The notes beneath the pieces were generated by a model, which did not search any database, was not told the DNA's origin, and saw only the letters and a list, made by a program, of their open reading frames with translations. Positions 1 through 64,000 of a stretch of 64,000 nt of DNA are shown here, one piece after another. Position numbers and translations under genes: made by a program. Source of the DNA: Podarcis gaigeae (taxonomy: Eukaryota). Position 1 is the stretch's first letter; the number at the start of each line of letters is the position of its first letter. The DNA lies in NCBI GenBank assembly GCA_964106915.2, contig OZ066918.1. One strand, written 5' to 3'.

Positions 1-2575
1 ACCTTTTATTTAGACCATCCCAGGTCTACTTCTGGCATGTGTGAAAGAATGCTAAGGCAGCTATTTGCTTATTTTACCCCATGCTCCCAGGCGATGTTCT
101 ATAAAAGGGGGTCTCTGATCATTAGCTGCTGCCTTTCTGATTTATTTCCCATCCCAAGGCAGCAGTCTGAATGCATGGGAAGCTTGTTTTCAAATGAATA
201 AATGATGCTATCAGCTATTCTTTGAATTTGCTGTTATTTTGAGCAAAAGCATTCATGACATGTCTGAGATAACATACACAATGAGAAGCATACATATTTA
301 TGATGTGCTCATGAGCATGTTAAGCCTTGAATAAACCACATACAATGGAATTAATTGCTGTTATCTTTTAAACTCTCTTGGCCTCCTTCTCTGACCCCTG
401 AAGTCTTGAGATGTTTCCAACATTCCCAAATGCTCAACATTTTCTGCACATACGTCGTCTTGTAAAAAATAGCACAAGTAAGCCTGGATCTTCACAACCT
501 TGGTTGAATTAAAGATCAACTCAAATAGCATGGGGATCCTCATTGTCCCCCATTCTCTCTTGAAATGATGCTACCTGGTATGAGGTCTTTGTAATATGTA
601 GAATAATACTCCTACTGTTATTCTTTCTTTCTTTTCTTTTCTTTTTTTGAGAATGTTACACAGGGCAGAAATTGTGCCATTCTTTTTTTTAAGGTCTGAA
701 AAAATAAAAAGGTTGTGTGCCAAGGGTACACAAAGTTAGATGCCAGGAAAGCCTCTCTTAGGACACTACATTCCATAGCAGGCAGCCATAACAAAAAATG
801 AAAAAACAAAAACACACCTTTCCCCACAAGCCTCCTGTTGTACCTTACTTGGTGGGGCCATTCAGTGCAGGATCCTGAAATAAGATTTCATGGACTGGGT
901 AGGGATGTTTGGAGACATGTGGACTTTTGAGCGCTCTGGTCCCAAGCTATGAAGGGTGCTAAAGGTCAAAATTAGCACCATGATTGGGCCTAGAAATAAG
1001 CTAGGGATCCTCCCAGCTCTACAATTCTAGGATTCTATGAAGATGGCAAATTAGTGGCATGTTGTGTTCATATCACCCAGTCCCGTTTAACAGTTTCTCC
1101 GCCATATGCTCTGTTAACTGACATTTCCAGTCCATCTTCACAGGCAGACTCACATATAAAGCATTGCAGTACTTTGAACAGGAAGTTACCAGGGCATGAC
1201 TAAATGAAGCAAGGCCAGCTCTGTCCAGGTGGGGTCCTAGGTGATGTTCTAGTTTAAGCTGGCAAAAGGCAATCTAGGTCATAGAGGCTAATAGGTTGGT
1301 GGTCTTGTGAAAAAATGGCCATTGGTTGGGATTGATGAAAGCTGGAGTCCAACAACATCTAGAGGGTACCATGTTGGCTCTCTCTGGCCTAGTCCATACT
1401 CACAATAAGTTGTCCATCTTCTCTACTGTATGGCTGTATGTGAATGCACCCATGCTTCTAGCACTCATACATTGCAATTTTACATTTCAAAAAGGAAATG
1501 AAGAAATTGTTGTTACTCTCTACTAATTCTATTCCCAGAATAGCCACAGCCTTTTGCAGCTACATTGGAAACATCTGGCATTATGTATGGAGTTTGTGCT
1601 GGAGGGAGAGAGCACAAATTCCCAGCAGCTGATGGTCCTAGGCCCAGTGCATTGAGCTTGGCCTTCTGTTCATTCTTCATTGCAGCCCCAGAGAAACAGC
1701 AAACAGGATTTGGGGTGAAGTCAGACCACCAACTGTTGGGTTCTGTCAGTAACTCACAGAGATCTCCATCAAAGCTCAAATCCCAAATGCTGAATGAAGA
1801 AAAAGGAATTGGCCAGCAGGGTCAGGGGAAACAGGAACTGTTAAGCTACTGGAGCCACTTTAGGGCTAAAGGTTGCATGAAGCTGCTTAGGGCACTTTAT
1901 GGCTTTTAGATGGGCTCAAACTGTTTAAGCTGATTTAAAGCTTTAGATCAGTTTAAGTTCTCTGTGCCTTAGGGTTTAAGAATTTATCAATCAAAGTCTT
2001 TTATGTTGTTTTGGAAGCAAGAATGTTTATTTTGTAGCATTGCAAATCAATTAAAGCATTTTTATTACAATTACGATATCTCAATACATGTCATATTAAA
2101 TAAAGTAAGGTAGCAGTCTAAGAAACAATGTAAAGCATGTAATGTATTGTTTGTGAGATAATTGTTAAAACCTTCACTCCTTTCCAGCGACCCTCTGAGG
2201 CATATGTGGAAGCTCCCTTGTGCCCAGGGAGCATTGTTTCACTGTCAGGGATATTATTTTAATTTTCATAATCATTGCTTATAAAATATTAATCTGTTAC
2301 TTTAATTTGGAGGCAAATTTTAATTAATTTTCAACAGTTGCATAAAGTATCTACTGATAATCAGATGAAAGCAAAGCATTTGTGGTAGAAAGCTCAACTT
2401 CAACCTGCCTGCCAAAAGTTGGTGCTAACAAAAAAGAATTGGGGGGGGGGGGGAATTAGTTTACATCCAGCATGTATCCAGGAAAAGAAAGTTCCACAGT
2501 TGCAGGGTAACCTTCAAGAACACCATCTGACATGCTGTTACTGTCTGGGACCCCAGTGGGGCACAGAATGTAAAA

Positions 2576-2712
2576 CAGGGTGGCTAACCTCTGGTCCTCC
2601 AGTTATTGTTGGACTCTAGCTCTTATTAGCCCCAGCCAGCATGACCAATGGTCAGAGTGAAGGGGATCTGCTGTCTAACAACATCTAGAGGGCCACTGAT
2701 TAACATTCCCTG
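2576..2712. mobile_element. Degenerate palindromic hAT-type MITE (~137 bp family)
   Basis: CAGGG...CCCTG ends; cctccag..tgttggact / aacaacatctagagggcc arms similar to the 51291-51426 copy. Confidence 0.65.
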
Positions 2713-5700
2713 GTGTACAGGATGCTTCTGTTCAGAATAGTGATGGAAAGGCTGCAGATTGGAATAAAGAGGCTCAGGCTTAAGAATTGCCTATGCTATG
2801 CAGGACTTCCACTGACAGGACTAGTTAAGAGTCCTGTGCCATATATTGCAATTTTATTACCCCAACACACACAAAGAGTTAAATACTGAGGAAAATACCA
2901 CAAGCAAAACTTTAAATATTGAGATGCCAAGTAATAATGATAACGAGGTTGGCTGGGGCTCCCCTTTAAAATAAGTTGGTAGGCTGGGCCTGCTTGAGCC
3001 CCACACTACTCCCCCCACAGAAGCTTACATATGGACATATGTCATCACTGGACAAACATTTCCATAGAAGATCAGGGGCACAAGGAAGAAACACTGCCTC
3101 TTCTCTGCCTTTGAAAAAGTTGTAGATTCCAGGTGTTCCAAGCACTGATGCAGTACCACTGAAGGAATATTACTCTGGTGCAGGAATTCAAGTAGCTCAG
3201 TCAGCTCTTGTTGCTAGAACCAAGTTGCTAGCAATGTATTCCTGTTACGTGTCATCTTCAAACATGCTTATCTTTCTTCCCCTTCTTGACAGTTATATGA
3301 ATGTGCTGGACAGTCCTGTATCTGTATCAAGGTTACATCAGTGCAAAAGGTCAACTTGGTATTTCCTCCCATTTTGACATTGATTAGGTGTTCCTTGTTG
3401 AGTTTAGCTTTCCAGCCAACTCTTTAACGTCAACATTTGAGCTGTCAAGTCTGTCCAGAAAGGTGCTATAACCTTGCAGCTGTGCTTGGCATGCCACCCG
3501 TTTTTGCAATGTTACACTGACCCAGCTGTCATAGCTGTTGGCACACTCCAGCCTATGTCTTGGCTCGGCAACTCTTAGGTGTGGTAAGTGAATCCCTACT
3601 GAGAATCTACCATAACTGGAGTTCAAAATCTATCAGAGGAAGTCTTGCTCCATCAGAAAAAAAGGTAGAAGTTCAACTATTTGAGGATTCAGGCGTGCTC
3701 TGAAGAGCATGCACTTATTTGAAATACATTTATTTTGCAAGGTGCAATGGTAGCTTTGGGGGCAATGGCCACTTTTGCTTTTGGGCCAAACACGCCCTCC
3801 CCAAATTTATAGATGGTGTGGATAATGTAGGCAGATGCAAAGGAGGACAGGGATCCTGCAACTTTAATTGCTGGGTGGAGGAGGGAATTTCTGCTGAAAC
3901 TCTATTTTACAGAACTGTTAGAGGTGCAGGAGCTCCGCCCTCTTTAGAATCTGGCCACCCTAGTTTTGGTTGACTGACCTGCAAATCCATTTGTGAGGAA
4001 GCATTCTGGTATGTCCCAGGTCTCCTGAATTACTGGGGATCCCAGCATGCCTCAGGGAAGAGGGAGATGGGTTCCATTGCAGTGTGCCTGGGATCTGTCT
4101 TGCCTTGCTGCTCCCACCTGGGACCTGGGTGGCATTGCCCCTAGAAGCCAATGAGGGGCTGTGGCTGGGGGCCTGGTTTGGACCAGAGTGAAGACTCTGC
4201 TTTGTCTGGTCCGACCACAGGAAATAAACAAAGGTATGCTCAGGAATATCCTCAGCCTCATTGCCAGCATCCCCACCCATCCCACCCTCTTTTGTAGTTG
4301 ATTATTTATAATTTTTGGGAGGAGTTCTTGGGATGACTTGTGCAGAATATGGCTGTGCATACGGGTCAGTCTCTGGTTAACAATGACCTGTGAGGGTTTT
4401 GCCTTCCCCATTATATGGCTTCTTTTGTTACAACTTTGCTCTGTTTGGGGAGGCATTGGGCAGGGTCCATAGCCGGGTTAAGCAGGGGATGGGCACCCTG
4501 CTTCTTGCTGGAGGGGGATTCCAAAGTGTCTTGGGGTGCTGCTTATCAGCTGTAGCCAAAGCTCAGGGGGCTGTAGGGCCCCAGTGCCCCCAAGTTGTCT
4601 GAGGGGGCTCTCAACAGTTGTTTCACAATGTGGCAAGCCCAAAACATTGGACCAACTTCCCATTGGAAGGCCAAGTAATTGGGCTAGGTTGGAGACATCA
4701 ACTAGCAGATGTACTATTTGATGATAACACCCTTGCCCAATGCCATGCCGAATGGAGGGCTCTCTAACCAAAGCTGTGGCCTTTGTTAAACCCACCCAAA
4801 TTTCTGAGCAGTTTATTGCTATAGGACCCTTTGCCTTAGCTGTACATGGGCTCACAAACAGTATATCCTTTCTGAACAACTGCTGTATACATAGCATTTT
4901 ATGCACCTGGTAGAAATAAGTGATTTTTTTTCAGATCTTGTGATAAAATATGTTCAGCATTATAGGTGCTGGGTTATTACAGAAGTATTTTAACACAACC
5001 AAAGAGCTAAAAGATTAACACGATGACTACTTCCTAAAATAGCCTTAATCCACAATTTATAAACTGCAGATGAAAGATCTGCACCCGCCAAATGTACATA
5101 TATCTGTTGCCTAGTGCTTCCGCTGCTGCATGCCAACTTATAAGGCAATTATGCAGAGGTGAACCACATTAGACAAATAAGAGCTGAATGGTTATGATGA
5201 GGATGTGCACAGAGATGTATAGTTTGGCAATGTGTATTACTATGCATAGGGATAAATTGCTTCCTCTCAGTGGTAATTACTTTAACCTGGATTGGCTGCG
5301 GCTGTTTTGCCTCCCTCTTGGCAATATTTGTTCTGCTCTCGACTCAGAGGCTCTAGTGCAACAAATTCCACTATATCTTTTTTTGTACGGTATACACTTT
5401 CTGACATCAAACAATAAACACAAGACTAGAAGACTCTGTAGGGTTTCATCCGTATTTTTTAAGGAGAAGCAAACAGATTGCAGCAGGGCTCTGCTGCAGA
5501 TACTTAACAACAGCTGCTGATGTGTAAAAATGCTAATAAGCTCTAGCAGCACCTGTGGTGCAGTCAATATATCTAGCTTCAGCTATAGGTCTTGCATTTG
5601 GGCAGTAAGCATGTTTCTAGCAAGCCAAAAGCCTGGTGTGAAGAAGCTTTCTTAATTTTATACCACAGCAAACTGTGGTGAGATTGGGGCAAGGACCTTT

Positions 5701-6009
5701 TTAGTATCTTCCAGCTTTGGGCACCAGGAATGATAAATAATATTTAGACCTAGCTACCATTAAAACAGTAAATCTGTGGCTTGGCCATAGCACTTCAGGC
5801 TGCAGATTGGGGTTTGCACAGCTTTGTAAATTGCTTAGAGGTTCTGTTAATCAAGCAGCATATACTTTTTCCTAAATAAATCTCAATGCTCCTCCATATG
5901 CTCCCCTCACTGGAAATAAGAGTAAAATCTGCACATGGAAACTAGACATCAATGAAAAGGCTAAACTAGAACCCTTCTGTTTGATGTGCTAATGAGAACC
6001 AAGATAATA

Positions 6010-6115
6010 CAGTAGCTAGAGAGCTTGACTTAAGGGAGACCTGGGTTCAAATTCCTACTTGGTCATGAAACTGACTGAGTGAGTCAGTCACCAGCTCTCT
6101 GCCTCACCTACACCA
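6010..6115 (+). mobile_element. Degenerate tRNA-derived SINE (MIR/Squam3-like)
   Basis: B-box gggttcaaattcc followed by a core similar to the reverse of the 37061-37200 copy. Confidence 0.55.
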
Positions 6116-6806
6116 TGGTGTGTCCAAATGTGTTATTTTACATATAAACTGGCTTATGTAGAATGCAAAGAGGCATTTCAGGCAGATGATAGTATATGTC
6201 ATATTGGAAGATTAACAAGTAAATGAACCTTGATGTTGTAGCTGATGTTACTAAATATGGGGATAGAGTTGGTTTCTGGGTTTGTTTCAGAGTTTGGTGC
6301 TTGTGTTTGTGTGGCTCTTAGGTGTCCTGTTGTTGGTGAGCAGCTGTTCTAGGTTAGGGGACTGTATGAAGTCAAGGAGGGGCCTACCATTCTAAGACCT
6401 CAAAGAAGGAAGTATCCAAGATGGGACCATAGATCACTGATGCACAACGTTGGAGTGGCTTTGGAGTTGTAGACTAGATGAGTGCTTCTATTGGACCATA
6501 ACAGCATAGCATTTATTCTTCTTTTAAACAAATAGTAAGAAGACTTTTGAATAGTGCCTGCATTGTGGCCATGAGTATGCCATTGTTCACTGCTGATGAC
6601 TGGTACCATGACATTCTCATGACCTCTGCCTCTATGATACTCACAATTCCAGCAAGAGCAAATTGTGGCTTGTGTGCAGGAAGTTGTAATGTGCTCTGGA
6701 TTCTTCTTGCAACAGAAACATTTGGGGAAAACATATTTGGATTCTCTGTAACAAATGGGTAGCAACTGCACTTTCCTTGCACAATAAATTGCTTGGAAAG
6801 TTTGTC

Positions 6807-7037
6807 TTAAATTGTGGTGCCCAGAACAGGTTTGGTCTGGCCAAGGCGGAATAGAATGGTACTATTACTTCCCTTGATCTGGACACTATACTTCTGTTGA
6901 TGCAGCCTATAATAGTAGTAGCTTTTTTTTTTTTTTTTTTGCTGCTGCATCACACTGTTGACTCGTGTTAAGCTTGTGGTCCACCAAGACCCCTGGATCC
7001 TTTTCACATATACTGCTAGTATGCCGGGTGTCCCCCA
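6807..7037 (-). mobile_element. CR1 LINE ORF2 fragment
   Basis: Minus-strand [24 protein letters not shown], homologous to the 22.9-23.6 kb copy; interrupted by a poly-T run. Confidence 0.85.
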
Positions 7038-7744
7038 CCACACTGAATCACTTTGCTTTATTTTATACCTTTATATATTCCCCATTCAACAAAAGTCCTC
7101 CGAGTGGCTCACAGTTTGTAAAGTACGTTTTATGAAGTATTCATAAGAGGCAGTGAAATGAGTGTAACCTTATATATAGTTTATCTCCATCTGTTGCCTC
7201 TGCTTTATAATATATGTTTGTGTGTGTTTTCTTAGCTTCATCTGTGTTTGATGAAGCTCAAGTTTGGTTCGCAAAGATATAATTAGCTCACTGCATAGCA
7301 ATATGATTGCAACGCAAAGCAGTCTTTCTGCAGCACATTCCTATTACCCTTGCTAAGTGAAGCATGAGAATGAAGCAGAGCAAATGACACCATCAGCTTC
7401 ACTAGATAATTGCGAACCCCAACCTCATGCTTGGCAAAAAGCTTATCTACATTTAAAAGTTAACATGACTCCCATGCAGAATGAAATTACCTGCCTGCTT
7501 GTGTAGATGAATGCTCCTCATCATGCTGGTCATAACTTTCTGTGCTGCTCTTTGCCATAATATTTAACCGTACTGCAATATTGTATTTTGGAACAAAATT
7601 AATAGCCTTAACTCCTATGTGTGTTTAGTTTACTCAGAAATAAATCAATTGCTGTTCCAGGGTCCTAATTCCCAGAGAGGTATGCTTAAAACTGCAGTCT
7701 TAGGACACAGTGGCACTTATTTCTTAGTAATCATGCATAGGATT

Positions 7745-8019
7745 CAGGGCCAGTCCAGGAAGCTTTTGGGTGGGGTAAAACAGAAAAGGCCACCCCTGCC
7801 TCCTCCTCCTCCTCTGCCTGCCAGCAGCCACGTACCCACTGCCATCCTGCTGCCACCTGGTGGTGGGCACATGGCAGACGGGCATGCAGCAGCGGGTGCA
7901 TGGCGGAATAAGAGGTGGCCCACAAGTACAGGAGGCAGATCTGCCACCCCTTGCAGCTGTCCAGAGCCTGCCACCTTGAGGCCACTGTCTTATCTCACCT
8001 CTTGGGCAGACGGGCCCTG
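7745..8019. mobile_element. Non-autonomous hAT element, 275 bp
   Basis: TIR CAGGGCC...GGCCCTG; perfect 8-bp TSD ATAGGATT at 7737-7744 and 8020-8027. Confidence 0.85.
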
Positions 8020-8114
8020 ATAGGATTTGCTCTGCAACAAGTGAAAAAGCTCTGTCATGGAAAGGAGGCATTTAATTGCAACTACTGGTAGCCTTTGAGT
8101 TCAACAGATGGGAA

Positions 8115-8118
<4 letters not shown>

Positions 8119-8164
<46 letters not shown>
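8119..8164. repeat. (GA)n microsatellite
   Basis: About 23 perfect GA units. Confidence 0.95.
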
Positions 8165-8167
<3 letters not shown>

Positions 8168-8732
8168 GTTAAATCTGTGGTGTTATATTAGTTAATAGGT
8201 AAATTTAGGGAAGAAAAATCAACCAGACAGATTAAGCTAAATCATTATTTGTAAAGATAAATGGAACATGAAAGGAGGGCTTGGTCCTTACTGATGGGCA
8301 CCTTGTCACACAGAATAACTTTGAAATCCAAAATGTATTTCTTGCATATTGATGATGCATGCAAACTCTCTCCAGATGACTCCTGATGCAGGAGAGAAGG
8401 AATGCAATCTTAAAGTAATAATATACCACCCAGATTTTTACATAAAGCACACCAAGTCCTTCTGTAGCACAAGCTCAATAGTAGAAATAAATGAGGCTGC
8501 CAGGTTAACGTAGTTGTGTTTGATGTAGTGCGTGTGCGCGCGCGCATGCATGTGCACACACTTATAAGCATAACCCCTCCATCTTATCAATTATATGCTA
8601 AAACACCTGGATTGATTCTAGGCCATCTGCTTCAGCTATTTATGCAGATCCTAGGGCACTAAGAGCATAGTCTGTGACTGTAGCTATACACCACATACCC
8701 AGATTCCCAGCTCAAATCTCAGAATATCACAG

Positions 8733-8876
8733 TCATAGAATTATAGCCATGGAGTTGGAAGGGACCGTGAGGGTCATATAGTCCAACCCTTCAATGCAGG
8801 ACTCTTTTCTCAAAATGGTGTTTGAACCCACAACTCTGAGATTAAGAGCCTCATGCTTTACCAACTGAGCTACCCC
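8733..8876 (-). mobile_element. tRNA-Lys-headed SINE with CR1 3' tail
   Basis: Minus strand ggtagctcagttggtaaagcatgaggctcttaatctcagagttgtgggttcaaac (tRNA-Lys-CTT-like) joined to gggttggactatatgaccctc..cccttccaactc..ttctatga (CR1 3' end). Confidence 0.85.
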
Positions 8877-8991
8877 AGAGTCTTGGACTTTCAATTGCAC
8901 TGAACCAACACCCTTTTCCTCTTGGATGACAAGAGCTGAGCATCTCCTACCAAAGATCAGTTTGTGAAAATACTTACTTTCTCTGTTCCAG

Positions 8992-9171
8992 CTCATCAGT
9001 GATGGTGGTGTGGTCTACGCCGAAGCACTCTGGGATCATGTCACCATGGATGACCAAGAGCTGGGCTTCAAGGCTGGTGATGTCATTGAAGTAATGGATG
9101 CAACTAACAAAGAATGGTGGTGGGGCAGAATAATGGACAGCGAGGGCTGGTTCCCAGCCAGCTTCGTACGG
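8992..9171 (+). CDS. ARHGEF4: ARHGEF4 (Asef) coding exon, SH3 domain
   Basis: ttccag| [60 protein letters not shown] |gtaag; 180 nt, phase 0; matches the ARHGEF4 SH3 domain. Confidence 0.95.
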
Positions 9172-9773
9172 GTAAGAACTATTCACTGTTTTTAAAAATT
9201 CATTCATTAATAGCAAACTCTTTCAAGAAAGGGGGCATTTTGAGAAGAGAAGCACTTTTCCTGTAGCTTCAGTAACTTCTAGCAGTTGAGGCATTTTTAA
9301 TATTATTTAGTGATCAGTAGCAGCCACTGGGTATGTGGACAGATGGGAGTGTTTTGCTACCTTAAATTTGGGCTCCTCCACCCTTCCATTTGTCCCATGT
9401 TTTCTTCTGCTTGTCCTATACTTTCTAGGTACAGGTCCAAAAGGTTTTTCTTTTGTCCCACTGCTTTCCCCAGGAAAACCCACTGTTTGCGGCTTTTGGG
9501 TGCTTGGTTGTGGGTTTTTTTGTGGGAATTGTATTTTTTTGTTTTATTATTATTGAATCTGTATCTTAAATAGTCGTTCTGTAAGTAGCCTTGGGAGATG
9601 GAACAGAACTTAAGGCCAGATTCATATTCCAAGTCTAGGAGTCACAAACTAGTTGGAACACTTGCTGTAAGCTCCGCCTTCCAGAATGTTCTTCTCCCAT
9701 ATTTTGACCTAAGCAATAAGTTGTTGTCCTGCCTTTGCTTCTATATGATGGGAATATTCCTGTTTTGAAACAG

Positions 9774-9968
9774 CTCCGAGTGAACCAGGATGAACCGATG
9801 GAAGACTATCCTTTGAAGTTAGAAGATGGCAGGGAAGAAGACTCAAGAAATGCTGCCCACCGTTATGGAGTGGGGCAAACAACTAAGGACCAAATGAGAA
9901 CCAATGTTATCAATGAAATCCTAAGCACGGAAAGAGATTACATCAAGCACCTGAAGGACATATGTGAG
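9774..9968 (+). CDS. ARHGEF4: ARHGEF4 coding exon, SH3-DH linker and start of DH domain
   Basis: aacag| [12 protein letters not shown]...[28 protein letters not shown] |gtaac; 195 nt. Confidence 0.95.
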
Positions 9969-10843
9969 GTAACAAGTCACACAGATAAAAGAAGTTCAGA
10001 AGCTGAATTTTAGAAATATGTTTGAAATATGGAACTCTATAGGAGTTCCTTGAAAACCTTGATTTCATCGAGTTAAACACGACATAGTTGCTCTAAATGT
10101 GGTGTCCTCCAGATGTTGTTGGATTACAACGCCCTCCATCCCTAGACATTGGATGTGGTGAAGAGAGTTGAGTCCAACATCTGGATAGCACCAGCCTTGG
10201 GAAGGTGATCTACTTCAGTGGAAATGGTTTTGGTCAGACTCGATCAGCAAGTTCCTTCAAAAGCTCCATATAGAATTCCTATCAACTGTAGTCTTTTATT
10301 CTACTATTGAATCATATATTTTTCCACTTACAACATTAGAACATATTGTCCAGCATAACCTTTGGTCACAGAGGAGAAAGTGAAGTGTCACTAAAATGCA
10401 CACATTTGCCTTTTGACTTGGGTGTCACAAGACATTAAGTTTTAGCAGCTTCTAGGAAAATCATAAAATGCAAATGGAACATTTTTGTACATCTTTCTGA
10501 GTTCCTTAAAATTGTAGAGTGTTTCTTCTGCATGTCACCCCAGAAGCAGCTTAGCTTTACTTCACTGGAGAATTCTGTGATGTCTGCCTCTAGTGCTGCA
10601 TCTCAAAGTAGAGGCATTATCCTTTGCACTGGTTGCCTGAATATTGCATGCAGACATCAGAAGTATTTTTGTTTCTGCAGTAATCATCATTTTCATAGCA
10701 GGTCCATAATCTCTGAGGTGCTTTAGCACCATCAGATTGCTCCATCAAGCTGTTAAACGTATTGCCAAGGATGAGTTGGGCTGCAGTTCTCTTTGGTTTT
10801 GTTTCCCAAGAAACCTGAATCATAAAACAGTACTTGTTTACAG

Positions 10844-11023
10844 GGCTATATAAAACAATGCCGTAAAAGAGCAGACATGTTCACAGAGGAGCAGCTGAAG
10901 ACAATCTTTGGGAATATTGAAGACATCTACAAGTGCCAGAAAAAATTTGTTAAAGCACTGGAGAAGAAATTCAACAAAGATTACCCACACCTCAGTGAGG
11001 TGGGCTGCTGCTTCTTAGAATAT
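10844..11023 (+). CDS. ARHGEF4: ARHGEF4 coding exon, DH domain
   Basis: tacag| [60 protein letters not shown] |gtaag; 180 nt. Confidence 0.95.
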
Positions 11024-11849
11024 GTAAGTTGACAGCTGAATTATGTGGGAAAGTATTGACATTATTCCTGTTATTGTGACTACAGAGATGGTGATTACAT
11101 TTGAACATTAGGCTTGGGAAAGGGAGGGAGTTGAGGGAGGTAAGTGGGTCTAGGATTAGAGTTTACCTGGACATGTTTTGTTTATAAAATTGCTGCGCCA
11201 CCCTTAGAACAATAGTTGTTACTACCTTAGTTGGACAAGCCGGATCAGTGCTTAGTTGTCCCTGGCAGATCTACTTTTGACTTTATCTCTTATCTCTCTC
11301 TTTTTAAACTGATCCCTTTTTCCACAATTTAATCTCACTACAGGGCTTCTCTTGTTCTGTTTCATGTGCCTCTTCTGCCTATAGCCAGCCTCTGGATATT
11401 TCACTTCCATTTAGTTGTTGCCTCCCTCCCTCCTCTTTTTTTTGTGCTTTTAAAATAACATCTTGTTCCCTGTGTTCTTCCTTCCTTCACCTGTTCTGTT
11501 TGTGATCTTTGAAGCAGGGATCCTTTCTATCATTGTTTTTTCAAGTAAAAAGCTATATTTTTATAGATCAGAAATGTAATAGTATAAATGTTGACTTATA
11601 TGAAATGTGACTGAATCAAATCTGGGATGTGGCACTAATGGATGAAATCACTGAAAAACTAGGTGAACGAAGAATAAAGAAAGAGACAATTTCCAATAAG
11701 TGTCTCTTTGACCTTATTGTATATGCATATACAAAAGAGCATGCCTGTTGACCACCAACCAGCAATTCACAGCAAATCATGGACTTCTCTCTACCATCTC
11801 TCAGTAGGCTGACTTTCAAGCTATTTGTTGACATCCATTTGTCTTGAGA

Positions 11850-12215
11850 GACAATGGAATGTGCCTCCGGGGGTGAAGTCAAACTGCAGCGTGCCCTCCC
11901 CGGGACACAAGCATTGTCAGTATGTATGGAGGTCCTGGGCTACCCAGGCGACACAGACCCCCTTCTTGGCCTCGCTAATGTTGTCCAAAGCAAAGCAGAG
12001 CAATCCATTTGGCCCCAGCTGGGCTGCAGGAGTTGCCAGAAGGAGGGGGTACAAGGCATCACTCAACTGTCTTGGGGACTCCTTTCTGGATTTGTGTAGG
12101 GCTTAAGCCTTAGCCTTTTCTTCTCCTGAAGATATCCCACAAGGCAATGGAGGTTTAGGATCAGAGCATTTCTTCTCCTAAATTGGCTACCTTCCCAAGT
12201 CAGCGAGCCCCACCT
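11850..12215 (-). mobile_element. Possible RTE-type LINE 5' fragment
   Basis: ttctcctaaattggctaccttcccaagtcagcgagcccc resembles a recalled lizard RTE-like 5' terminus; family assignment is weak. Confidence 0.35.
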
Positions 12216-12414
12216 GCTCTTTCAAACTACAGGTTTTTTCTGTTTCTCTTGTATGAATCTGTTCTTCCATGGGAGGATGGGGGGAGAATTTATTGAATTT
12301 TATTGTTCTGTATAACACCCATGAAAGATAAACAAACAGTTAAAATAATAAATGTACTACTATTGGTAGTATTATTATTAGTAGTAATAATATATATTTT
12401 TGCTTCCAATTTAG

Positions 12415-12647
12415 CAAAACGAGTTCCAGATCTATTCTGAATACTGCAATAACCACCCCAATGCCTGCATGGAGCTTTCCCGACTCACCAAAGTGAGCAA
12501 GTATGTTTATTTCTTCGAAGCATGTCGCCTGCTTCAGAAGATGATCGACATCTCTTTGGATGGCTTCCTCCTGACTCCAGTGCAGAAAATTTGCAAGTAC
12601 CCCCTGCAGCTTGCAGAACTGCTGAAGTATACCAACCCACAACACAG
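12415..12647 (+). CDS. ARHGEF4: ARHGEF4 coding exon, DH domain
   Basis: tttag| [21 protein letters not shown]...[30 protein letters not shown](R) |gtacg; 233 nt, ends in phase 2. Confidence 0.95.
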
Positions 12648-12976
12648 GTACGGATGATTACAAAGGGGCAGGGAGGATACATATCCTGTCTCAGATGCAG
12701 CCATCCTAGTTTGTTCCTTCTTTTGATACTTGTAAAAATTAGTTGGTAGTAACTTGAGCAGACCTTTCTTTATGGTTTTGTCTAGGTCCCATTTTGTTTT
12801 TGTGACCTTCCAGTGATCAAATAGGCTTTTTCTCTGGAACGTGCAAATGGTCAAAGTTTCTGCAGCTAATGTCCATCCAGGGGATGGCGGTTTTGCTGAT
12901 GCAACAAAGCTTAAGCAGGTCTGATGCTGGTTATGGAAGCTGCTTCCTCCAGATACTGAGGGTGTGCCTGTAATTA

Positions 12977-13236
12977 CTGTATTTTTTGCTCTATAAGACT
13001 CACTTTTTCCCTCCTAAAAAGTAAGGGGAAATGTGTGTGCGTCTTATGGAGCGAATGCAGGCTGTGCAGCTATCCCAGAAGCCAGAACAGCAAGAGGGAT
13101 TGCTGCTTTCAATGCATAGCGATCCCTCTTGCTGTTCTGGCTTCTGAGATTCAGAATATTTTTTTTTCTTGTTTTCCTCCTCCAAAAACTAGGTGCGTCT
13201 TGTGGTCTGGTGCGTCTTATGGAGCGAAAAATACGG
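12977..13236. mobile_element. Tc1/mariner (pogo/Tc2-like) MITE
   Basis: TA|CTGTATTTTTTGCTCTATAAGAC ... GTCTTATGGAGCGAAAAATACGG|TA terminal inverted repeats; internal gtgcgtctt repeats. Confidence 0.85.
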
Positions 13237-13677
13237 TACTACTGCTGGTGCCCTGAACAGCAAGTAAAGAAAGGGCAGCGATGTATGTTGTGTGGTGTAT
13301 AATGTGATGGGGGAGAATTCCAAGTAGACACCACTCGAGGTCCTGTACAGAGAAGCACCGGAGTGCAATCACAGCAGTTGCTAGCTTCACAGTTATTTAT
13401 ACTGCTGAAGTGTTTCGCAGGCATCAGCAAACCAAGTCACAAGTTGTAACTCTTCTATATTATCTCCACACCACAGATAGGGAAACTATTAAACCTCGAG
13501 CAATTACATCAGATGTACTTCAAGTCAGGGGTAGAGCTCCTGGCTGCTCTTTTTTCTTTCTTTTTTTAACCCCACAATTTGCTTGCTAGTTTCTTACGCT
13601 TTGGGGGAGAGGGCCATTCTCTTTGCATTGTGGCTGCTTTGTGTTGACACCTCTAATGGAATCCATTTAAAACGTAG

Positions 13678-13807
13678 GGATTTTAAGGACGTCGAAGCCG
13701 CTTTGAATGCCATGAAGAACGTAGCACGACTCATCAACGAGAGGAAGAGGCGTTTGGAAAACATAGACAAAATTGCTCAGTGGCAAAGTTCAATAGAGGA
13801 CTGGGAG
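13678..13807 (+). CDS. ARHGEF4: ARHGEF4 coding exon, end of DH domain
   Basis: cgtag| (R)[43 protein letters not shown] |gtaaa; 130 nt, restores phase 0. Confidence 0.95.
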
Positions 13808-14389
13808 GTAAAGAAATGTTCTTATGGCTTCTCCACTGGGGAAGATTATTCTTCATTACAAACATGCACAAAAACCACAAGGCTGCACTGAGAATCTGCC
13901 TCCTGAGTATCTTGCCCATTTACCTTGACTTGGTCAAGGCTTCAGATCCCCATGTGCCAGGAAGGCGTCCTCGTGCAACACATCCACCTGTCCCTTTTAT
14001 CGATCCCATTATCTCTTGTTCCAGAGCAGTGGATTATCAGATCAAGTCATAAGCTAGCCAGATGAATTTTAATATCTTCCTAGATTTAATTTCTCACACT
14101 TGCTAATTATGGAAGTTAGAATAAACATTTTTATTAGCCAAACTGTTTGCAAGCATTCTTAGACTGGTGGAACTTGATATTCACTGCCGACGAAACTCTT
14201 AAGTTGCAAACTTGGGCTCTCATACCAGGAATAAGTTCTATTATAGTCAATTAAGGTCACGGTGCAAAAACTTTCTCATGAAATGGTGAATACTTCAAAA
14301 TGTGTTAAGAGTAAAGAGCCTATGCAGCATTCTTTTGAAATGTACTTGGTGAAAATAGTCTTTGTTCCTGTTAATACTGTTCTGCAGAT

Positions 14390-14727
14390 CAGGAGTGGAG
14401 AACCTCAGTGGCCGAATGTGGCCCTTTGGTTCTCTCTTTCTGTGACCCTAGGCCACACACCCTCACTAGTCCCGGTCCATGCCTTTCTGGAGGGCTTTTG
14501 CTTGGGTGAAATGTGTCCTCAAACTGTGATAAAGGCCACTTGATTCCTTGATGAAGAATGGATAGAAACCTTTGACTTCCGCATGCCTGGAATGTAGAAA
14601 ATTTGCAGAAGAGTGACTTTATTGCTCTGCTCACTCTTGCCTCCGGCCCCACCTACCACTTGCATGTGGCCCTCAGAAAGTTTTTCATGAATGTGGCCCT
14701 CTGGATAAATATGTTTTCCTACCTCTT
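14390..14727. mobile_element. Degenerate hAT-like element
   Basis: caggagtggagaacct left end; repeated atgtggccct subterminal motif; decayed right end. Confidence 0.45.
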
Positions 14728-14852
14728 ATTTAGGTCCACAAGCAAATGGTGGATGTCAAAGAGGCCATCTTCTCTTAGGTCAGCCACACTTCAGCCATAA
14801 TCCAACACAGAATGAAATGCATTTTAAAGCATGAATGCCAATAGGCTTAAGA

Positions 14853-15084
14853 TTTTTGCCTCATAAATCTTGGTTTTCCCCTGCCTGAACCTCCTTGCTG
14901 CCCATGGAGGGTAGCAAGGAGCAAGCACCACTGGCTCGTGATGTGACTGGAAACCTCCAAAGTTAAGCGTGATGTTTTGAGGTTTCTGGTCACATCAGGA
15001 TTCAATGGTGCTTGCTCCTTGCTACCCTCCATGGGCAGCGAGGAGGTTCAGGCGGGGGGAAACCAAGATTTATGAGGCAAAAAA
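14853..15084. repeat. Long inverted repeat (fold-back), ~105-bp arms
   Basis: tttttgcctcataaatcttggttt...gaaacctc / gaggtttc...aaaccaagatttatgaggcaaaaa; about 9 differences; ~20-nt loop. Confidence 0.92.
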
Positions 15085-15663
15085 CCTGGCAACGTTCCCC
15101 AGTGGGTTCTGGGGAGCTCACTGCATTCCGCTGTGCCGCACAAGCCATGTCTGCCAACAACAATGTATTTGAAGGACCACACCGTGAAACAGATTGTTTA
15201 TTTACAAGATGTAACGGAGGTGCTGCTTGTAAGACGAAAAAAAAGGCCAGCTGGAAGAACAATTTAACAGCAAGTGAAGGATGTCAACTGGACTCTAAAT
15301 AAGATGCAGCTAAATAATGATACAGCTATGTGGGTGATCATATGTTTGTATTAAATTAAATGAATTTGGATTGATTTGTAATAATTTGGGAAATTAATAA
15401 AAATAATTTGAAAAAGTAAAAAAAAGAACACCTAACTTTCTTGCGTTTGGCCTACTGGCAACAACCACTTTTATGTGTGTGTTTTGAGCTTTAATAGGGA
15501 AATATCTGGGAGTGCAAGGCTAGGAAGCTGTTTTTTTTTTTAAAAAAAAACAGCAACACTGTCCTGTTTGGCCCCAGAGTATCTCCACAATAGGCTGCTA
15601 TATATTACTTCTCAGCTTCTTTTGAGAAAGAAAATGACATGTCTCTTGTGTTGTGAGTGACAG

Positions 15664-15795
15664 GGTGAAGATGTCCTTGTGAAGAGTTCTGAACTTATCT
15701 ACTCTGGGGAATTAACCAAAATTTCCCAGCCTCAAGCAAAGAGCCATCAAAGGATGTTCTTCCTCTTTGATCATCAGCTTGTCTGCTGCAAGAAG
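15664..15795 (+). CDS. ARHGEF4: ARHGEF4 coding exon, PH domain N-terminal part
   Basis: gacag| [44 protein letters not shown] |gtaag; 132 nt. Confidence 0.95.
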
Positions 15796-18420
15796 GTAAG
15801 CTAAGCAAGCGGTGTCCACTTCTGCCTCGGCCAGTTAACACTCTCCACCGATAGTGGAATTCCCCACTGCTTTTCATTCTTTTGCACTCAAGCATTGCAT
15901 TAAAGAACATCCCAGTGTGTCAGGGTGATAGCATTAATCTAAACGTCACTATTCATATCAATCAAGGAAAGGGTTTCCTACTGCAGACTTGCCTTCCCTG
16001 CCATCGTTTCTTCCATGCTAGTCTGCTGTGAATTTCTCTACCAACAGTTAATGAAAGAGTCTTGCTGTGGACTGCTCTCCTGCGGCACTGAAGGAGAGTG
16101 AGGCATTTAGCTTTTGCAAGATTAAAAGACGGCAGCTGAAAATGCTATCAAATTAAATTCATCAGAAAGTGCCACCCACGTTCTTTCTAAGCATCGGGGC
16201 AATTTCTATGGTTGTATTGAATAGATAAGAGTCTAACAATGTTTCCACCTGTGTATATAAACGCTCATGTTATTCATTAAGATGCATGCCTGAGTAGAAA
16301 TCTTACAAAGCCAAGCCCAGAAGGTGGGATGAGGAAAAGGTCACATCCTCCTTGGAGGCTTCCGATGGGTATTTGCCTGGGCACTGTGAAAACAGAATAT
16401 TGGACTAGATAGGCCTTTGGTCAGACTCAGCAGGACTCTTACGTTCTCGTTCCTTCACTAATAGGAGGCATCATAAGCCTTGCAACAGCAGTGATGGGTT
16501 TTATCCTATCTGTGTCTTCTATTATTATGATTATACTAAGTCTTTGATATGACTACAATTAATAGGATGGTGCAGTTACAATATTCACATCGGTGTCTGT
16601 GCATCACGTAAGATGCAGTCCCCTGGTTAGGGGTAAATATGTTGAAGAATCTGCCCATTTGTTCATAGAACATGCACTCTGGCTGCAAGATCACCAAAAG
16701 GATATATATCTTAGGGGGAACATTTCAACAGATGCAAGTGTATACACCACATCTTACTAGTTGCCATGGAAATTTTGAATGCTGAAAAAATACTTAAAGA
16801 GCAAAGAGCCCGTACCGTATGTGGCCTTGAGAGAGCTGGTAGCTTCTCTTGATACATTCCACATGGATTCATTGAACCGAATAAACATTTTTCAGAACTG
16901 CACAATATTCTTGCAGGGTATGAAACATTCTGCAGCACATCTGAATAATTTATTTGTGTGGCTATAGCAAAGTACCTAACATCAGTCTATCTCTGTAAGA
17001 AGGACATGTAATGGGAGAACAGCCCCCTAACTTTTCAGATTGTCTGTTTTATCTGCCATACTGCCACACAAAATGGTACTGACTTCCTATATAAACCTTA
17101 TGATGTAAACTGATGATATTGTAGGTAGGTTGTGGAGTGACATTTGTGAGCATCTGGTTTGGGTAAGGGCTCCAGAAATCATGTCAGGGGTTAGGTTTGA
17201 ATAATCATTTTCACATAAAATTATGTACCTTGGGAGGTGAACAAAAGGCTTTATTTAAAAAGGGTTCTGATTGGGGAGAAGACCCCCCCTAAACTTTAAC
17301 CCTATTTCCATGTAAATTAGTATTGGTTTCAGTTATGCATCTTACAATGTAAACAAAAGGTGTCTGAAATAGGGTACTTTGGGGTGTCTGATTTGGGTAA
17401 GCCCCACTAAAATTGTTCCAGGTTTTATGTTTTAGCTGTCAGAACACATTTCTGCACAAAATGGCACAGGACCATTTCCAACCATGTGTGTTATAATGTA
17501 ATCAAGAGGTACTTTGAGTTTCTTGAAGGATGATGCCCTACAGCCTAAAGGTCCCTAGGCTGTTCAATGAGACTTTAATTTCTTGAGTATACATACAAAA
17601 GCCCACCTCTTGCCATGCTTGGGAGAATGGAAATACACAGTGGGCTTTTGATCTTAAGTACAATCACTCAGTAAGTTAGTAACCTAAAAATCATGTGTAT
17701 TATTTGTACAACCAGAAGAAATTCTTGTGCAAATATTATATTCCATTTAATGAGTGCAAACCTACCATACATTCTCCAAGCAATTAAAAACTACCAAGAC
17801 TTCCTAGGGCAGACTCACAACTTTCCTTGTTGTATTAGCAGTGACATTAGAAACCCTTACTCAGTTTTGTTATAATAGACTGGACAGTAGCAGCTGATTT
17901 TTACACTCCTCTATCTTATTTAGTAATGTGCCAGGGAAGATTCAGGTGTAGGTTTGCTTTTCGGTTGCATTTGGTGACTTTTGTGAGTTCCCCAACCCTG
18001 TGTTGGAATACACCTCTTTGAATTGCTGTTCCCACAAACAAAGGGAGGGAAACTTAATATAAATCCTGAAAATATAGATGAACTTCCATGCTGGAAAAAT
18101 AACTACAATGGCTACATTGTACCTCCACTTTCTGAAGCAGAATATGCCTCTCTTAATGCTAGTTGCTGGAAATCGTATCTGAGGAGAGGGCTGTTGGGCT
18201 CAAATCCTGCCTTAGGGCTTCTAATGGGCAACTTGTTGGCCACTGTGAGAAACCAGTTGTTAGGCTAGCTGGGTCATTGGCCTGATTGGCTTTTCTGATG
18301 TTCTGACATATATATTATTTTGCACATGGTAGCCCATGTATATTTTTGTCTTGAGTATTTGTGCATCAGGAGACCCTGAGGAGAAGCCAGAGTGGTACAT
18401 GACTATATTTTTCCTCTTAG

Positions 18421-18664
18421 GATCTCCTGCGACGTGACATCCTGTACTATAAGAGTCGAATTGGCATGGACAACATGGAGATTCTGGATGTGGAAGATGG
18501 GAAAGACAAGGACTTCAACGTCACCATTAAAAACGCATTCAAGTTGCACTGCAGGGACACTGAGGAAGTCCACTTATTCTGCGCAAAAAAGCCAGAGCAG
18601 AAGCAGCGTTGGCTCAAGGCCTTTGAGAACGAAAGGAAGCAGGTGCAGCTTGACCAGGAAACCG
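18421..18664 (+). CDS. ARHGEF4: ARHGEF4 coding exon, PH domain C-terminal part
   Basis: cttag| [34 protein letters not shown]...[21 protein letters not shown](G) |gtatg; 244 nt. Confidence 0.95.
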
Positions 18665-19151
18665 GTATGCAACAGTAGCTGGGGTTGCTACTTAAGGCAT
18701 TGTGCAGCCATTAAGCAGAGAAAACCCTTTCCCTAGAAGATTCTCACCTGCCCCACCTGAGCTGCATGTCAAACTTTTGAAATACTCTAATTTCCCTACG
18801 GATGTAACAAACGAAACATTGCCTAGGGTCCTATGTAACCTTTCTGTCTGATGGATGCACTGGTCTACTAGCGCCAAAGCATCTCCTGAGTCAGGGGTGG
18901 GGAGCCCTTTTCAGCCCAAGGGCTTCCTTCCCCCTTAGAGAAACTTCCAGTGGTGGGTGGGGCCAAAGGGAAAAGTGGCCAGAGCAGCGGGGCTGATTTC
19001 CAAGTCATTGTGCGCAGAATCAAGCTGCTAGTGTAATTTTTGCTTCTTGGGATTTTGAACCAAGGGGGGCCCCTTGGTTGCTGTGCGTGTGTTTCTATGA
19101 CGCACCTTGCAAAGGCACAGCTGAGCTAATGAGTTTTGTTTCATCTTCTAG

Positions 19152-19229
19152 GTTTTTCCATTACTGAGGTGCAGAGGAAACAAGCCATGCTTAATGCCAG
19201 CAAACTGAACCAGAGTGGAAAACCAAAAG
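19152..19229 (+). CDS. ARHGEF4: ARHGEF4 penultimate coding exon (GC donor)
   Basis: tctag| (G)FSITEVQRKQAMLNASKLNQSGKPK(V) |gcaagt; 78 nt; this GC donor keeps the frame into the last exon. Confidence 0.88.
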
Positions 19230-19940
19230 GCAAGTCAGGATAGTTATCCTTCTCTTTTATCTCTCCCTCCAACAGGGGAATTATCCCAAGTTCTAGTATT
19301 AGGAGGGGAGACACTTTTTCTCTTTTCACACCATGCATTTCAGAGCACCCTGAACACGCTGAGCTGCCTTCAGCCCTGCCAAGGAGATCCAGGATACAGG
19401 GCAATATACAAGAACCTGCTCTTGGAAGCTAGTTTTATTCACTTGGGAGCATCTACCCAAAAGCAAAGTACCTACTTCAGAGGTAGAATTGTCCTCAGAA
19501 CAGCAGGGGAAGGCAGGATTCCCCCCCCTAAAAAAAGTCCCCCACTTGCTGCAATTCCATAATAATCAGGCCTTCCAGGTTTGCTTTTTAAAGAAACCTG
19601 CATGTTAAATGCAAAATTTAATGTGATGTCTAGCCACATTTCAAGATAAAAATATTACTAGTGGCTCATGTGTTCAGAAATGATAGTTGTGCTGCAGATG
19701 GCTTGAGCATGAGGACCCTTTTATCAGCTTTTTCTCCTCCCCCACAAAGTGTCATGAGATCAGGTAGAAGATGGACATAAGAGATAAGAAGGTCCTATTG
19801 GATGCTTCTGCTAAAAGGCAGCGTTGAGTTGTTTTGAAGAATTATTCTATTAAATTTAGATCATGCTGGGCATCACGAGCAAGAATGCGTTAAATCTGTG
19901 TCAATGTAACCTTTTATCCTCTTGCTCATGTTGTTAACAG

Positions 19941-20098
19941 TGGTCACCCGGACATATTACGATTTCTTGATGCGCCAGAAGCACCCCACATTGCCGACGA
20001 ACCTCCCTCAGCAGCAAGTTTTTATGCTGGCGGAGCCCAAGCGCAAGCCTTCGAATTTCTGGCAGAACATCAGCAGGCTGGCACCGTTTCGAAAATGA
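19941..20098 (+). CDS. ARHGEF4: ARHGEF4 last coding exon to stop
   Basis: aacag| (V)[51 protein letters not shown]; C terminus resembles human ...[10 protein letters not shown]; TGA at 20096-20098. Confidence 0.95.
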
Positions 20099-21810
20099 GG
20101 GAAAGCAGCCTGATCTTGTGCCTGAATACCTTCTGAGAAAGCACTTTATGCATCAGTCCTGCAAAACAAAGCACTCGCTCCCCCTCCTGGCTTTCAGAGG
20201 GATAGCATCTTCCCTTTACTCCCTTATTTCTTTTGCCAGACTGAATGAGCTCATAAGTGTTACAACATGGACCATTTTTGTTGTTGTGTGTACGTACGCG
20301 TGTGTCTGTGAAAGTGAGCTGAGCCTGCCCATCTCTTTTGAATACCCAGGAAGAGAAAGCAAGAGGCTTGAGTTAGAACATAGTTGGAACCTTTCCTGTT
20401 TTCTTTCCTTAAAAAACCCCCACAAAAACCACCCTTATTTTGTCACTTTCCTTTTGGACCATTCCTTCCCTTGGGACCATGATTTGCTTGCAGTTTCAAC
20501 AAGGCCGCCAGACAAAATAGGGGCAAGGGGATGAGCAGTCCCAGTGCCAGCTTTGCATTTGCTCCAAAAAGCTGTTGTTGCTGCTGTTACACACCGTTTT
20601 ATCCTGGGACGACGGACTCCTTTCCCATCACCGTCCTCACCCGTTTCACAGAAATCCTGAAGAATCCCAGCATGGCCAGGGAGCCACCTTCAACCTTCCT
20701 TTGCTGAAAGCAGAACTACTGACCACGAACCAGAACCTGACTGGCCAACCTGAAGCATGACTAACAGCCGAGACCTAGTTGAGTTAATGTACGTTGTGGG
20801 GGAGGGGGAAATGTGCCTAAATTAACTTTAAATTACTTTTATTCTCTACCAACACTTTGCCATAGTTCTTGGCCAATGAATTTTTTTTTCTGTCAGTGTT
20901 TTTAAATGTTTATTTATGGTAAAAGTGCAGATAACTGTATTTTGTAAGAGTTTGTAATCTGTCTTGTCAGATGTTAACTTGATGCCTGTTTTGTCTATTT
21001 CTTTTCCACTAAAGACAAAGGCCAACATTTGTAAGCCTATATTCCTAAAAAAAGATGAGACATGTCTGAAGGTGAATTTCAGATGTACCAGTACCACTTA
21101 CAAGCAAATCAGTATTATCCTTGGGAACTGTGCCACCCACGCAATAGTCTGCAGAGGCGGTGCGGGGATAGGAAGCCTGGGCCACAGAGTCCCAGATTTA
21201 TACAGAAGGGTGTATATATAGACACACTGACACTTGAAAACGGTGGGCAAAAATACCCATGTAATCCTTGACTAGATAAAGAGAGAGAAAGATTTGCCTT
21301 ACTATAGCTAGAAGCCATAACTGACTGAATCCCATCCTTTAGGGATTTCCTGGTACTGTGAACTTCAAAAGAAAACCATGTACTCTGGTATGAGACTACT
21401 GTGAGGGGGTGAGCACTCAGAAGTCTGCCACAGAGATGCAGTGTCCAACTACGGCTACCCAGCCGATAGTTACGCAAATCCAGAAGCATGTACAAATTCA
21501 TTCTTGCACTATATCTTTCCCCTCGTGGGAGGGGCTACATTTAATTTCATAAAGAAACTTGTAAAAGTGATTTCCACTCCGTGTGTGTCTGTTATAGAAT
21601 TATTGGTCCAACAGTCTCGTCCTTTGTGCCTGGTTATTCTTAAGTGAGGAGCGAGCTGCCTAGCAGGCTGGGCTCTATTGCCTTTGTTTCTCCCCAGCTC
21701 CAGCCATGTCGACAGCAAGGATGTGGAATCCATGGTCCTCAAGCTCTTGCTGAATTTTTCAACTCCCATCGTCCTTGATAGGCCACGCTGGCTGTAGTTG
21801 ATAAGAGAGG

Positions 21811-22050
21811 ACTACCACATCCACACCATACACGTAGAGCACTCTCACACCATTGAAAGTCATGCCCCCCCCCCCAAGTGCAAATTCTGGGAACTATTGT
21901 TTAAGGCTGATGAGAACTGTAGCTCTGTGAGGCATCTCCTAACAATACTCAGCACCCTTAATAAACTACAGATCCCAGGATTTTGCAGAGTAATCCTTGA
22001 CTTTTAAAATGATGTGAGAACACTTTACATGTATGGTGTGGCTGTAGCCC
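21811..22050. mobile_element. Palindromic-ended MITE
   Basis: acatccacaccataca ... tgtatggtgtggctgt inverted ends; tctgggaacta / actacagatcccagga internal inversion. Confidence 0.6.
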
Positions 22051-22917
22051 AAGGAATCCAGCAACAGATAGAGGACCTCAGTTTCCCCACCTGGTCTAAA
22101 AGCTGATTCACATTACTTAAGGATTGTAAAATATGCATGTGAGACTGCAGCGTCAAGTGATGACTTGTATGTGGACATAATTTAACTTTTTACATAATTT
22201 CAAACATACCAAGATGGACCCCAAGATTTCAGAGCTTTTGCTGATGCAACGGGGCTTTCACATCTCCTTGCTGTTGCATCCCTTAAAGCAGGCCCTGTGA
22301 ATTGAATGGGATGCGGCAGGGCAGGGGAACTAAGCTAAGCTAACTCATTGCCTTCTGCTCACACAAGCAACCATTAAGACTAAACCCTTTATTTTTCAGT
22401 TTACATAACTGGCTGGAAGTCTTCAACGGATGAGAAATGATATGCATGCATCCTGTTTGAAGCTTTCTTTAGTGCAATTACACTTTGATAGCTCCAGCAC
22501 TCTGGGCTGTAGCATGGGATTTGGAGAGGCTAGATGCCAGTCCTGATATAGCCATCATGTACAAGATGACTCCTAATTTGTTAGTACTTTTCATCTCTTG
22601 AACTGTTTAATGTTGCGGGGAGGTAGCGTGATTTCCAAGCCATTCAATTGACATGAGTGAGGCTAGATTATAAAGCCACCAGGTTTTACAATGAGACTCA
22701 AAAGTGGTGTGCCACAACATGATCAAGAGCTAAGAACGCTTCTGTCAGATGTGTAGACCTGAAAATACCAATTGTATTAACGACACAGTTCAACCTAGCC
22801 AGCTACTAAGCGCAGAAGTATTTGAAGAAAAGTGTAGTAGTCATCAGAGAGAGGAAGTCCAATAGCAAAAGAATAAAAAAGACCAGTCTGGAAGTAATGT
22901 GCCAGAGTTGCCTTTGC

Positions 22918-23621
22918 TTAGAATCTTAGAATCATAGAGTTGGAAGAGACCACAAGGGCCATCGAGTCCAACCCCCTGCCAAGCAGGAAACACCATCAGA
23001 GCACTCCTGACATGGTTGTCAAGTCTCTGCTTAAAGACCTCCAAAGAAGGAGACTCCACCACACTCCTTGGCAGCAAATTCCACTGTCGAACAGCTCTTA
23101 CTGTCAGGGAGTTCTCCCCAATGTTTAGGTGGAATCTTTTTTCTTGTAGTTTGGATCCATTGCTCTGTGTCCGCTTCTCTGGAGCAGCAGAAAACAACCT
23201 TTCTCCCTCCTCTATGTGACATCCTTTTATATATTTGAACATGGCTATCATATCACCCCTTAACCTCCTCTTCTCCAGGCTAAACATGCCCAGCTCCCTT
23301 AGCCGTTCCTCATAAGGCATCGTTTCCAGGCCTTTGACCATTTTGGTTGCCCTCCTCTGGACACGTTCCAGTTTGTCAGTGTTCTTCTTGAACTGTGGTG
23401 CCCAGAACTGGACACAGTACTCCAGGTGAGGTCTGACCAGAGCAGAATACAGTGGCACTATTACTTCCCTTGATCTAGATGATATACTCCTATTGATGCA
23501 GCCCAGAATTGCATTGGCTTTTTTAGCTGCCGCGTCACACTGTTGGCTCATGTCAAGTTTGTGGTCGACCAAGACTCCTAGATCCTTTTCACATGTACTG
23601 CTCTCAAGCCAGGTGTCACCC
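22918..23621 (-). mobile_element. 5'-truncated CR1 LINE (ORF2 C terminus plus 3' tail)
   Basis: [18 protein letters not shown]...[16 protein letters not shown]...[11 protein letters not shown]...LEKRRLRGD...VRQWNLLP; tail ctatgattctaagattctaa. Confidence 0.95.
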
Positions 23622-24679
23622 AACAATGCTTGACCAATGCGAACTATGCAGTCAGGTGGCCAGTGCTGCAAATGAAAGCACTTTTTACTTGTTGCGTAAA
23701 TAGATCTCAGGAATTATCAGTCCCATGGGATAAATTGTATGCTGTAGTGTACAGCAGTACAGATCAAGTACTGGAACAAGGAGCAAGGGATTAGTGCTGA
23801 ACCAAGCCAGAACACCCCACAACTGGGTGGCAAGAACATCCTGCTGCTTTTAACAATGGTAGATGGGTGTGAAGTTAGTAGCCAGCAGAGCCCAGAAAAG
23901 GAATGCAACAACATAGCTTCCATTGTTCCAGGGATGTGGAACATTAAGCCCCCAAGAGTTGATTAAAGTCTATAAAGGATGGATAAAATGGATTAAAAGT
24001 CTAAAGAAAACAGGTGAAACTTGTGGAGTTACTAAGAATTTAATACCAAGAATTAAACATGCCTCTGCATCCATGTGAAACAGCTTTGTGTGGATCTGCC
24101 ACCACCCACTACTGGAATACTGGTCCAGACAAGTGCCCTCCATCCAAAAAACCCCGCCTCACACTTAGCTTGGTGCCTGACATACTTCAGAGTCCTCCTC
24201 ATATCCCATATAAACAGACAAGACTGCCATACTGCTGCTTTCAGAAGCTTCATAGAATAAGCAGAATTCTCATTTTTGGGTTTGTATATATACAGTATAG
24301 GAAATCTAACTTCCATAGAAGAATGTCAGCACAGGGAAAGCTCGTTATAATAATTCTCTGTGAAAGCATGCAGTAATATAGGATCTTTGATACCACCAGC
24401 AAAAGGGGAAAGTGAGCTATACCAACTGAAGGACTGATGCCTATTTAACACTTTTTTCATTTGAGTAAACAAAGCAGCTATTTTGATATGCTCTGGTTGA
24501 TTTGAAGTAGCAAGCTAAGCATACGAAGTTACATTACAGAGCAAGGGCAGGGAACCTGGGGCTCTCTGAATGTGCAGATGCTCCATCATCTCCAGCTAGC
24601 ATAGGCAACTGGAAGGTAAGATGGGAACTTTGAGACCTGTAGTTGTTCCAAGAAAAAAAAAACAAGACTAAAGGACCAC

Positions 24680-27600
24680 GATAAGCAACACAGTCAATCT
24701 TTATTGAAAACTGAAGTATTAATACATAACAATTCCTGTTACATAAACGTGCTTTTAAGAATTTAACTCTGAGCTCATCTACTCATTGGATTGCATAAAA
24801 ATAAAAATGAATTTTACACAGTTGGCTCAGAATGAAATTGCCACTCCTATGTGTTGATGCAATAGTTCAATGCAGATATGATGCTTTAAACTGGTTCTGG
24901 AAGACAACATTGACCTAAACTTGGAAAAAGTACCAATACAACTGCTTTAAGACAGTCTTCTTTTTAAAAAAAAAGTTATAAAAAAGGAAACCTGTGTCTA
25001 TTTCATAACAAACACTATTACTGGGGCCTCTTGCACCTCTGTTGCATGCACTCCCCCTTTTCACCCCACAAGGGCAGCCAATAATAGCACTACAATAAAA
25101 TCCCACTAACAAATCCATTCTACTAAAAACAAGTCTGTACAGCAGCAAGCTAAATGAAACTTCCCCGGTTTGCTTGCTAAGTGCTCAAAAGTCACATCAG
25201 ATTGGAAAAAACCACACAGATCATGTCGGGAAATTAAGAGGTCAAACTATTTAGAATATTTTGATACACTAAGTTGGCTCCTGACACTGTGATACTCAAA
25301 ATGTATTCCAAGTCACATTAGAAAGGGTCAGATGCCCCCCTGCCTTCACTATCCTGAAAAGGCAGTTCAAGAATATTGATGGTTTGAAATATTAATGCAA
25401 AAACATGCTTATGTAGCTTTTCTCCCTTCCATTTCTATTGAAGACTTACAGCCTGACTAAAGAGATCCTTCACAGATGACTCAAGACACACATGCAGCTT
25501 CCTTGCCTGCACAACCTTCCTTCTCCACTTCAGAATGAAGGGGGTTTTACAGGCTGAAATAGTATCTATACAGCACCACTCAAGTTAGTAAGCAAGGGGC
25601 TTCGAAAAAGCTCCATGTGCAGACACCCATGGAGAAAACCCCCACAACCGAACTCTGGATTTGGGGCTTAGTATTTTACATGCACAGACAGAAATGGCAT
25701 TTGTACTATTTGATGTATTCTAGCAGAGTTACCCGATAGAAAATGCTATGGTGAGCCTTCACAACTATCAAGAAGTTAGTTAAAACCTCTATATGGATGC
25801 CGACTTCTTTCAGAAGCAGCCGCTAAATACCGTGTATTTACCTAACAGTGCCAACTCACCATTTTCATATAAGCAATTTAGATATTCTGCTTTGCGTAGA
25901 ACAGTGTCATCCAATTTCCCTGCATTTTAATAAAACAAATTAAGCTAGCTTTACAATACTGTGCTCAACCAAGAGGAACACTGCTCATTTGATACACATA
26001 GGAGAAAGATTTGCCTAATCAATTCAAAATTCTATACAGAAATTAAGATCTGTGAACATTGGCTGACATGGAATATCCCTATGCAAATACCGTTCCATAT
26101 AATTTAACCAGATTACAAGTGTTGCATTCTAAGTGGCTTTTCATTTACAGGAATTCAGCTGAAGTGAATCCCACCAAACAATATTTCCATTGTAGCATCA
26201 TGCTACCTTTCATGGTTACTTTATGAGCTTGTCAGAGTACTTGAATTTCTGTAGCCTTCAACAATATTTTAGTTACACATTTATAATCAGGGTTAATAAT
26301 TGAGGTTTAGTTTCCTGTCAGTAGTTAGTGCTAAACACCACTGACTAAATCTACCAATTCTTAGGCAAATGATGTTTCCATAGAATGTGACTATTTTTCT
26401 ATTTTGCTCTTCTTTAAAAAAGAGACACTTAGAACGCTGTGTTATCTACCTTGGGAACGTCTCCTAAATGATCCTTTGAACATTATTCAAAAACATAACT
26501 TTTGAAGTTTAAAAGCCCAGATCCTTTTGTTTTCTGTTATTGCTGTAATTTTTGATTACATTTAAGGCTGCGTTCATTTGAAAAAGCAGCTTGATTTGAG
26601 CCTTGTCTACACTGCATTAGCTCCCTTTATAACTTTCTGGGAAGCTCCAATGCAGCCACGTACTAAAAATTTGAGGTTTTACCCCACCCACCCATGCGCA
26701 CCCCCCGCCCAGGAATTCTAAAACAGGGAATGGAACAAACAGCAGAAGAAAGAATTCCACAACACCTCCTGCTGCCTATAACCCACTTGAAGTACAAACT
26801 TTCAGTTTCATATTCATGCTTTTTATTATTTGCAACAATATACCAAGCTATATACACCCCCCTCATCACTGTGCTTTTGGTTACTTCCCTATTGACTGTA
26901 ATGGAGGCATGGAACTGCCTCCCCAAAAATGCCCTCTCCCTCCCTCCCACCCACAGATTAGAATTTCTGGAAGGTGCAGTATTTTTTGCAAAAAGTACTA
27001 TTCCCCCCCCCTTGCAGATGAATCCCAAAACACAACTTAGAAAAAAGTGCTCGAGTGAGATCACCTAGAAAGCTGTTACTACTACTGTGTCCAAAAAAGC
27101 AAGAGGAAGCATTTGGAAATCTGAAGCTTGAGGAGAATAAATTATAACTTGTCCTTACCATTCACAAAGTGCTGCATTAGCTGAAGAGAGTTCAGAGCAT
27201 TTAAGAGACTGAAGGCAGCAGTGCTTCCATTTGTTTTCAACATGTCCCCAAGAAAGCCGTATTTTCAATGCTCTTATCTGTGGCAAGAAATATTTTGTTC
27301 TAAACTTGCTAAAATGGACATTTGCCCACACTGGATGATCACTAGGTCTGTGGAGCACTTTGAAAATAAGAATTACAGATCAATTTCACAAATGGAATGG
27401 CTAAGCAGACTCGTCCAAAGCAGTACAGACTCCAAATGGTAGGGGTAGGATTTTGCTGTTGTTGTTCTCTGCATATGGGACTTTCTAAACTGCAACAAGT
27501 GCTCAAGATTAAAATTTAAATATCTTAATTTTTTGTTGTGCTAAAGGCATTTGGATCAAGGGGGCCATCTACAATGTGCTCCTTGGAAAATTAACTTTAT

Positions 27601-29383
27601 AAAACCTTATGCTAAAACAAAAACATGAAGTGTGTCTATTATAAAATAAAGTTATCAAGGCCCTCACCTCTACAAGGATACGAGATGTGGAACCCTCCTG
27701 CCCCAGGACGGCAGTATTAAAATCAGCATGCATACTACACAGAAGTAGCTGCCAAATGCGATTTAAAAACTGATCATCCCAAAATAAAGTACAGGGATAC
27801 TCAATCTCACAATTAAAAAAAGAGAAGCTTTTTGAGTAGTCTACCAACACTATAACCTAACATACAAATACCAACTTTTAACGGAACATTTTATAACCAC
27901 TTACAGCACAATTTGTTGTACGCTGGAAATACTGGGAAAATAATGTCCTGTTACTGTTTACCTAAATGGTGCCAATTTAAAGAAAGCCCTTGATTGCATT
28001 TAGCACTGAAACTAAACTAAAAATAAAATCTCATAATAATTTTGGTACACAAGTGTACCACGGAATTGACTTAGGAACTTTTATAAAAACTTAAAAGTCA
28101 TAGGCAAGGAATTCAGGAGTCACTCGCTGCAATGAAACACTGCATCTGCTTTCTTAATTTACTGTCTTCTAAATGCAATTTAGGAAGCAATAAGGATATG
28201 ATAGGAGATTATGCCAAAATACTAATTAATGTCTTTGTACTTGATCACTTTCTAATTCAGCACTCATTTTTGGAACTCTTCCATCATGACAACTCCTACC
28301 ACACTTTGTTCATAATCTATGCTGCGAGGAAACCAAGCCAAGTAAAATATTTTCAAATGGCTTGTTTGCCTTTACCATATCTAACATGTAGTTGAATTCC
28401 TTCCTATTTACATTAGTACATTTTACAAAAGCAAACTGGTTGAAATTGAATTTTTTTTAGCTGACCAGGACTGGTAAGAAAAATTATCTTGGGGTGGGGA
28501 GGGGATTGGAACCAAAGGAAATCTGATTCTACCAGAAGTGCGGAAATTTCTTTTGGACATATCATTTAAAACTGTGATTTGATTTTTTTAAAGGAGGCAA
28601 GCCATTATGTAGATAGGTTTTCCACCTAATATTCTAATGAAGTATACCTTGATGATTTATAGACAAGCTGCTTTTGCCACTGATAACCACACTTCCTGCA
28701 AAATTTCATTCTTGTCCTTAAGAATGTTTATGCAACACTGAATCTAACCCCCTCCCACTGGAAGAAAAAAGGAAATGGAAAAAAGGTATGTTTGGTAAAC
28801 TGATTCTCTGCAAACTATGAACTAATTTTCCAGTCACTGAACTAGGAAAGGAAAATATCACTTAACAGTGCCCCCTTGAACTGGTGCCTTCATCAACTGA
28901 AAGTTGCTAATGTATATTATGTTTTTCTATGAAAAAAATCACTGTCACAATTCTACCTCTTAAGACCCTGCATACATTACAACAGTGCATTAGTGATACA
29001 AATTGTAAAATACTTTTCGGCTCCTTTGGATTTTGCATATGACATATTTTTTTTGCATCAGTCACAGCAGGTAGATAGCAAGCTTTGTGTGTTCTTAGAC
29101 ATGCATTCAACTAGATAAGATCAATAAATTTATACTCCCTTTAATCATTATAATGAGCTAAAAATTGCAAGACAGTCCACAAAACAGGATTTGCTTTAAG
29201 ACTAACTGCTGGAGTTCCAAGATGTAAGATATGCAGCACTGGGAAATCTTCAGTGATGTGGAATTAGTGTTTAGCAAAGGATTGCAAGCATTCAGAAGAA
29301 ATAAGTCCTGGTTGGAGGCATGAGGGCTTCAGCACCAACTTTTAAACCTCAGTTACTTGATTGCATATCTCCCATCTTCAAAC
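24680..29383 (-). other. FAM168B: FAM168B terminal exon, entirely 3'UTR (~4.7 kb)
   Basis: Acceptor ttctttgaatgtag|gtttgaagatggg on the minus strand at 29383; repeat-poor, AT-rich stretch ending near AATAAA at 24700-24705; 3' end approximate. Confidence 0.7.
24700..24705 (-). terminator. Putative FAM168B polyadenylation signal
   Basis: AATAAA on the minus strand followed by a GU/U-rich tract (tcttgtttttttttt) at the end of the repeat-poor UTR. Confidence 0.65.
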
Positions 29384-30382
29384 CTACATTCAAAGAAGGG
29401 TAAGAAGGCAACTAAGTAAATGTCTGACCTCATGTAACAAGATCCATGCAATGTCAAATATAGAAACAATGCAAATGTGGCACATAATAGTTACTTCTGC
29501 ACTCAGACTCGCCTTGTTCCATATACTCACCAAGAACTGGCAGATTCATAGCTTGTGCTCAACAGCAAGATAGCCCTATTCTTCTGTCTGCCTCCTCAAT
29601 CTAACCTAGCAGATTTCACTTTCAGAGCTCATCTATCCAACCTGTACTAGAAAGCCTAGAAACCCCATGACTCAAGACAGTCAGATTCTGCAAATGGATC
29701 AGAACATTCTAGCAGAGTAATCAGATCCTCAGTCAAAGAGATATATGTAATATGTTAAAACAAAAATCAACAGTAAATGCCCCGTTTCATGCAATTAACA
29801 GCTGCTCAAAGCTTGTTTTAGCTTCTTTTAACTCCTGACTATCTTAGTCAGGAAAATTGAATGAGGGAGACCCTTCCATCAGGGAACTCCATGTGCTGCT
29901 GGATCATATTAAGAGGCAGTGCAGCTGTTAGCTAAAGCTAACTCTCATCAGTACTCTCCACTGAAACCCACACAGTTCCGAATCCAAATGCCAAATTCAA
30001 AAATTTCTCTGCCAAGTATTCATCCAAGGAGCCCAAAGCACAAAAGCGACATAGGTATAGGTGGGTCTTTAACCAGGTAAATAAATCTTGCTTCATTTTA
30101 TTTTTAAATTTCTTTTCTACAGAGTGAAAAACTATACATGGATATAAGACACTCTTCAGAAAGCCAAAACACTGTGGTTGTAAAACATTCTTTCCCAGAA
30201 ACAAGCAATGTTTAAAAACATATAACCATGCCTGACATTTACAGGTGACACATACCAAAGCACCTACTATCAAAAAAGCACCTCAGAAAAAGTTATAACT
30301 TATCCTGTGACTTGTGCTAGATTTCTAGCAAAGACGTTGCTATGATTGTTACAACCATACCAGTACTTACACTGTGTGGTAA

Positions 30383-30495
30383 TCACCACTGTGGGGGCAC
30401 GTAGCTATAGGTTGGCGTTCCTGGGGCCCGATAGGTGGGCATTGTAACTGGGTGTGGGGCTACAGGAGTTGGGGAATGCGTTGTCAACAAGGTAC
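30383..30495 (-). CDS. FAM168B: FAM168B last coding exon
   Basis: ctcag| (G)[36 protein letters not shown]; exon continues 12 nt to a gtaagt donor after 30371. Confidence 0.95.
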
Positions 30496-30884
30496 CTGAG
30501 GAGCAAAGAATATTTTCATAATAATGTTGCTTTAATTTAGAAGTCAACATATCGATAAAAACTTACATAGGATTTAAAAGGAACATCGTTTTGCAAGCTT
30601 GTGGCCATGTGTCCCTTTTGCTCTCCCCCCCCCCCCCCAATTTTGTAGCAAGAAAAGGAGAGAAAGTTACACACCGAGAGGCAGGTATATCATCCTAGTT
30701 TGGGGCCGAGACAGCGTGTCTCATGATGCTACTTCATGTGTTACATGGAACAGGAAAGGTTTTTAGGAGTTCGACTCTCCCACTTCCTGCCCCAAGTACA
30801 TCTACATCCTCTGAGCAGCTCTTCAGCTTGCAGTATTTCCCCACTGTATAAAAATGCTTCATATAAAATTTATCAGTAGAATTG

Positions 30885-31262
30885 GGTGACATGGTTCATA
30901 AATCAAACCAAGCCAAATCATGGCTCTGAAGGAACACATGACTGTGTGAGATTTGAGAGAGGGGATCAAAGTCACTTTGTGCCTCCCCATTGCTCTGCTG
31001 GCTGTGACCATGGTTTGGTTTAGCATGTTGTCTAAACCTGGGATCATGGCTTAGCTCTCCTGGACAGACCTTAAGCTGTGTAAACCATAGGGCAAACAGC
31101 TTGTGGTTAGTCTGTGGAAAGCTAAACCATGACCCCTGCTTCACAGAACACACTAAATCAAGCCAGGACTCAGGGCAGTGCAGCAGCAGAATAACCAAGG
31201 AAGAGTAAAGAGGCCACAATCTTTGCCCCTGGAAGCCCACACTAAGCAATGTGTGAACCAGG
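30885..31262. mobile_element. Degenerate palindromic MITE (aaaccatggttt-type)
   Basis: ggttca...tgaacc ends; internal ccatggtttggtttagcatgttgtctaaacc / gctaaaccatg inversions; related pieces near 38970-39130 and 52735-52960. Confidence 0.5.
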
Positions 31263-31577
31263 CCAAAGTCTCAAGTTAAAATCCAACCACCACTCAAGTG
31301 TATGGGCAGCAGATTTCAGACAAATCAGAGTAGTTAATGCACATTAACTTGTGAAACTCATGTGCTACAGGATGATCTGACTTCTAGTCCTAAATGGCAC
31401 TTTTTTGAAATATTGTTATCAGTCATGGTAGCCAAGAAAGTACAGATATACAATATCCACTTATCACAAGTTGCACGAGAATTTACATGCATTATCAAAC
31501 TGGCCACACTGATTGCTATCAAGTGAGACTAAATACTGACCCTGGCCCAGAATGTAGTATAACAAAAATCTATTTAC

Positions 31578-31755
31578 CTGCTGACATTGCCATTGTGGTC
31601 CCAGCCACCATTCCCATAGTGACACCATTTCCTCTGGGGGGCGGAATTGGTGCTGGGTACATAGTTGCTGGCATTCCATTGGGTTGCACAACTGTAGTGT
31701 GATGAATTACGTGGGGTGGTGCTGCATATAAAGGCTGTGTGTAATAAGTGCCTTG
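31578..31755 (-). CDS. FAM168B: FAM168B coding exon
   Basis: aacag| [59 protein letters not shown] |gtaaa; 178 nt. Confidence 0.95.
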
Positions 31756-33192
31756 CTGTTGGGGAAAAATAGTTGGTTTAGTAAAATCCTTGCCACCACT
31801 GCATGCATCCTAAAAGGGCACACAAAACCATTTCAGGAAAAATACAATTAAGTTCAGACCACAGATATAATTTGGAGTGGTGGGGTGTGTGAGAGAGATC
31901 AAAGGCAGAAAATTACATCTCTTTCCTCCTCTGACATTACGACTCAGGTGGGAGTTGGACCCCTGAAAAAGCAAACAAACCCACAACACTTGCCTTGTTA
32001 ATCTCTAATTGAACTGTCACTATTCTCACACCTGAAGTCTCACATTTTGTTTCCAAAAAGCAAGATCGCCTTTGTACTGAGATCCTGTAATTTTATCAGC
32101 TTAAATCTTTGGGATAGTTTAATAAAGCAGGGTTATCTTTCTTTTTTGCTTCACCCTGCATGCCACAAGACAGTAATTCAGAATCCAGACATTTATGTCT
32201 ATTGTTTGTATTTGCAACTATTTCTCTTAAGAGAAAACAAGCATTTTAAAGATGGAGTTCATTCACAAGCCTGTTTCTATGCATGTTTATTTTTGTCTGA
32301 AGTTTGTCTCTGACATCTGTTAGGAAAGGGTGCACAGGAAGGTAGCTTTAGGTATATATTTATATGTGAATCTGGTCAAGTACAACACCCACAATTGGGG
32401 ACTTGCATAAAGCTAAAAGATTCTTTGCACACAGAAATCTAGACACCCAGGGGAAGGATTATATATAGCTTTTTACATCTGTGTTTTATATCCATGGAGT
32501 CTTAATGTGTGCAATGTTCCTACTTGCCATCTGAGTGGCAAAGCTCAGTTGCAGGTTTACACCTCAGTTATTTGTAGGCAGAGATTTTGAGGAAAGGTGA
32601 AAATTGAATCTAGAGGAGAGGGTGGAAGGCACAGAAAAAACCTTTTCAGCTGATGCAAGTAATTTTATCCATCTTGATACTTATTTTTAGGCCCCATTTT
32701 AAAAAGAGCTCATTTAATATTTATATAAATGCAAATCTTTCTTCCATGGTACTCGAGACAACATACTTATGGTTCTCAAGCAGTTTCTCACTCAGGCACC
32801 GGTCAGACCCTGGTCTCCTTAGGTGCAGCAAGTTTACTGTTTCATGTGCCTTCTTTCAGATCATTCAACTGAACCTTTTTTAAAGAATTGATTTATAAAA
32901 TTTCCATGCTGATACTGGGATATGTGGCCTACATTACTGTGCCCTTGCCACACAGCAGCCATATTTACCAAAACAATAACATCACCACATATTTCCAAGA
33001 ATGATAATGCTCAGAAAAATCAGATATTCCCACAAGTACAGTAACCTAACAGAGTAATGTAAAGCAAGAGCAACCGAAGTCAAAACTTTCTGCATAACAC
33101 ACTGATCCTACAGAAAATACTAACAGAGTAGAGAAGGATAGCATTCTGGGCTGTTACAGAATTAATGCAAACAGTAAATCTATATTTTTTAC

Positions 33193-33335
33193 CTGTGCAT
33201 ATGGATTCTGCTGTGGATAGGCACTTCGAACCGGATACACTGCAGTCTGATAGGGGTTGGGTGATGAAGAATAGGGAGGCACTGCACCACTGGTAGGTGA
33301 ACAGGAGACTTTATATGGTGTGCCTGGTGTATAAC
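33193..33335 (-). CDS. FAM168B: FAM168B coding exon
   Basis: tatag| (G)[47 protein letters not shown] |gtaaa; 143 nt. Confidence 0.95.
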
Positions 33336-34629
33336 CTATAAACAGAAAAAAACAAATTTAATTTTTTTTGCTGAGCGTTAATCAGATTTATTTAAGACAC
33401 CTGGGCACAAATGTGAGCCTTCCATTAAGCCGTTTGAATGCACATACATGCTTTCATAATTTCTAACAATCAAGCAGATTAATAAACCACAACAATTAGT
33501 AACATCCATTAAATTTTCTAGTGAAATAGAATCTGCTACCACACACAATTCAATAATCAAAAACAACAACAACAGAATATCGAAGAGTAGTACAGGTATT
33601 AAGGTTGGTCAATATAGTACTTGGGTTTTAGGTAAAGCACAACAGTTAGGTAAAGTTAGGTAAAGCACAACAGAAATGTTGTACTTTATTTACCAGATAT
33701 AGATATAGGGAAAACAAACAACACTCATCTTGTAATAATCTCTTACAATAACTTTCTTTAGATCTTGGAATACAAATACACACAGAGCGAAAAACAATAA
33801 TCCTGGATCCAGAACAGATCTGAACCTGGTTGCTAAAACCCCCAGGGGGTGGGGGCAAGGGGTTCAAGAGGATGGTGCCTAATTCTAAAATTGGGTAGGA
33901 TGTGGAGCTGGACGGACAAGGCACAATTATTAAAAAATGGAGGGATGCCCTGCACAGTGAGGGGACCTTGGTTCAAACAACCCTTGACCACCTTTTGCTC
34001 CAACAATCAAGAAAAATAATGGCTATACAGTGCACCTTCCTTCTCCACCCCACCCTCAGCAACAACAATCAGGAATACTGTGCACTGGTAAACAGTCCAT
34101 TACCCAATAGGTTGTAGCAGTATCCCCACATGCAGGGAATACCAAGGAAAGAATACACAGTGTCACCAGGAAGCCCCCGTTGTGCAAACCCCAGTAAACT
34201 CTGTGATGCACGCAGAAGGGAACATGGAGTACATGTTGGCGAATACCCAACACTCCTCTCCATCTTACTGCCAAAAACTTATGACTCATTTATCTTCACA
34301 GGATAAGAGCAAAAGACAAAAAGCAGAACAAACAAAATGCAGATAGTGTTCCATTGCAACTCCCTACATTGGATGATAAGGTTTAGTCTTAACTTCCTCA
34401 GTATGTGAATAACCAATTGCAAGTGCCAAGGAGACTACCCACGTGAGAGTGGGAACTAGGCTGAAGAACATCAACTGGAAGAGTATACAGGAGGCAGAAC
34501 CCTCTCTTGCACGTTCACCCTCTAATGAGCACCAAGTCACAGAACCCTACTGCGGGCAATACCTAATATTTACCATCCCCATGTCTCTCAACAGGGCACC
34601 AGGTTGCCTTCGACATACAGAGGGAAGAA

Positions 34630-34720
34630 ATCATAGAATCGAAGGGACCCCAAGGGCCATCTAGTCCAACCCCCTGCAATGCAGGAAACTCAACTAAAGC
34701 AACCATGACAGATGGCCATT
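34630..34720 (-). mobile_element. CR1 3' end fragment
   Basis: atcatagaatcgaagggaccccaagggccatctagtccaacccc. Confidence 0.75.
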
Positions 34721-35060
34721 TAACATCATATTCCAACCCGTAGTGTCATGCCTCCCAGAATCAAGGCCTATAATGGGAAATGGGAGTGGTGGAATTATCT
34801 GTGAGAGTTAATTAGGACATCAGTTCCTTTCCAGAGTACATGACAGACAAATGCCATGGATGCAACAGTACCTAGCATGGAGCTGGGGAAAGATGAACCT
34901 GCTACCTCTGTCTGTCACACTCCTTTCTCAAACATAGCAACAACAAAAAGTTTGGCTACTCAGTTTCTTTGTTTCAGAAATCCTCTGCAGATGCCAAACA
35001 AATATCACTATTCCCACCCAATGCTTTATATGGTTGACTTTGACATGTCTGCATACATAC

Positions 35061-35144
35061 CTGTTTGGAATGTAGGATTTGCTGCAGGGTACATATTTGG
35101 AGAATAGGCAGGAGCAGCAGCTGCATAGCCCATTGGGAATCCAG
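35061..35144 (-). CDS. FAM168B: FAM168B coding exon
   Basis: cttag| (A)GFPMGYAAAAPAYSPNMYPAANPTFQT |gtatg; 84 nt. Confidence 0.95.
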
Positions 35145-35567
35145 CTAAGAGAAAACAGTTGAAAATTACTTTTAGAAATACCTTCAATGATCTACTTGTA
35201 TTGTTTTCCAAGCTTACAACTAATTAAAATAAGGTGAACATGACTTTTTTCAATTGTATCTCTGTAATGTAATCAAGCCCATGATTAATATTGTGAGGCT
35301 TCAGGCTATAAACCAGGGGCATCCAATGTCGTGCCCTCCAGATGCTGTTAGGCTCTAAACCCCTCCAGCCCTTGCCAGCTGTAAGGCTACAGGACATGTC
35401 TAATCATGGCCATCTAACCCCTATGCTTCCAGGCCAACTGCACAAAGATAAAAAACTGCTTCAGTCAGCCAAAAAGAGGTTGAAATTATACAGTGCAATG
35501 TAGCCACTTTTCTGAGGAGATCTTCATAGGATAGGCATGAACAATAAACCAAATGTATTATATAGTA

Positions 35568-35827
35568 CAGGGGTCAGCAACCTTTTTCAGCCATGGGCCA
35601 GTCCACCATCCCTCAAACCATGTGGTGGTCCAGACTTAATTATTATTTTTTTTGGGGGGGGAAATGAACAAATTCCTGTGCCCCACAAATAACCCAGATA
35701 TGCATTTTAAATAAAAGCACACATTCTACTCATGTAAAAACATGCTGGTTCCCGGACTGTCCGCAGGCCGTATTTAGAAGGCGATTGGGCCACATCCGGC
35801 CCCCGGGCCTTAGGTTGCCTACCCCTG
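35568..35827. mobile_element. Non-autonomous hAT (Charlie-like) element, 260 bp
   Basis: TIR CAGGGGTCAGCAACCT / AGGTTGCCTACCCCTG; 8-bp TSD ATATAGTA / ATATGGTA (one mismatch). Confidence 0.85.
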
Positions 35828-36727
35828 ATATGGTACATTGCCACATATGAAATGGCTATGGATCTATTTCATTGTGTTTGTTGCCCATGCATCAGGAAGT
35901 TGTGATCAGGTGTGGATGCCAGCCAGATGCATAGGCTTCAGAATGGCAGGTGTCTATCCTTAATCTATACTATGCAAAGCCACTCCAACTCTCTAGAATT
36001 ATTTTTTTTAAAAAAATAACCTCTGCACAGTTATATGCTACTACTTGTGCATTCTGCTAATTCCAAAGTCCAATTAACTGTATTTTAGATGCTGGAGGAT
36101 GAGGACTGTAAAGCACTCCCATCCACATAATACACAGTAAATAGTAAATGCTAAGACCTTCAATATTACTACCACCCAGTATAGCACTTTTCCTATGTAT
36201 TCAGAGAACTGTTTTTAAGATTACAAAGTAGAACTGATACTAGGGACTCTTGTGGTTTGTACGAGCCTATGTGTGTAAGCGAGAAATTCAGCAGCAGGTC
36301 CTTAAACCCTGCTGCTGGGTGGGGGAGTCTTTTGCTTTATGACTCATTTTTGTAGACAAACCTTTAACTGATGTATGCTCTCTGTTTTGTAGTTTCATAT
36401 TTAATATGAGTCACTTCAGGAATTCTTTGTGGAAAGCAAAACACAGGTAAATAAAAAAAATAAAAAGCTCTAAATAATATTAAAGTCACCTCTAATATTC
36501 TCACTCTCAACTACTTTTTACAACAGGGAGATATTTTAATGAGTTATAACATAATAATTTATAATAGCATTCAAATGTATATTTTCAATGGTATGGACAG
36601 CCTCAAATGAGACAACAGCAACAGCAGACTATTTTGGCTAACTAAGCACTTCTACACGGAGAAACAAAGGGTGAAAAGCACAATGCTTTAAAGACACGCA
36701 CTGGCAGAAAACGATGTTAGGGACACA

Positions 36728-36897
36728 CAGGAAGCTACCGGGCCAGACCAGTGGCCCAACTAGCTCAGTAATGTCAACACTGACCTAGCAGCAATTCTGC
36801 AGGGTTTCAGGCAGGGAATCTTTCCCAGCTCTACCAGGATCAATCCTAGGACCATATGAATAGAAAGCAAATGCTCTGCCACTGAGCTATGGCCCTT
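36728..36897 (-). mobile_element. Old tRNA-derived SINE
   Basis: Minus strand gggccatagctcagtggcagagcatttgctt A-box head; related copies at ~44393-44480 (-) and ~48975-49130 (+). Confidence 0.65.
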
Positions 36898-37060
36898 CCT
36901 GTGTTCTCTTATCTGCAGTTAGTTACAGGACAAAGGTTAAGCCTGCATCCAAAGCATTTTTCTATTTGTATGTATTCTTTTCAAAATAAAAAGCAAGTTC
37001 AAAACTGGCCGGGTTCAGACATCATGAAAAACCAAATTGTGGCCTTAGCCTGAATGCTAA

Positions 37061-37200
37061 TCCCCACAACAACCCTGTGAGGTAGGTTAAGAGGCTGTGA
37101 CTGGCCCAAGGTCATCCAGTGAGCTTCATGACTAAGTGGGGATTTGAACCCTGATCTCTTAGGTCCTAGCCCAAGATTCTAACCACTGCACCACACTGGC
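37061..37200 (-). mobile_element. tRNA-derived SINE (MIR/Squam3-like)
   Basis: Minus strand gccagtgtggtgcagtggttaga...gggttcaaatcccc...tgaccttgggccagtca...cctacctcacagggttgttgtg. Confidence 0.75.
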
Positions 37201-37985
37201 TTCCTAGAGTACTTCTGCTATGGAACAGCTATATAAATCAAGTAGGTAAAGAAAAATTGCAAAAGCAAAATGTCACTTGGAGAAAGATTTGAAGTATTTC
37301 CCTTGGAGCTTAAACTTGTTTTATTCTGTATTGCTTTATGTGATGTTTCAATGTGTTGTAAACCGCTTTGAGATTTTTTTTCTTTAAAATATGAATGGTA
37401 TAAAAGTGAAATTAATTATAATAATAATAATCAAACTGCATGAAACAGTAAGTTGTTTATATGCTGCCATTTAAGAAAGGTTAGTTTAAGCTAAAACAGT
37501 TAGAAACCAGCAATTTAAACTAATGTTCAAATCACCTGCAGCTTTCAGAAATGCAGGTAGGAAAAAGTGTCTCCTCCAACCCAAACACTATACATAGTCC
37601 TTCCCATTCCTTGTGGCCTCAAAAGGGCAGAAACTATCAGCACAGCTCTCTGCCTAAACATAGATTTACACTGCAGGCATTGTACATTCCCTTGACCTTC
37701 TGGATTCTGGTAGTCTAAGAGCAATCCTCTGTTTGTGGCTGCCCTTACAGCCAAATAAAATGCCTCTGTGGTTCTGACATGACATGACAACACTCGGTCC
37801 ACTTTTCTCTCTGGAGCTATTTGTGCAGTCCACAGGCAATATGTGAAGTTTGTCACTCAGGTACTTACTTGGGAGTAACTGCTACTGCTCTACACCAATG
37901 CATCCTGAAGTTAGGTTTACTACAATGTCCAGTTTGATTAATAGACAGCACCCAGGTAATACATTTAAGAGATTCAGTTACATAC

Positions 37986-38055
37986 CTGGATAACCAATTC
38001 CTTTGGCATTTGCATAGGGAACCCCAGATGATCCAGGACTATAAACAGGATTCAT
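37986..38055 (-). CDS. FAM168B: FAM168B first coding exon (myelin-associated neurite-outgrowth inhibitor, MANI)
   Basis: ATG at 38055-38053; MNPVYSPGSSGVPYANAKGIGYP |gtatg; exon acceptor at 38066; total CDS 588 nt = 195 aa. Confidence 0.95.
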
Positions 38056-39468
38056 GATTTCGGAAACTATAGGGGGAAAGCATTTGTATAGAAAAAGAAT
38101 AGGGAGTCTTAGTCATCAACGTTCAACTAAAATGTGAAGCAGTAGGAATCCAATATTATCAACTACATTGCCACAAAGTCCCTCTTAATAAGTCCTTTAT
38201 TTTAATTGTGCAACTAAGATTTTGTTAACATATATGGCTATATGTTGTACCTTTCATGATATCTGGGGATGTATTACATGAGATGCAATAAAACTGTCAA
38301 CAGTTGTTACTGCTATCTAGAAAAAGAACCATTTCTCAAGAGTGGTCTTTAATTTATAACAGGTAGACAAAATGGCACACCTCAAATGGTGTAATCCCAA
38401 ACACATTTATTCACTCAGTATCACAAAAGGTTAATGACTCTTGCTCTCCTTTTAAGTATGCTTGGGATTGCAGTCTAAAGCACTGTAGATGAGCACAATT
38501 GACAAAGATGAGACAAGCAGTTTCTGACACTACGTTTTGAAGTGCGGTTCATAGTCTGTCTTTACTTTTGAAAACAAGATGTCCCATATAAAGACGGTGT
38601 CTGTCAAGAGCAAAAAGAAGCCCCACTGTGACCTACGGAGCTTACTCATTACAGCATGCTTAGGATTCCATCCTTAAGTCACCAAAGACTTGTCTTGCCA
38701 TCGTGCGAAGTACATAATGCAACTATCTGGGAGAAATTGAGCAGTTTTCAGCCTGATGGCTGATTGGCTGGGAAACTGTCTGGGAACTCAATGTACAGTA
38801 TGTTGCCTGCAGTTCCATGATGGAAAAAAAAAGTGGACTATAAATGTACTAGACAAATAAGCAAAACATACTACTAGTTTGGCTTCTTGGTGTTCGGTCA
38901 ATAAGTAGAGCACAACAAATATAAGGTGAGAAACCGGTGGCATCACCTACCATGATGTGTGAGTGAATTCAAGCATAGTTTAAGTCAGGGTTCAGTATTA
39001 TGAGAACAAGCCTCTGGCCTGAGTGCTTTCCCACTCCTCTTGCATGGGGACAAGGTGACCACAAGCCTCTACTTCCATTTTAGATTAACTGCAGTTTGGT
39101 GCCCCATGAGAAACAAACTATGATTAATCCCAATGACAGTTGAAACAGCGCAAGTGGAAAGGTTTTCTCATCCATCCATGTAATTGAAATCAATACGCAC
39201 TACAGCATATAAGATCAAGCTTACACATTTCATTTTGGAAATGAAGCTATGTCCCCCAGACTACGTATGGGTAATAGTTCATAAACTTCATGAACTATGG
39301 CTTAAAGTTAATGATGGGTTGTCAATATATGCATGACAACAGCAAGCTATGATAGGGCGTTTGTACTTTTAAAATTTGTGTAAAGAAGAAATTGAGGCAG
39401 CTGCCGTTTCTTTCACCCCTTTGTGACAAACTATCATTGCCAAAATTCCACTTCTTTAAAAGTAAGTA

Positions 39469-39831
39469 CAGTGGTGCCTCGCTAGACGAAATTAATCCGT
39501 TCCGCGATTCTCTTCGTCTAGCGGTTTTTTCGTCTTGCGAAGCAAGCCCATTGACAGCTTAGCGGATTAGTGCTAGAGCTGTCAAGCGGCTTCCAGCGAT
39601 CAGCTGTTAAGCGGCTTATCAGCGGAACAGCTGATAAGCGGCTTAGCGGCTTAGGAAAAGGGCAAAAAAAGCAAAAAAAAAAAAAAACCCGCTGGGGGAC
39701 GCAAGATTTTTTCGTCTTGTGAAGCAACCCCATAGGGAAATTCGTTTTGCGAAGCGCCTCCAAAACAGAAAAACCCTTTCGTCTAGCGGGTTTTTCGTCT
39801 TGCGAGGCGTTCATCTTGCGGGGCACCACTG
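39469..39831. mobile_element. Tc1/mariner (Tigger-like) MITE, 363 bp
   Basis: TA|CAGTGGTGCCTCGC...GCGGGGCACCACTG|TA; CpG-rich, so probably young; homologous to 50944-51238. Confidence 0.92.
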
Positions 39832-39862
39832 TATCCCTGTTCTCAGTCACATATGGTAACTA

Positions 39863-40058
39863 AAACAAAACAAAAAAAATTCTTTCCAGTAGCACATTAA
39901 AGACCAACTAAGTTAGTTCTTGGTATGAGCTTTCGTGTGCATGCACACTTCTTCAGATACCTCATACCAAGAACTAACTTAGTTGGTCTTTAAGGTGCTA
40001 CTGGAAAGAATTTTTGTTTTGTTTTGACTATGGCAGACCAACACGGCTACCTATCTGT
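39863..40058. mobile_element. Penelope-like retroelement remnant (inverted pseudo-LTR) with hammerhead motif
   Basis: 12-bp TSD ATATGGTAACTA (39851-39862, 40059-40070); ~65-bp inverted arms around ctttcgtgtgcatgcacacttcttcagatac; tail cagaccaacacggctacc. Confidence 0.8.
39922..39961 (-). ncRNA. Minimal type I hammerhead ribozyme motif
   Basis: Minus strand GGUAU-CUGAAGA-A-GUGUGCAUGCACAC-GAAA-GC-UC-AUACC: stem I, CUGANGA box, stem II, GAAA box, UC cleavage site. Confidence 0.7.
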
Positions 40059-43019
40059 ATATGGTAACTAGAGAGAGAAAAGCCCACTTTTCGTGTATGC
40101 TTAAAGAACCACGTTATGGCCTGTGTTGCAAGCAATTATTGAAAGCCGATTCTAGGTTTGAAATGATTGGAGGTTACAGTTGTAGAACACTGATCACAAT
40201 ACTCAAGGGTGCAAATATGAGGGATGTGTAAGCACCTTAACTGTGTCTTTATTTTCAACTCAAGACCTTTCAGAACTGAATCACTGGAGTGCTTTTCACA
40301 CTTTTCTGAGTACTTAAAGAGCAATTTAGCTCTTCTGGATTGCAGACATCTTATGTTATTAGTCTACTGATATCAACAGAACCTACTTTCCTTCAGTGCA
40401 CTTAAGACTGGGGCATAAGGGAAACAGCATCAAAAATAATAATTTTACATTGCAAAATGCTGGTAAAGTTGTGTCTGGCCCTAGCATTTTTTGAAAGACC
40501 AGAATGTACACCATTTGAATCATAATCAAAAATATTCATTTAAACTAACCTAGTGACAATAGTTTACAGAACAGAATTCCAAAGAAGCATTGTACCTCCG
40601 TAATTCTGAAGAAAATTATAGAAAAGTGGGTCAATGATGATTCTTCCACAGCTTGAGGCCTTAAATGCAAGATTATTCTGATATTGTTCATTTCTATATC
40701 AGCAAAAAATCAATCTTAAGTGTGCAGCACTAATGCTCTGGAACTCTCTGCTTATTAACATCAGGCAGGCACCTTCACTGTACTAACACCTGATAAAAAC
40801 TTATTTGTTTAGGAAAGTATACTCAATTTGTTTTTAAAAAAATGTATACTAGCTGATGTTATTTTTAAATAACCATTTTAGTTATTCTACTTTATGCAAA
40901 CTGCTTAAAGATGTTTATCTTTTGATTAAGTGGTCTATAAATTATGTTTAATACATAGATTAGAAAACAAGGAAACTGACCTCTAGTATAAATGCCACTT
41001 CTGCCAATAATCCTCCTACAACATTTTGATGAAATTAGTAGTGAAACTGGGTAGGATAAACTGAGCTAAGATGAAGCTGTTTGATGAACAGAAAGCATAC
41101 TTATATATATATATATAAAAACTAGACACTTTTTGGGCTGAAGGGTGAACTGCATGTATCCCACAGATAACAGTGTTTGAGAAGTTCTGCTGTTTTATGA
41201 GCTTCAAACTTTTATAACATTTACAATTATAGGCTTCTCTAAAAAGATTATATCTGAGAAGACAGAAAGTCTAGTCAAATTAGTAGGGTGCTACTATCAA
41301 CATCTTACATTTTTATGATTATGTTTAAATCCTCCTCATGTCTTTGCAAAAAATAAGCAACCTAAAGAATAAAATGTATGTGTTTAGGTGTTAGAAGAAC
41401 ATATGTCGTTAAAAGTTATGTGGGTACCCTGAAAACCCAAGACAAGACTAGAGTGGCAGTAGGTCTTGAAAGATGGGGAAAGTTATAGGGAAGAAACATT
41501 AGTTAAAAGAATTTCAAAACTTGACTTTCAGGACACAATGACATTCACAATGCAGTGTACAAAGTTTCTCAGTGGAAACATAACATATGAAACCATCATA
41601 TTAAAGCCACATTACATTATCTCTTTAAAATAAACAATACCAATTAATTTAAAATACAGAATGAAATAAAAATGGCCAAGTTTTCTCTTTAGAAGTTTCA
41701 ATAATCAGGCCACAAGTATTTTCTGAGCAAGGTAATTCCACAAATATGTGGCCACCATCAAGAATCTGGTCCTTGGTATTAATCATTACTTCTTTTATTG
41801 ACAAGATAGAGAGCAGGGCCTCAGAAGATGGTCTTAAGGCCCAAGTTGGCTGACAACTGCAAGTGGGTTCTGGTTCCAAATCAGATAACCTGGTTCCTAA
41901 TAAGGCCAAAATCAAGAAAATCAGGTTGACTGCTCCGCTGACCACAAAACTAAAAACAGTAATATTCTGCTGCCTAGAAGTTAGAACTGAATGCAAATGG
42001 CCAGAGAATTGACAAAAAGGAAAACTGTAGCAGAAACAGCTGGAAAGGGTATAGTCATAGTGAAGAACAACTAACAGAAACAAACGAGTTACTGCTCAGG
42101 GTTATGACAATGACAAGCTAAGTTCTAATGTAAGGCATTTGGTTTATTCAAGCATGATATAGATGGCACAAATATAGAAAAAGAAAAGCTCAAATGCCAG
42201 ATGTGAGGATACTTTGTCTGCCTGTTAGCTTGTATTCAAAAAACAAAGCAAACTCCAATCTATCCCTTTCAGAGTAAGGTTAAAATCAAGGCAGCACACA
42301 TGGCAGCAATGTTTCTCCATTACTATATGGTTGCAATCCTAGAGATTAGATTAAGATGTACAGACAAGAGCCAAATATTGTTATTAAGGAAACTCTCAAA
42401 CCACACTTGATAATAATTAAAACAGACAACACAAACATATTCTTTGGCTTATAATGTCATTAAAAAGTATTTTAAACAAGTGATACCAGTCTACTGCAAA
42501 TCAGTCTAAAAGGCCTTCAAGTGCTCTATTTTTATTATAGAGATGACTATAGAGCAAGTTGGATAAAAAAATTAAGGAAAACATCATGAGGGTATCATTA
42601 TGTATATTCTGTATTTGATGTTTGGACTTAGAGCCATTTCAAGGATGATCTGCCTTATCTGTGCACATATGCAACCTGAATTGGTATACCCAAATATGGA
42701 AACTAAGGTCCAACGGATATTTAAAGGATCCAGTTTAAGGAACATGGCTGCTAAGACAAGACCTGCTTTAAACAAGTTAGCCATTGACATATTGCAAGGA
42801 CACTTGAACCTCTTTGGCAAACTGCTCCAAAACATACATAGCAAGTCTCAGAATGTGCATATACAACATATGCCTAAAATGAAGTGATGGGCAGCCCAAT
42901 CCTGCATGTTTATTTGGAAGCATTAAGTGGCACCGTAGGGTGATAAGAAAATAGCCGTGCAATCTGGTCCACATGTCTATGTTAAAAAGCCATCAACTGC
43001 TTTCAGTGGAAGCTACCTC

Positions 43020-44330
43020 CATGTCAGCGTGCACAGACAGGCCTGCTGCCATTAAACACGCGAGACCCACGAAGCCCACCCACGTTATTCAAGACTGAGC
43101 CTTGAAAGACACAGCAGGTAGGTATAACGGGCGCGATCGTCTCTCTCAGAGACCGCCTCCAATAAGCGCAAACCGGTTTAAATCCTAAAACGCCGTTTTC
43201 TTTGTCACCGCGGAGCGTCGGGGAAAAGTAAGCGGCCCAAGAAATTCCAGGGCAATTGAGCAGATCCTTTTCTGTGCAAGAGACGCAGCCGCCCCCGCTC
43301 CCAAAGCTAGGCCGAGAAAAGCCTTTAAAGTGACCTCTCCCCCCTCCCCCAGCACAAAATAGAAGGAGAAAGACTGGGGAGAGTTAATGCGCCCGCAAAG
43401 CATCGCCGTTAAGCAGCACGGCTAGGTGCAAAAAGGGAAAGGAGAAGGGGGGGGGGAATATGCGAAGGAACGAAAGCGGCTGATCGCCCCCGGAAAACGC
43501 GAGGAGCAGAGCTGCTGCAGGTCGCCCGCGGGCGCGAGTCTGCGGCCCCGGCCTTGCCTCGGCCAAGCATCCCTCGCCCGGGGCCTTGCAAGGGAACTGA
43601 CTGCAGCGCCGCCGGGGAGCGACTAGGCCAGCCAAGGGGAGGGAGCCCGCCGGGCAGCTGTTCTGGCCGCGGCCCCGAAAGCCTGCAGAGGCCGGGAGCT
43701 GCAGGTACGAGGACGGCCGACCACCTCGGCCTCCCCTCAGGGCAGGGGCTGCGGGGGGGGGGGGCGCTCCTTCGCTTACCAGACTGCGGCGCTTCGTCGC
43801 GGCGGCGGCCCCGGCCCGGCTGTCGCTCTCTCGCTCTCGGGGCCTGAGGCGGGAGGGTGCCAAGCCTGGGCGGGGTGTGTATGTGTGTTAGTGCCGCCTG
43901 GAGCTGCCGCTACCACAACTACGAGCCCTTCCTGGCTGCGCCTTCCCGTCTCTCTCTCTCTCTTCCAGAGAACTGCGCAGCAACCTAGCGGCCCAAAACG
44001 TCACATCCGCCCGTCGGCTGGGTGCAGAGGATGGACGGCGGTGGCAGCGACGAGAGCCGCGCGCGCCTGAAGCCCCCCAAAGCGAGCAGAAAGCCGCTGT
44101 CACGTGCGGGGGGAGAAAGGCTCCTTCGCTGCCGCGGCTCCCTGTCACGTGGTCGCAGGAGCCGTCGCGCTCTGCTGTTCTACCCCCTCCCGCCCCCTCA
44201 AACTGCAAAAGAAGCAAAGGAGTCGACGGCTGTTTTGTTTTTTTAACTGCTATTTGTTTAGGTGGCCTCTGGGCTGGTCACGTGTAGGAGGCTGGAGGCG
44301 CGCGCGCGCACACGCTTTCTCGGGGTCATT
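43020..44330. promoter_or_regulatory. CpG island / FAM168B promoter
   Basis: Dense CpG and high GC; three GTCACGTG E-boxes (44099, 44144, 44277) and a (GC)n tract near 44298. Confidence 0.85.
43780..43980 (-). other. FAM168B: FAM168B non-coding exon 1 (5' end approximate)
   Basis: Donor ctg|gtaagc on the minus strand at 43780/43779 inside the CpG island. Confidence 0.6.
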
Positions 44331-47099
44331 TGCACCTGTAAGGCACATGCTCAATATTGTCTTGGACCATCAGAGCGGGAGTGGGGAAGAGAGGAAGCTG
44401 CTTATCCCGAGGCAGGCTGATGGCCTATGTAGCTCGGTGTTGTCTGCACTGACTGGCAGCGTTTGTCCGCCCTTCCTCGACATGCTCTGGAATTGAGCTT
44501 GGGCAGTTCCCCTTGCAGAACTCGAAAGCTTGCGTGCAATTCTGTGTTATTTTGGTTTGCCTAATAAATGTATAAGGTGTAAAAGACAGAGGACAGGGGG
44601 AAATTTCCGGGGTTACAATCACTTCAGGAGCCTGTCCTGCTCCTCCCTTCCACTACCTGTTTCTCTCATGGAGGCTGTGCAGTTGGAGAAAGAAACAATG
44701 GTGGTTCACAATCAAAATAAAACACTGCAATGCAGTCAGTTAAAACTTAAACTACACAATCCATTAAACACAGTCTGCATTCTTTTGCACTGCATATTTT
44801 GAGACCAGGGAGTTTTTTAAAATGTTGGAGCCGGGTAGCTATCCCAATATTGATTAAGAGCACAAAGATGCTTATGGCAGCCAGCCACCTTCCTGAGAGG
44901 ACATGCTTGCATAACTATTTCTGGTATTGTTTTGGAGCCAAGGTGACTCATTCCTGTACGATAATGATTGCCCATAATACAGTTTAATAGTTAGATGGCG
45001 GATAAGGAGGGCGCCAGAAGGCTAAAATTGTAAACGGGGGAAAGGCTTTTATTGGGTTCCTAAATCACAAAGAGTTTTCTACTCACATTGAAATCAGTGC
45101 AACTAAAAGACCCCTGCAGAACTTCCGTGCTCAGTGTGGGATAGATTGAGCGCTGAGCAGAGAAGCGTTGAGGTGGGGTGTTGGGCACAGGGCTTGCATA
45201 TATCCCACTGTCCACGAATTCAGCATTTGTTAGTTGGGGCAAATGCCCGAACAAATGTGAAAAGGGGATTCTGATGAAGTCAACTCTAATACACAAATGT
45301 TTACATAGTAATATAGCGTAACATAATAATGTTAGTTTTTAAGGTGCCCCCAGACTCTTCATTGGTTTAACACAACTTGCCTTCTGGAAGTTGCTGAAAG
45401 GAAACAAAGGTGTGTGTCTTCAGAAAATGCACTGCAGAACTGTGCATCTTACTCTTCTGTAACAAAAAACCACCTCACACACATGTATGCATTTATAAAT
45501 CTTATCTATTTGTAACTGCCATTCTTAACCAATAAAATATGTTTAGGCATTCTGCATAACAAAGAGAATATGAGAGCATTCAAATCAATAATGTTTTAAT
45601 ATCTTTCATACAAATCATATTAAGGAAGTGAGAAGGAACATACCTTACTTTCTCTGTGGTGGTCCCCTACCTTTCACACATTTGGGTGTGCATGAAAAAA
45701 AGGTCATTTCATTTTATTCATTTTCAGCATTGTTTCATGATTTATTTGGCAATATCATATTTGCTTGCTGCCTTTGGCAGTGGTGGCAGTAATTTAATTT
45801 CATCAGAATTTCCTGGATGTTGCATCTGGGACATGCTGCTGAGAAATGGGAGCTGCCTTTTTTGTAGCAGTCATTGGTCCTGAAGCACAGCCTTATTCAC
45901 AACCCATATTTCCAGCATATTTAACTCCACTGATATCAGTGTACCTAAGCATACTTTACTGTGTGGTGAACTGTCCTTCTTGTACTGGAGATTTAGAGTT
46001 GAATTATTTATTGTGAAGTTATTTCTTAAATTTATGAAAAATAAAGAAAAATTCTCTCTCGTATTTCTTGAAATATTGTTGGGGACATTACTGTGAATAA
46101 AGAATCTTAGGCAAAGTTTATATGTGATATTTAAACTCAAACTTAGGTTTTCATTCTAGGATGTTATGGTATCTCATTGTTCTTGGTTTATGACTTATGC
46201 AAAAGCATGCATATCTGCATGCTATTTCCATAGGCCCTGATCCAGCAAGCCTTGTTCACATGTGCTAGCTTTCCTGGATCTTGGAATAGTTTTAACAGTT
46301 TGTGGTGTGTGTTGCATTTCAGACAAAAACGAAATCCTCTCCCTTGTGTTTCCTTGGATTGTTTTGTTGTTGGACAAAAGCAAAAAATAATTATGTAATT
46401 ACCCTACCCCCCCCTTCAAAACCAGAGCCGAAACATTTTGCTTTAAAAGCACTTTGGCAAGGGAAATTTCCCTCCCATATGTCAGTTCCAACCACAGATT
46501 CAATTACTATTGTTTTCTCCCAAGTGGGCCAATATGAAGTCATGAAAGATTTTATTATTATTTATTATTATTAAATTTGTATACCACCTATACCCGCAGA
46601 TCTCAGGGTGGTTTCCAACAATATTTCAAGAAATTAAAGATTTGAAGTTTGTATTTAAGGTGTCACAATAGTTTTTATAATAGTAGTATTTCATGATTAT
46701 AATAGTACTTCATGAACATTATTTGAATAGAAAAGTGTACAACCCATCTGGAGTGAGAAACACAGTAATATGTTGTATCTATTCAGAGACTACATGTACT
46801 GTACATGCAACTATTGCTATTTTGTGATAGTACTTTAAGATGAGGTTGACACCAAAATTTCAGCATACCCGCTTGCTTGGAAGATATTACGGTAGATATC
46901 CTACTTCTTCCAACAAGCACGACGCTGCCAAGATTGGCACCTCCAACTATGTGCCGAAGGCTGCAATCCTAAATCAGGTGTGCAGGGGAGGTGGGAGAGT
47001 TGTGGCCACGCAGATGTTGAATTCCAACCATCAGTATGGCCAGTAGTGGGAGAAGATGGGAGCTGTAGTCCACCAACTTCCTCCATCCCTAACCCTAAA

Positions 47100-48000
47100 C
47101 ACCAGGGGACAGCCCCCGATTAAAACAAGCGGGCTTTACTTGCGAGCGCATTTCCATAGGATCGGGCCGCCTACCGCGCACAATTCCATATTTCCATATC
47201 GCTTTACACTTCGCCTTATCTAGATATTTGTATATAAATATACATAACTGCAGTTTCGTTTTTTGGCATGCTGGGGAGTGAATGTTCCAGAACTGACCCA
47301 GACGTAATAGGGGTGGAGGAAACCTGCGGGAACGCTGATACAGAATTTTTTTAAATGAAACATTTGCCCTGCCGTCTCCTTCCGCTCTGAGAAACTACAA
47401 CTCCCATCTACCCTTGCGGGCATGAGCAGTAGACATTGAGTGACGCGGTTGATCATAGGACCCGTCTGGCGTCAGACGAGGGCGGGGCGGGGCGCGCGAT
47501 CTTGGATCTCCTTTTAGCAACAAGGAAGAATAAGAAGAAAGCGAGGATTGTTGGGGTTCGCGCGGTCGCTTCCAGGCGTAACAGGTAGGCTGGGCCGGGG
47601 CTCGTTTCCCCCTCTGCCCGGGAAAGAGCGAAGGGCGGCGGCGGCGCGCGGTGTGTGGATCTTGCAATGGGCCGGGGACGGAGGGCGGGCAGCTGGTCCG
47701 GCGGCTACAGCTTGTCTGGGCGAGCAGGGGTCAAATCCAATGAGGTCAGGCCACCGTGTTTTGTAATCCCCAGGACTGTAACAAGTGCACGCAGTCTAGG
47801 TCGCTGTCCTCGTCTTTTATCCTCCTCGGAGAAGCGCTCCGCTTGCTTCTTGAGGTGCTTCTACTTCCTGCTTTCTTCTTGCTTTTTCCATCTTAGCATC
47901 GGAGGAGAAGGGGGCTCAGTCAGGGCGGAGGTCGTCTGAGTGACAGTCAGCGAAGCCCTTTTTGGGGTGGAGTGGCGGGCTCTTAAGATAACGCATAGCT
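47100..48000. promoter_or_regulatory. CpG island / PLEKHB2 promoter
   Basis: CpG-rich; ACTACAACTCCCA (ZNF143/THAP11-type) at 47394-47406, TGACG at 47441, tandem GC boxes at 47480-47494. Confidence 0.85.
47495..47584 (+). other. PLEKHB2: PLEKHB2 non-coding exon 1 (5' end approximate)
   Basis: Donor cag|gtaggc at 47584/47585 just downstream of the GC boxes. Confidence 0.6.
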
Positions 48001-50004
48001 GTCAACTTTTCCCTTTTCTTGCGAGGAATCCTATTCGAAATAAGGGAATTTCCCTTAAAAAAAAGGGAAACGTTAACAGCTATGAGATAACGCCTTTCAA
48101 AGTCGCCCTCCTATCTCACAATTGTGCTTTCAAGCTGCAGTGTGGATTAATTCTGGAATTTACAGCAGAATGTAATTCAGGATCCTTGTCAAATAGACCC
48201 CTGTGTGCGAGGAGCAGAAAATAAGCCGATAAAGTACTTTGTAGTATAATAGCACCCCCCCACCTCATCAAAAAACAACCTGGGAACCATAGTTTATGGG
48301 TGCTGAGAATTGTAGTTCAGTGAGGGGGGTAAACAAAGCTTTCCAGGATTCTCTGGTGGGCAACACATTCACTAAACATACTGGAGGTGGGGTGGGGACA
48401 TTGACAGCTTTCAGGACATGGGAGGCCTGCTAGAAAACAAAAGCATCATCTCTACAGATGGTTTCATCGTCAAACTGCTGCTTTTAATTAAATGGTGATG
48501 ATGTCATTTTTGCTCTGAAAACCGCACTTTGGGATGTCGAGCTCTCTTTTCTAACTTGGGTTGTACCACAGTTAATTGGGCGGCGTGTGAAAGTGCTGCT
48601 GAAATATGGACAGAATATGGCAGGGTGGGAACTGCTTTGGTAGCTTTGTCTCCAGATTAGAGTAACAGTGAAGATGTGATTTATTTATTTGGTGTGGCCT
48701 CATTTCCTCATGACAGCACACCCACCTGACCATTTGGCTGGGGGAAGGGGGAGTGCCCTGCCACGGGAATGCTGCTTGCATCGCTCTGTTGTCAGCGGGA
48801 AGCCGGCTTAGCTGGCAGGGCTCTCTGCTCAGCACGGAGGCAGTTTGGACTGCTCTGCCCCTCCCAGATAAGTGTGTATAGGATTGCAGCTTTGGTCCCT
48901 GGCATCTCCTGGTGAAAACAACCTCTAGTAGCAGGACCCAATCCAACAATCCTGCTGGAGACTCTCAGTAAGAAGGGCCGTAATTCAGTGGTGGAGCCCA
49001 CACCTTATATGAGAAAAATCTCTGGCATCTCCGTGCAGAGGTGGGAAAGACTTTTGGCTGAAACCCCGGAGAACTGCTGCCAGACCCTGTAGACATTACT
49101 GAGCTAGATGGATCCATGGCCTGGCTCTGCCTAGTGGAAATCCATACACTCCTATGGACAAGCTCAAGCCCTCACAAAACAATCTCATAATCACAGTAGT
49201 GGCTTTTTATACCTAGTACAGCGGGCAAAAAAACAACAACCAGTACTATATTTTCAGCTATTTTCATTATTTGTGACAAAATGTGGTATGCAGTACATAA
49301 CGAGAGACAGAGCTTTTCATGTACGTAGTAAACACAGCAGCTGAACTTTCATTCCTAGAACAATTTTAAACAATGTGTTAATGTGGATACAAGTCCCATG
49401 GGATTTACTTCCTGGGAAGATTCTTCTGGACGCCATGGGATGATTTAAGAATTTTTTCTTACTCCTTTATCTGTAAATAAAAGTGCATTTGGTCTCTCAA
49501 TGCAAGTCCCTTTCTTTCTGTAATTGAATCACTTTTTGGTATCTTATCAGCTATGTTGGCCCACAGAGTAGCTTTCCCTCCAATTGAACCTGCAATCCCA
49601 GGCATGCTTCATTAGTATTGTTGAACTCAGTGGGATTTCTTTTGGAGTAAACCTGGATAGGATCAACCTGCAGCTCCAATTAAACAAGACATTACTGTTA
49701 TAAGAGGGGTAGCTAACATGGCACGCTCCAGATGTTTTGACTACAACTCCCATCAACCCTGATCATTGGCCATACTGATAGCAGTCCACGACATATGGAA
49801 AGCACAAAGTTTGCTACCCCTGTACAGTATGTCTGGAGACCCCCACCTCCCATATACTTTAAACACAAGAGACACAGACATACCCTACCCTCTGCCTTGT
49901 AAGGAAGCCTGTCTCTCATTGGAGAAAGAGAGACAGAGAAAGTCCTTCTGTATCATCACACTGGTGCTACACTGATGTCTTTCTTTTCTCCCTAGCATTT
50001 GGAG

Positions 50005-50041
50005 ATGGCACTGGTGAAAAGTGGATGGCTGCTCCGGCAAA
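50005..50041 (+). CDS. PLEKHB2: PLEKHB2 (evectin-2) first coding exon
   Basis: Acceptor cctag|c at 49996; gagATGG; MALVKSGWLLRQ(S) |gtgagt. Confidence 0.93.
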
Positions 50042-50693
50042 GTGAGTAATGGATTCTGTCAGCTCTCTCTCTCTGTCTCTCCCCTCCCTGACTTGTTTCG
50101 GTGCCAAGCAACACATTAGGTAGAAAATCCATGACTGGATCTTATCAAATTTTCTGTGATGTGCAGCCACTGAGGCTGACAATTTGACCTGAGCATGAGC
50201 AGTGGGAGAGTTTTTTCCTCCTGTGCTGATATCCCAATCAAGATTCTCCCTTCCCCAGGAAACTGACTATGTGCATCCCCCCCGCTCCTCAAAACACAAA
50301 TGGGGGAGAATGACACTCGGAATCAGGAACCGTGTGTGAATTTCATGCTATGGTGACATAAAACAAATAATGTTTTATGCAAAAATCCTTAAAAGCAGTA
50401 TTTTTGGCCACCAAATGAATAAAAAGATGTCTGCTTGGTTCTTTGGTTGCCTGATGTCTGGCTAAAGGTTTGTCAGAATATATTAAATAGTTGCTGTGAA
50501 GTAGAAGTAGGAGCTTTTTCCTTGACATTAATTGCCTTTGCTACTTCTGTTATAGATTCAGAGAACTCTGGTTTAAGAGCATTTCAAACACGATCACTGA
50601 AAGCAAAACAAATATCAAACAACCTAATCAATGTGGAATTTGATACAGTTTAGTTAGACCTCTCAAAAAACAATTGATCCCTGTTCCTTTTAG

Positions 50694-50846
50694 GTACTAT
50701 ATTAAGGCGTTGGAAGAAGAACTGGTTTGATCTGTGGGCTCATGGCCATTTGTTATTTTATGACGACCAACATCGGCAGGATCTAGAGGATCGAATTCAC
50801 ATGAAAGTTGACTGCATCAACGTCAGAGTGGGAAATGAATGCCGAG
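50694..50846 (+). CDS. PLEKHB2: PLEKHB2 coding exon, PH domain
   Basis: tttag| (S)TILRRWKKNWFDLWAHGHLLFYDDQHRQDLEDRIHMKVDCINVRVGNECR |gtgcg; 153 nt. Confidence 0.95.
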
Positions 50847-50943
50847 GTGCGAATATCTTCTTTTTATTTGAACTTTCCCACCCTCTGCATACATACACCT
50901 GCTCAGTGCCACCTGTAATACAAATATGAAGGACTTACCACTA

Positions 50944-51238
50944 CAGTGGTGCCTCGCAAGACGAAATTAATCCGTTCCGCGAGTCTCTTCGTCTTGCGGT
51001 TTTTTCATCTTGCGAAGCACGGCTATTAGCGGCTTAGCAGCTTAGCGGCTATTAACGGCTTAGCGGCTATTAACGGCTTAGCGGCTTTAAGAAAAAGGAA
51101 AAGAACTCGCAAGACGTTTCATCTTGCGAAGCAAGCCCATAGGGAAATTCGTCTAGCGAAGCGACGCAAAAACCGAAAAACCCTTTCGTCTTGCGCGTTT
51201 TTCGTTTTGCGAGGCATTCGTCTTGCGGGGCACCACTG
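50944..51238. mobile_element. Tc1/mariner (Tigger-like) MITE, 295 bp
   Basis: TA|CAGTGGTGCCTCGCAAGACGAA...TTCGTCTTGCGGGGCACCACTG|TA; internal ttagcggc repeats. Confidence 0.92.
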
Positions 51239-51290
51239 TATATGTAGACTTGGTTCTAAATTCACAAAGCCATTTCTCACAGTGCTAAAC

Positions 51291-51426
51291 CAGGCATAGG
51301 CAAACTCGGCCCTCCAGATGTTTTGGGACTACAACTGCCATCATCCCTATCTAACAGGACCGGTGGTCAGGGGTGATGGGAATTGTAGTCTCAAAATATC
51401 TGGAGGGCCGAGTTTGCCTGTGCCTG
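51291..51426. mobile_element. Palindromic hAT MITE, 136 bp
   Basis: caggcataggcaaactcggccctccagat / atctggagggccgagtttgcctgtgcctg; perfect 8-bp TSD TGCTAAAC at 51283-51290 and 51427-51434. Confidence 0.92.
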
Positions 51427-51676
51427 TGCTAAACTATGACCAGTGATGGTATCAATGTGGCACTATGCACATTTCCAGTGCACCCATACATGCAGTGAAT
51501 TACAACTTTATTCTACTTGGTTTAACATAAATGCAGAGGATCCCCATCGCCTTTTCTCAGGACATAACTGGCATATTCTTGTTTTGTCCTTTGCAGGGGA
51601 AAAGGGAGCTTATTTGCAAAGCAACCTATTTTATTTTATTCTAGTTATTTGCAAAAAAGAATTATGTTACAAAATA

Positions 51677-51892
51677 CAGTGGCACCTCGGGTTACAGACA
51701 CTTCAGGTTACAGACTCTGCTAACCCAGAAATATCCGTGTGCTGCTCTGGTTCGCCAGAAGTGGCTTAGTCATGCTGGCCACATGACCCAGAAGCTGTAC
51801 GCCGGCTCCCTCAGCCAATAAAGCGATTTGAGCGCCGCAACCCCAGAGTTGGTCACGACTGGACCTAATGGTCAGGGGTCACTTTACCTTTA
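51677..51892 (+). mobile_element. MITE left end (51677-51733) fused to the 3' half of a Sauria SINE (51734-51892)
   Basis: TA|cagtggcacctcgggttac left end, then tccgtgtgctgctctggttcgccagaag...actttaccttta matching the reverse complement of 62257-62410. Confidence 0.8.
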
Positions 51893-52177
51893 TGGGCAAC
51901 TGAAAGACCCGGGAACTTGCAGCACAGCCTTGCACCTCTAGGTGTTCCTTTTTGCAGCAAAGGCTTTGTGACATACCTTAAATCAAGTGGAGCTTGGGTG
52001 TGTCTCCTCCGTTTCTCAAGCTTAGGATTCTGCTTTAGTTTCTGAATCAGGCTTCCCATTGTATGTGCCTACTCAAGCTTCTTTGGAGGATCTGAGTTTA
52101 AAAGTGAATTAAGCATTTAGCTTGGTGCCACGTGGAGCTGAAGTACCATTCTTTTACTTCACCTTTCTCTTGGGCAG

Positions 52178-52280
52178 GTTTCCAGCCTCCGGAGGGGAAG
52201 CCTAGGGATTGCTTGCTGCAGATCATTTGCCGTGATGGGAAAGTGCTCAACCTCTGTGCGGAAAGTGCTGACGACTGCTT
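52178..52280 (+). CDS. PLEKHB2: PLEKHB2 coding exon, PH domain
   Basis: ggcag| (G)FQPPEGKPRDCLLQIICRDGKVLNLCAESADDC(L) |gtgagt; 103 nt. Confidence 0.95.
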
Positions 52281-53843
52281 GTGAGTTTCTTCTGCTTACT
52301 TGAAAATAAAAGACCTTCCCTTCTGAAAGAGTGACACGTATGCATAATGAACGGCCATGTGCCATATGTTCTTGAATGAGTTGTTTGCAAAACAGTTGCA
52401 ACTCTCCCAACTGCAAGAAGCAGACCCGTGTCTTAGCTCACTTCCCAAAGCGGATGTTTGAGCTAATTATCATGGTCAGATAACTAACTTTCCCCATCCC
52501 TTTTGAAACTAGGGGAGTGTAATGACAGCTTCACACCAGGACTTTAGCTGAGCATCTTTGCTTTTTCCTTTCCAGATTATCACCTATTAACAGATGGTTC
52601 AATTTCCCTCCACTTATTAATAGCCTTTCAAGGATTTATGTCTTTGGGGATATTTTATTCTTGCATACTGATAAAGGGAATTGTTGTTGCTGGTCAGATT
52701 ATTTTCTAGGCTAGTGACTCGTCAGATTGAGCATCAGGCTACACATGGTCTGCATTCGCATGTAACAGCAAACCCTGATTTGTTTTGCTGCATTTGCATG
52801 TAGTGCTAAGCCAAACCATGACATTAAGCCAAACTTGTGGGCGCTGGAGGAGAATGCAGGCAGTTTGCTCCTTCCTGGTCCTTCAGTTTAGCATGTTGCC
52901 TGAACCCAGGCTTGTGGTTGAACCTCTCTCTTCCTTAACCACAGCTTGTAGCCAAGGTTTTTTTCTGGCTACTTCTTGTGGCTAGATTGAAGAGATTTAA
53001 CCCTTTGGTCCCTGGCTTTAATTGTACCCCAAGCTTGCTGTTAGTCCTTGAGGGGAAGACATGGATTCAGGACATTGAACTCAGCTGTTTTTCACTTCAG
53101 TAGTCAGTTTGGATTGAGAGAGGGAGGAGACACTTTGACCTAAATCCAAAAGCATTAGTTAGACACTCTCCCTCTGCAATTGCATTCCCAACCATAGCTA
53201 CTTTTTTGTGTAATAAAAATGCACCAGGTCTTCTAATCATGCTCCTCCCATGTAGTTTCACCACAAATAGTTGCTATAATTTTTTTCTATTTTTTTATTT
53301 TCTTTTCAATGCAGTGCAAAACTATAACAAAAATTACAAACATTGAATCCAAAATAAAACCATACAAACAAGAAAGAAAAACAGAACACAAAAAAGCACA
53401 CATCTCCAAATAAAACCCTATCATCATTCTAATCTAGTCCTTACATACATATACACATATTGACTTCCTTCCTTTGTTCTAAGACCTCAAAATTTTTACT
53501 GTTACTAAATTGTTGTGTCTAATGTAGATTACTTCCATCTTTGTACTTTTTTACACCATTTTTCTTTTTCTTTAACCCTGTAATGCATCATTCATTACAT
53601 ACTGATATACTTACTCCAGAACAATGTTTTTTCATATACTCTTTAGCACAACCCCATTCTTTTAATAATTTCTGGTCCGATTGTCCCCTTATGAATGCTT
53701 GAGTCTTGCCAGGTTTATATATTCACAAAGGTTGCTACAATTTTTTTCTAAACTTGTTAACATGGAGGTACAATTTATATTAGTGATTCTTCCACCATTA
53801 TGCTTTTTTTTTTTTTACACTGTTTGCTTCATATTTTATACAG

Positions 53844-53883
53844 AGCTTGGAAAATTGCTCTCCAGGATGCCAGAACAAATGGG
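53844..53883 (+). CDS. PLEKHB2: PLEKHB2 40-nt coding exon
   Basis: tacag| (L)AWKIALQDARTNG |gtaagt; restores phase 0. Confidence 0.93.
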
Positions 53884-55123
53884 GTAAGTTGGGTTTTGTG
53901 TGTGTGTGTGTGCTTGCAATAGTAGCATTGAGAGAAATAACCTTTCATTTAGATTTCTTTTTTGAGTATCTTTTTTGTGTGGCTAGTACCTTGGCCCACA
54001 CTTCTCTTGTTCTGATGGAAGGAGTAAGTGTAAGAAGTGCATAGGAAGCTTAGGAAGAACCTTGCTGCATCAAACCAAAGCCTCCTTGTAGTTCAGCATC
54101 CTGTTCTCACAGTGGTCATCTGGCCTTATTCCTATCATCATCACAGGCCCAACTTGTATGATCCATTTCTTGATCATGTTAGCCAGTGAAGGAATCTTTA
54201 GGAAGATACTTATTTCAGAAATGAGCAAAAGTCAAATATTACACACAACATGATGCGTAACGCTTCAAAGGTGCCCTTTGCCACTCGCCTAGCATGCCTG
54301 GAGCAAGTAGCTTCCCCAGGGGAGCAGACAAGCTGCAGCCTCTGATTCTGCTTAATACACAGGCACACACCCTTGTCATCGTGCTCTTTCCTGGAATCAG
54401 AAAAGAATCCAGCAGGGCTGGTGGAAATTGCTATGCATTTCTGGCCCTGTAGTCCAAGAAGTGTTGTCCTTTGGTGCTTTCTCATCTCTGCTGCAGACCT
54501 ATCCCAGCTCCCGCCCTTGATCCTTAAAAAGGTAGGAGAGCAAGTCAAGCCAACTCAACAGGGCTCCTCGCAGCTTGAACAAAAACACAATGCGGCTGTT
54601 GGTGATCATCCACAAAGCCATCTGTGTCAAGGTTGCTGCTGTCTTCTGCGGAACATAAAAGCGGCATCGTGGTTCTTCTGCCGCATATCCACAGGGTGAA
54701 CAAAAATAATAATCCTTTCGTGTGCTAGAAGCAAAGCCATCTGCTGGAGAGCAGGGAAAGAGAACACAGAGAAATTTTAAGAACTTGGTAATTTTGGTAT
54801 GTTCTCCCTCTACCTCCGACAGTGGCATCTTCTTTCCACTTTGCCTTGTGTCTGATGTTCTTCCCACTTCTCACCTACCTAACATGGGAAGGCTGTACTT
54901 TTCCATTTTGCCCTGCATTGTGCGTTAAACTCCTCAGTTTAAGTATGGTTGATCAGTAATGCTATTTTGTACAGTAAGTCAACAACTCAGCATTTCCCAA
55001 AGATGCTAACCTCATTTCAATTTCCTATTGAGTGCTCCGTTTATCCAATCCTGCTCCCATCTGCAGTGATTGCAACTGAAGAATTTGAACAGCTGCTTCT
55101 GTGTTTTATGTTAACATGTCCAG

Positions 55124-55213
55124 GCCTATATTGGTTCGGAAGTGATGTATGACGACAATACAATTTCCTCGTCTCCTCCTCCGTACACGGCTTATGCAAC
55201 ACCATCGCCTGAG
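55124..55213 (+). CDS. PLEKHB2: PLEKHB2 coding exon with PPPY motif
   Basis: tccag| AYIGSEVMYDDNTISSSPPPYTAYATPSPE |gtaag; 90 nt. Confidence 0.93.
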
Positions 55214-55598
55214 GTAAGCTACGGAAAACATGATATAAGGAGAGTTTGGTTAGTGCAAGTTGCTTAAAACTGGGCATTTTGTGAGGTGACCTATGCATAA
55301 AGTTTAGCTGGCAGGTTTCACCTGTCCTGAAGAAGCAGATGGTGCGTCATACCTGAGCTGGTGATGTCAGGCAGCACCTGTTTGCTTGAGTTGTTCAGCA
55401 GATGAAGCCTGTTCCCTGTGTCTAGTTTTAAAAGAGGTCTTAAACCCTTGCCCCATCTTCCATCACAGCATGGCATATTGTATAGGTGTCCTCTTCAGTT
55501 TCAAGCGAAAAGCCTTGTAGTTAAAGAGAATGGGATGCCGCACTCAGGAATGTTTGGTTCCAATGTACGCTGCTAACAATTGTTCTCAATGTCATCAG

Positions 55599-55707
55599 GT
55601 TTATGGCTACCCACAGTACAATGGCGCATATCCACCACCCGGGGCTCAGGTCTTCTTTACTTCTAATGGACAGACGTATGCAATCCCCTATCAATATCCA
55701 AACCAAG
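55599..55707 (+). CDS. PLEKHB2: PLEKHB2 coding exon, Y/P/G-rich region
   Basis: atcag| VYGYPQYNGAYPPPGAQVFFTSNGQTYAIPYQYPNQ |gtaac; 109 nt. Confidence 0.93.
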
Positions 55708-55883
55708 GTAACTGGTAATATTTATTCTTCTATGACTTGATTTAGTACATGCAGTTTGGTTTTGCATTCAGTATTTCCCCCACACAACCCACTCCCCCTT
55801 GGTAGTAAGGTATTTTATTACTCAACAATAAATGAATAAATACCCTAAAATTACCATTTCTTCAGTATATATAATGCATTTGC

Positions 55884-56619
55884 CGTATTTTTCCATTTAC
55901 AAGACTCCCCTATGTATAAGATGATACCTATATTTTTTAACCCTAAATTAAGAAAACAATATTCAAGAATTTACAAATACAGATTTTACAATATTGTTCT
56001 TCCAATACAAATCAGACTTCCCTTCCCTGCTTTTGTGGTGTCTTCTCTTATTTAAATTTTTAACACTGCGTTTTCTACTTTACTCCATTTTTTTATTATT
56101 CTACAATTAATCTTAATAGTACTTTTAACTGCTTGATTTAAGTTAACCCTACCAATGCACTTAGTTGCATACCATAGTTTTTCAAATATTCCACAAATAT
56201 TCCCCACTCCTTAATAATCCCCCCGCCCCCTTGGTTTCTTAACGCACCCATTAATTTTGCCATTTCGGCATAAACCATCAATTGAATCAGCCACTCTTCC
56301 CTGGTTGGAACAGCATCCTCTTTCCATCTCTGGGCAAAAAGAAATCAATATTTTAAACACCTGAGGTTGCCCAAATTTGTTGAGCTTTTTTGGGGGGAAT
56401 TTGTCCAAATTAGTTTCTGCTGAGGGAGGCAGGCAAGGCAGCAATAGGGAGCAGGAGAAGGAACCAGAGTCAAGCAGGGCATGAAGATGAGAGATGCCAA
56501 GCCAAAGCGGAACGAGCAGCTGAAGCACTGGACCGTATTTTTCCATGTATAGAACGACCCCCTATTTTGGACTAAAAAAATTAAGCAAAAAACATTGTCT
56601 TATACACGGAAAAATATGG
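55884..56619. mobile_element. Interrupted pogo/Tc2-like MITE with an AT-rich internal insert
   Basis: ccgtatttttccatttacaagac left end; gtcttatacacggaaaaatatgg|ta right end; second left-end-like copy at 56533. Confidence 0.55.
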
Positions 56620-57626
56620 TACTTATAATTTCCCTCCCTATCTCAGACCTAAAATCATAAGTAGAAAAAGGTTTATAATGAGGATGTAACGTAAGAGATA
56701 GTAGTATAATTCTCGTCTTCTGATGGTATTTCTCTCTCCCAAATTTTTGATGTGTACATTACTAGTACCTTTAGTACATTAGCATGATATGAGAGTGTAA
56801 CTTAGACTACAAGAACTATATCCCAGTCCATAACCATACTGGATTTGAAATTGTTTTTATATATGCAGTTATTTTATATATGTTTTATTATATTGTGAGA
56901 TGCTGCATATGAAGGGAATGAAATTAATAATAGTTTCAATAGGAATGAAATTAATAATAATAACTGCAACATTTTGATGGCAATCCTGTGATCACTTAAC
57001 CTGGGATTGAGTTTATTGGGACTTACTCCTGAGTAAACATGTAAAGGTTTGCACTGCTAAGTATGTTTGGCTTCTATTGCTGGTTGCTTGTATCAGAAAT
57101 ATGCCATCTTTAATTGCTTAAGTCAGTTATGGTCATAAAATATGCCCATGCTCAGGTTACTGAGGGAGTTTCAGTGCCAGATTGTAATTAAATCTGTGCT
57201 GGGGAACTTGTGGCTCTCTAGATGTTTCTGGGACTTCAACTCCCATCAGTCTCAGTCAACATGGCCAGTAGTCATGGCAATGGGAACTGTAGTCCATCAA
57301 GATCTCGAGGGCCACAGATTCCCCATCCCTCTATTAAAGGTTGGAGTATTCTTACACTGTCACTGCTGATGTGCAAAGAAACCCGTGTGAGAGTTCTCAA
57401 CCCATTATTAGGTCAGCCTGTGCTACTGCGAAACTATAGTATAAGACTATAGTTTGATTAATTATCCTGTATCATATACTTCTGTGATATGACAGCTGCA
57501 GTTGCTTTATGGATTATATTGTGTTTGAATGTGTTCTTATGGTTTGACTGTCCTGTCTTCCTGTTCTTTGGCATGAGTGGTTTATGCCCTCACAATAACA
57601 GCGTTGAGATGTGATCCTTTAAACAA

Positions 57627-58252
57627 CAGTGGTCCAACTTTTCATACCAAGTGGGCCACAAGAGGGGGTGTGAGGCCAAAGTTTGACACCACCTCAGCCA
57701 ACGTGTTGCCTCCCCGAAGTCAACTAAACAAGGTGCCAAACTCTGGGAAGGAGGCGCAAGGCTCTGGCAGGGTCCTAGAGGCTTCCTACCTCCTACCCAA
57801 AGCTGGGAAAGTGCGAACTAGGCTTTGGGAAAGGAGGGTGAAGGACTCTGGGACTCTGCCAAAGCCCTCATGCCTTCCTTTCCAAAGCCTAGTGCAGTGT
57901 CCAAACATTTTTCAAAGAGGGCCAGATTTGATGAAGTGAAGGGCCGTGAGGGCCGACCAAAGGGCCAACCAAAGTTTTTTTAGGACTTTTTAAGGATTGA
58001 AGTTGTTAAGGTTTTTTTAGGATATTTTACCCCAGGAAATAAACTGCCACAGGGGCCAGATTAAACCGACCGGTGGGCCAGATTAGGCCCCCGAAACGGA
58101 CTTTGGACATGCCTGGCCTAGTGCCTCGGTTACCCAGTTTTGGGAAGGCAGTGCAAGGGCTGTGGTGTGGGAGTGTCAAATGTTGTCAAGGGCTGTCCAA
58201 AAAGGCCTTGAGGGCTACAGGTGGCTCTTGGGTCACATGTTGGACTGCCCTG
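57627..58252. mobile_element. Older hAT-like element hosting a nested insertion
   Basis: cagtggtccaac ... gttggactgccctg ends; internal ccaaagcctagt / actaggctttgg inversion. Confidence 0.55.
57895..58115. mobile_element. Nested non-autonomous hAT element, 221 bp
   Basis: Perfect 8-bp TSD GCCTAGTG at 57887-57894 and 58116-58123; cag(--)tgtccaaa / tttggacatgcctg ends. Confidence 0.8.
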
Positions 58253-58674
58253 CCCAACCACATTATAGAGGATCAGCAATGAGTCATATTTGTGTGTGTG
58301 TGTACACTCGCCTTGGGGAACATGATATCTGAATGTAGCCACTGGATGAAATACAGTGTTAGTCATACTCAGAGTAGACTCAGTAAAAAGGAGTGGATTG
58401 CGTTACTTGAGTACAATGTAGACATCACCCACAGCTTTTATCGGTCTTCCTTCACATTACCTCCTCTGTGTGTTCGTTCAGGTTCCCTGGCATTGAAAAT
58501 CATTTACTTTTAAAGACACAGCTATCTAGCCCACATTAATGGCAAGGCTTTCCTTTCTCCATTTTTATGGAGTCCAGAATGTGTTGGCCTCCCAGTTTTA
58601 AGGAGATCAATGAAAGGGAACAAGAAGTTTCAAGTTTTATTTCTATTTAAATCCCACGGTGTTCTTCTTTCCAG

Positions 58675-58811
58675 GTCCTTATGGCCACCCTCCTGCGAAT
58701 CATGTCATCATTCGAGAGCGCTACCGGGATAATGATGGGGACCTGGCGCTTGGCATGCTTGCTGGAGCAGCAACAGGAATGGCCCTGGGCTCGTTGTTCT
58801 GGGTGTTCTAG
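58675..58811 (+). CDS. PLEKHB2: PLEKHB2 last coding exon, hydrophobic C-terminal anchor
   Basis: tccag| (G)PYGHPPANHVIIRERYRDNDGDLALGMLAGAATGMALGSLFWVF*; total CDS 669 nt = 222 aa. Confidence 0.95.
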
Positions 58812-59787
58812 GCTCCCTCTGGAGCCACAAAGCTAAGGGAGACCTGAAGTCTTCTGTGTGCAATAATATGTATTTGCAAAGTACTTCACTTTAATCTACA
58901 ATTTTTTCCGATAGGTTCTAGTAGTACTTTTTGCTGGTGGCAGGCAGATTGTAGTTAACAAAAATTCCCAGCTGTCCCAAAGGTGCCCTTTAGTTGAAAA
59001 GTGGTTAGCATAATGGCTCGTGGTCAGATGAGTTTGTGATTCTATGCATTGATAAGTAAGTAGCAGTAATATCAATGAAGTGTTACTAATGATGGCTAAA
59101 TGGCCACAGTTGACTCATTTTTACAGTCAAATATTAACCATCTTGTTAAAATTACTTCAGCTACTGCCTCAGAATGCTAACTGGAAAGCAAGGGAGCACA
59201 AAAGTGGGTATTTCTGAATCCAGGGGATTTTGACTCCGACATTTTTCTTAGCACTCCTAGAAGACAAAGATGATGATTCAGTAGCCATGCCGTGGGATCC
59301 ATTGAATGTTTTCTTGTATTCAAGGGAGAGCTCTGGCATTTCAGTAGCTTGACAAGGATTGCACACTTACTGTACAAGTCCTTCCCAAGGCTGAACCAGG
59401 GACAGGGAACCTTTGGCTCTTGAGATGCTCTTGGACTTCAACTCCCATCATCCTTGATCAGTGGCTATGCTGGCAGGAGTTGGGAGTTCAACCAAATATG
59501 GAGAGCTCAAATTCCCTCTCCCTCGTCTAAGCAATAGAAAAATCTGACATTTCTTCTAGAAAGGAGTTTGGATTACCATGCAAACCATTCCACTGTCCTA
59601 GAAACCGCAACCTCATTTAGATCCTAGTAACAGTTCCTTAGGGTAACGGTGGCCGGAAAGAAAGCTTAACACGCGGACATCAGGCCTCCGGAACATTTGC
59701 TAAGGCAGGTAGAAGGATAGTGAATTAATAGGTGGTAGGAGGTGTTGTGATGGGGATAAATGTGTTCAAAGTCTAACTTCCTGGTTT

Positions 59788-59909
59788 AGGTATATGGGAA
59801 CCTTTTGAATCTGTATTGAGATTTATACAAAGTAATTATGCTCTCTTAAGGTATATGGGAACCTTTTGAATCTGTATTGAGATTTATACAAAGTAATTAT
59901 GCTCTCTTA
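59788..59909. repeat. Perfect 61-bp tandem duplication in the PLEKHB2 3' region
   Basis: aggtatatgggaaccttttgaatctgtattgagatttatacaaagtaattatgctctctta x2. Confidence 0.95.
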
Positions 59910-60823
59910 CCTGCAACTATAAACTACTTCTAACAAGGGCTTCTACTTTCCAGACACACTACAGAGATACCTCTGTTTTGGTTGCACGCTCCAGTCTGCT
60001 TCTCCTTCTGCAGCTAAATTATCTGCTTTAAAGATGTAAGACCCCTACTTCTGTGAGAGGACAGAAAAAAGAGCAAGTATCCCCACCTGGAAATTATTTT
60101 CAGCAGTGTAGGTTAATAAAAAGAAAGGCACACCTATTTTTATCCATCCGTTGCATGAGCATCCTGTTAAAATCTGAGATCTACACAAGACTCTTCCAAG
60201 TGTCTATAGGCTCTGCTGTGTTCTCTGGTGAACCTGCAAGCTTTGAACAGCAGCGAGCAAAGGGGACTTGGGTTGTGCTGCCTGCCGTAATGACAAACCC
60301 TAGCCGAATGCATTCCATTCCTATTTAAATGGGATAACTGAATTGTGAGTGAGGCAAAGGCAAGGTAATGGTACTGGAAGTCTTAATATTGGTCTTGTAC
60401 ACCTTGTATGCCAGTGTTTGCCTTGGGTGTGTCTATGCAACTGCTGTTGAAATGCAACAGGGGGACCTTATTGCATCCAGCAGTTGTTGGATTTGAAAGT
60501 GTGGCTTTTTAAAAACCTTGTCAGCAGTCTAGGACATTTCAAAAGACAGTACTGTGAACTGAAGAATGTGTGAACTGAAGATGCTTTACTTAATAGGTCT
60601 GCAGTCTCTTATTTAATACCCAGGCAAGTATGTTGGAAGCCTTGTAAGTTACTAAGAAACCGATAATACACTAAAAGCAGCACTAGCTTCTGCTCTGATT
60701 TTGTAATTTATCTAGTGTAATTTTAAGACCATCTCTCCTGTGCTATTATGTGTACTGTACAGAATTGTAGAACTTCCAGAAAACTCATTTCTTTGTATTT
60801 GTTACTTTGTGAGGAGAGAAAAA

Positions 60824-60829
60824 AATAAA
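60824..60829 (+). terminator. Candidate PLEKHB2 polyadenylation signal
   Basis: AATAAA preceded by several TGTA motifs, ~2 kb after the stop; other AATAAA hexamers lie nearby. Confidence 0.45.
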
Positions 60830-62256
60830 TGTAGTCTTCAAACTTTTGGCAAGTCAAAAATTTAATACACTCGTATTCCTTGATAAGATGTCAAGTTCAA
60901 GTTGGTTATAACTATAGAAAACTACACTATGAGCTGGGGGGGCTTCATTTTACCTGAATAATTATTTGCACATTGTAATGGGCATAATGGGAAAGAACAC
61001 AAGGCATCGACTAGCTGGATTTTAAAATATAACGGCTAAATCATATGCTCCTGTTGGATAAATGAATTCAGTAAACTGCAAAGCAAATAAAATCTTTCCA
61101 CATTTATCTTGCATTAATACCAGGAAATAAATCTTGACCAAGCTCAATATTCAAGAAGGGTTCCAAAAACTTGGGTAGAAATCTGGATTTTGCATCATAT
61201 GATTGCGAGTAAGATAACGTGCAGTGTCAACTATCCTCCCATGCCACATAATTCCAAATATTATTCAAGGAGTTGTTATTTGCTATGAAGTGGCAGAAAG
61301 AAGGCATAGTCTGGAGACAGCCTTGTAAACACAACCCTTGGAGGCCAGCCCTACTATTGAACAAACTAAGGTAGCTGCTTCAGGGAGCAGATGTTTGGAG
61401 AGAGCAGGGAGTGGTAGCAAGAGTGCTGGAGGACAGAGTTGTGTGTTCTGTGTGGTTTGCGCTCCCTAAGCTAGCCTGCTTTCCCTCAGGTACAGAGGAC
61501 ATTGCCAGCATAGATGGAAACTTTGCTAATTCAGTTGGCTTCCTTATTTCTGTTGATAATAACAGGAAGAAAAGGGGGAGTTATAAATAATGTGGATGTC
61601 TCAATGAATCTTTTCTCTATATCTTGCTGAGAACTTTCTAAGAGCAAACTGATCTTTCCCTACCTACAGATCTCCCTCTTCTCATCCAGAAGGAAATGCC
61701 AAATTGAGCATCTGACCAGCTGAATGTACTCAGCCAGGAATATATTGGAATGGTCTTGTGATTGTCACAGTGGCCACAATGTCCCAGGTTATGACAGGCA
61801 AGGGTATTGCTGCCAGCACCTTTAAAAAATATTAAGAGAGATGGGCTTCGCTTACGTAAATATTGGAGATAGATGCAACAGCTTTTTGGCACACAAGACT
61901 GTCAACATGGAAAGTTATTTAGTAGAAACAAAAGCCTGACAACTTTTGTGGCTTACTTTTCAGGGGCAGAAATGTTGCAGAAATGCAAGAGGCCACAGGA
62001 ATGTACTATGGGGAGGGAAGAGTTGGAAAGATTGACTGTGGTGGTATGAATGGGGAGGAAAGGGATAGCAAAATATGCTTGGGCTGGCACCCGTCACAAT
62101 TGTTCATACTGGCTTTGCACAATCTGTTATAAAGACATTTTTACAAAGTTAAAAGGCATAGGAAAATCTGTGCTAAAATCCTGAACAGCCCAATCTAACA
62201 TGATCAATGTGACTGAGCTTACAATTTAAATTGGTGGAATTATATGGGAGTAAAAA

Positions 62257-62604
62257 GGTAAAGGGACCCCTAACCGTTAGGTCCAGTTGCGAACGACTCT
62301 GGGGTTGCGGCGCTCATCTCGCTTCACTGGCCAAGGGAGCTGGCATACAGCTTCCGGGTCATGTGGCCAGCATGACTAAGCCACTTCTGGCGAACCAGAA
62401 CAGCACATGGAAACGCCGTTTACCTTCCCGCCGGAGTGGTACCTATTTATCTACTTGCACTTTGACGTGCTTTCAAACTGCTAGGTTGGCAGGAGCAGGG
62501 ACTGAGCAACAGGAACTCACCCCGTTGCGGGGATTCGAACCACTGACCTTCTGATCGGCAAGCCCTAGGCTCTGTGGTTTAGACCACAGAGCCACCCGCA
62601 TTCC
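62257..62604 (-). mobile_element. Full-length Sauria SINE (Squam1-type)
   Basis: tRNA-like head with ggttcgaatccc B-box, catgctggccacatgacc core, accttt tail; 17-bp TSD TTATATGGGAGTAAAAA at 62240-62256 and 62605-62621. Confidence 0.92.
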
Positions 62605-64000
62605 TTATATGGGAGTAAAAAAAAGAAAAAGTGCATTTAAAAAAATGAACAAGGCTGACAAATTATGCACATGACTGTTTGCTAGGAAACTTAAACGAAG
62701 AAGAGCCAAGAAACAAGGGACATATCCAAAAAAGGTCATTAAACTCAAGAGCTCTGAAAGATGGTGTCTAGAAGTAATTAATTTAAGAAGTTCAGGAAAG
62801 CAAAGCAGGAGCACTAGATTAGGAAGTTCTCATGCCAAGCCAAATCCATGGCTAATGCTGTCTGCTCTGATTAAACAGATAAGCCCTGCTCCAATAGGAA
62901 TAAATAAGTATGAATATTCTCCCTTGGGCTGATCTGGGGGGTGAGACTGCACAGTGGTTTGGGACACTAATCTGTTGAGCAGATGATACTATTGAGGTGC
63001 GAAGGAAAAAGGAGAAGCTGCTTCTCCATACAGATGATCAGCACCGCCAAACTTGACTGCGTTGACTTCCTGCTGATTAGCAAGACGTGACTAGCAGCTT
63101 GTGGGCAGCCTAACTTTCTGGCAACAATTCCAGCTCAAACACTCTGCCTCTTGAGCTACTGCTTAGTGTTCCTTTGGTGAGTTGCTTAGGACTGGCTAAT
63201 ACATACCTGCATGTTATAAGAATGAAAATAAATAAGATTTCCATGAAGAAATGGGGAAATAGGCACACAAAGCTAAGCAGGTCTGGTTCTGGTCAGTAGC
63301 TGATGGCTAATTGCCAGGGAGGCTTGCGTTCCATGACAAAAGAATAGTGAGATACAAATGTAAACAAATCAATACATTGAGAATAATGGGTCAGAGCCCA
63401 GAAGCTTGGTATGTTGGAAATCAGGTACCCATTTCTGCAAATAGCACTTTAAAACACAGTTATAGAGCCTCTGCTTTCAACAGTGCTGTTAACCTCATTC
63501 AGCAAATAATTGTACATGCTAGGGGTATGATTAGATGTTACAGTACAGCATGCTTTTATTTGTGTTTCAAGTACTCAATATCAAACCGAAACACAATAAT
63601 AAGCTTGGACAGACATTTCGATTGTAATGAAAACTGGTACAGGCTTAAGTTGAGCTACACTTGGTCCCAATTATATATTATGTACCGTTTGATAGTGACT
63701 GGTTGAAAGAAAGCATCACTGAACTAATGATCACATGTGCTTTGATTTGACTTGTGCCATTACGAAAAGAAACTGCATCCATAGATCAGCACTCTTTTTT
63801 TCCTGGGCAGGAAGTGTGGCGGAACCAAACCACTAGATGGCAGGCAAAATCAAGCAATGCCTACAAGCCGGTAACATCTCCTTCAATAAGGTTTTTATGT
63901 GCCGCACTTTAGTGGCTGATTCACCTATTTAGCACAAACGAAGTCTTCACCAAGCTACTAAAACCCAGTATAATCTCACTTATTCAGATTTTTATGGATT

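What the first reader, a model, noticed from the sequence alone, without database searches (positions are those of the whole stretch)
39851..40070. Hammerhead-ribozyme core in a fold-back Penelope-like insertion, sense to the FAM168B pre-mRNA
Seen: a 196-bp insert between 12-bp direct repeats (ATATGGTAACTA). On the minus strand, which is the FAM168B transcript strand (intron 1), it reads GGUAU CUGAAGA A GUGUGCAUGCACAC GAAA GC UC AUACC. That gives stem I (GGUAU/AUACC), both catalytic boxes, a self-complementary stem II and a UC cleavage site, while stem III is reduced to the palindrome AGCU. Known: Penelope-like elements carry such minimal type I hammerheads, which are thought to cleave as dimers by pairing that palindrome. 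Inference: each FAM168B pre-mRNA carries one monomer that could cleave only if paired with another copy, which could make intron cleavage conditional on family expression. The class is known; activity at this locus is unproven.
Basis: partly seen in the sequence, partly recalled or inferred. Interest (0 to 1): 0.75.

Follow-up and report, generated by a model that had tools for sequence, protein, structure and literature searches.

The report
Folded-back Penelope stub with locked hammerhead
This is one of more than 11,000 copies of a self-cutting-RNA motif spread through this genome by a Penelope-type jumping gene, and in this copy a mirror-image arm is predicted to pair over the cut site, so it likely does not cut the FAM168-family transcript in which it likely sits.

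Summary
In detail: a 196-bp insert between 12-bp target-site duplications carries a minimal type I hammerhead on the minus strand, the strand of a FAM168-family gene. It is the 3' end of a Neptune-type Penelope-like element (RT + CX4CxxC + GIY-YIG ORF). The exact 35-nt core occurs 11,067 times in the genome, and inverted stubs with their own TSDs are common. The regulatory reading is not supported. The inverted arm pairs with U16.1, C17 and stem I, so the cleavage-competent fold costs 13.9 kcal/mol, against 1.2 for a free arm and a 2.5 gain from dimer pairing. A contig from a relative about 2% diverged lacks the insert. No RNA data were laid. Side result: 57 of 100 copies end 0-6 nt upstream of the core, about 31 nt below a TATA box, and one end class has a cap-like G excess (65%), suggesting copying to the RNA's 5' end; the other class has T instead. 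The scan noted a mirrored copy of what is probably this family before (e1-9527109). Known kind; low interest.

The parts
39851..39862 (.). Target-site duplication, left copy (12 bp)
   Evidence: an organism D contig joins the flanks with one copy (record 25)
39863..39960 (-). Sense arm: 98-nt 3' pLTR fragment of a Penelope-like element, from stem I of the hammerhead to the T-rich tract
   Evidence: 95-97% identical to the pLTR behind RT/GIY-YIG ORFs in L125-L128
39923..39960 (-). Minimal type I hammerhead: stem I 39960-39957 with 39926-39923, CUGAAGA 39956-39950, unpaired A 39949, stem II 39948-39935, GAAA 39934-39931, palindrome AGCU 39931-39928, C17 39927
   Evidence: same layout as the turtle min-HHR in the supplement of PMC4209133
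39961..39961 (-). Junction G: last base of the inverted arm and the position of the family's extra G; gives the fifth stem I pair
   Evidence: native base is T; G 1,591, A 498, C 344 genome-wide
39961..40026 (+). Inverted arm: second copy of the pLTR segment starting at C-U-C17, without the catalytic boxes; in the minus-strand RNA it pairs with 39929-39866
   Evidence: 66 aligned columns, 1 mismatch, one 2-nt gap; folding
40027..40058 (+). 32-nt 'tail' present on the inverted arm only
   Evidence: 30-40-bp one-sided tail described in PMC3846280, PMC8557442, PMC11167929
40059..40070 (.). Target-site duplication, right copy (12 bp)
30386..38055 (-). Coding exons of the host FAM168 (TCRP1)-family gene, likely FAM168B; ATG at 38055
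43001..44500 (-). CpG island with a candidate first-exon donor at 43779; places the insert in the inferred 5' UTR intron
   Evidence: inferred, no RNA support

Best explanation
This is a short, inverted, head-to-head stub of a high-copy Penelope-like retrotransposon (likely Neptune clade), likely made in a single insertion event, and its hammerhead is predicted to be locked by its own mirror arm, so it is likely a neutral intronic passenger of the FAM168B pre-mRNA. Shown: the parent ORF, copy number, TSD, one-sided tail, unique junction, arm complementarity over the cleavage site, and absence from a relative's contig. Inferred mechanism: the GIY-YIG endonuclease nicks both target strands 12 bp apart. 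Each 3' end primes reverse transcription inside the element RNA, at the two sites that flank the 32-nt tail, about 65 and 100 nt downstream of the cleavage site. One cDNA runs through the uncleaved hammerhead to the RNA's likely 5' end at stem I, the other stops at C-U-C17, and the two are joined head to head. When the host intron is transcribed, the inverted arm is made first and pairs with the sense arm in a 64-bp hairpin; stem I and the dimer stem III would not form. The likely RNA-level consequence is a double-stranded stem open to A-to-I editing or small-RNA processing, not self-cleavage (untested).
For: Parent: the sense arm is 95-97% identical to sequence 187 nt behind the stop of 706-720-aa ORFs that score above the Pfam cut-offs for RVT_1 and GIY-YIG (2 of 2 ORFs scanned), with YIDD and a CX4CxxC linker. 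Copy number: 11,067 exact cores, 0 for the reversed control. Architecture: all 40 scored of 681 candidates match at least 179 of 196 query positions; 27 of the 30 best have their own 9-17-bp TSD and varied junctions; this exact junction plus core occurs once, so the fold-back is not amplifying as a unit. In 100 position-ordered cores, 44 have an antisense copy of the cleavage site within 380 nt upstream (mirrored pairs count twice). Arms share two subfamily markers in 26 of 26 scorable copies, and neither arm is nested in the other, which fits two primings on one source RNA. Locking: 13.9 kcal/mol alone or with 150 nt of flank, against 1.2 for the free arm; C15.2, U16.1 and C17 are paired with probability about 1. 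Age: one 5,376-nt contig of organism D covers 39000-39468 and 40059-40900 with 15 letters between and 23 substitutions in 1,311 bases. Literature: both-strand cleavage and extension and two internal RT starts flanking the tail (PMC11167929); inverted pLTR, tail and TSD (PMC3846280, PMC8557442).
Against: No RNA reads were laid, so cleavage, editing and the exon 1 position are unobserved. Folding energies are equilibrium values without Mg2+, proteins or editing; heavy A-to-I editing or helicases could loosen the hairpin. The core is fully intact, including the CpG at G12 that has decayed in some copies, although youth explains that. A third arm marker disagrees in 8 of 26 copies, which a single clean template does not explain. 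Clade assignment rests on a linker motif shared by Neptune and Nematis, not on a tree. The absence is seen in one contig of one run, and all four runs come from one study.
Confidence: 0.85

Rival explanations
1. One reading: the monomer pairs in trans with another family RNA and cuts the FAM168B pre-mRNA, which makes intron cleavage depend on family expression.
For: Intact core and AGCU palindrome on the transcribed strand; thousands of potential partners; dimeric min-HHRs showed low but detectable cleavage and an anole PLE hammerhead was protein-assisted (PMC4209133, PMC11167929).
Against: Opening costs 13.9 kcal/mol against a 2.5 gain; the blocking arm is transcribed first; the insert is absent in a close relative; no RNA ends were found at the site even for the anole element (PMC11167929).
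Confidence: 0.04
2. The insert affects the host, but as a hairpin and not as a ribozyme: a 64-bp dsRNA that would be edited or diced, or that alters splicing of the 5' UTR intron.
For: -110 kcal/mol hairpin; it resembles miRNA precursor models, all below their gathering scores; the T-tract plus the TSD's TAG form an acceptor-like site at 39860; an earlier scan note reports editing of what is probably this family's RNA (e1-9527109, not tested here).
Against: No RNA evidence at this locus; young and lineage-limited; thousands of similar hairpins exist, so editing would not imply function; the T-tract is itself paired in the hairpin.
Confidence: 0.1
3. The fold-back arose by self-priming on an antisense template, or by later DNA repair, and not by two primings on the sense RNA.
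For: PMC3846280 interprets head-to-head PLE palindromes as self-priming on an antisense template; two markers are identical between arms in 26 of 26 copies.
Against: Each arm has sequence the other lacks (catalytic core on one, tail on the other); a third marker differs between arms in 8 of 26 copies; ends cluster at a sense-strand promoter distance. This rival changes how the stub was made, not the verdict that it is locked.
Confidence: 0.2
4. The 196-bp fold-back is a non-autonomous unit (MITE-like or retrozyme-like) that amplifies as such.
For: Many near-full-length look-alikes.
Against: Junctions differ from copy to copy, and this junction plus core occurs once; it is not a head-to-tail tandem of hammerhead units, which defines non-LTR retrozymes (10.64898/2026.07.22.740005); TSDs are 9-17 bp and variable.
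Confidence: 0.03

Closest known systems
[quoted passage not shown]
   Same: CUGANGA, an unpaired base before stem II, G-C closing pair, short stem I, no stem III beyond a palindrome; the turtle entry has a 4-bp stem I and GCU-H after GAAA; most copies are single motifs from truncated elements; opposite-strand pairs were noted.
   Different: The hits seen in their supplement were turtle, pit viper and python entries, not this sequence (file 1 not searched). Here an antisense arm masks the cleavage site.
EN+ Penelope-like elements, Neptune clade (as described in PMC8557442 and PMC3846280; passages read)
   Same: RT plus C-terminal GIY-YIG ORF, CX2-5CxxC linker, hammerhead in the pLTR, 5' truncation, inverted 5' copy, 30-40-bp one-sided tail, short TSD, TATA and Inr-like motifs in the pLTR.
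   Different: This copy has no ORF. A sharp family-wide 5' stop at stem I with an extra G was not described in the passages read. No phylogeny was run.
Poseidon_Ac (PAc) of Anolis carolinensis (Frangieh et al. 2024, PMC11167929; read parts 1-2 of 4)
   Same: Internal RT initiation at two sites flanking the tail, both strands cut and extended, uncleaved RNA used as template, hammerhead weak without protein.
   Different: Penelope/Poseidon clade, without the Zn-finger linker; its ORF starts in stem II. Different sequence family.
Non-LTR retrozymes (10.64898/2026.07.22.740005; part 1 of 5 and passages read)
   Same: Small, non-coding, PLE-derived, type I hammerhead; about 42-44% of Xenopus copies overlap introns.
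   Different: Retrozymes are head-to-tail tandems with at least two hammerheads. This is a head-to-head pair with one core.

Membership tests
Minimal type I hammerhead (PLE min-HHR) | Catalytic boxes CUGANGA and GAAA, U16.1 and H17 | tested here: met
   CUGAAGA, GAAA, U, C17 at 39956-39927
Minimal type I hammerhead (PLE min-HHR) | Stem II starting G-C after one unpaired base; short stem I; palindromic 15-16 region | tested here: met
   A + GUGUG/CACAC; GUAU/AUAC; AGCU; compared with the supplement of PMC4209133
Minimal type I hammerhead (PLE min-HHR) | Competent fold accessible in its own context | tested here: not met
   13.9 kcal/mol above the ensemble in this copy, 1.2 in the free arm; computed, not measured
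Minimal type I hammerhead (PLE min-HHR) | Self-cleavage as a dimer | not testable with these tools
   needs in vitro transcription
Rfam hammerhead families | Covariance-model match | tested here: not met
   none among 20 hits up to E = 10 in 39500-40400, none among 36 in L107 and L099; the motif lacks stem III
EN+ Penelope-like element | Sequence belongs to the pLTR of an RT + C-terminal GIY-YIG ORF | tested here: met
EN+ Penelope-like element | Inverted 5'-truncated copy, one-sided 30-40-bp tail, short TSD | tested here: met
   66-nt inverted arm, 32-nt tail, 12-bp TSD; 27 of 30 relatives have TSDs
Neptune clade | CX2-5CxxC linker between RT and EN | tested here: met
   CNKPRCQLC at residue 543 of the L126 ORF; also found in Nematis
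Neptune clade | Placement in an RT phylogeny; match to a Repbase or Dfam entry | not testable with these tools
   no reference PLE set or repeat library was available
Non-LTR retrozyme | Head-to-tail tandem with two or more complete hammerheads | tested here: not met
   one core, head-to-head arms
Domesticated intronic hammerhead (HH9/HH10 type, recalled) | Single-copy, conserved across lineages, with a full stem III | tested here: not met
   11,067 exact copies, absent in organism D, no stem III, no Rfam match

The most novel reading that the evidence does not exclude
The genome records the element's transcription start: a Pol II promoter in the pLTR (CCAAT, CCCCTCCCC, TATA at -37/-35) fires at the first bases of hammerhead stem I, and because reverse transcription starts only about 100-140 nt downstream, most events run off the capped 5' end.
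Probability: 0.4. Interest if true: 0.55.

Novelty: new member of a known kind. Interest (0 to 1): 0.2.

Why it matters
For FAM168B it probably does not matter: a young, lineage-limited repeat stub with a sequestered ribozyme. The value is in the family statistics. About three quarters of the 11,067 exact cores lack the native 11 bases upstream (2,889 keep them), with ends piled at -4 and -6 and base-specific junction signatures. That gives a directly testable model of where PLE transcripts start and how the inverted insertions form, which the papers read describe as unresolved. It also shows how to pick copies for a test of host-RNA cleavage: unmasked sense-strand copies or natural tandems such as L107, not fold-backs like this one.

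Tried and rejected
Rfam: no hammerhead family up to E = 10; only miRNA-precursor and other models below their gathering scores, which reflect the hairpin. Sequencing runs: no RNA holder listed on record, so no test of expression, cleavage ends, editing or exon 1; contigs cannot show RNA ends. The exon 1 splice remains untested. Cap-G model at the -6 end class: rejected for that class; the base at -7 is T in 79, G in 11 and C in 10 of the first 100 of 2,111 listed (counted by eye). Stem-I microhomology as the source of the G excess at -5: mostly rejected; only 124 of 1,591 are CTTG-GTAT, and G stays at 63.5% without them. A spliced 5' exon joined at the acceptor-like CAG/TGTAT (D. virilis Penelope has an intron ending at helix I): not supported; the 6 copies ending at -5 and the 16 ending at -6 share no upstream sequence, though a very short exon is not excluded. 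Fold-back as a self-amplifying unit: rejected. Presence of the insert in organisms A (second sample), B and C: contigs run only 24, 28 and 21 letters into the tail, below the 31-letter bridging rule, so this is a weak hint only. PLEKHB2-type neighbour beyond 44.3 kb: no Pfam hit in 43 plus-strand ORFs of 62 aa or more. Orientation bias of cores in introns: not testable without annotation. Literature: seven searches were answered. Searches listed no paper on a cap-G or a stem-I 5' stop in PLEs, and one search found no paper holding all five terms on reptile intronic hammerhead cleavage; the library lacks most subscription journals, Repbase and Dfam. File 1 of the PMC4209133 supplement and the bioRxiv supplement could not be seen and may list this family. 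A sequence look-up in earlier scan notes gave two unrelated bacterial hits.

Full report
What is there. On the minus strand it reads: a 32-nt tail, a 66-nt inverted arm, then a 98-nt sense arm that starts with GUAU-CUGAAGA and ends in a T-rich tract. The arms align over 66 columns with one mismatch and a 2-nt gap, and the whole folds at -110.2 kcal/mol (z = -16). The plus strand has no catalytic core. Rfam has no hammerhead hit up to E = 10, but the layout matches the minimal PLE hammerheads of Cervera and de la Pena, including their turtle example.

Host gene. Pfam TCRP1 (FAM168) matches four minus-strand exons at about 30.4-35.1 kb and the ATG exon at 38055. A second, roughly 100-kb FAM168 gene lies on another contig. 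The compact size and a convergent SH3-RhoGEF-PH gene (4 of 99 plus-strand ORFs carry these domains at E <= 0.001, plus one weaker RhoGEF piece) fit FAM168B by recalled synteny. A CpG island at 43-44.5 kb with a donor at 43779 puts the insert in the inferred 5' UTR intron. No RNA confirms this.

Parent element. Copies with more upstream sequence lead into a GIY-YIG-like reading frame. A protein search gave 4,005 candidates, 150 scored. Four long-frame loci were fetched and hold ORFs of 635-725 codons, followed by the same arm at 95-97% identity. Both ORFs scanned pass the Pfam cut-offs for RVT_1 and GIY-YIG. L126 has YIDD and a CX4CxxC linker, and in L125 and L127 the core begins 187 nt after the stop. 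This is an EN+ Penelope-like element of Neptune type by motif; no tree was built. The genome is probably a squamate's, an inference from its size and repeats.

How ordinary the locus is. The exact 35-nt core occurs 11,067 times, one per 137 kb. The 196-nt query matched all 40 scored of 681 candidates over at least 179 positions. Of the best 30, 27 have their own 9-17-bp TSD, junctions vary, and this junction plus core occurs once; L007 and L008 are one duplicated segment. So fold-backs are made anew at each insertion. In the first 100 cores by position on contig C1, 44 have an antisense copy of the cleavage site within 380 nt upstream (mirrored pairs count twice). One contig of organism D, 1.8% diverged in the flanks, joins 39468 to 40059 with 15 letters between, lacking this insert and the neighbouring transposon. 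Contigs of a second organism A sample and of B and C run 21-28 letters into the tail, a weak hint of presence. All four runs are from one study.

Can it cleave? Constrained folding gives 13.9 kcal/mol to reach a competent fold, alone or with 150 nt of flank, against 1.2 for the free arm or for a native copy starting at -4, and 4.2 for a native copy with 60 nt upstream. C15.2, U16.1 and C17 are paired with probability about 1. The intermolecular AGCU duplex returns about 2.5. The blocking arm is transcribed first, so kinetics favour the hairpin too (inference). These are equilibrium predictions without Mg2+, proteins or editing. Published minimal hammerheads were silent as monomers and weak as dimers. 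The anole PAc hammerhead needed the element's protein, was dispensable for insertion and left no read ends in RNA-seq. It is better tested elsewhere: 10 of 24 short unmasked cores and 14 of 24 long unmasked cores cost under 5 kcal/mol, and L107 holds a natural tandem.

How it was probably made. Each arm has sequence the other lacks, and the arms end at the two sides of the tail. PAc cuts and extends both strands and starts RT at two internal sites flanking its tail. Two subfamily markers agree between arms in 26 of 26 scorable copies (4 of 30 not scorable), while a third disagrees in 8 of 26. I read this as two primings on RNA from one source, joined head to head. Antisense self-priming, proposed in PMC3846280, remains a rival.

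A family-wide side result. Of the 100 cores, 57 end 0-6 nt upstream of CUGAAGA (18 at -4, 16 at -6), 14 end at 8-56 nt and 29 run 60 nt or more. Genome-wide only 2,889 of 11,067 keep the native 11 upstream bases. The pLTR has CCAAT, CCCCTCCCC and TATATA at -37, and some copies have TATATATAAG; the two TATA registers, -37 and -35, lie 31 nt from -6 and -4. Where a non-native base precedes GTAT it is G 1,591, A 498, C 344: 65% against about 30% expected from composition, and 63.5% after removing 124 stem-I microhomology junctions. An extra G at full-length L1 junctions is attributed to the cap. Against a simple version: the -6 class (2,111 copies with a non-native base at -7, counted with a slightly shorter core) is preceded by T in 79 of the first 100 and by G in 11. 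D. virilis Penelope has a TATA-less internal promoter with an intron downstream that ends at helix I, and the native CAG/TGTAT resembles an acceptor. No shared upstream exon was seen. I give the capped-start model 0.4. Searches listed no paper describing it, within a library that lacks most subscription journals.

Papers seen: PMC4209133 (parts 1-2 of 4; supplement file 2 passages; file 1 not searched), PMC11167929 (parts 1-2 of 4), 10.64898/2026.07.22.740005 (part 1 of 5 and passages), and passages of PMC3846280, PMC8557442, PMC2377424 and PMC11702581. An earlier scan note on this genome (e1-9527109) reached the same class for a mirrored copy and reports RNA editing; I did not test the editing.

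Verdict. Real motif, known class, new unremarkable member, probably inert at this locus. Interest 0.2.

Noticed in passing
window 39467-39833: A roughly 365-bp non-autonomous DNA transposon with 24-bp terminal inverted repeats and TA at both ends, 17 bp from the PLE insert. It is absent from the organism D contig, and the B and C contigs leave the window sequence at its left edge, so it may be younger than the PLE insert.
   Followed up: partly
G000 genome-wide; Two sharp 5' end classes of the family: G-GTAT (1,591 copies) and T-GTGTAT (79 of the first 100 of 2,111). The first fits cap copying; the second is unexplained.
   Followed up: yes
L001-L030, position GGAA[A/G]G of the arms: One site differs A/G between the two arms of the same insertion in 8 of 26 copies while two other markers never differ; possibly an RT error hot spot or editing of the RNA or cDNA.
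   Followed up: no
L107, about 500-600 (G000:C1:5570057-5570183): A natural tandem of two complete cores 42 nt apart, each starting GGTAT, next to an inverted third core: a ready-made candidate double hammerhead.
   Followed up: no
window 39860-39925, minus strand: The sense arm's T-tract and the TSD's TAG form an acceptor-like site at 39860, with a branch-point-like ACTAAC about 60 nt upstream; both are paired in the hairpin.
   Followed up: no
L007, L008, L011, L014, L018: G-to-A changes in CACGAAAG (mostly the CpG at G12) would inactivate the core; the window copy retains it.
   Followed up: no
window 22844-23713, minus strand: A 289-codon open frame resembling the end of a CR1-type LINE ORF2 (recalled resemblance).
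   Followed up: no
window 8968-18675, plus strand: SH3, RhoGEF and PH exons of an ARHGEF4/9-type gene convergent with the FAM168 gene; a second CpG island lies at 47-48 kb.
   Followed up: partly
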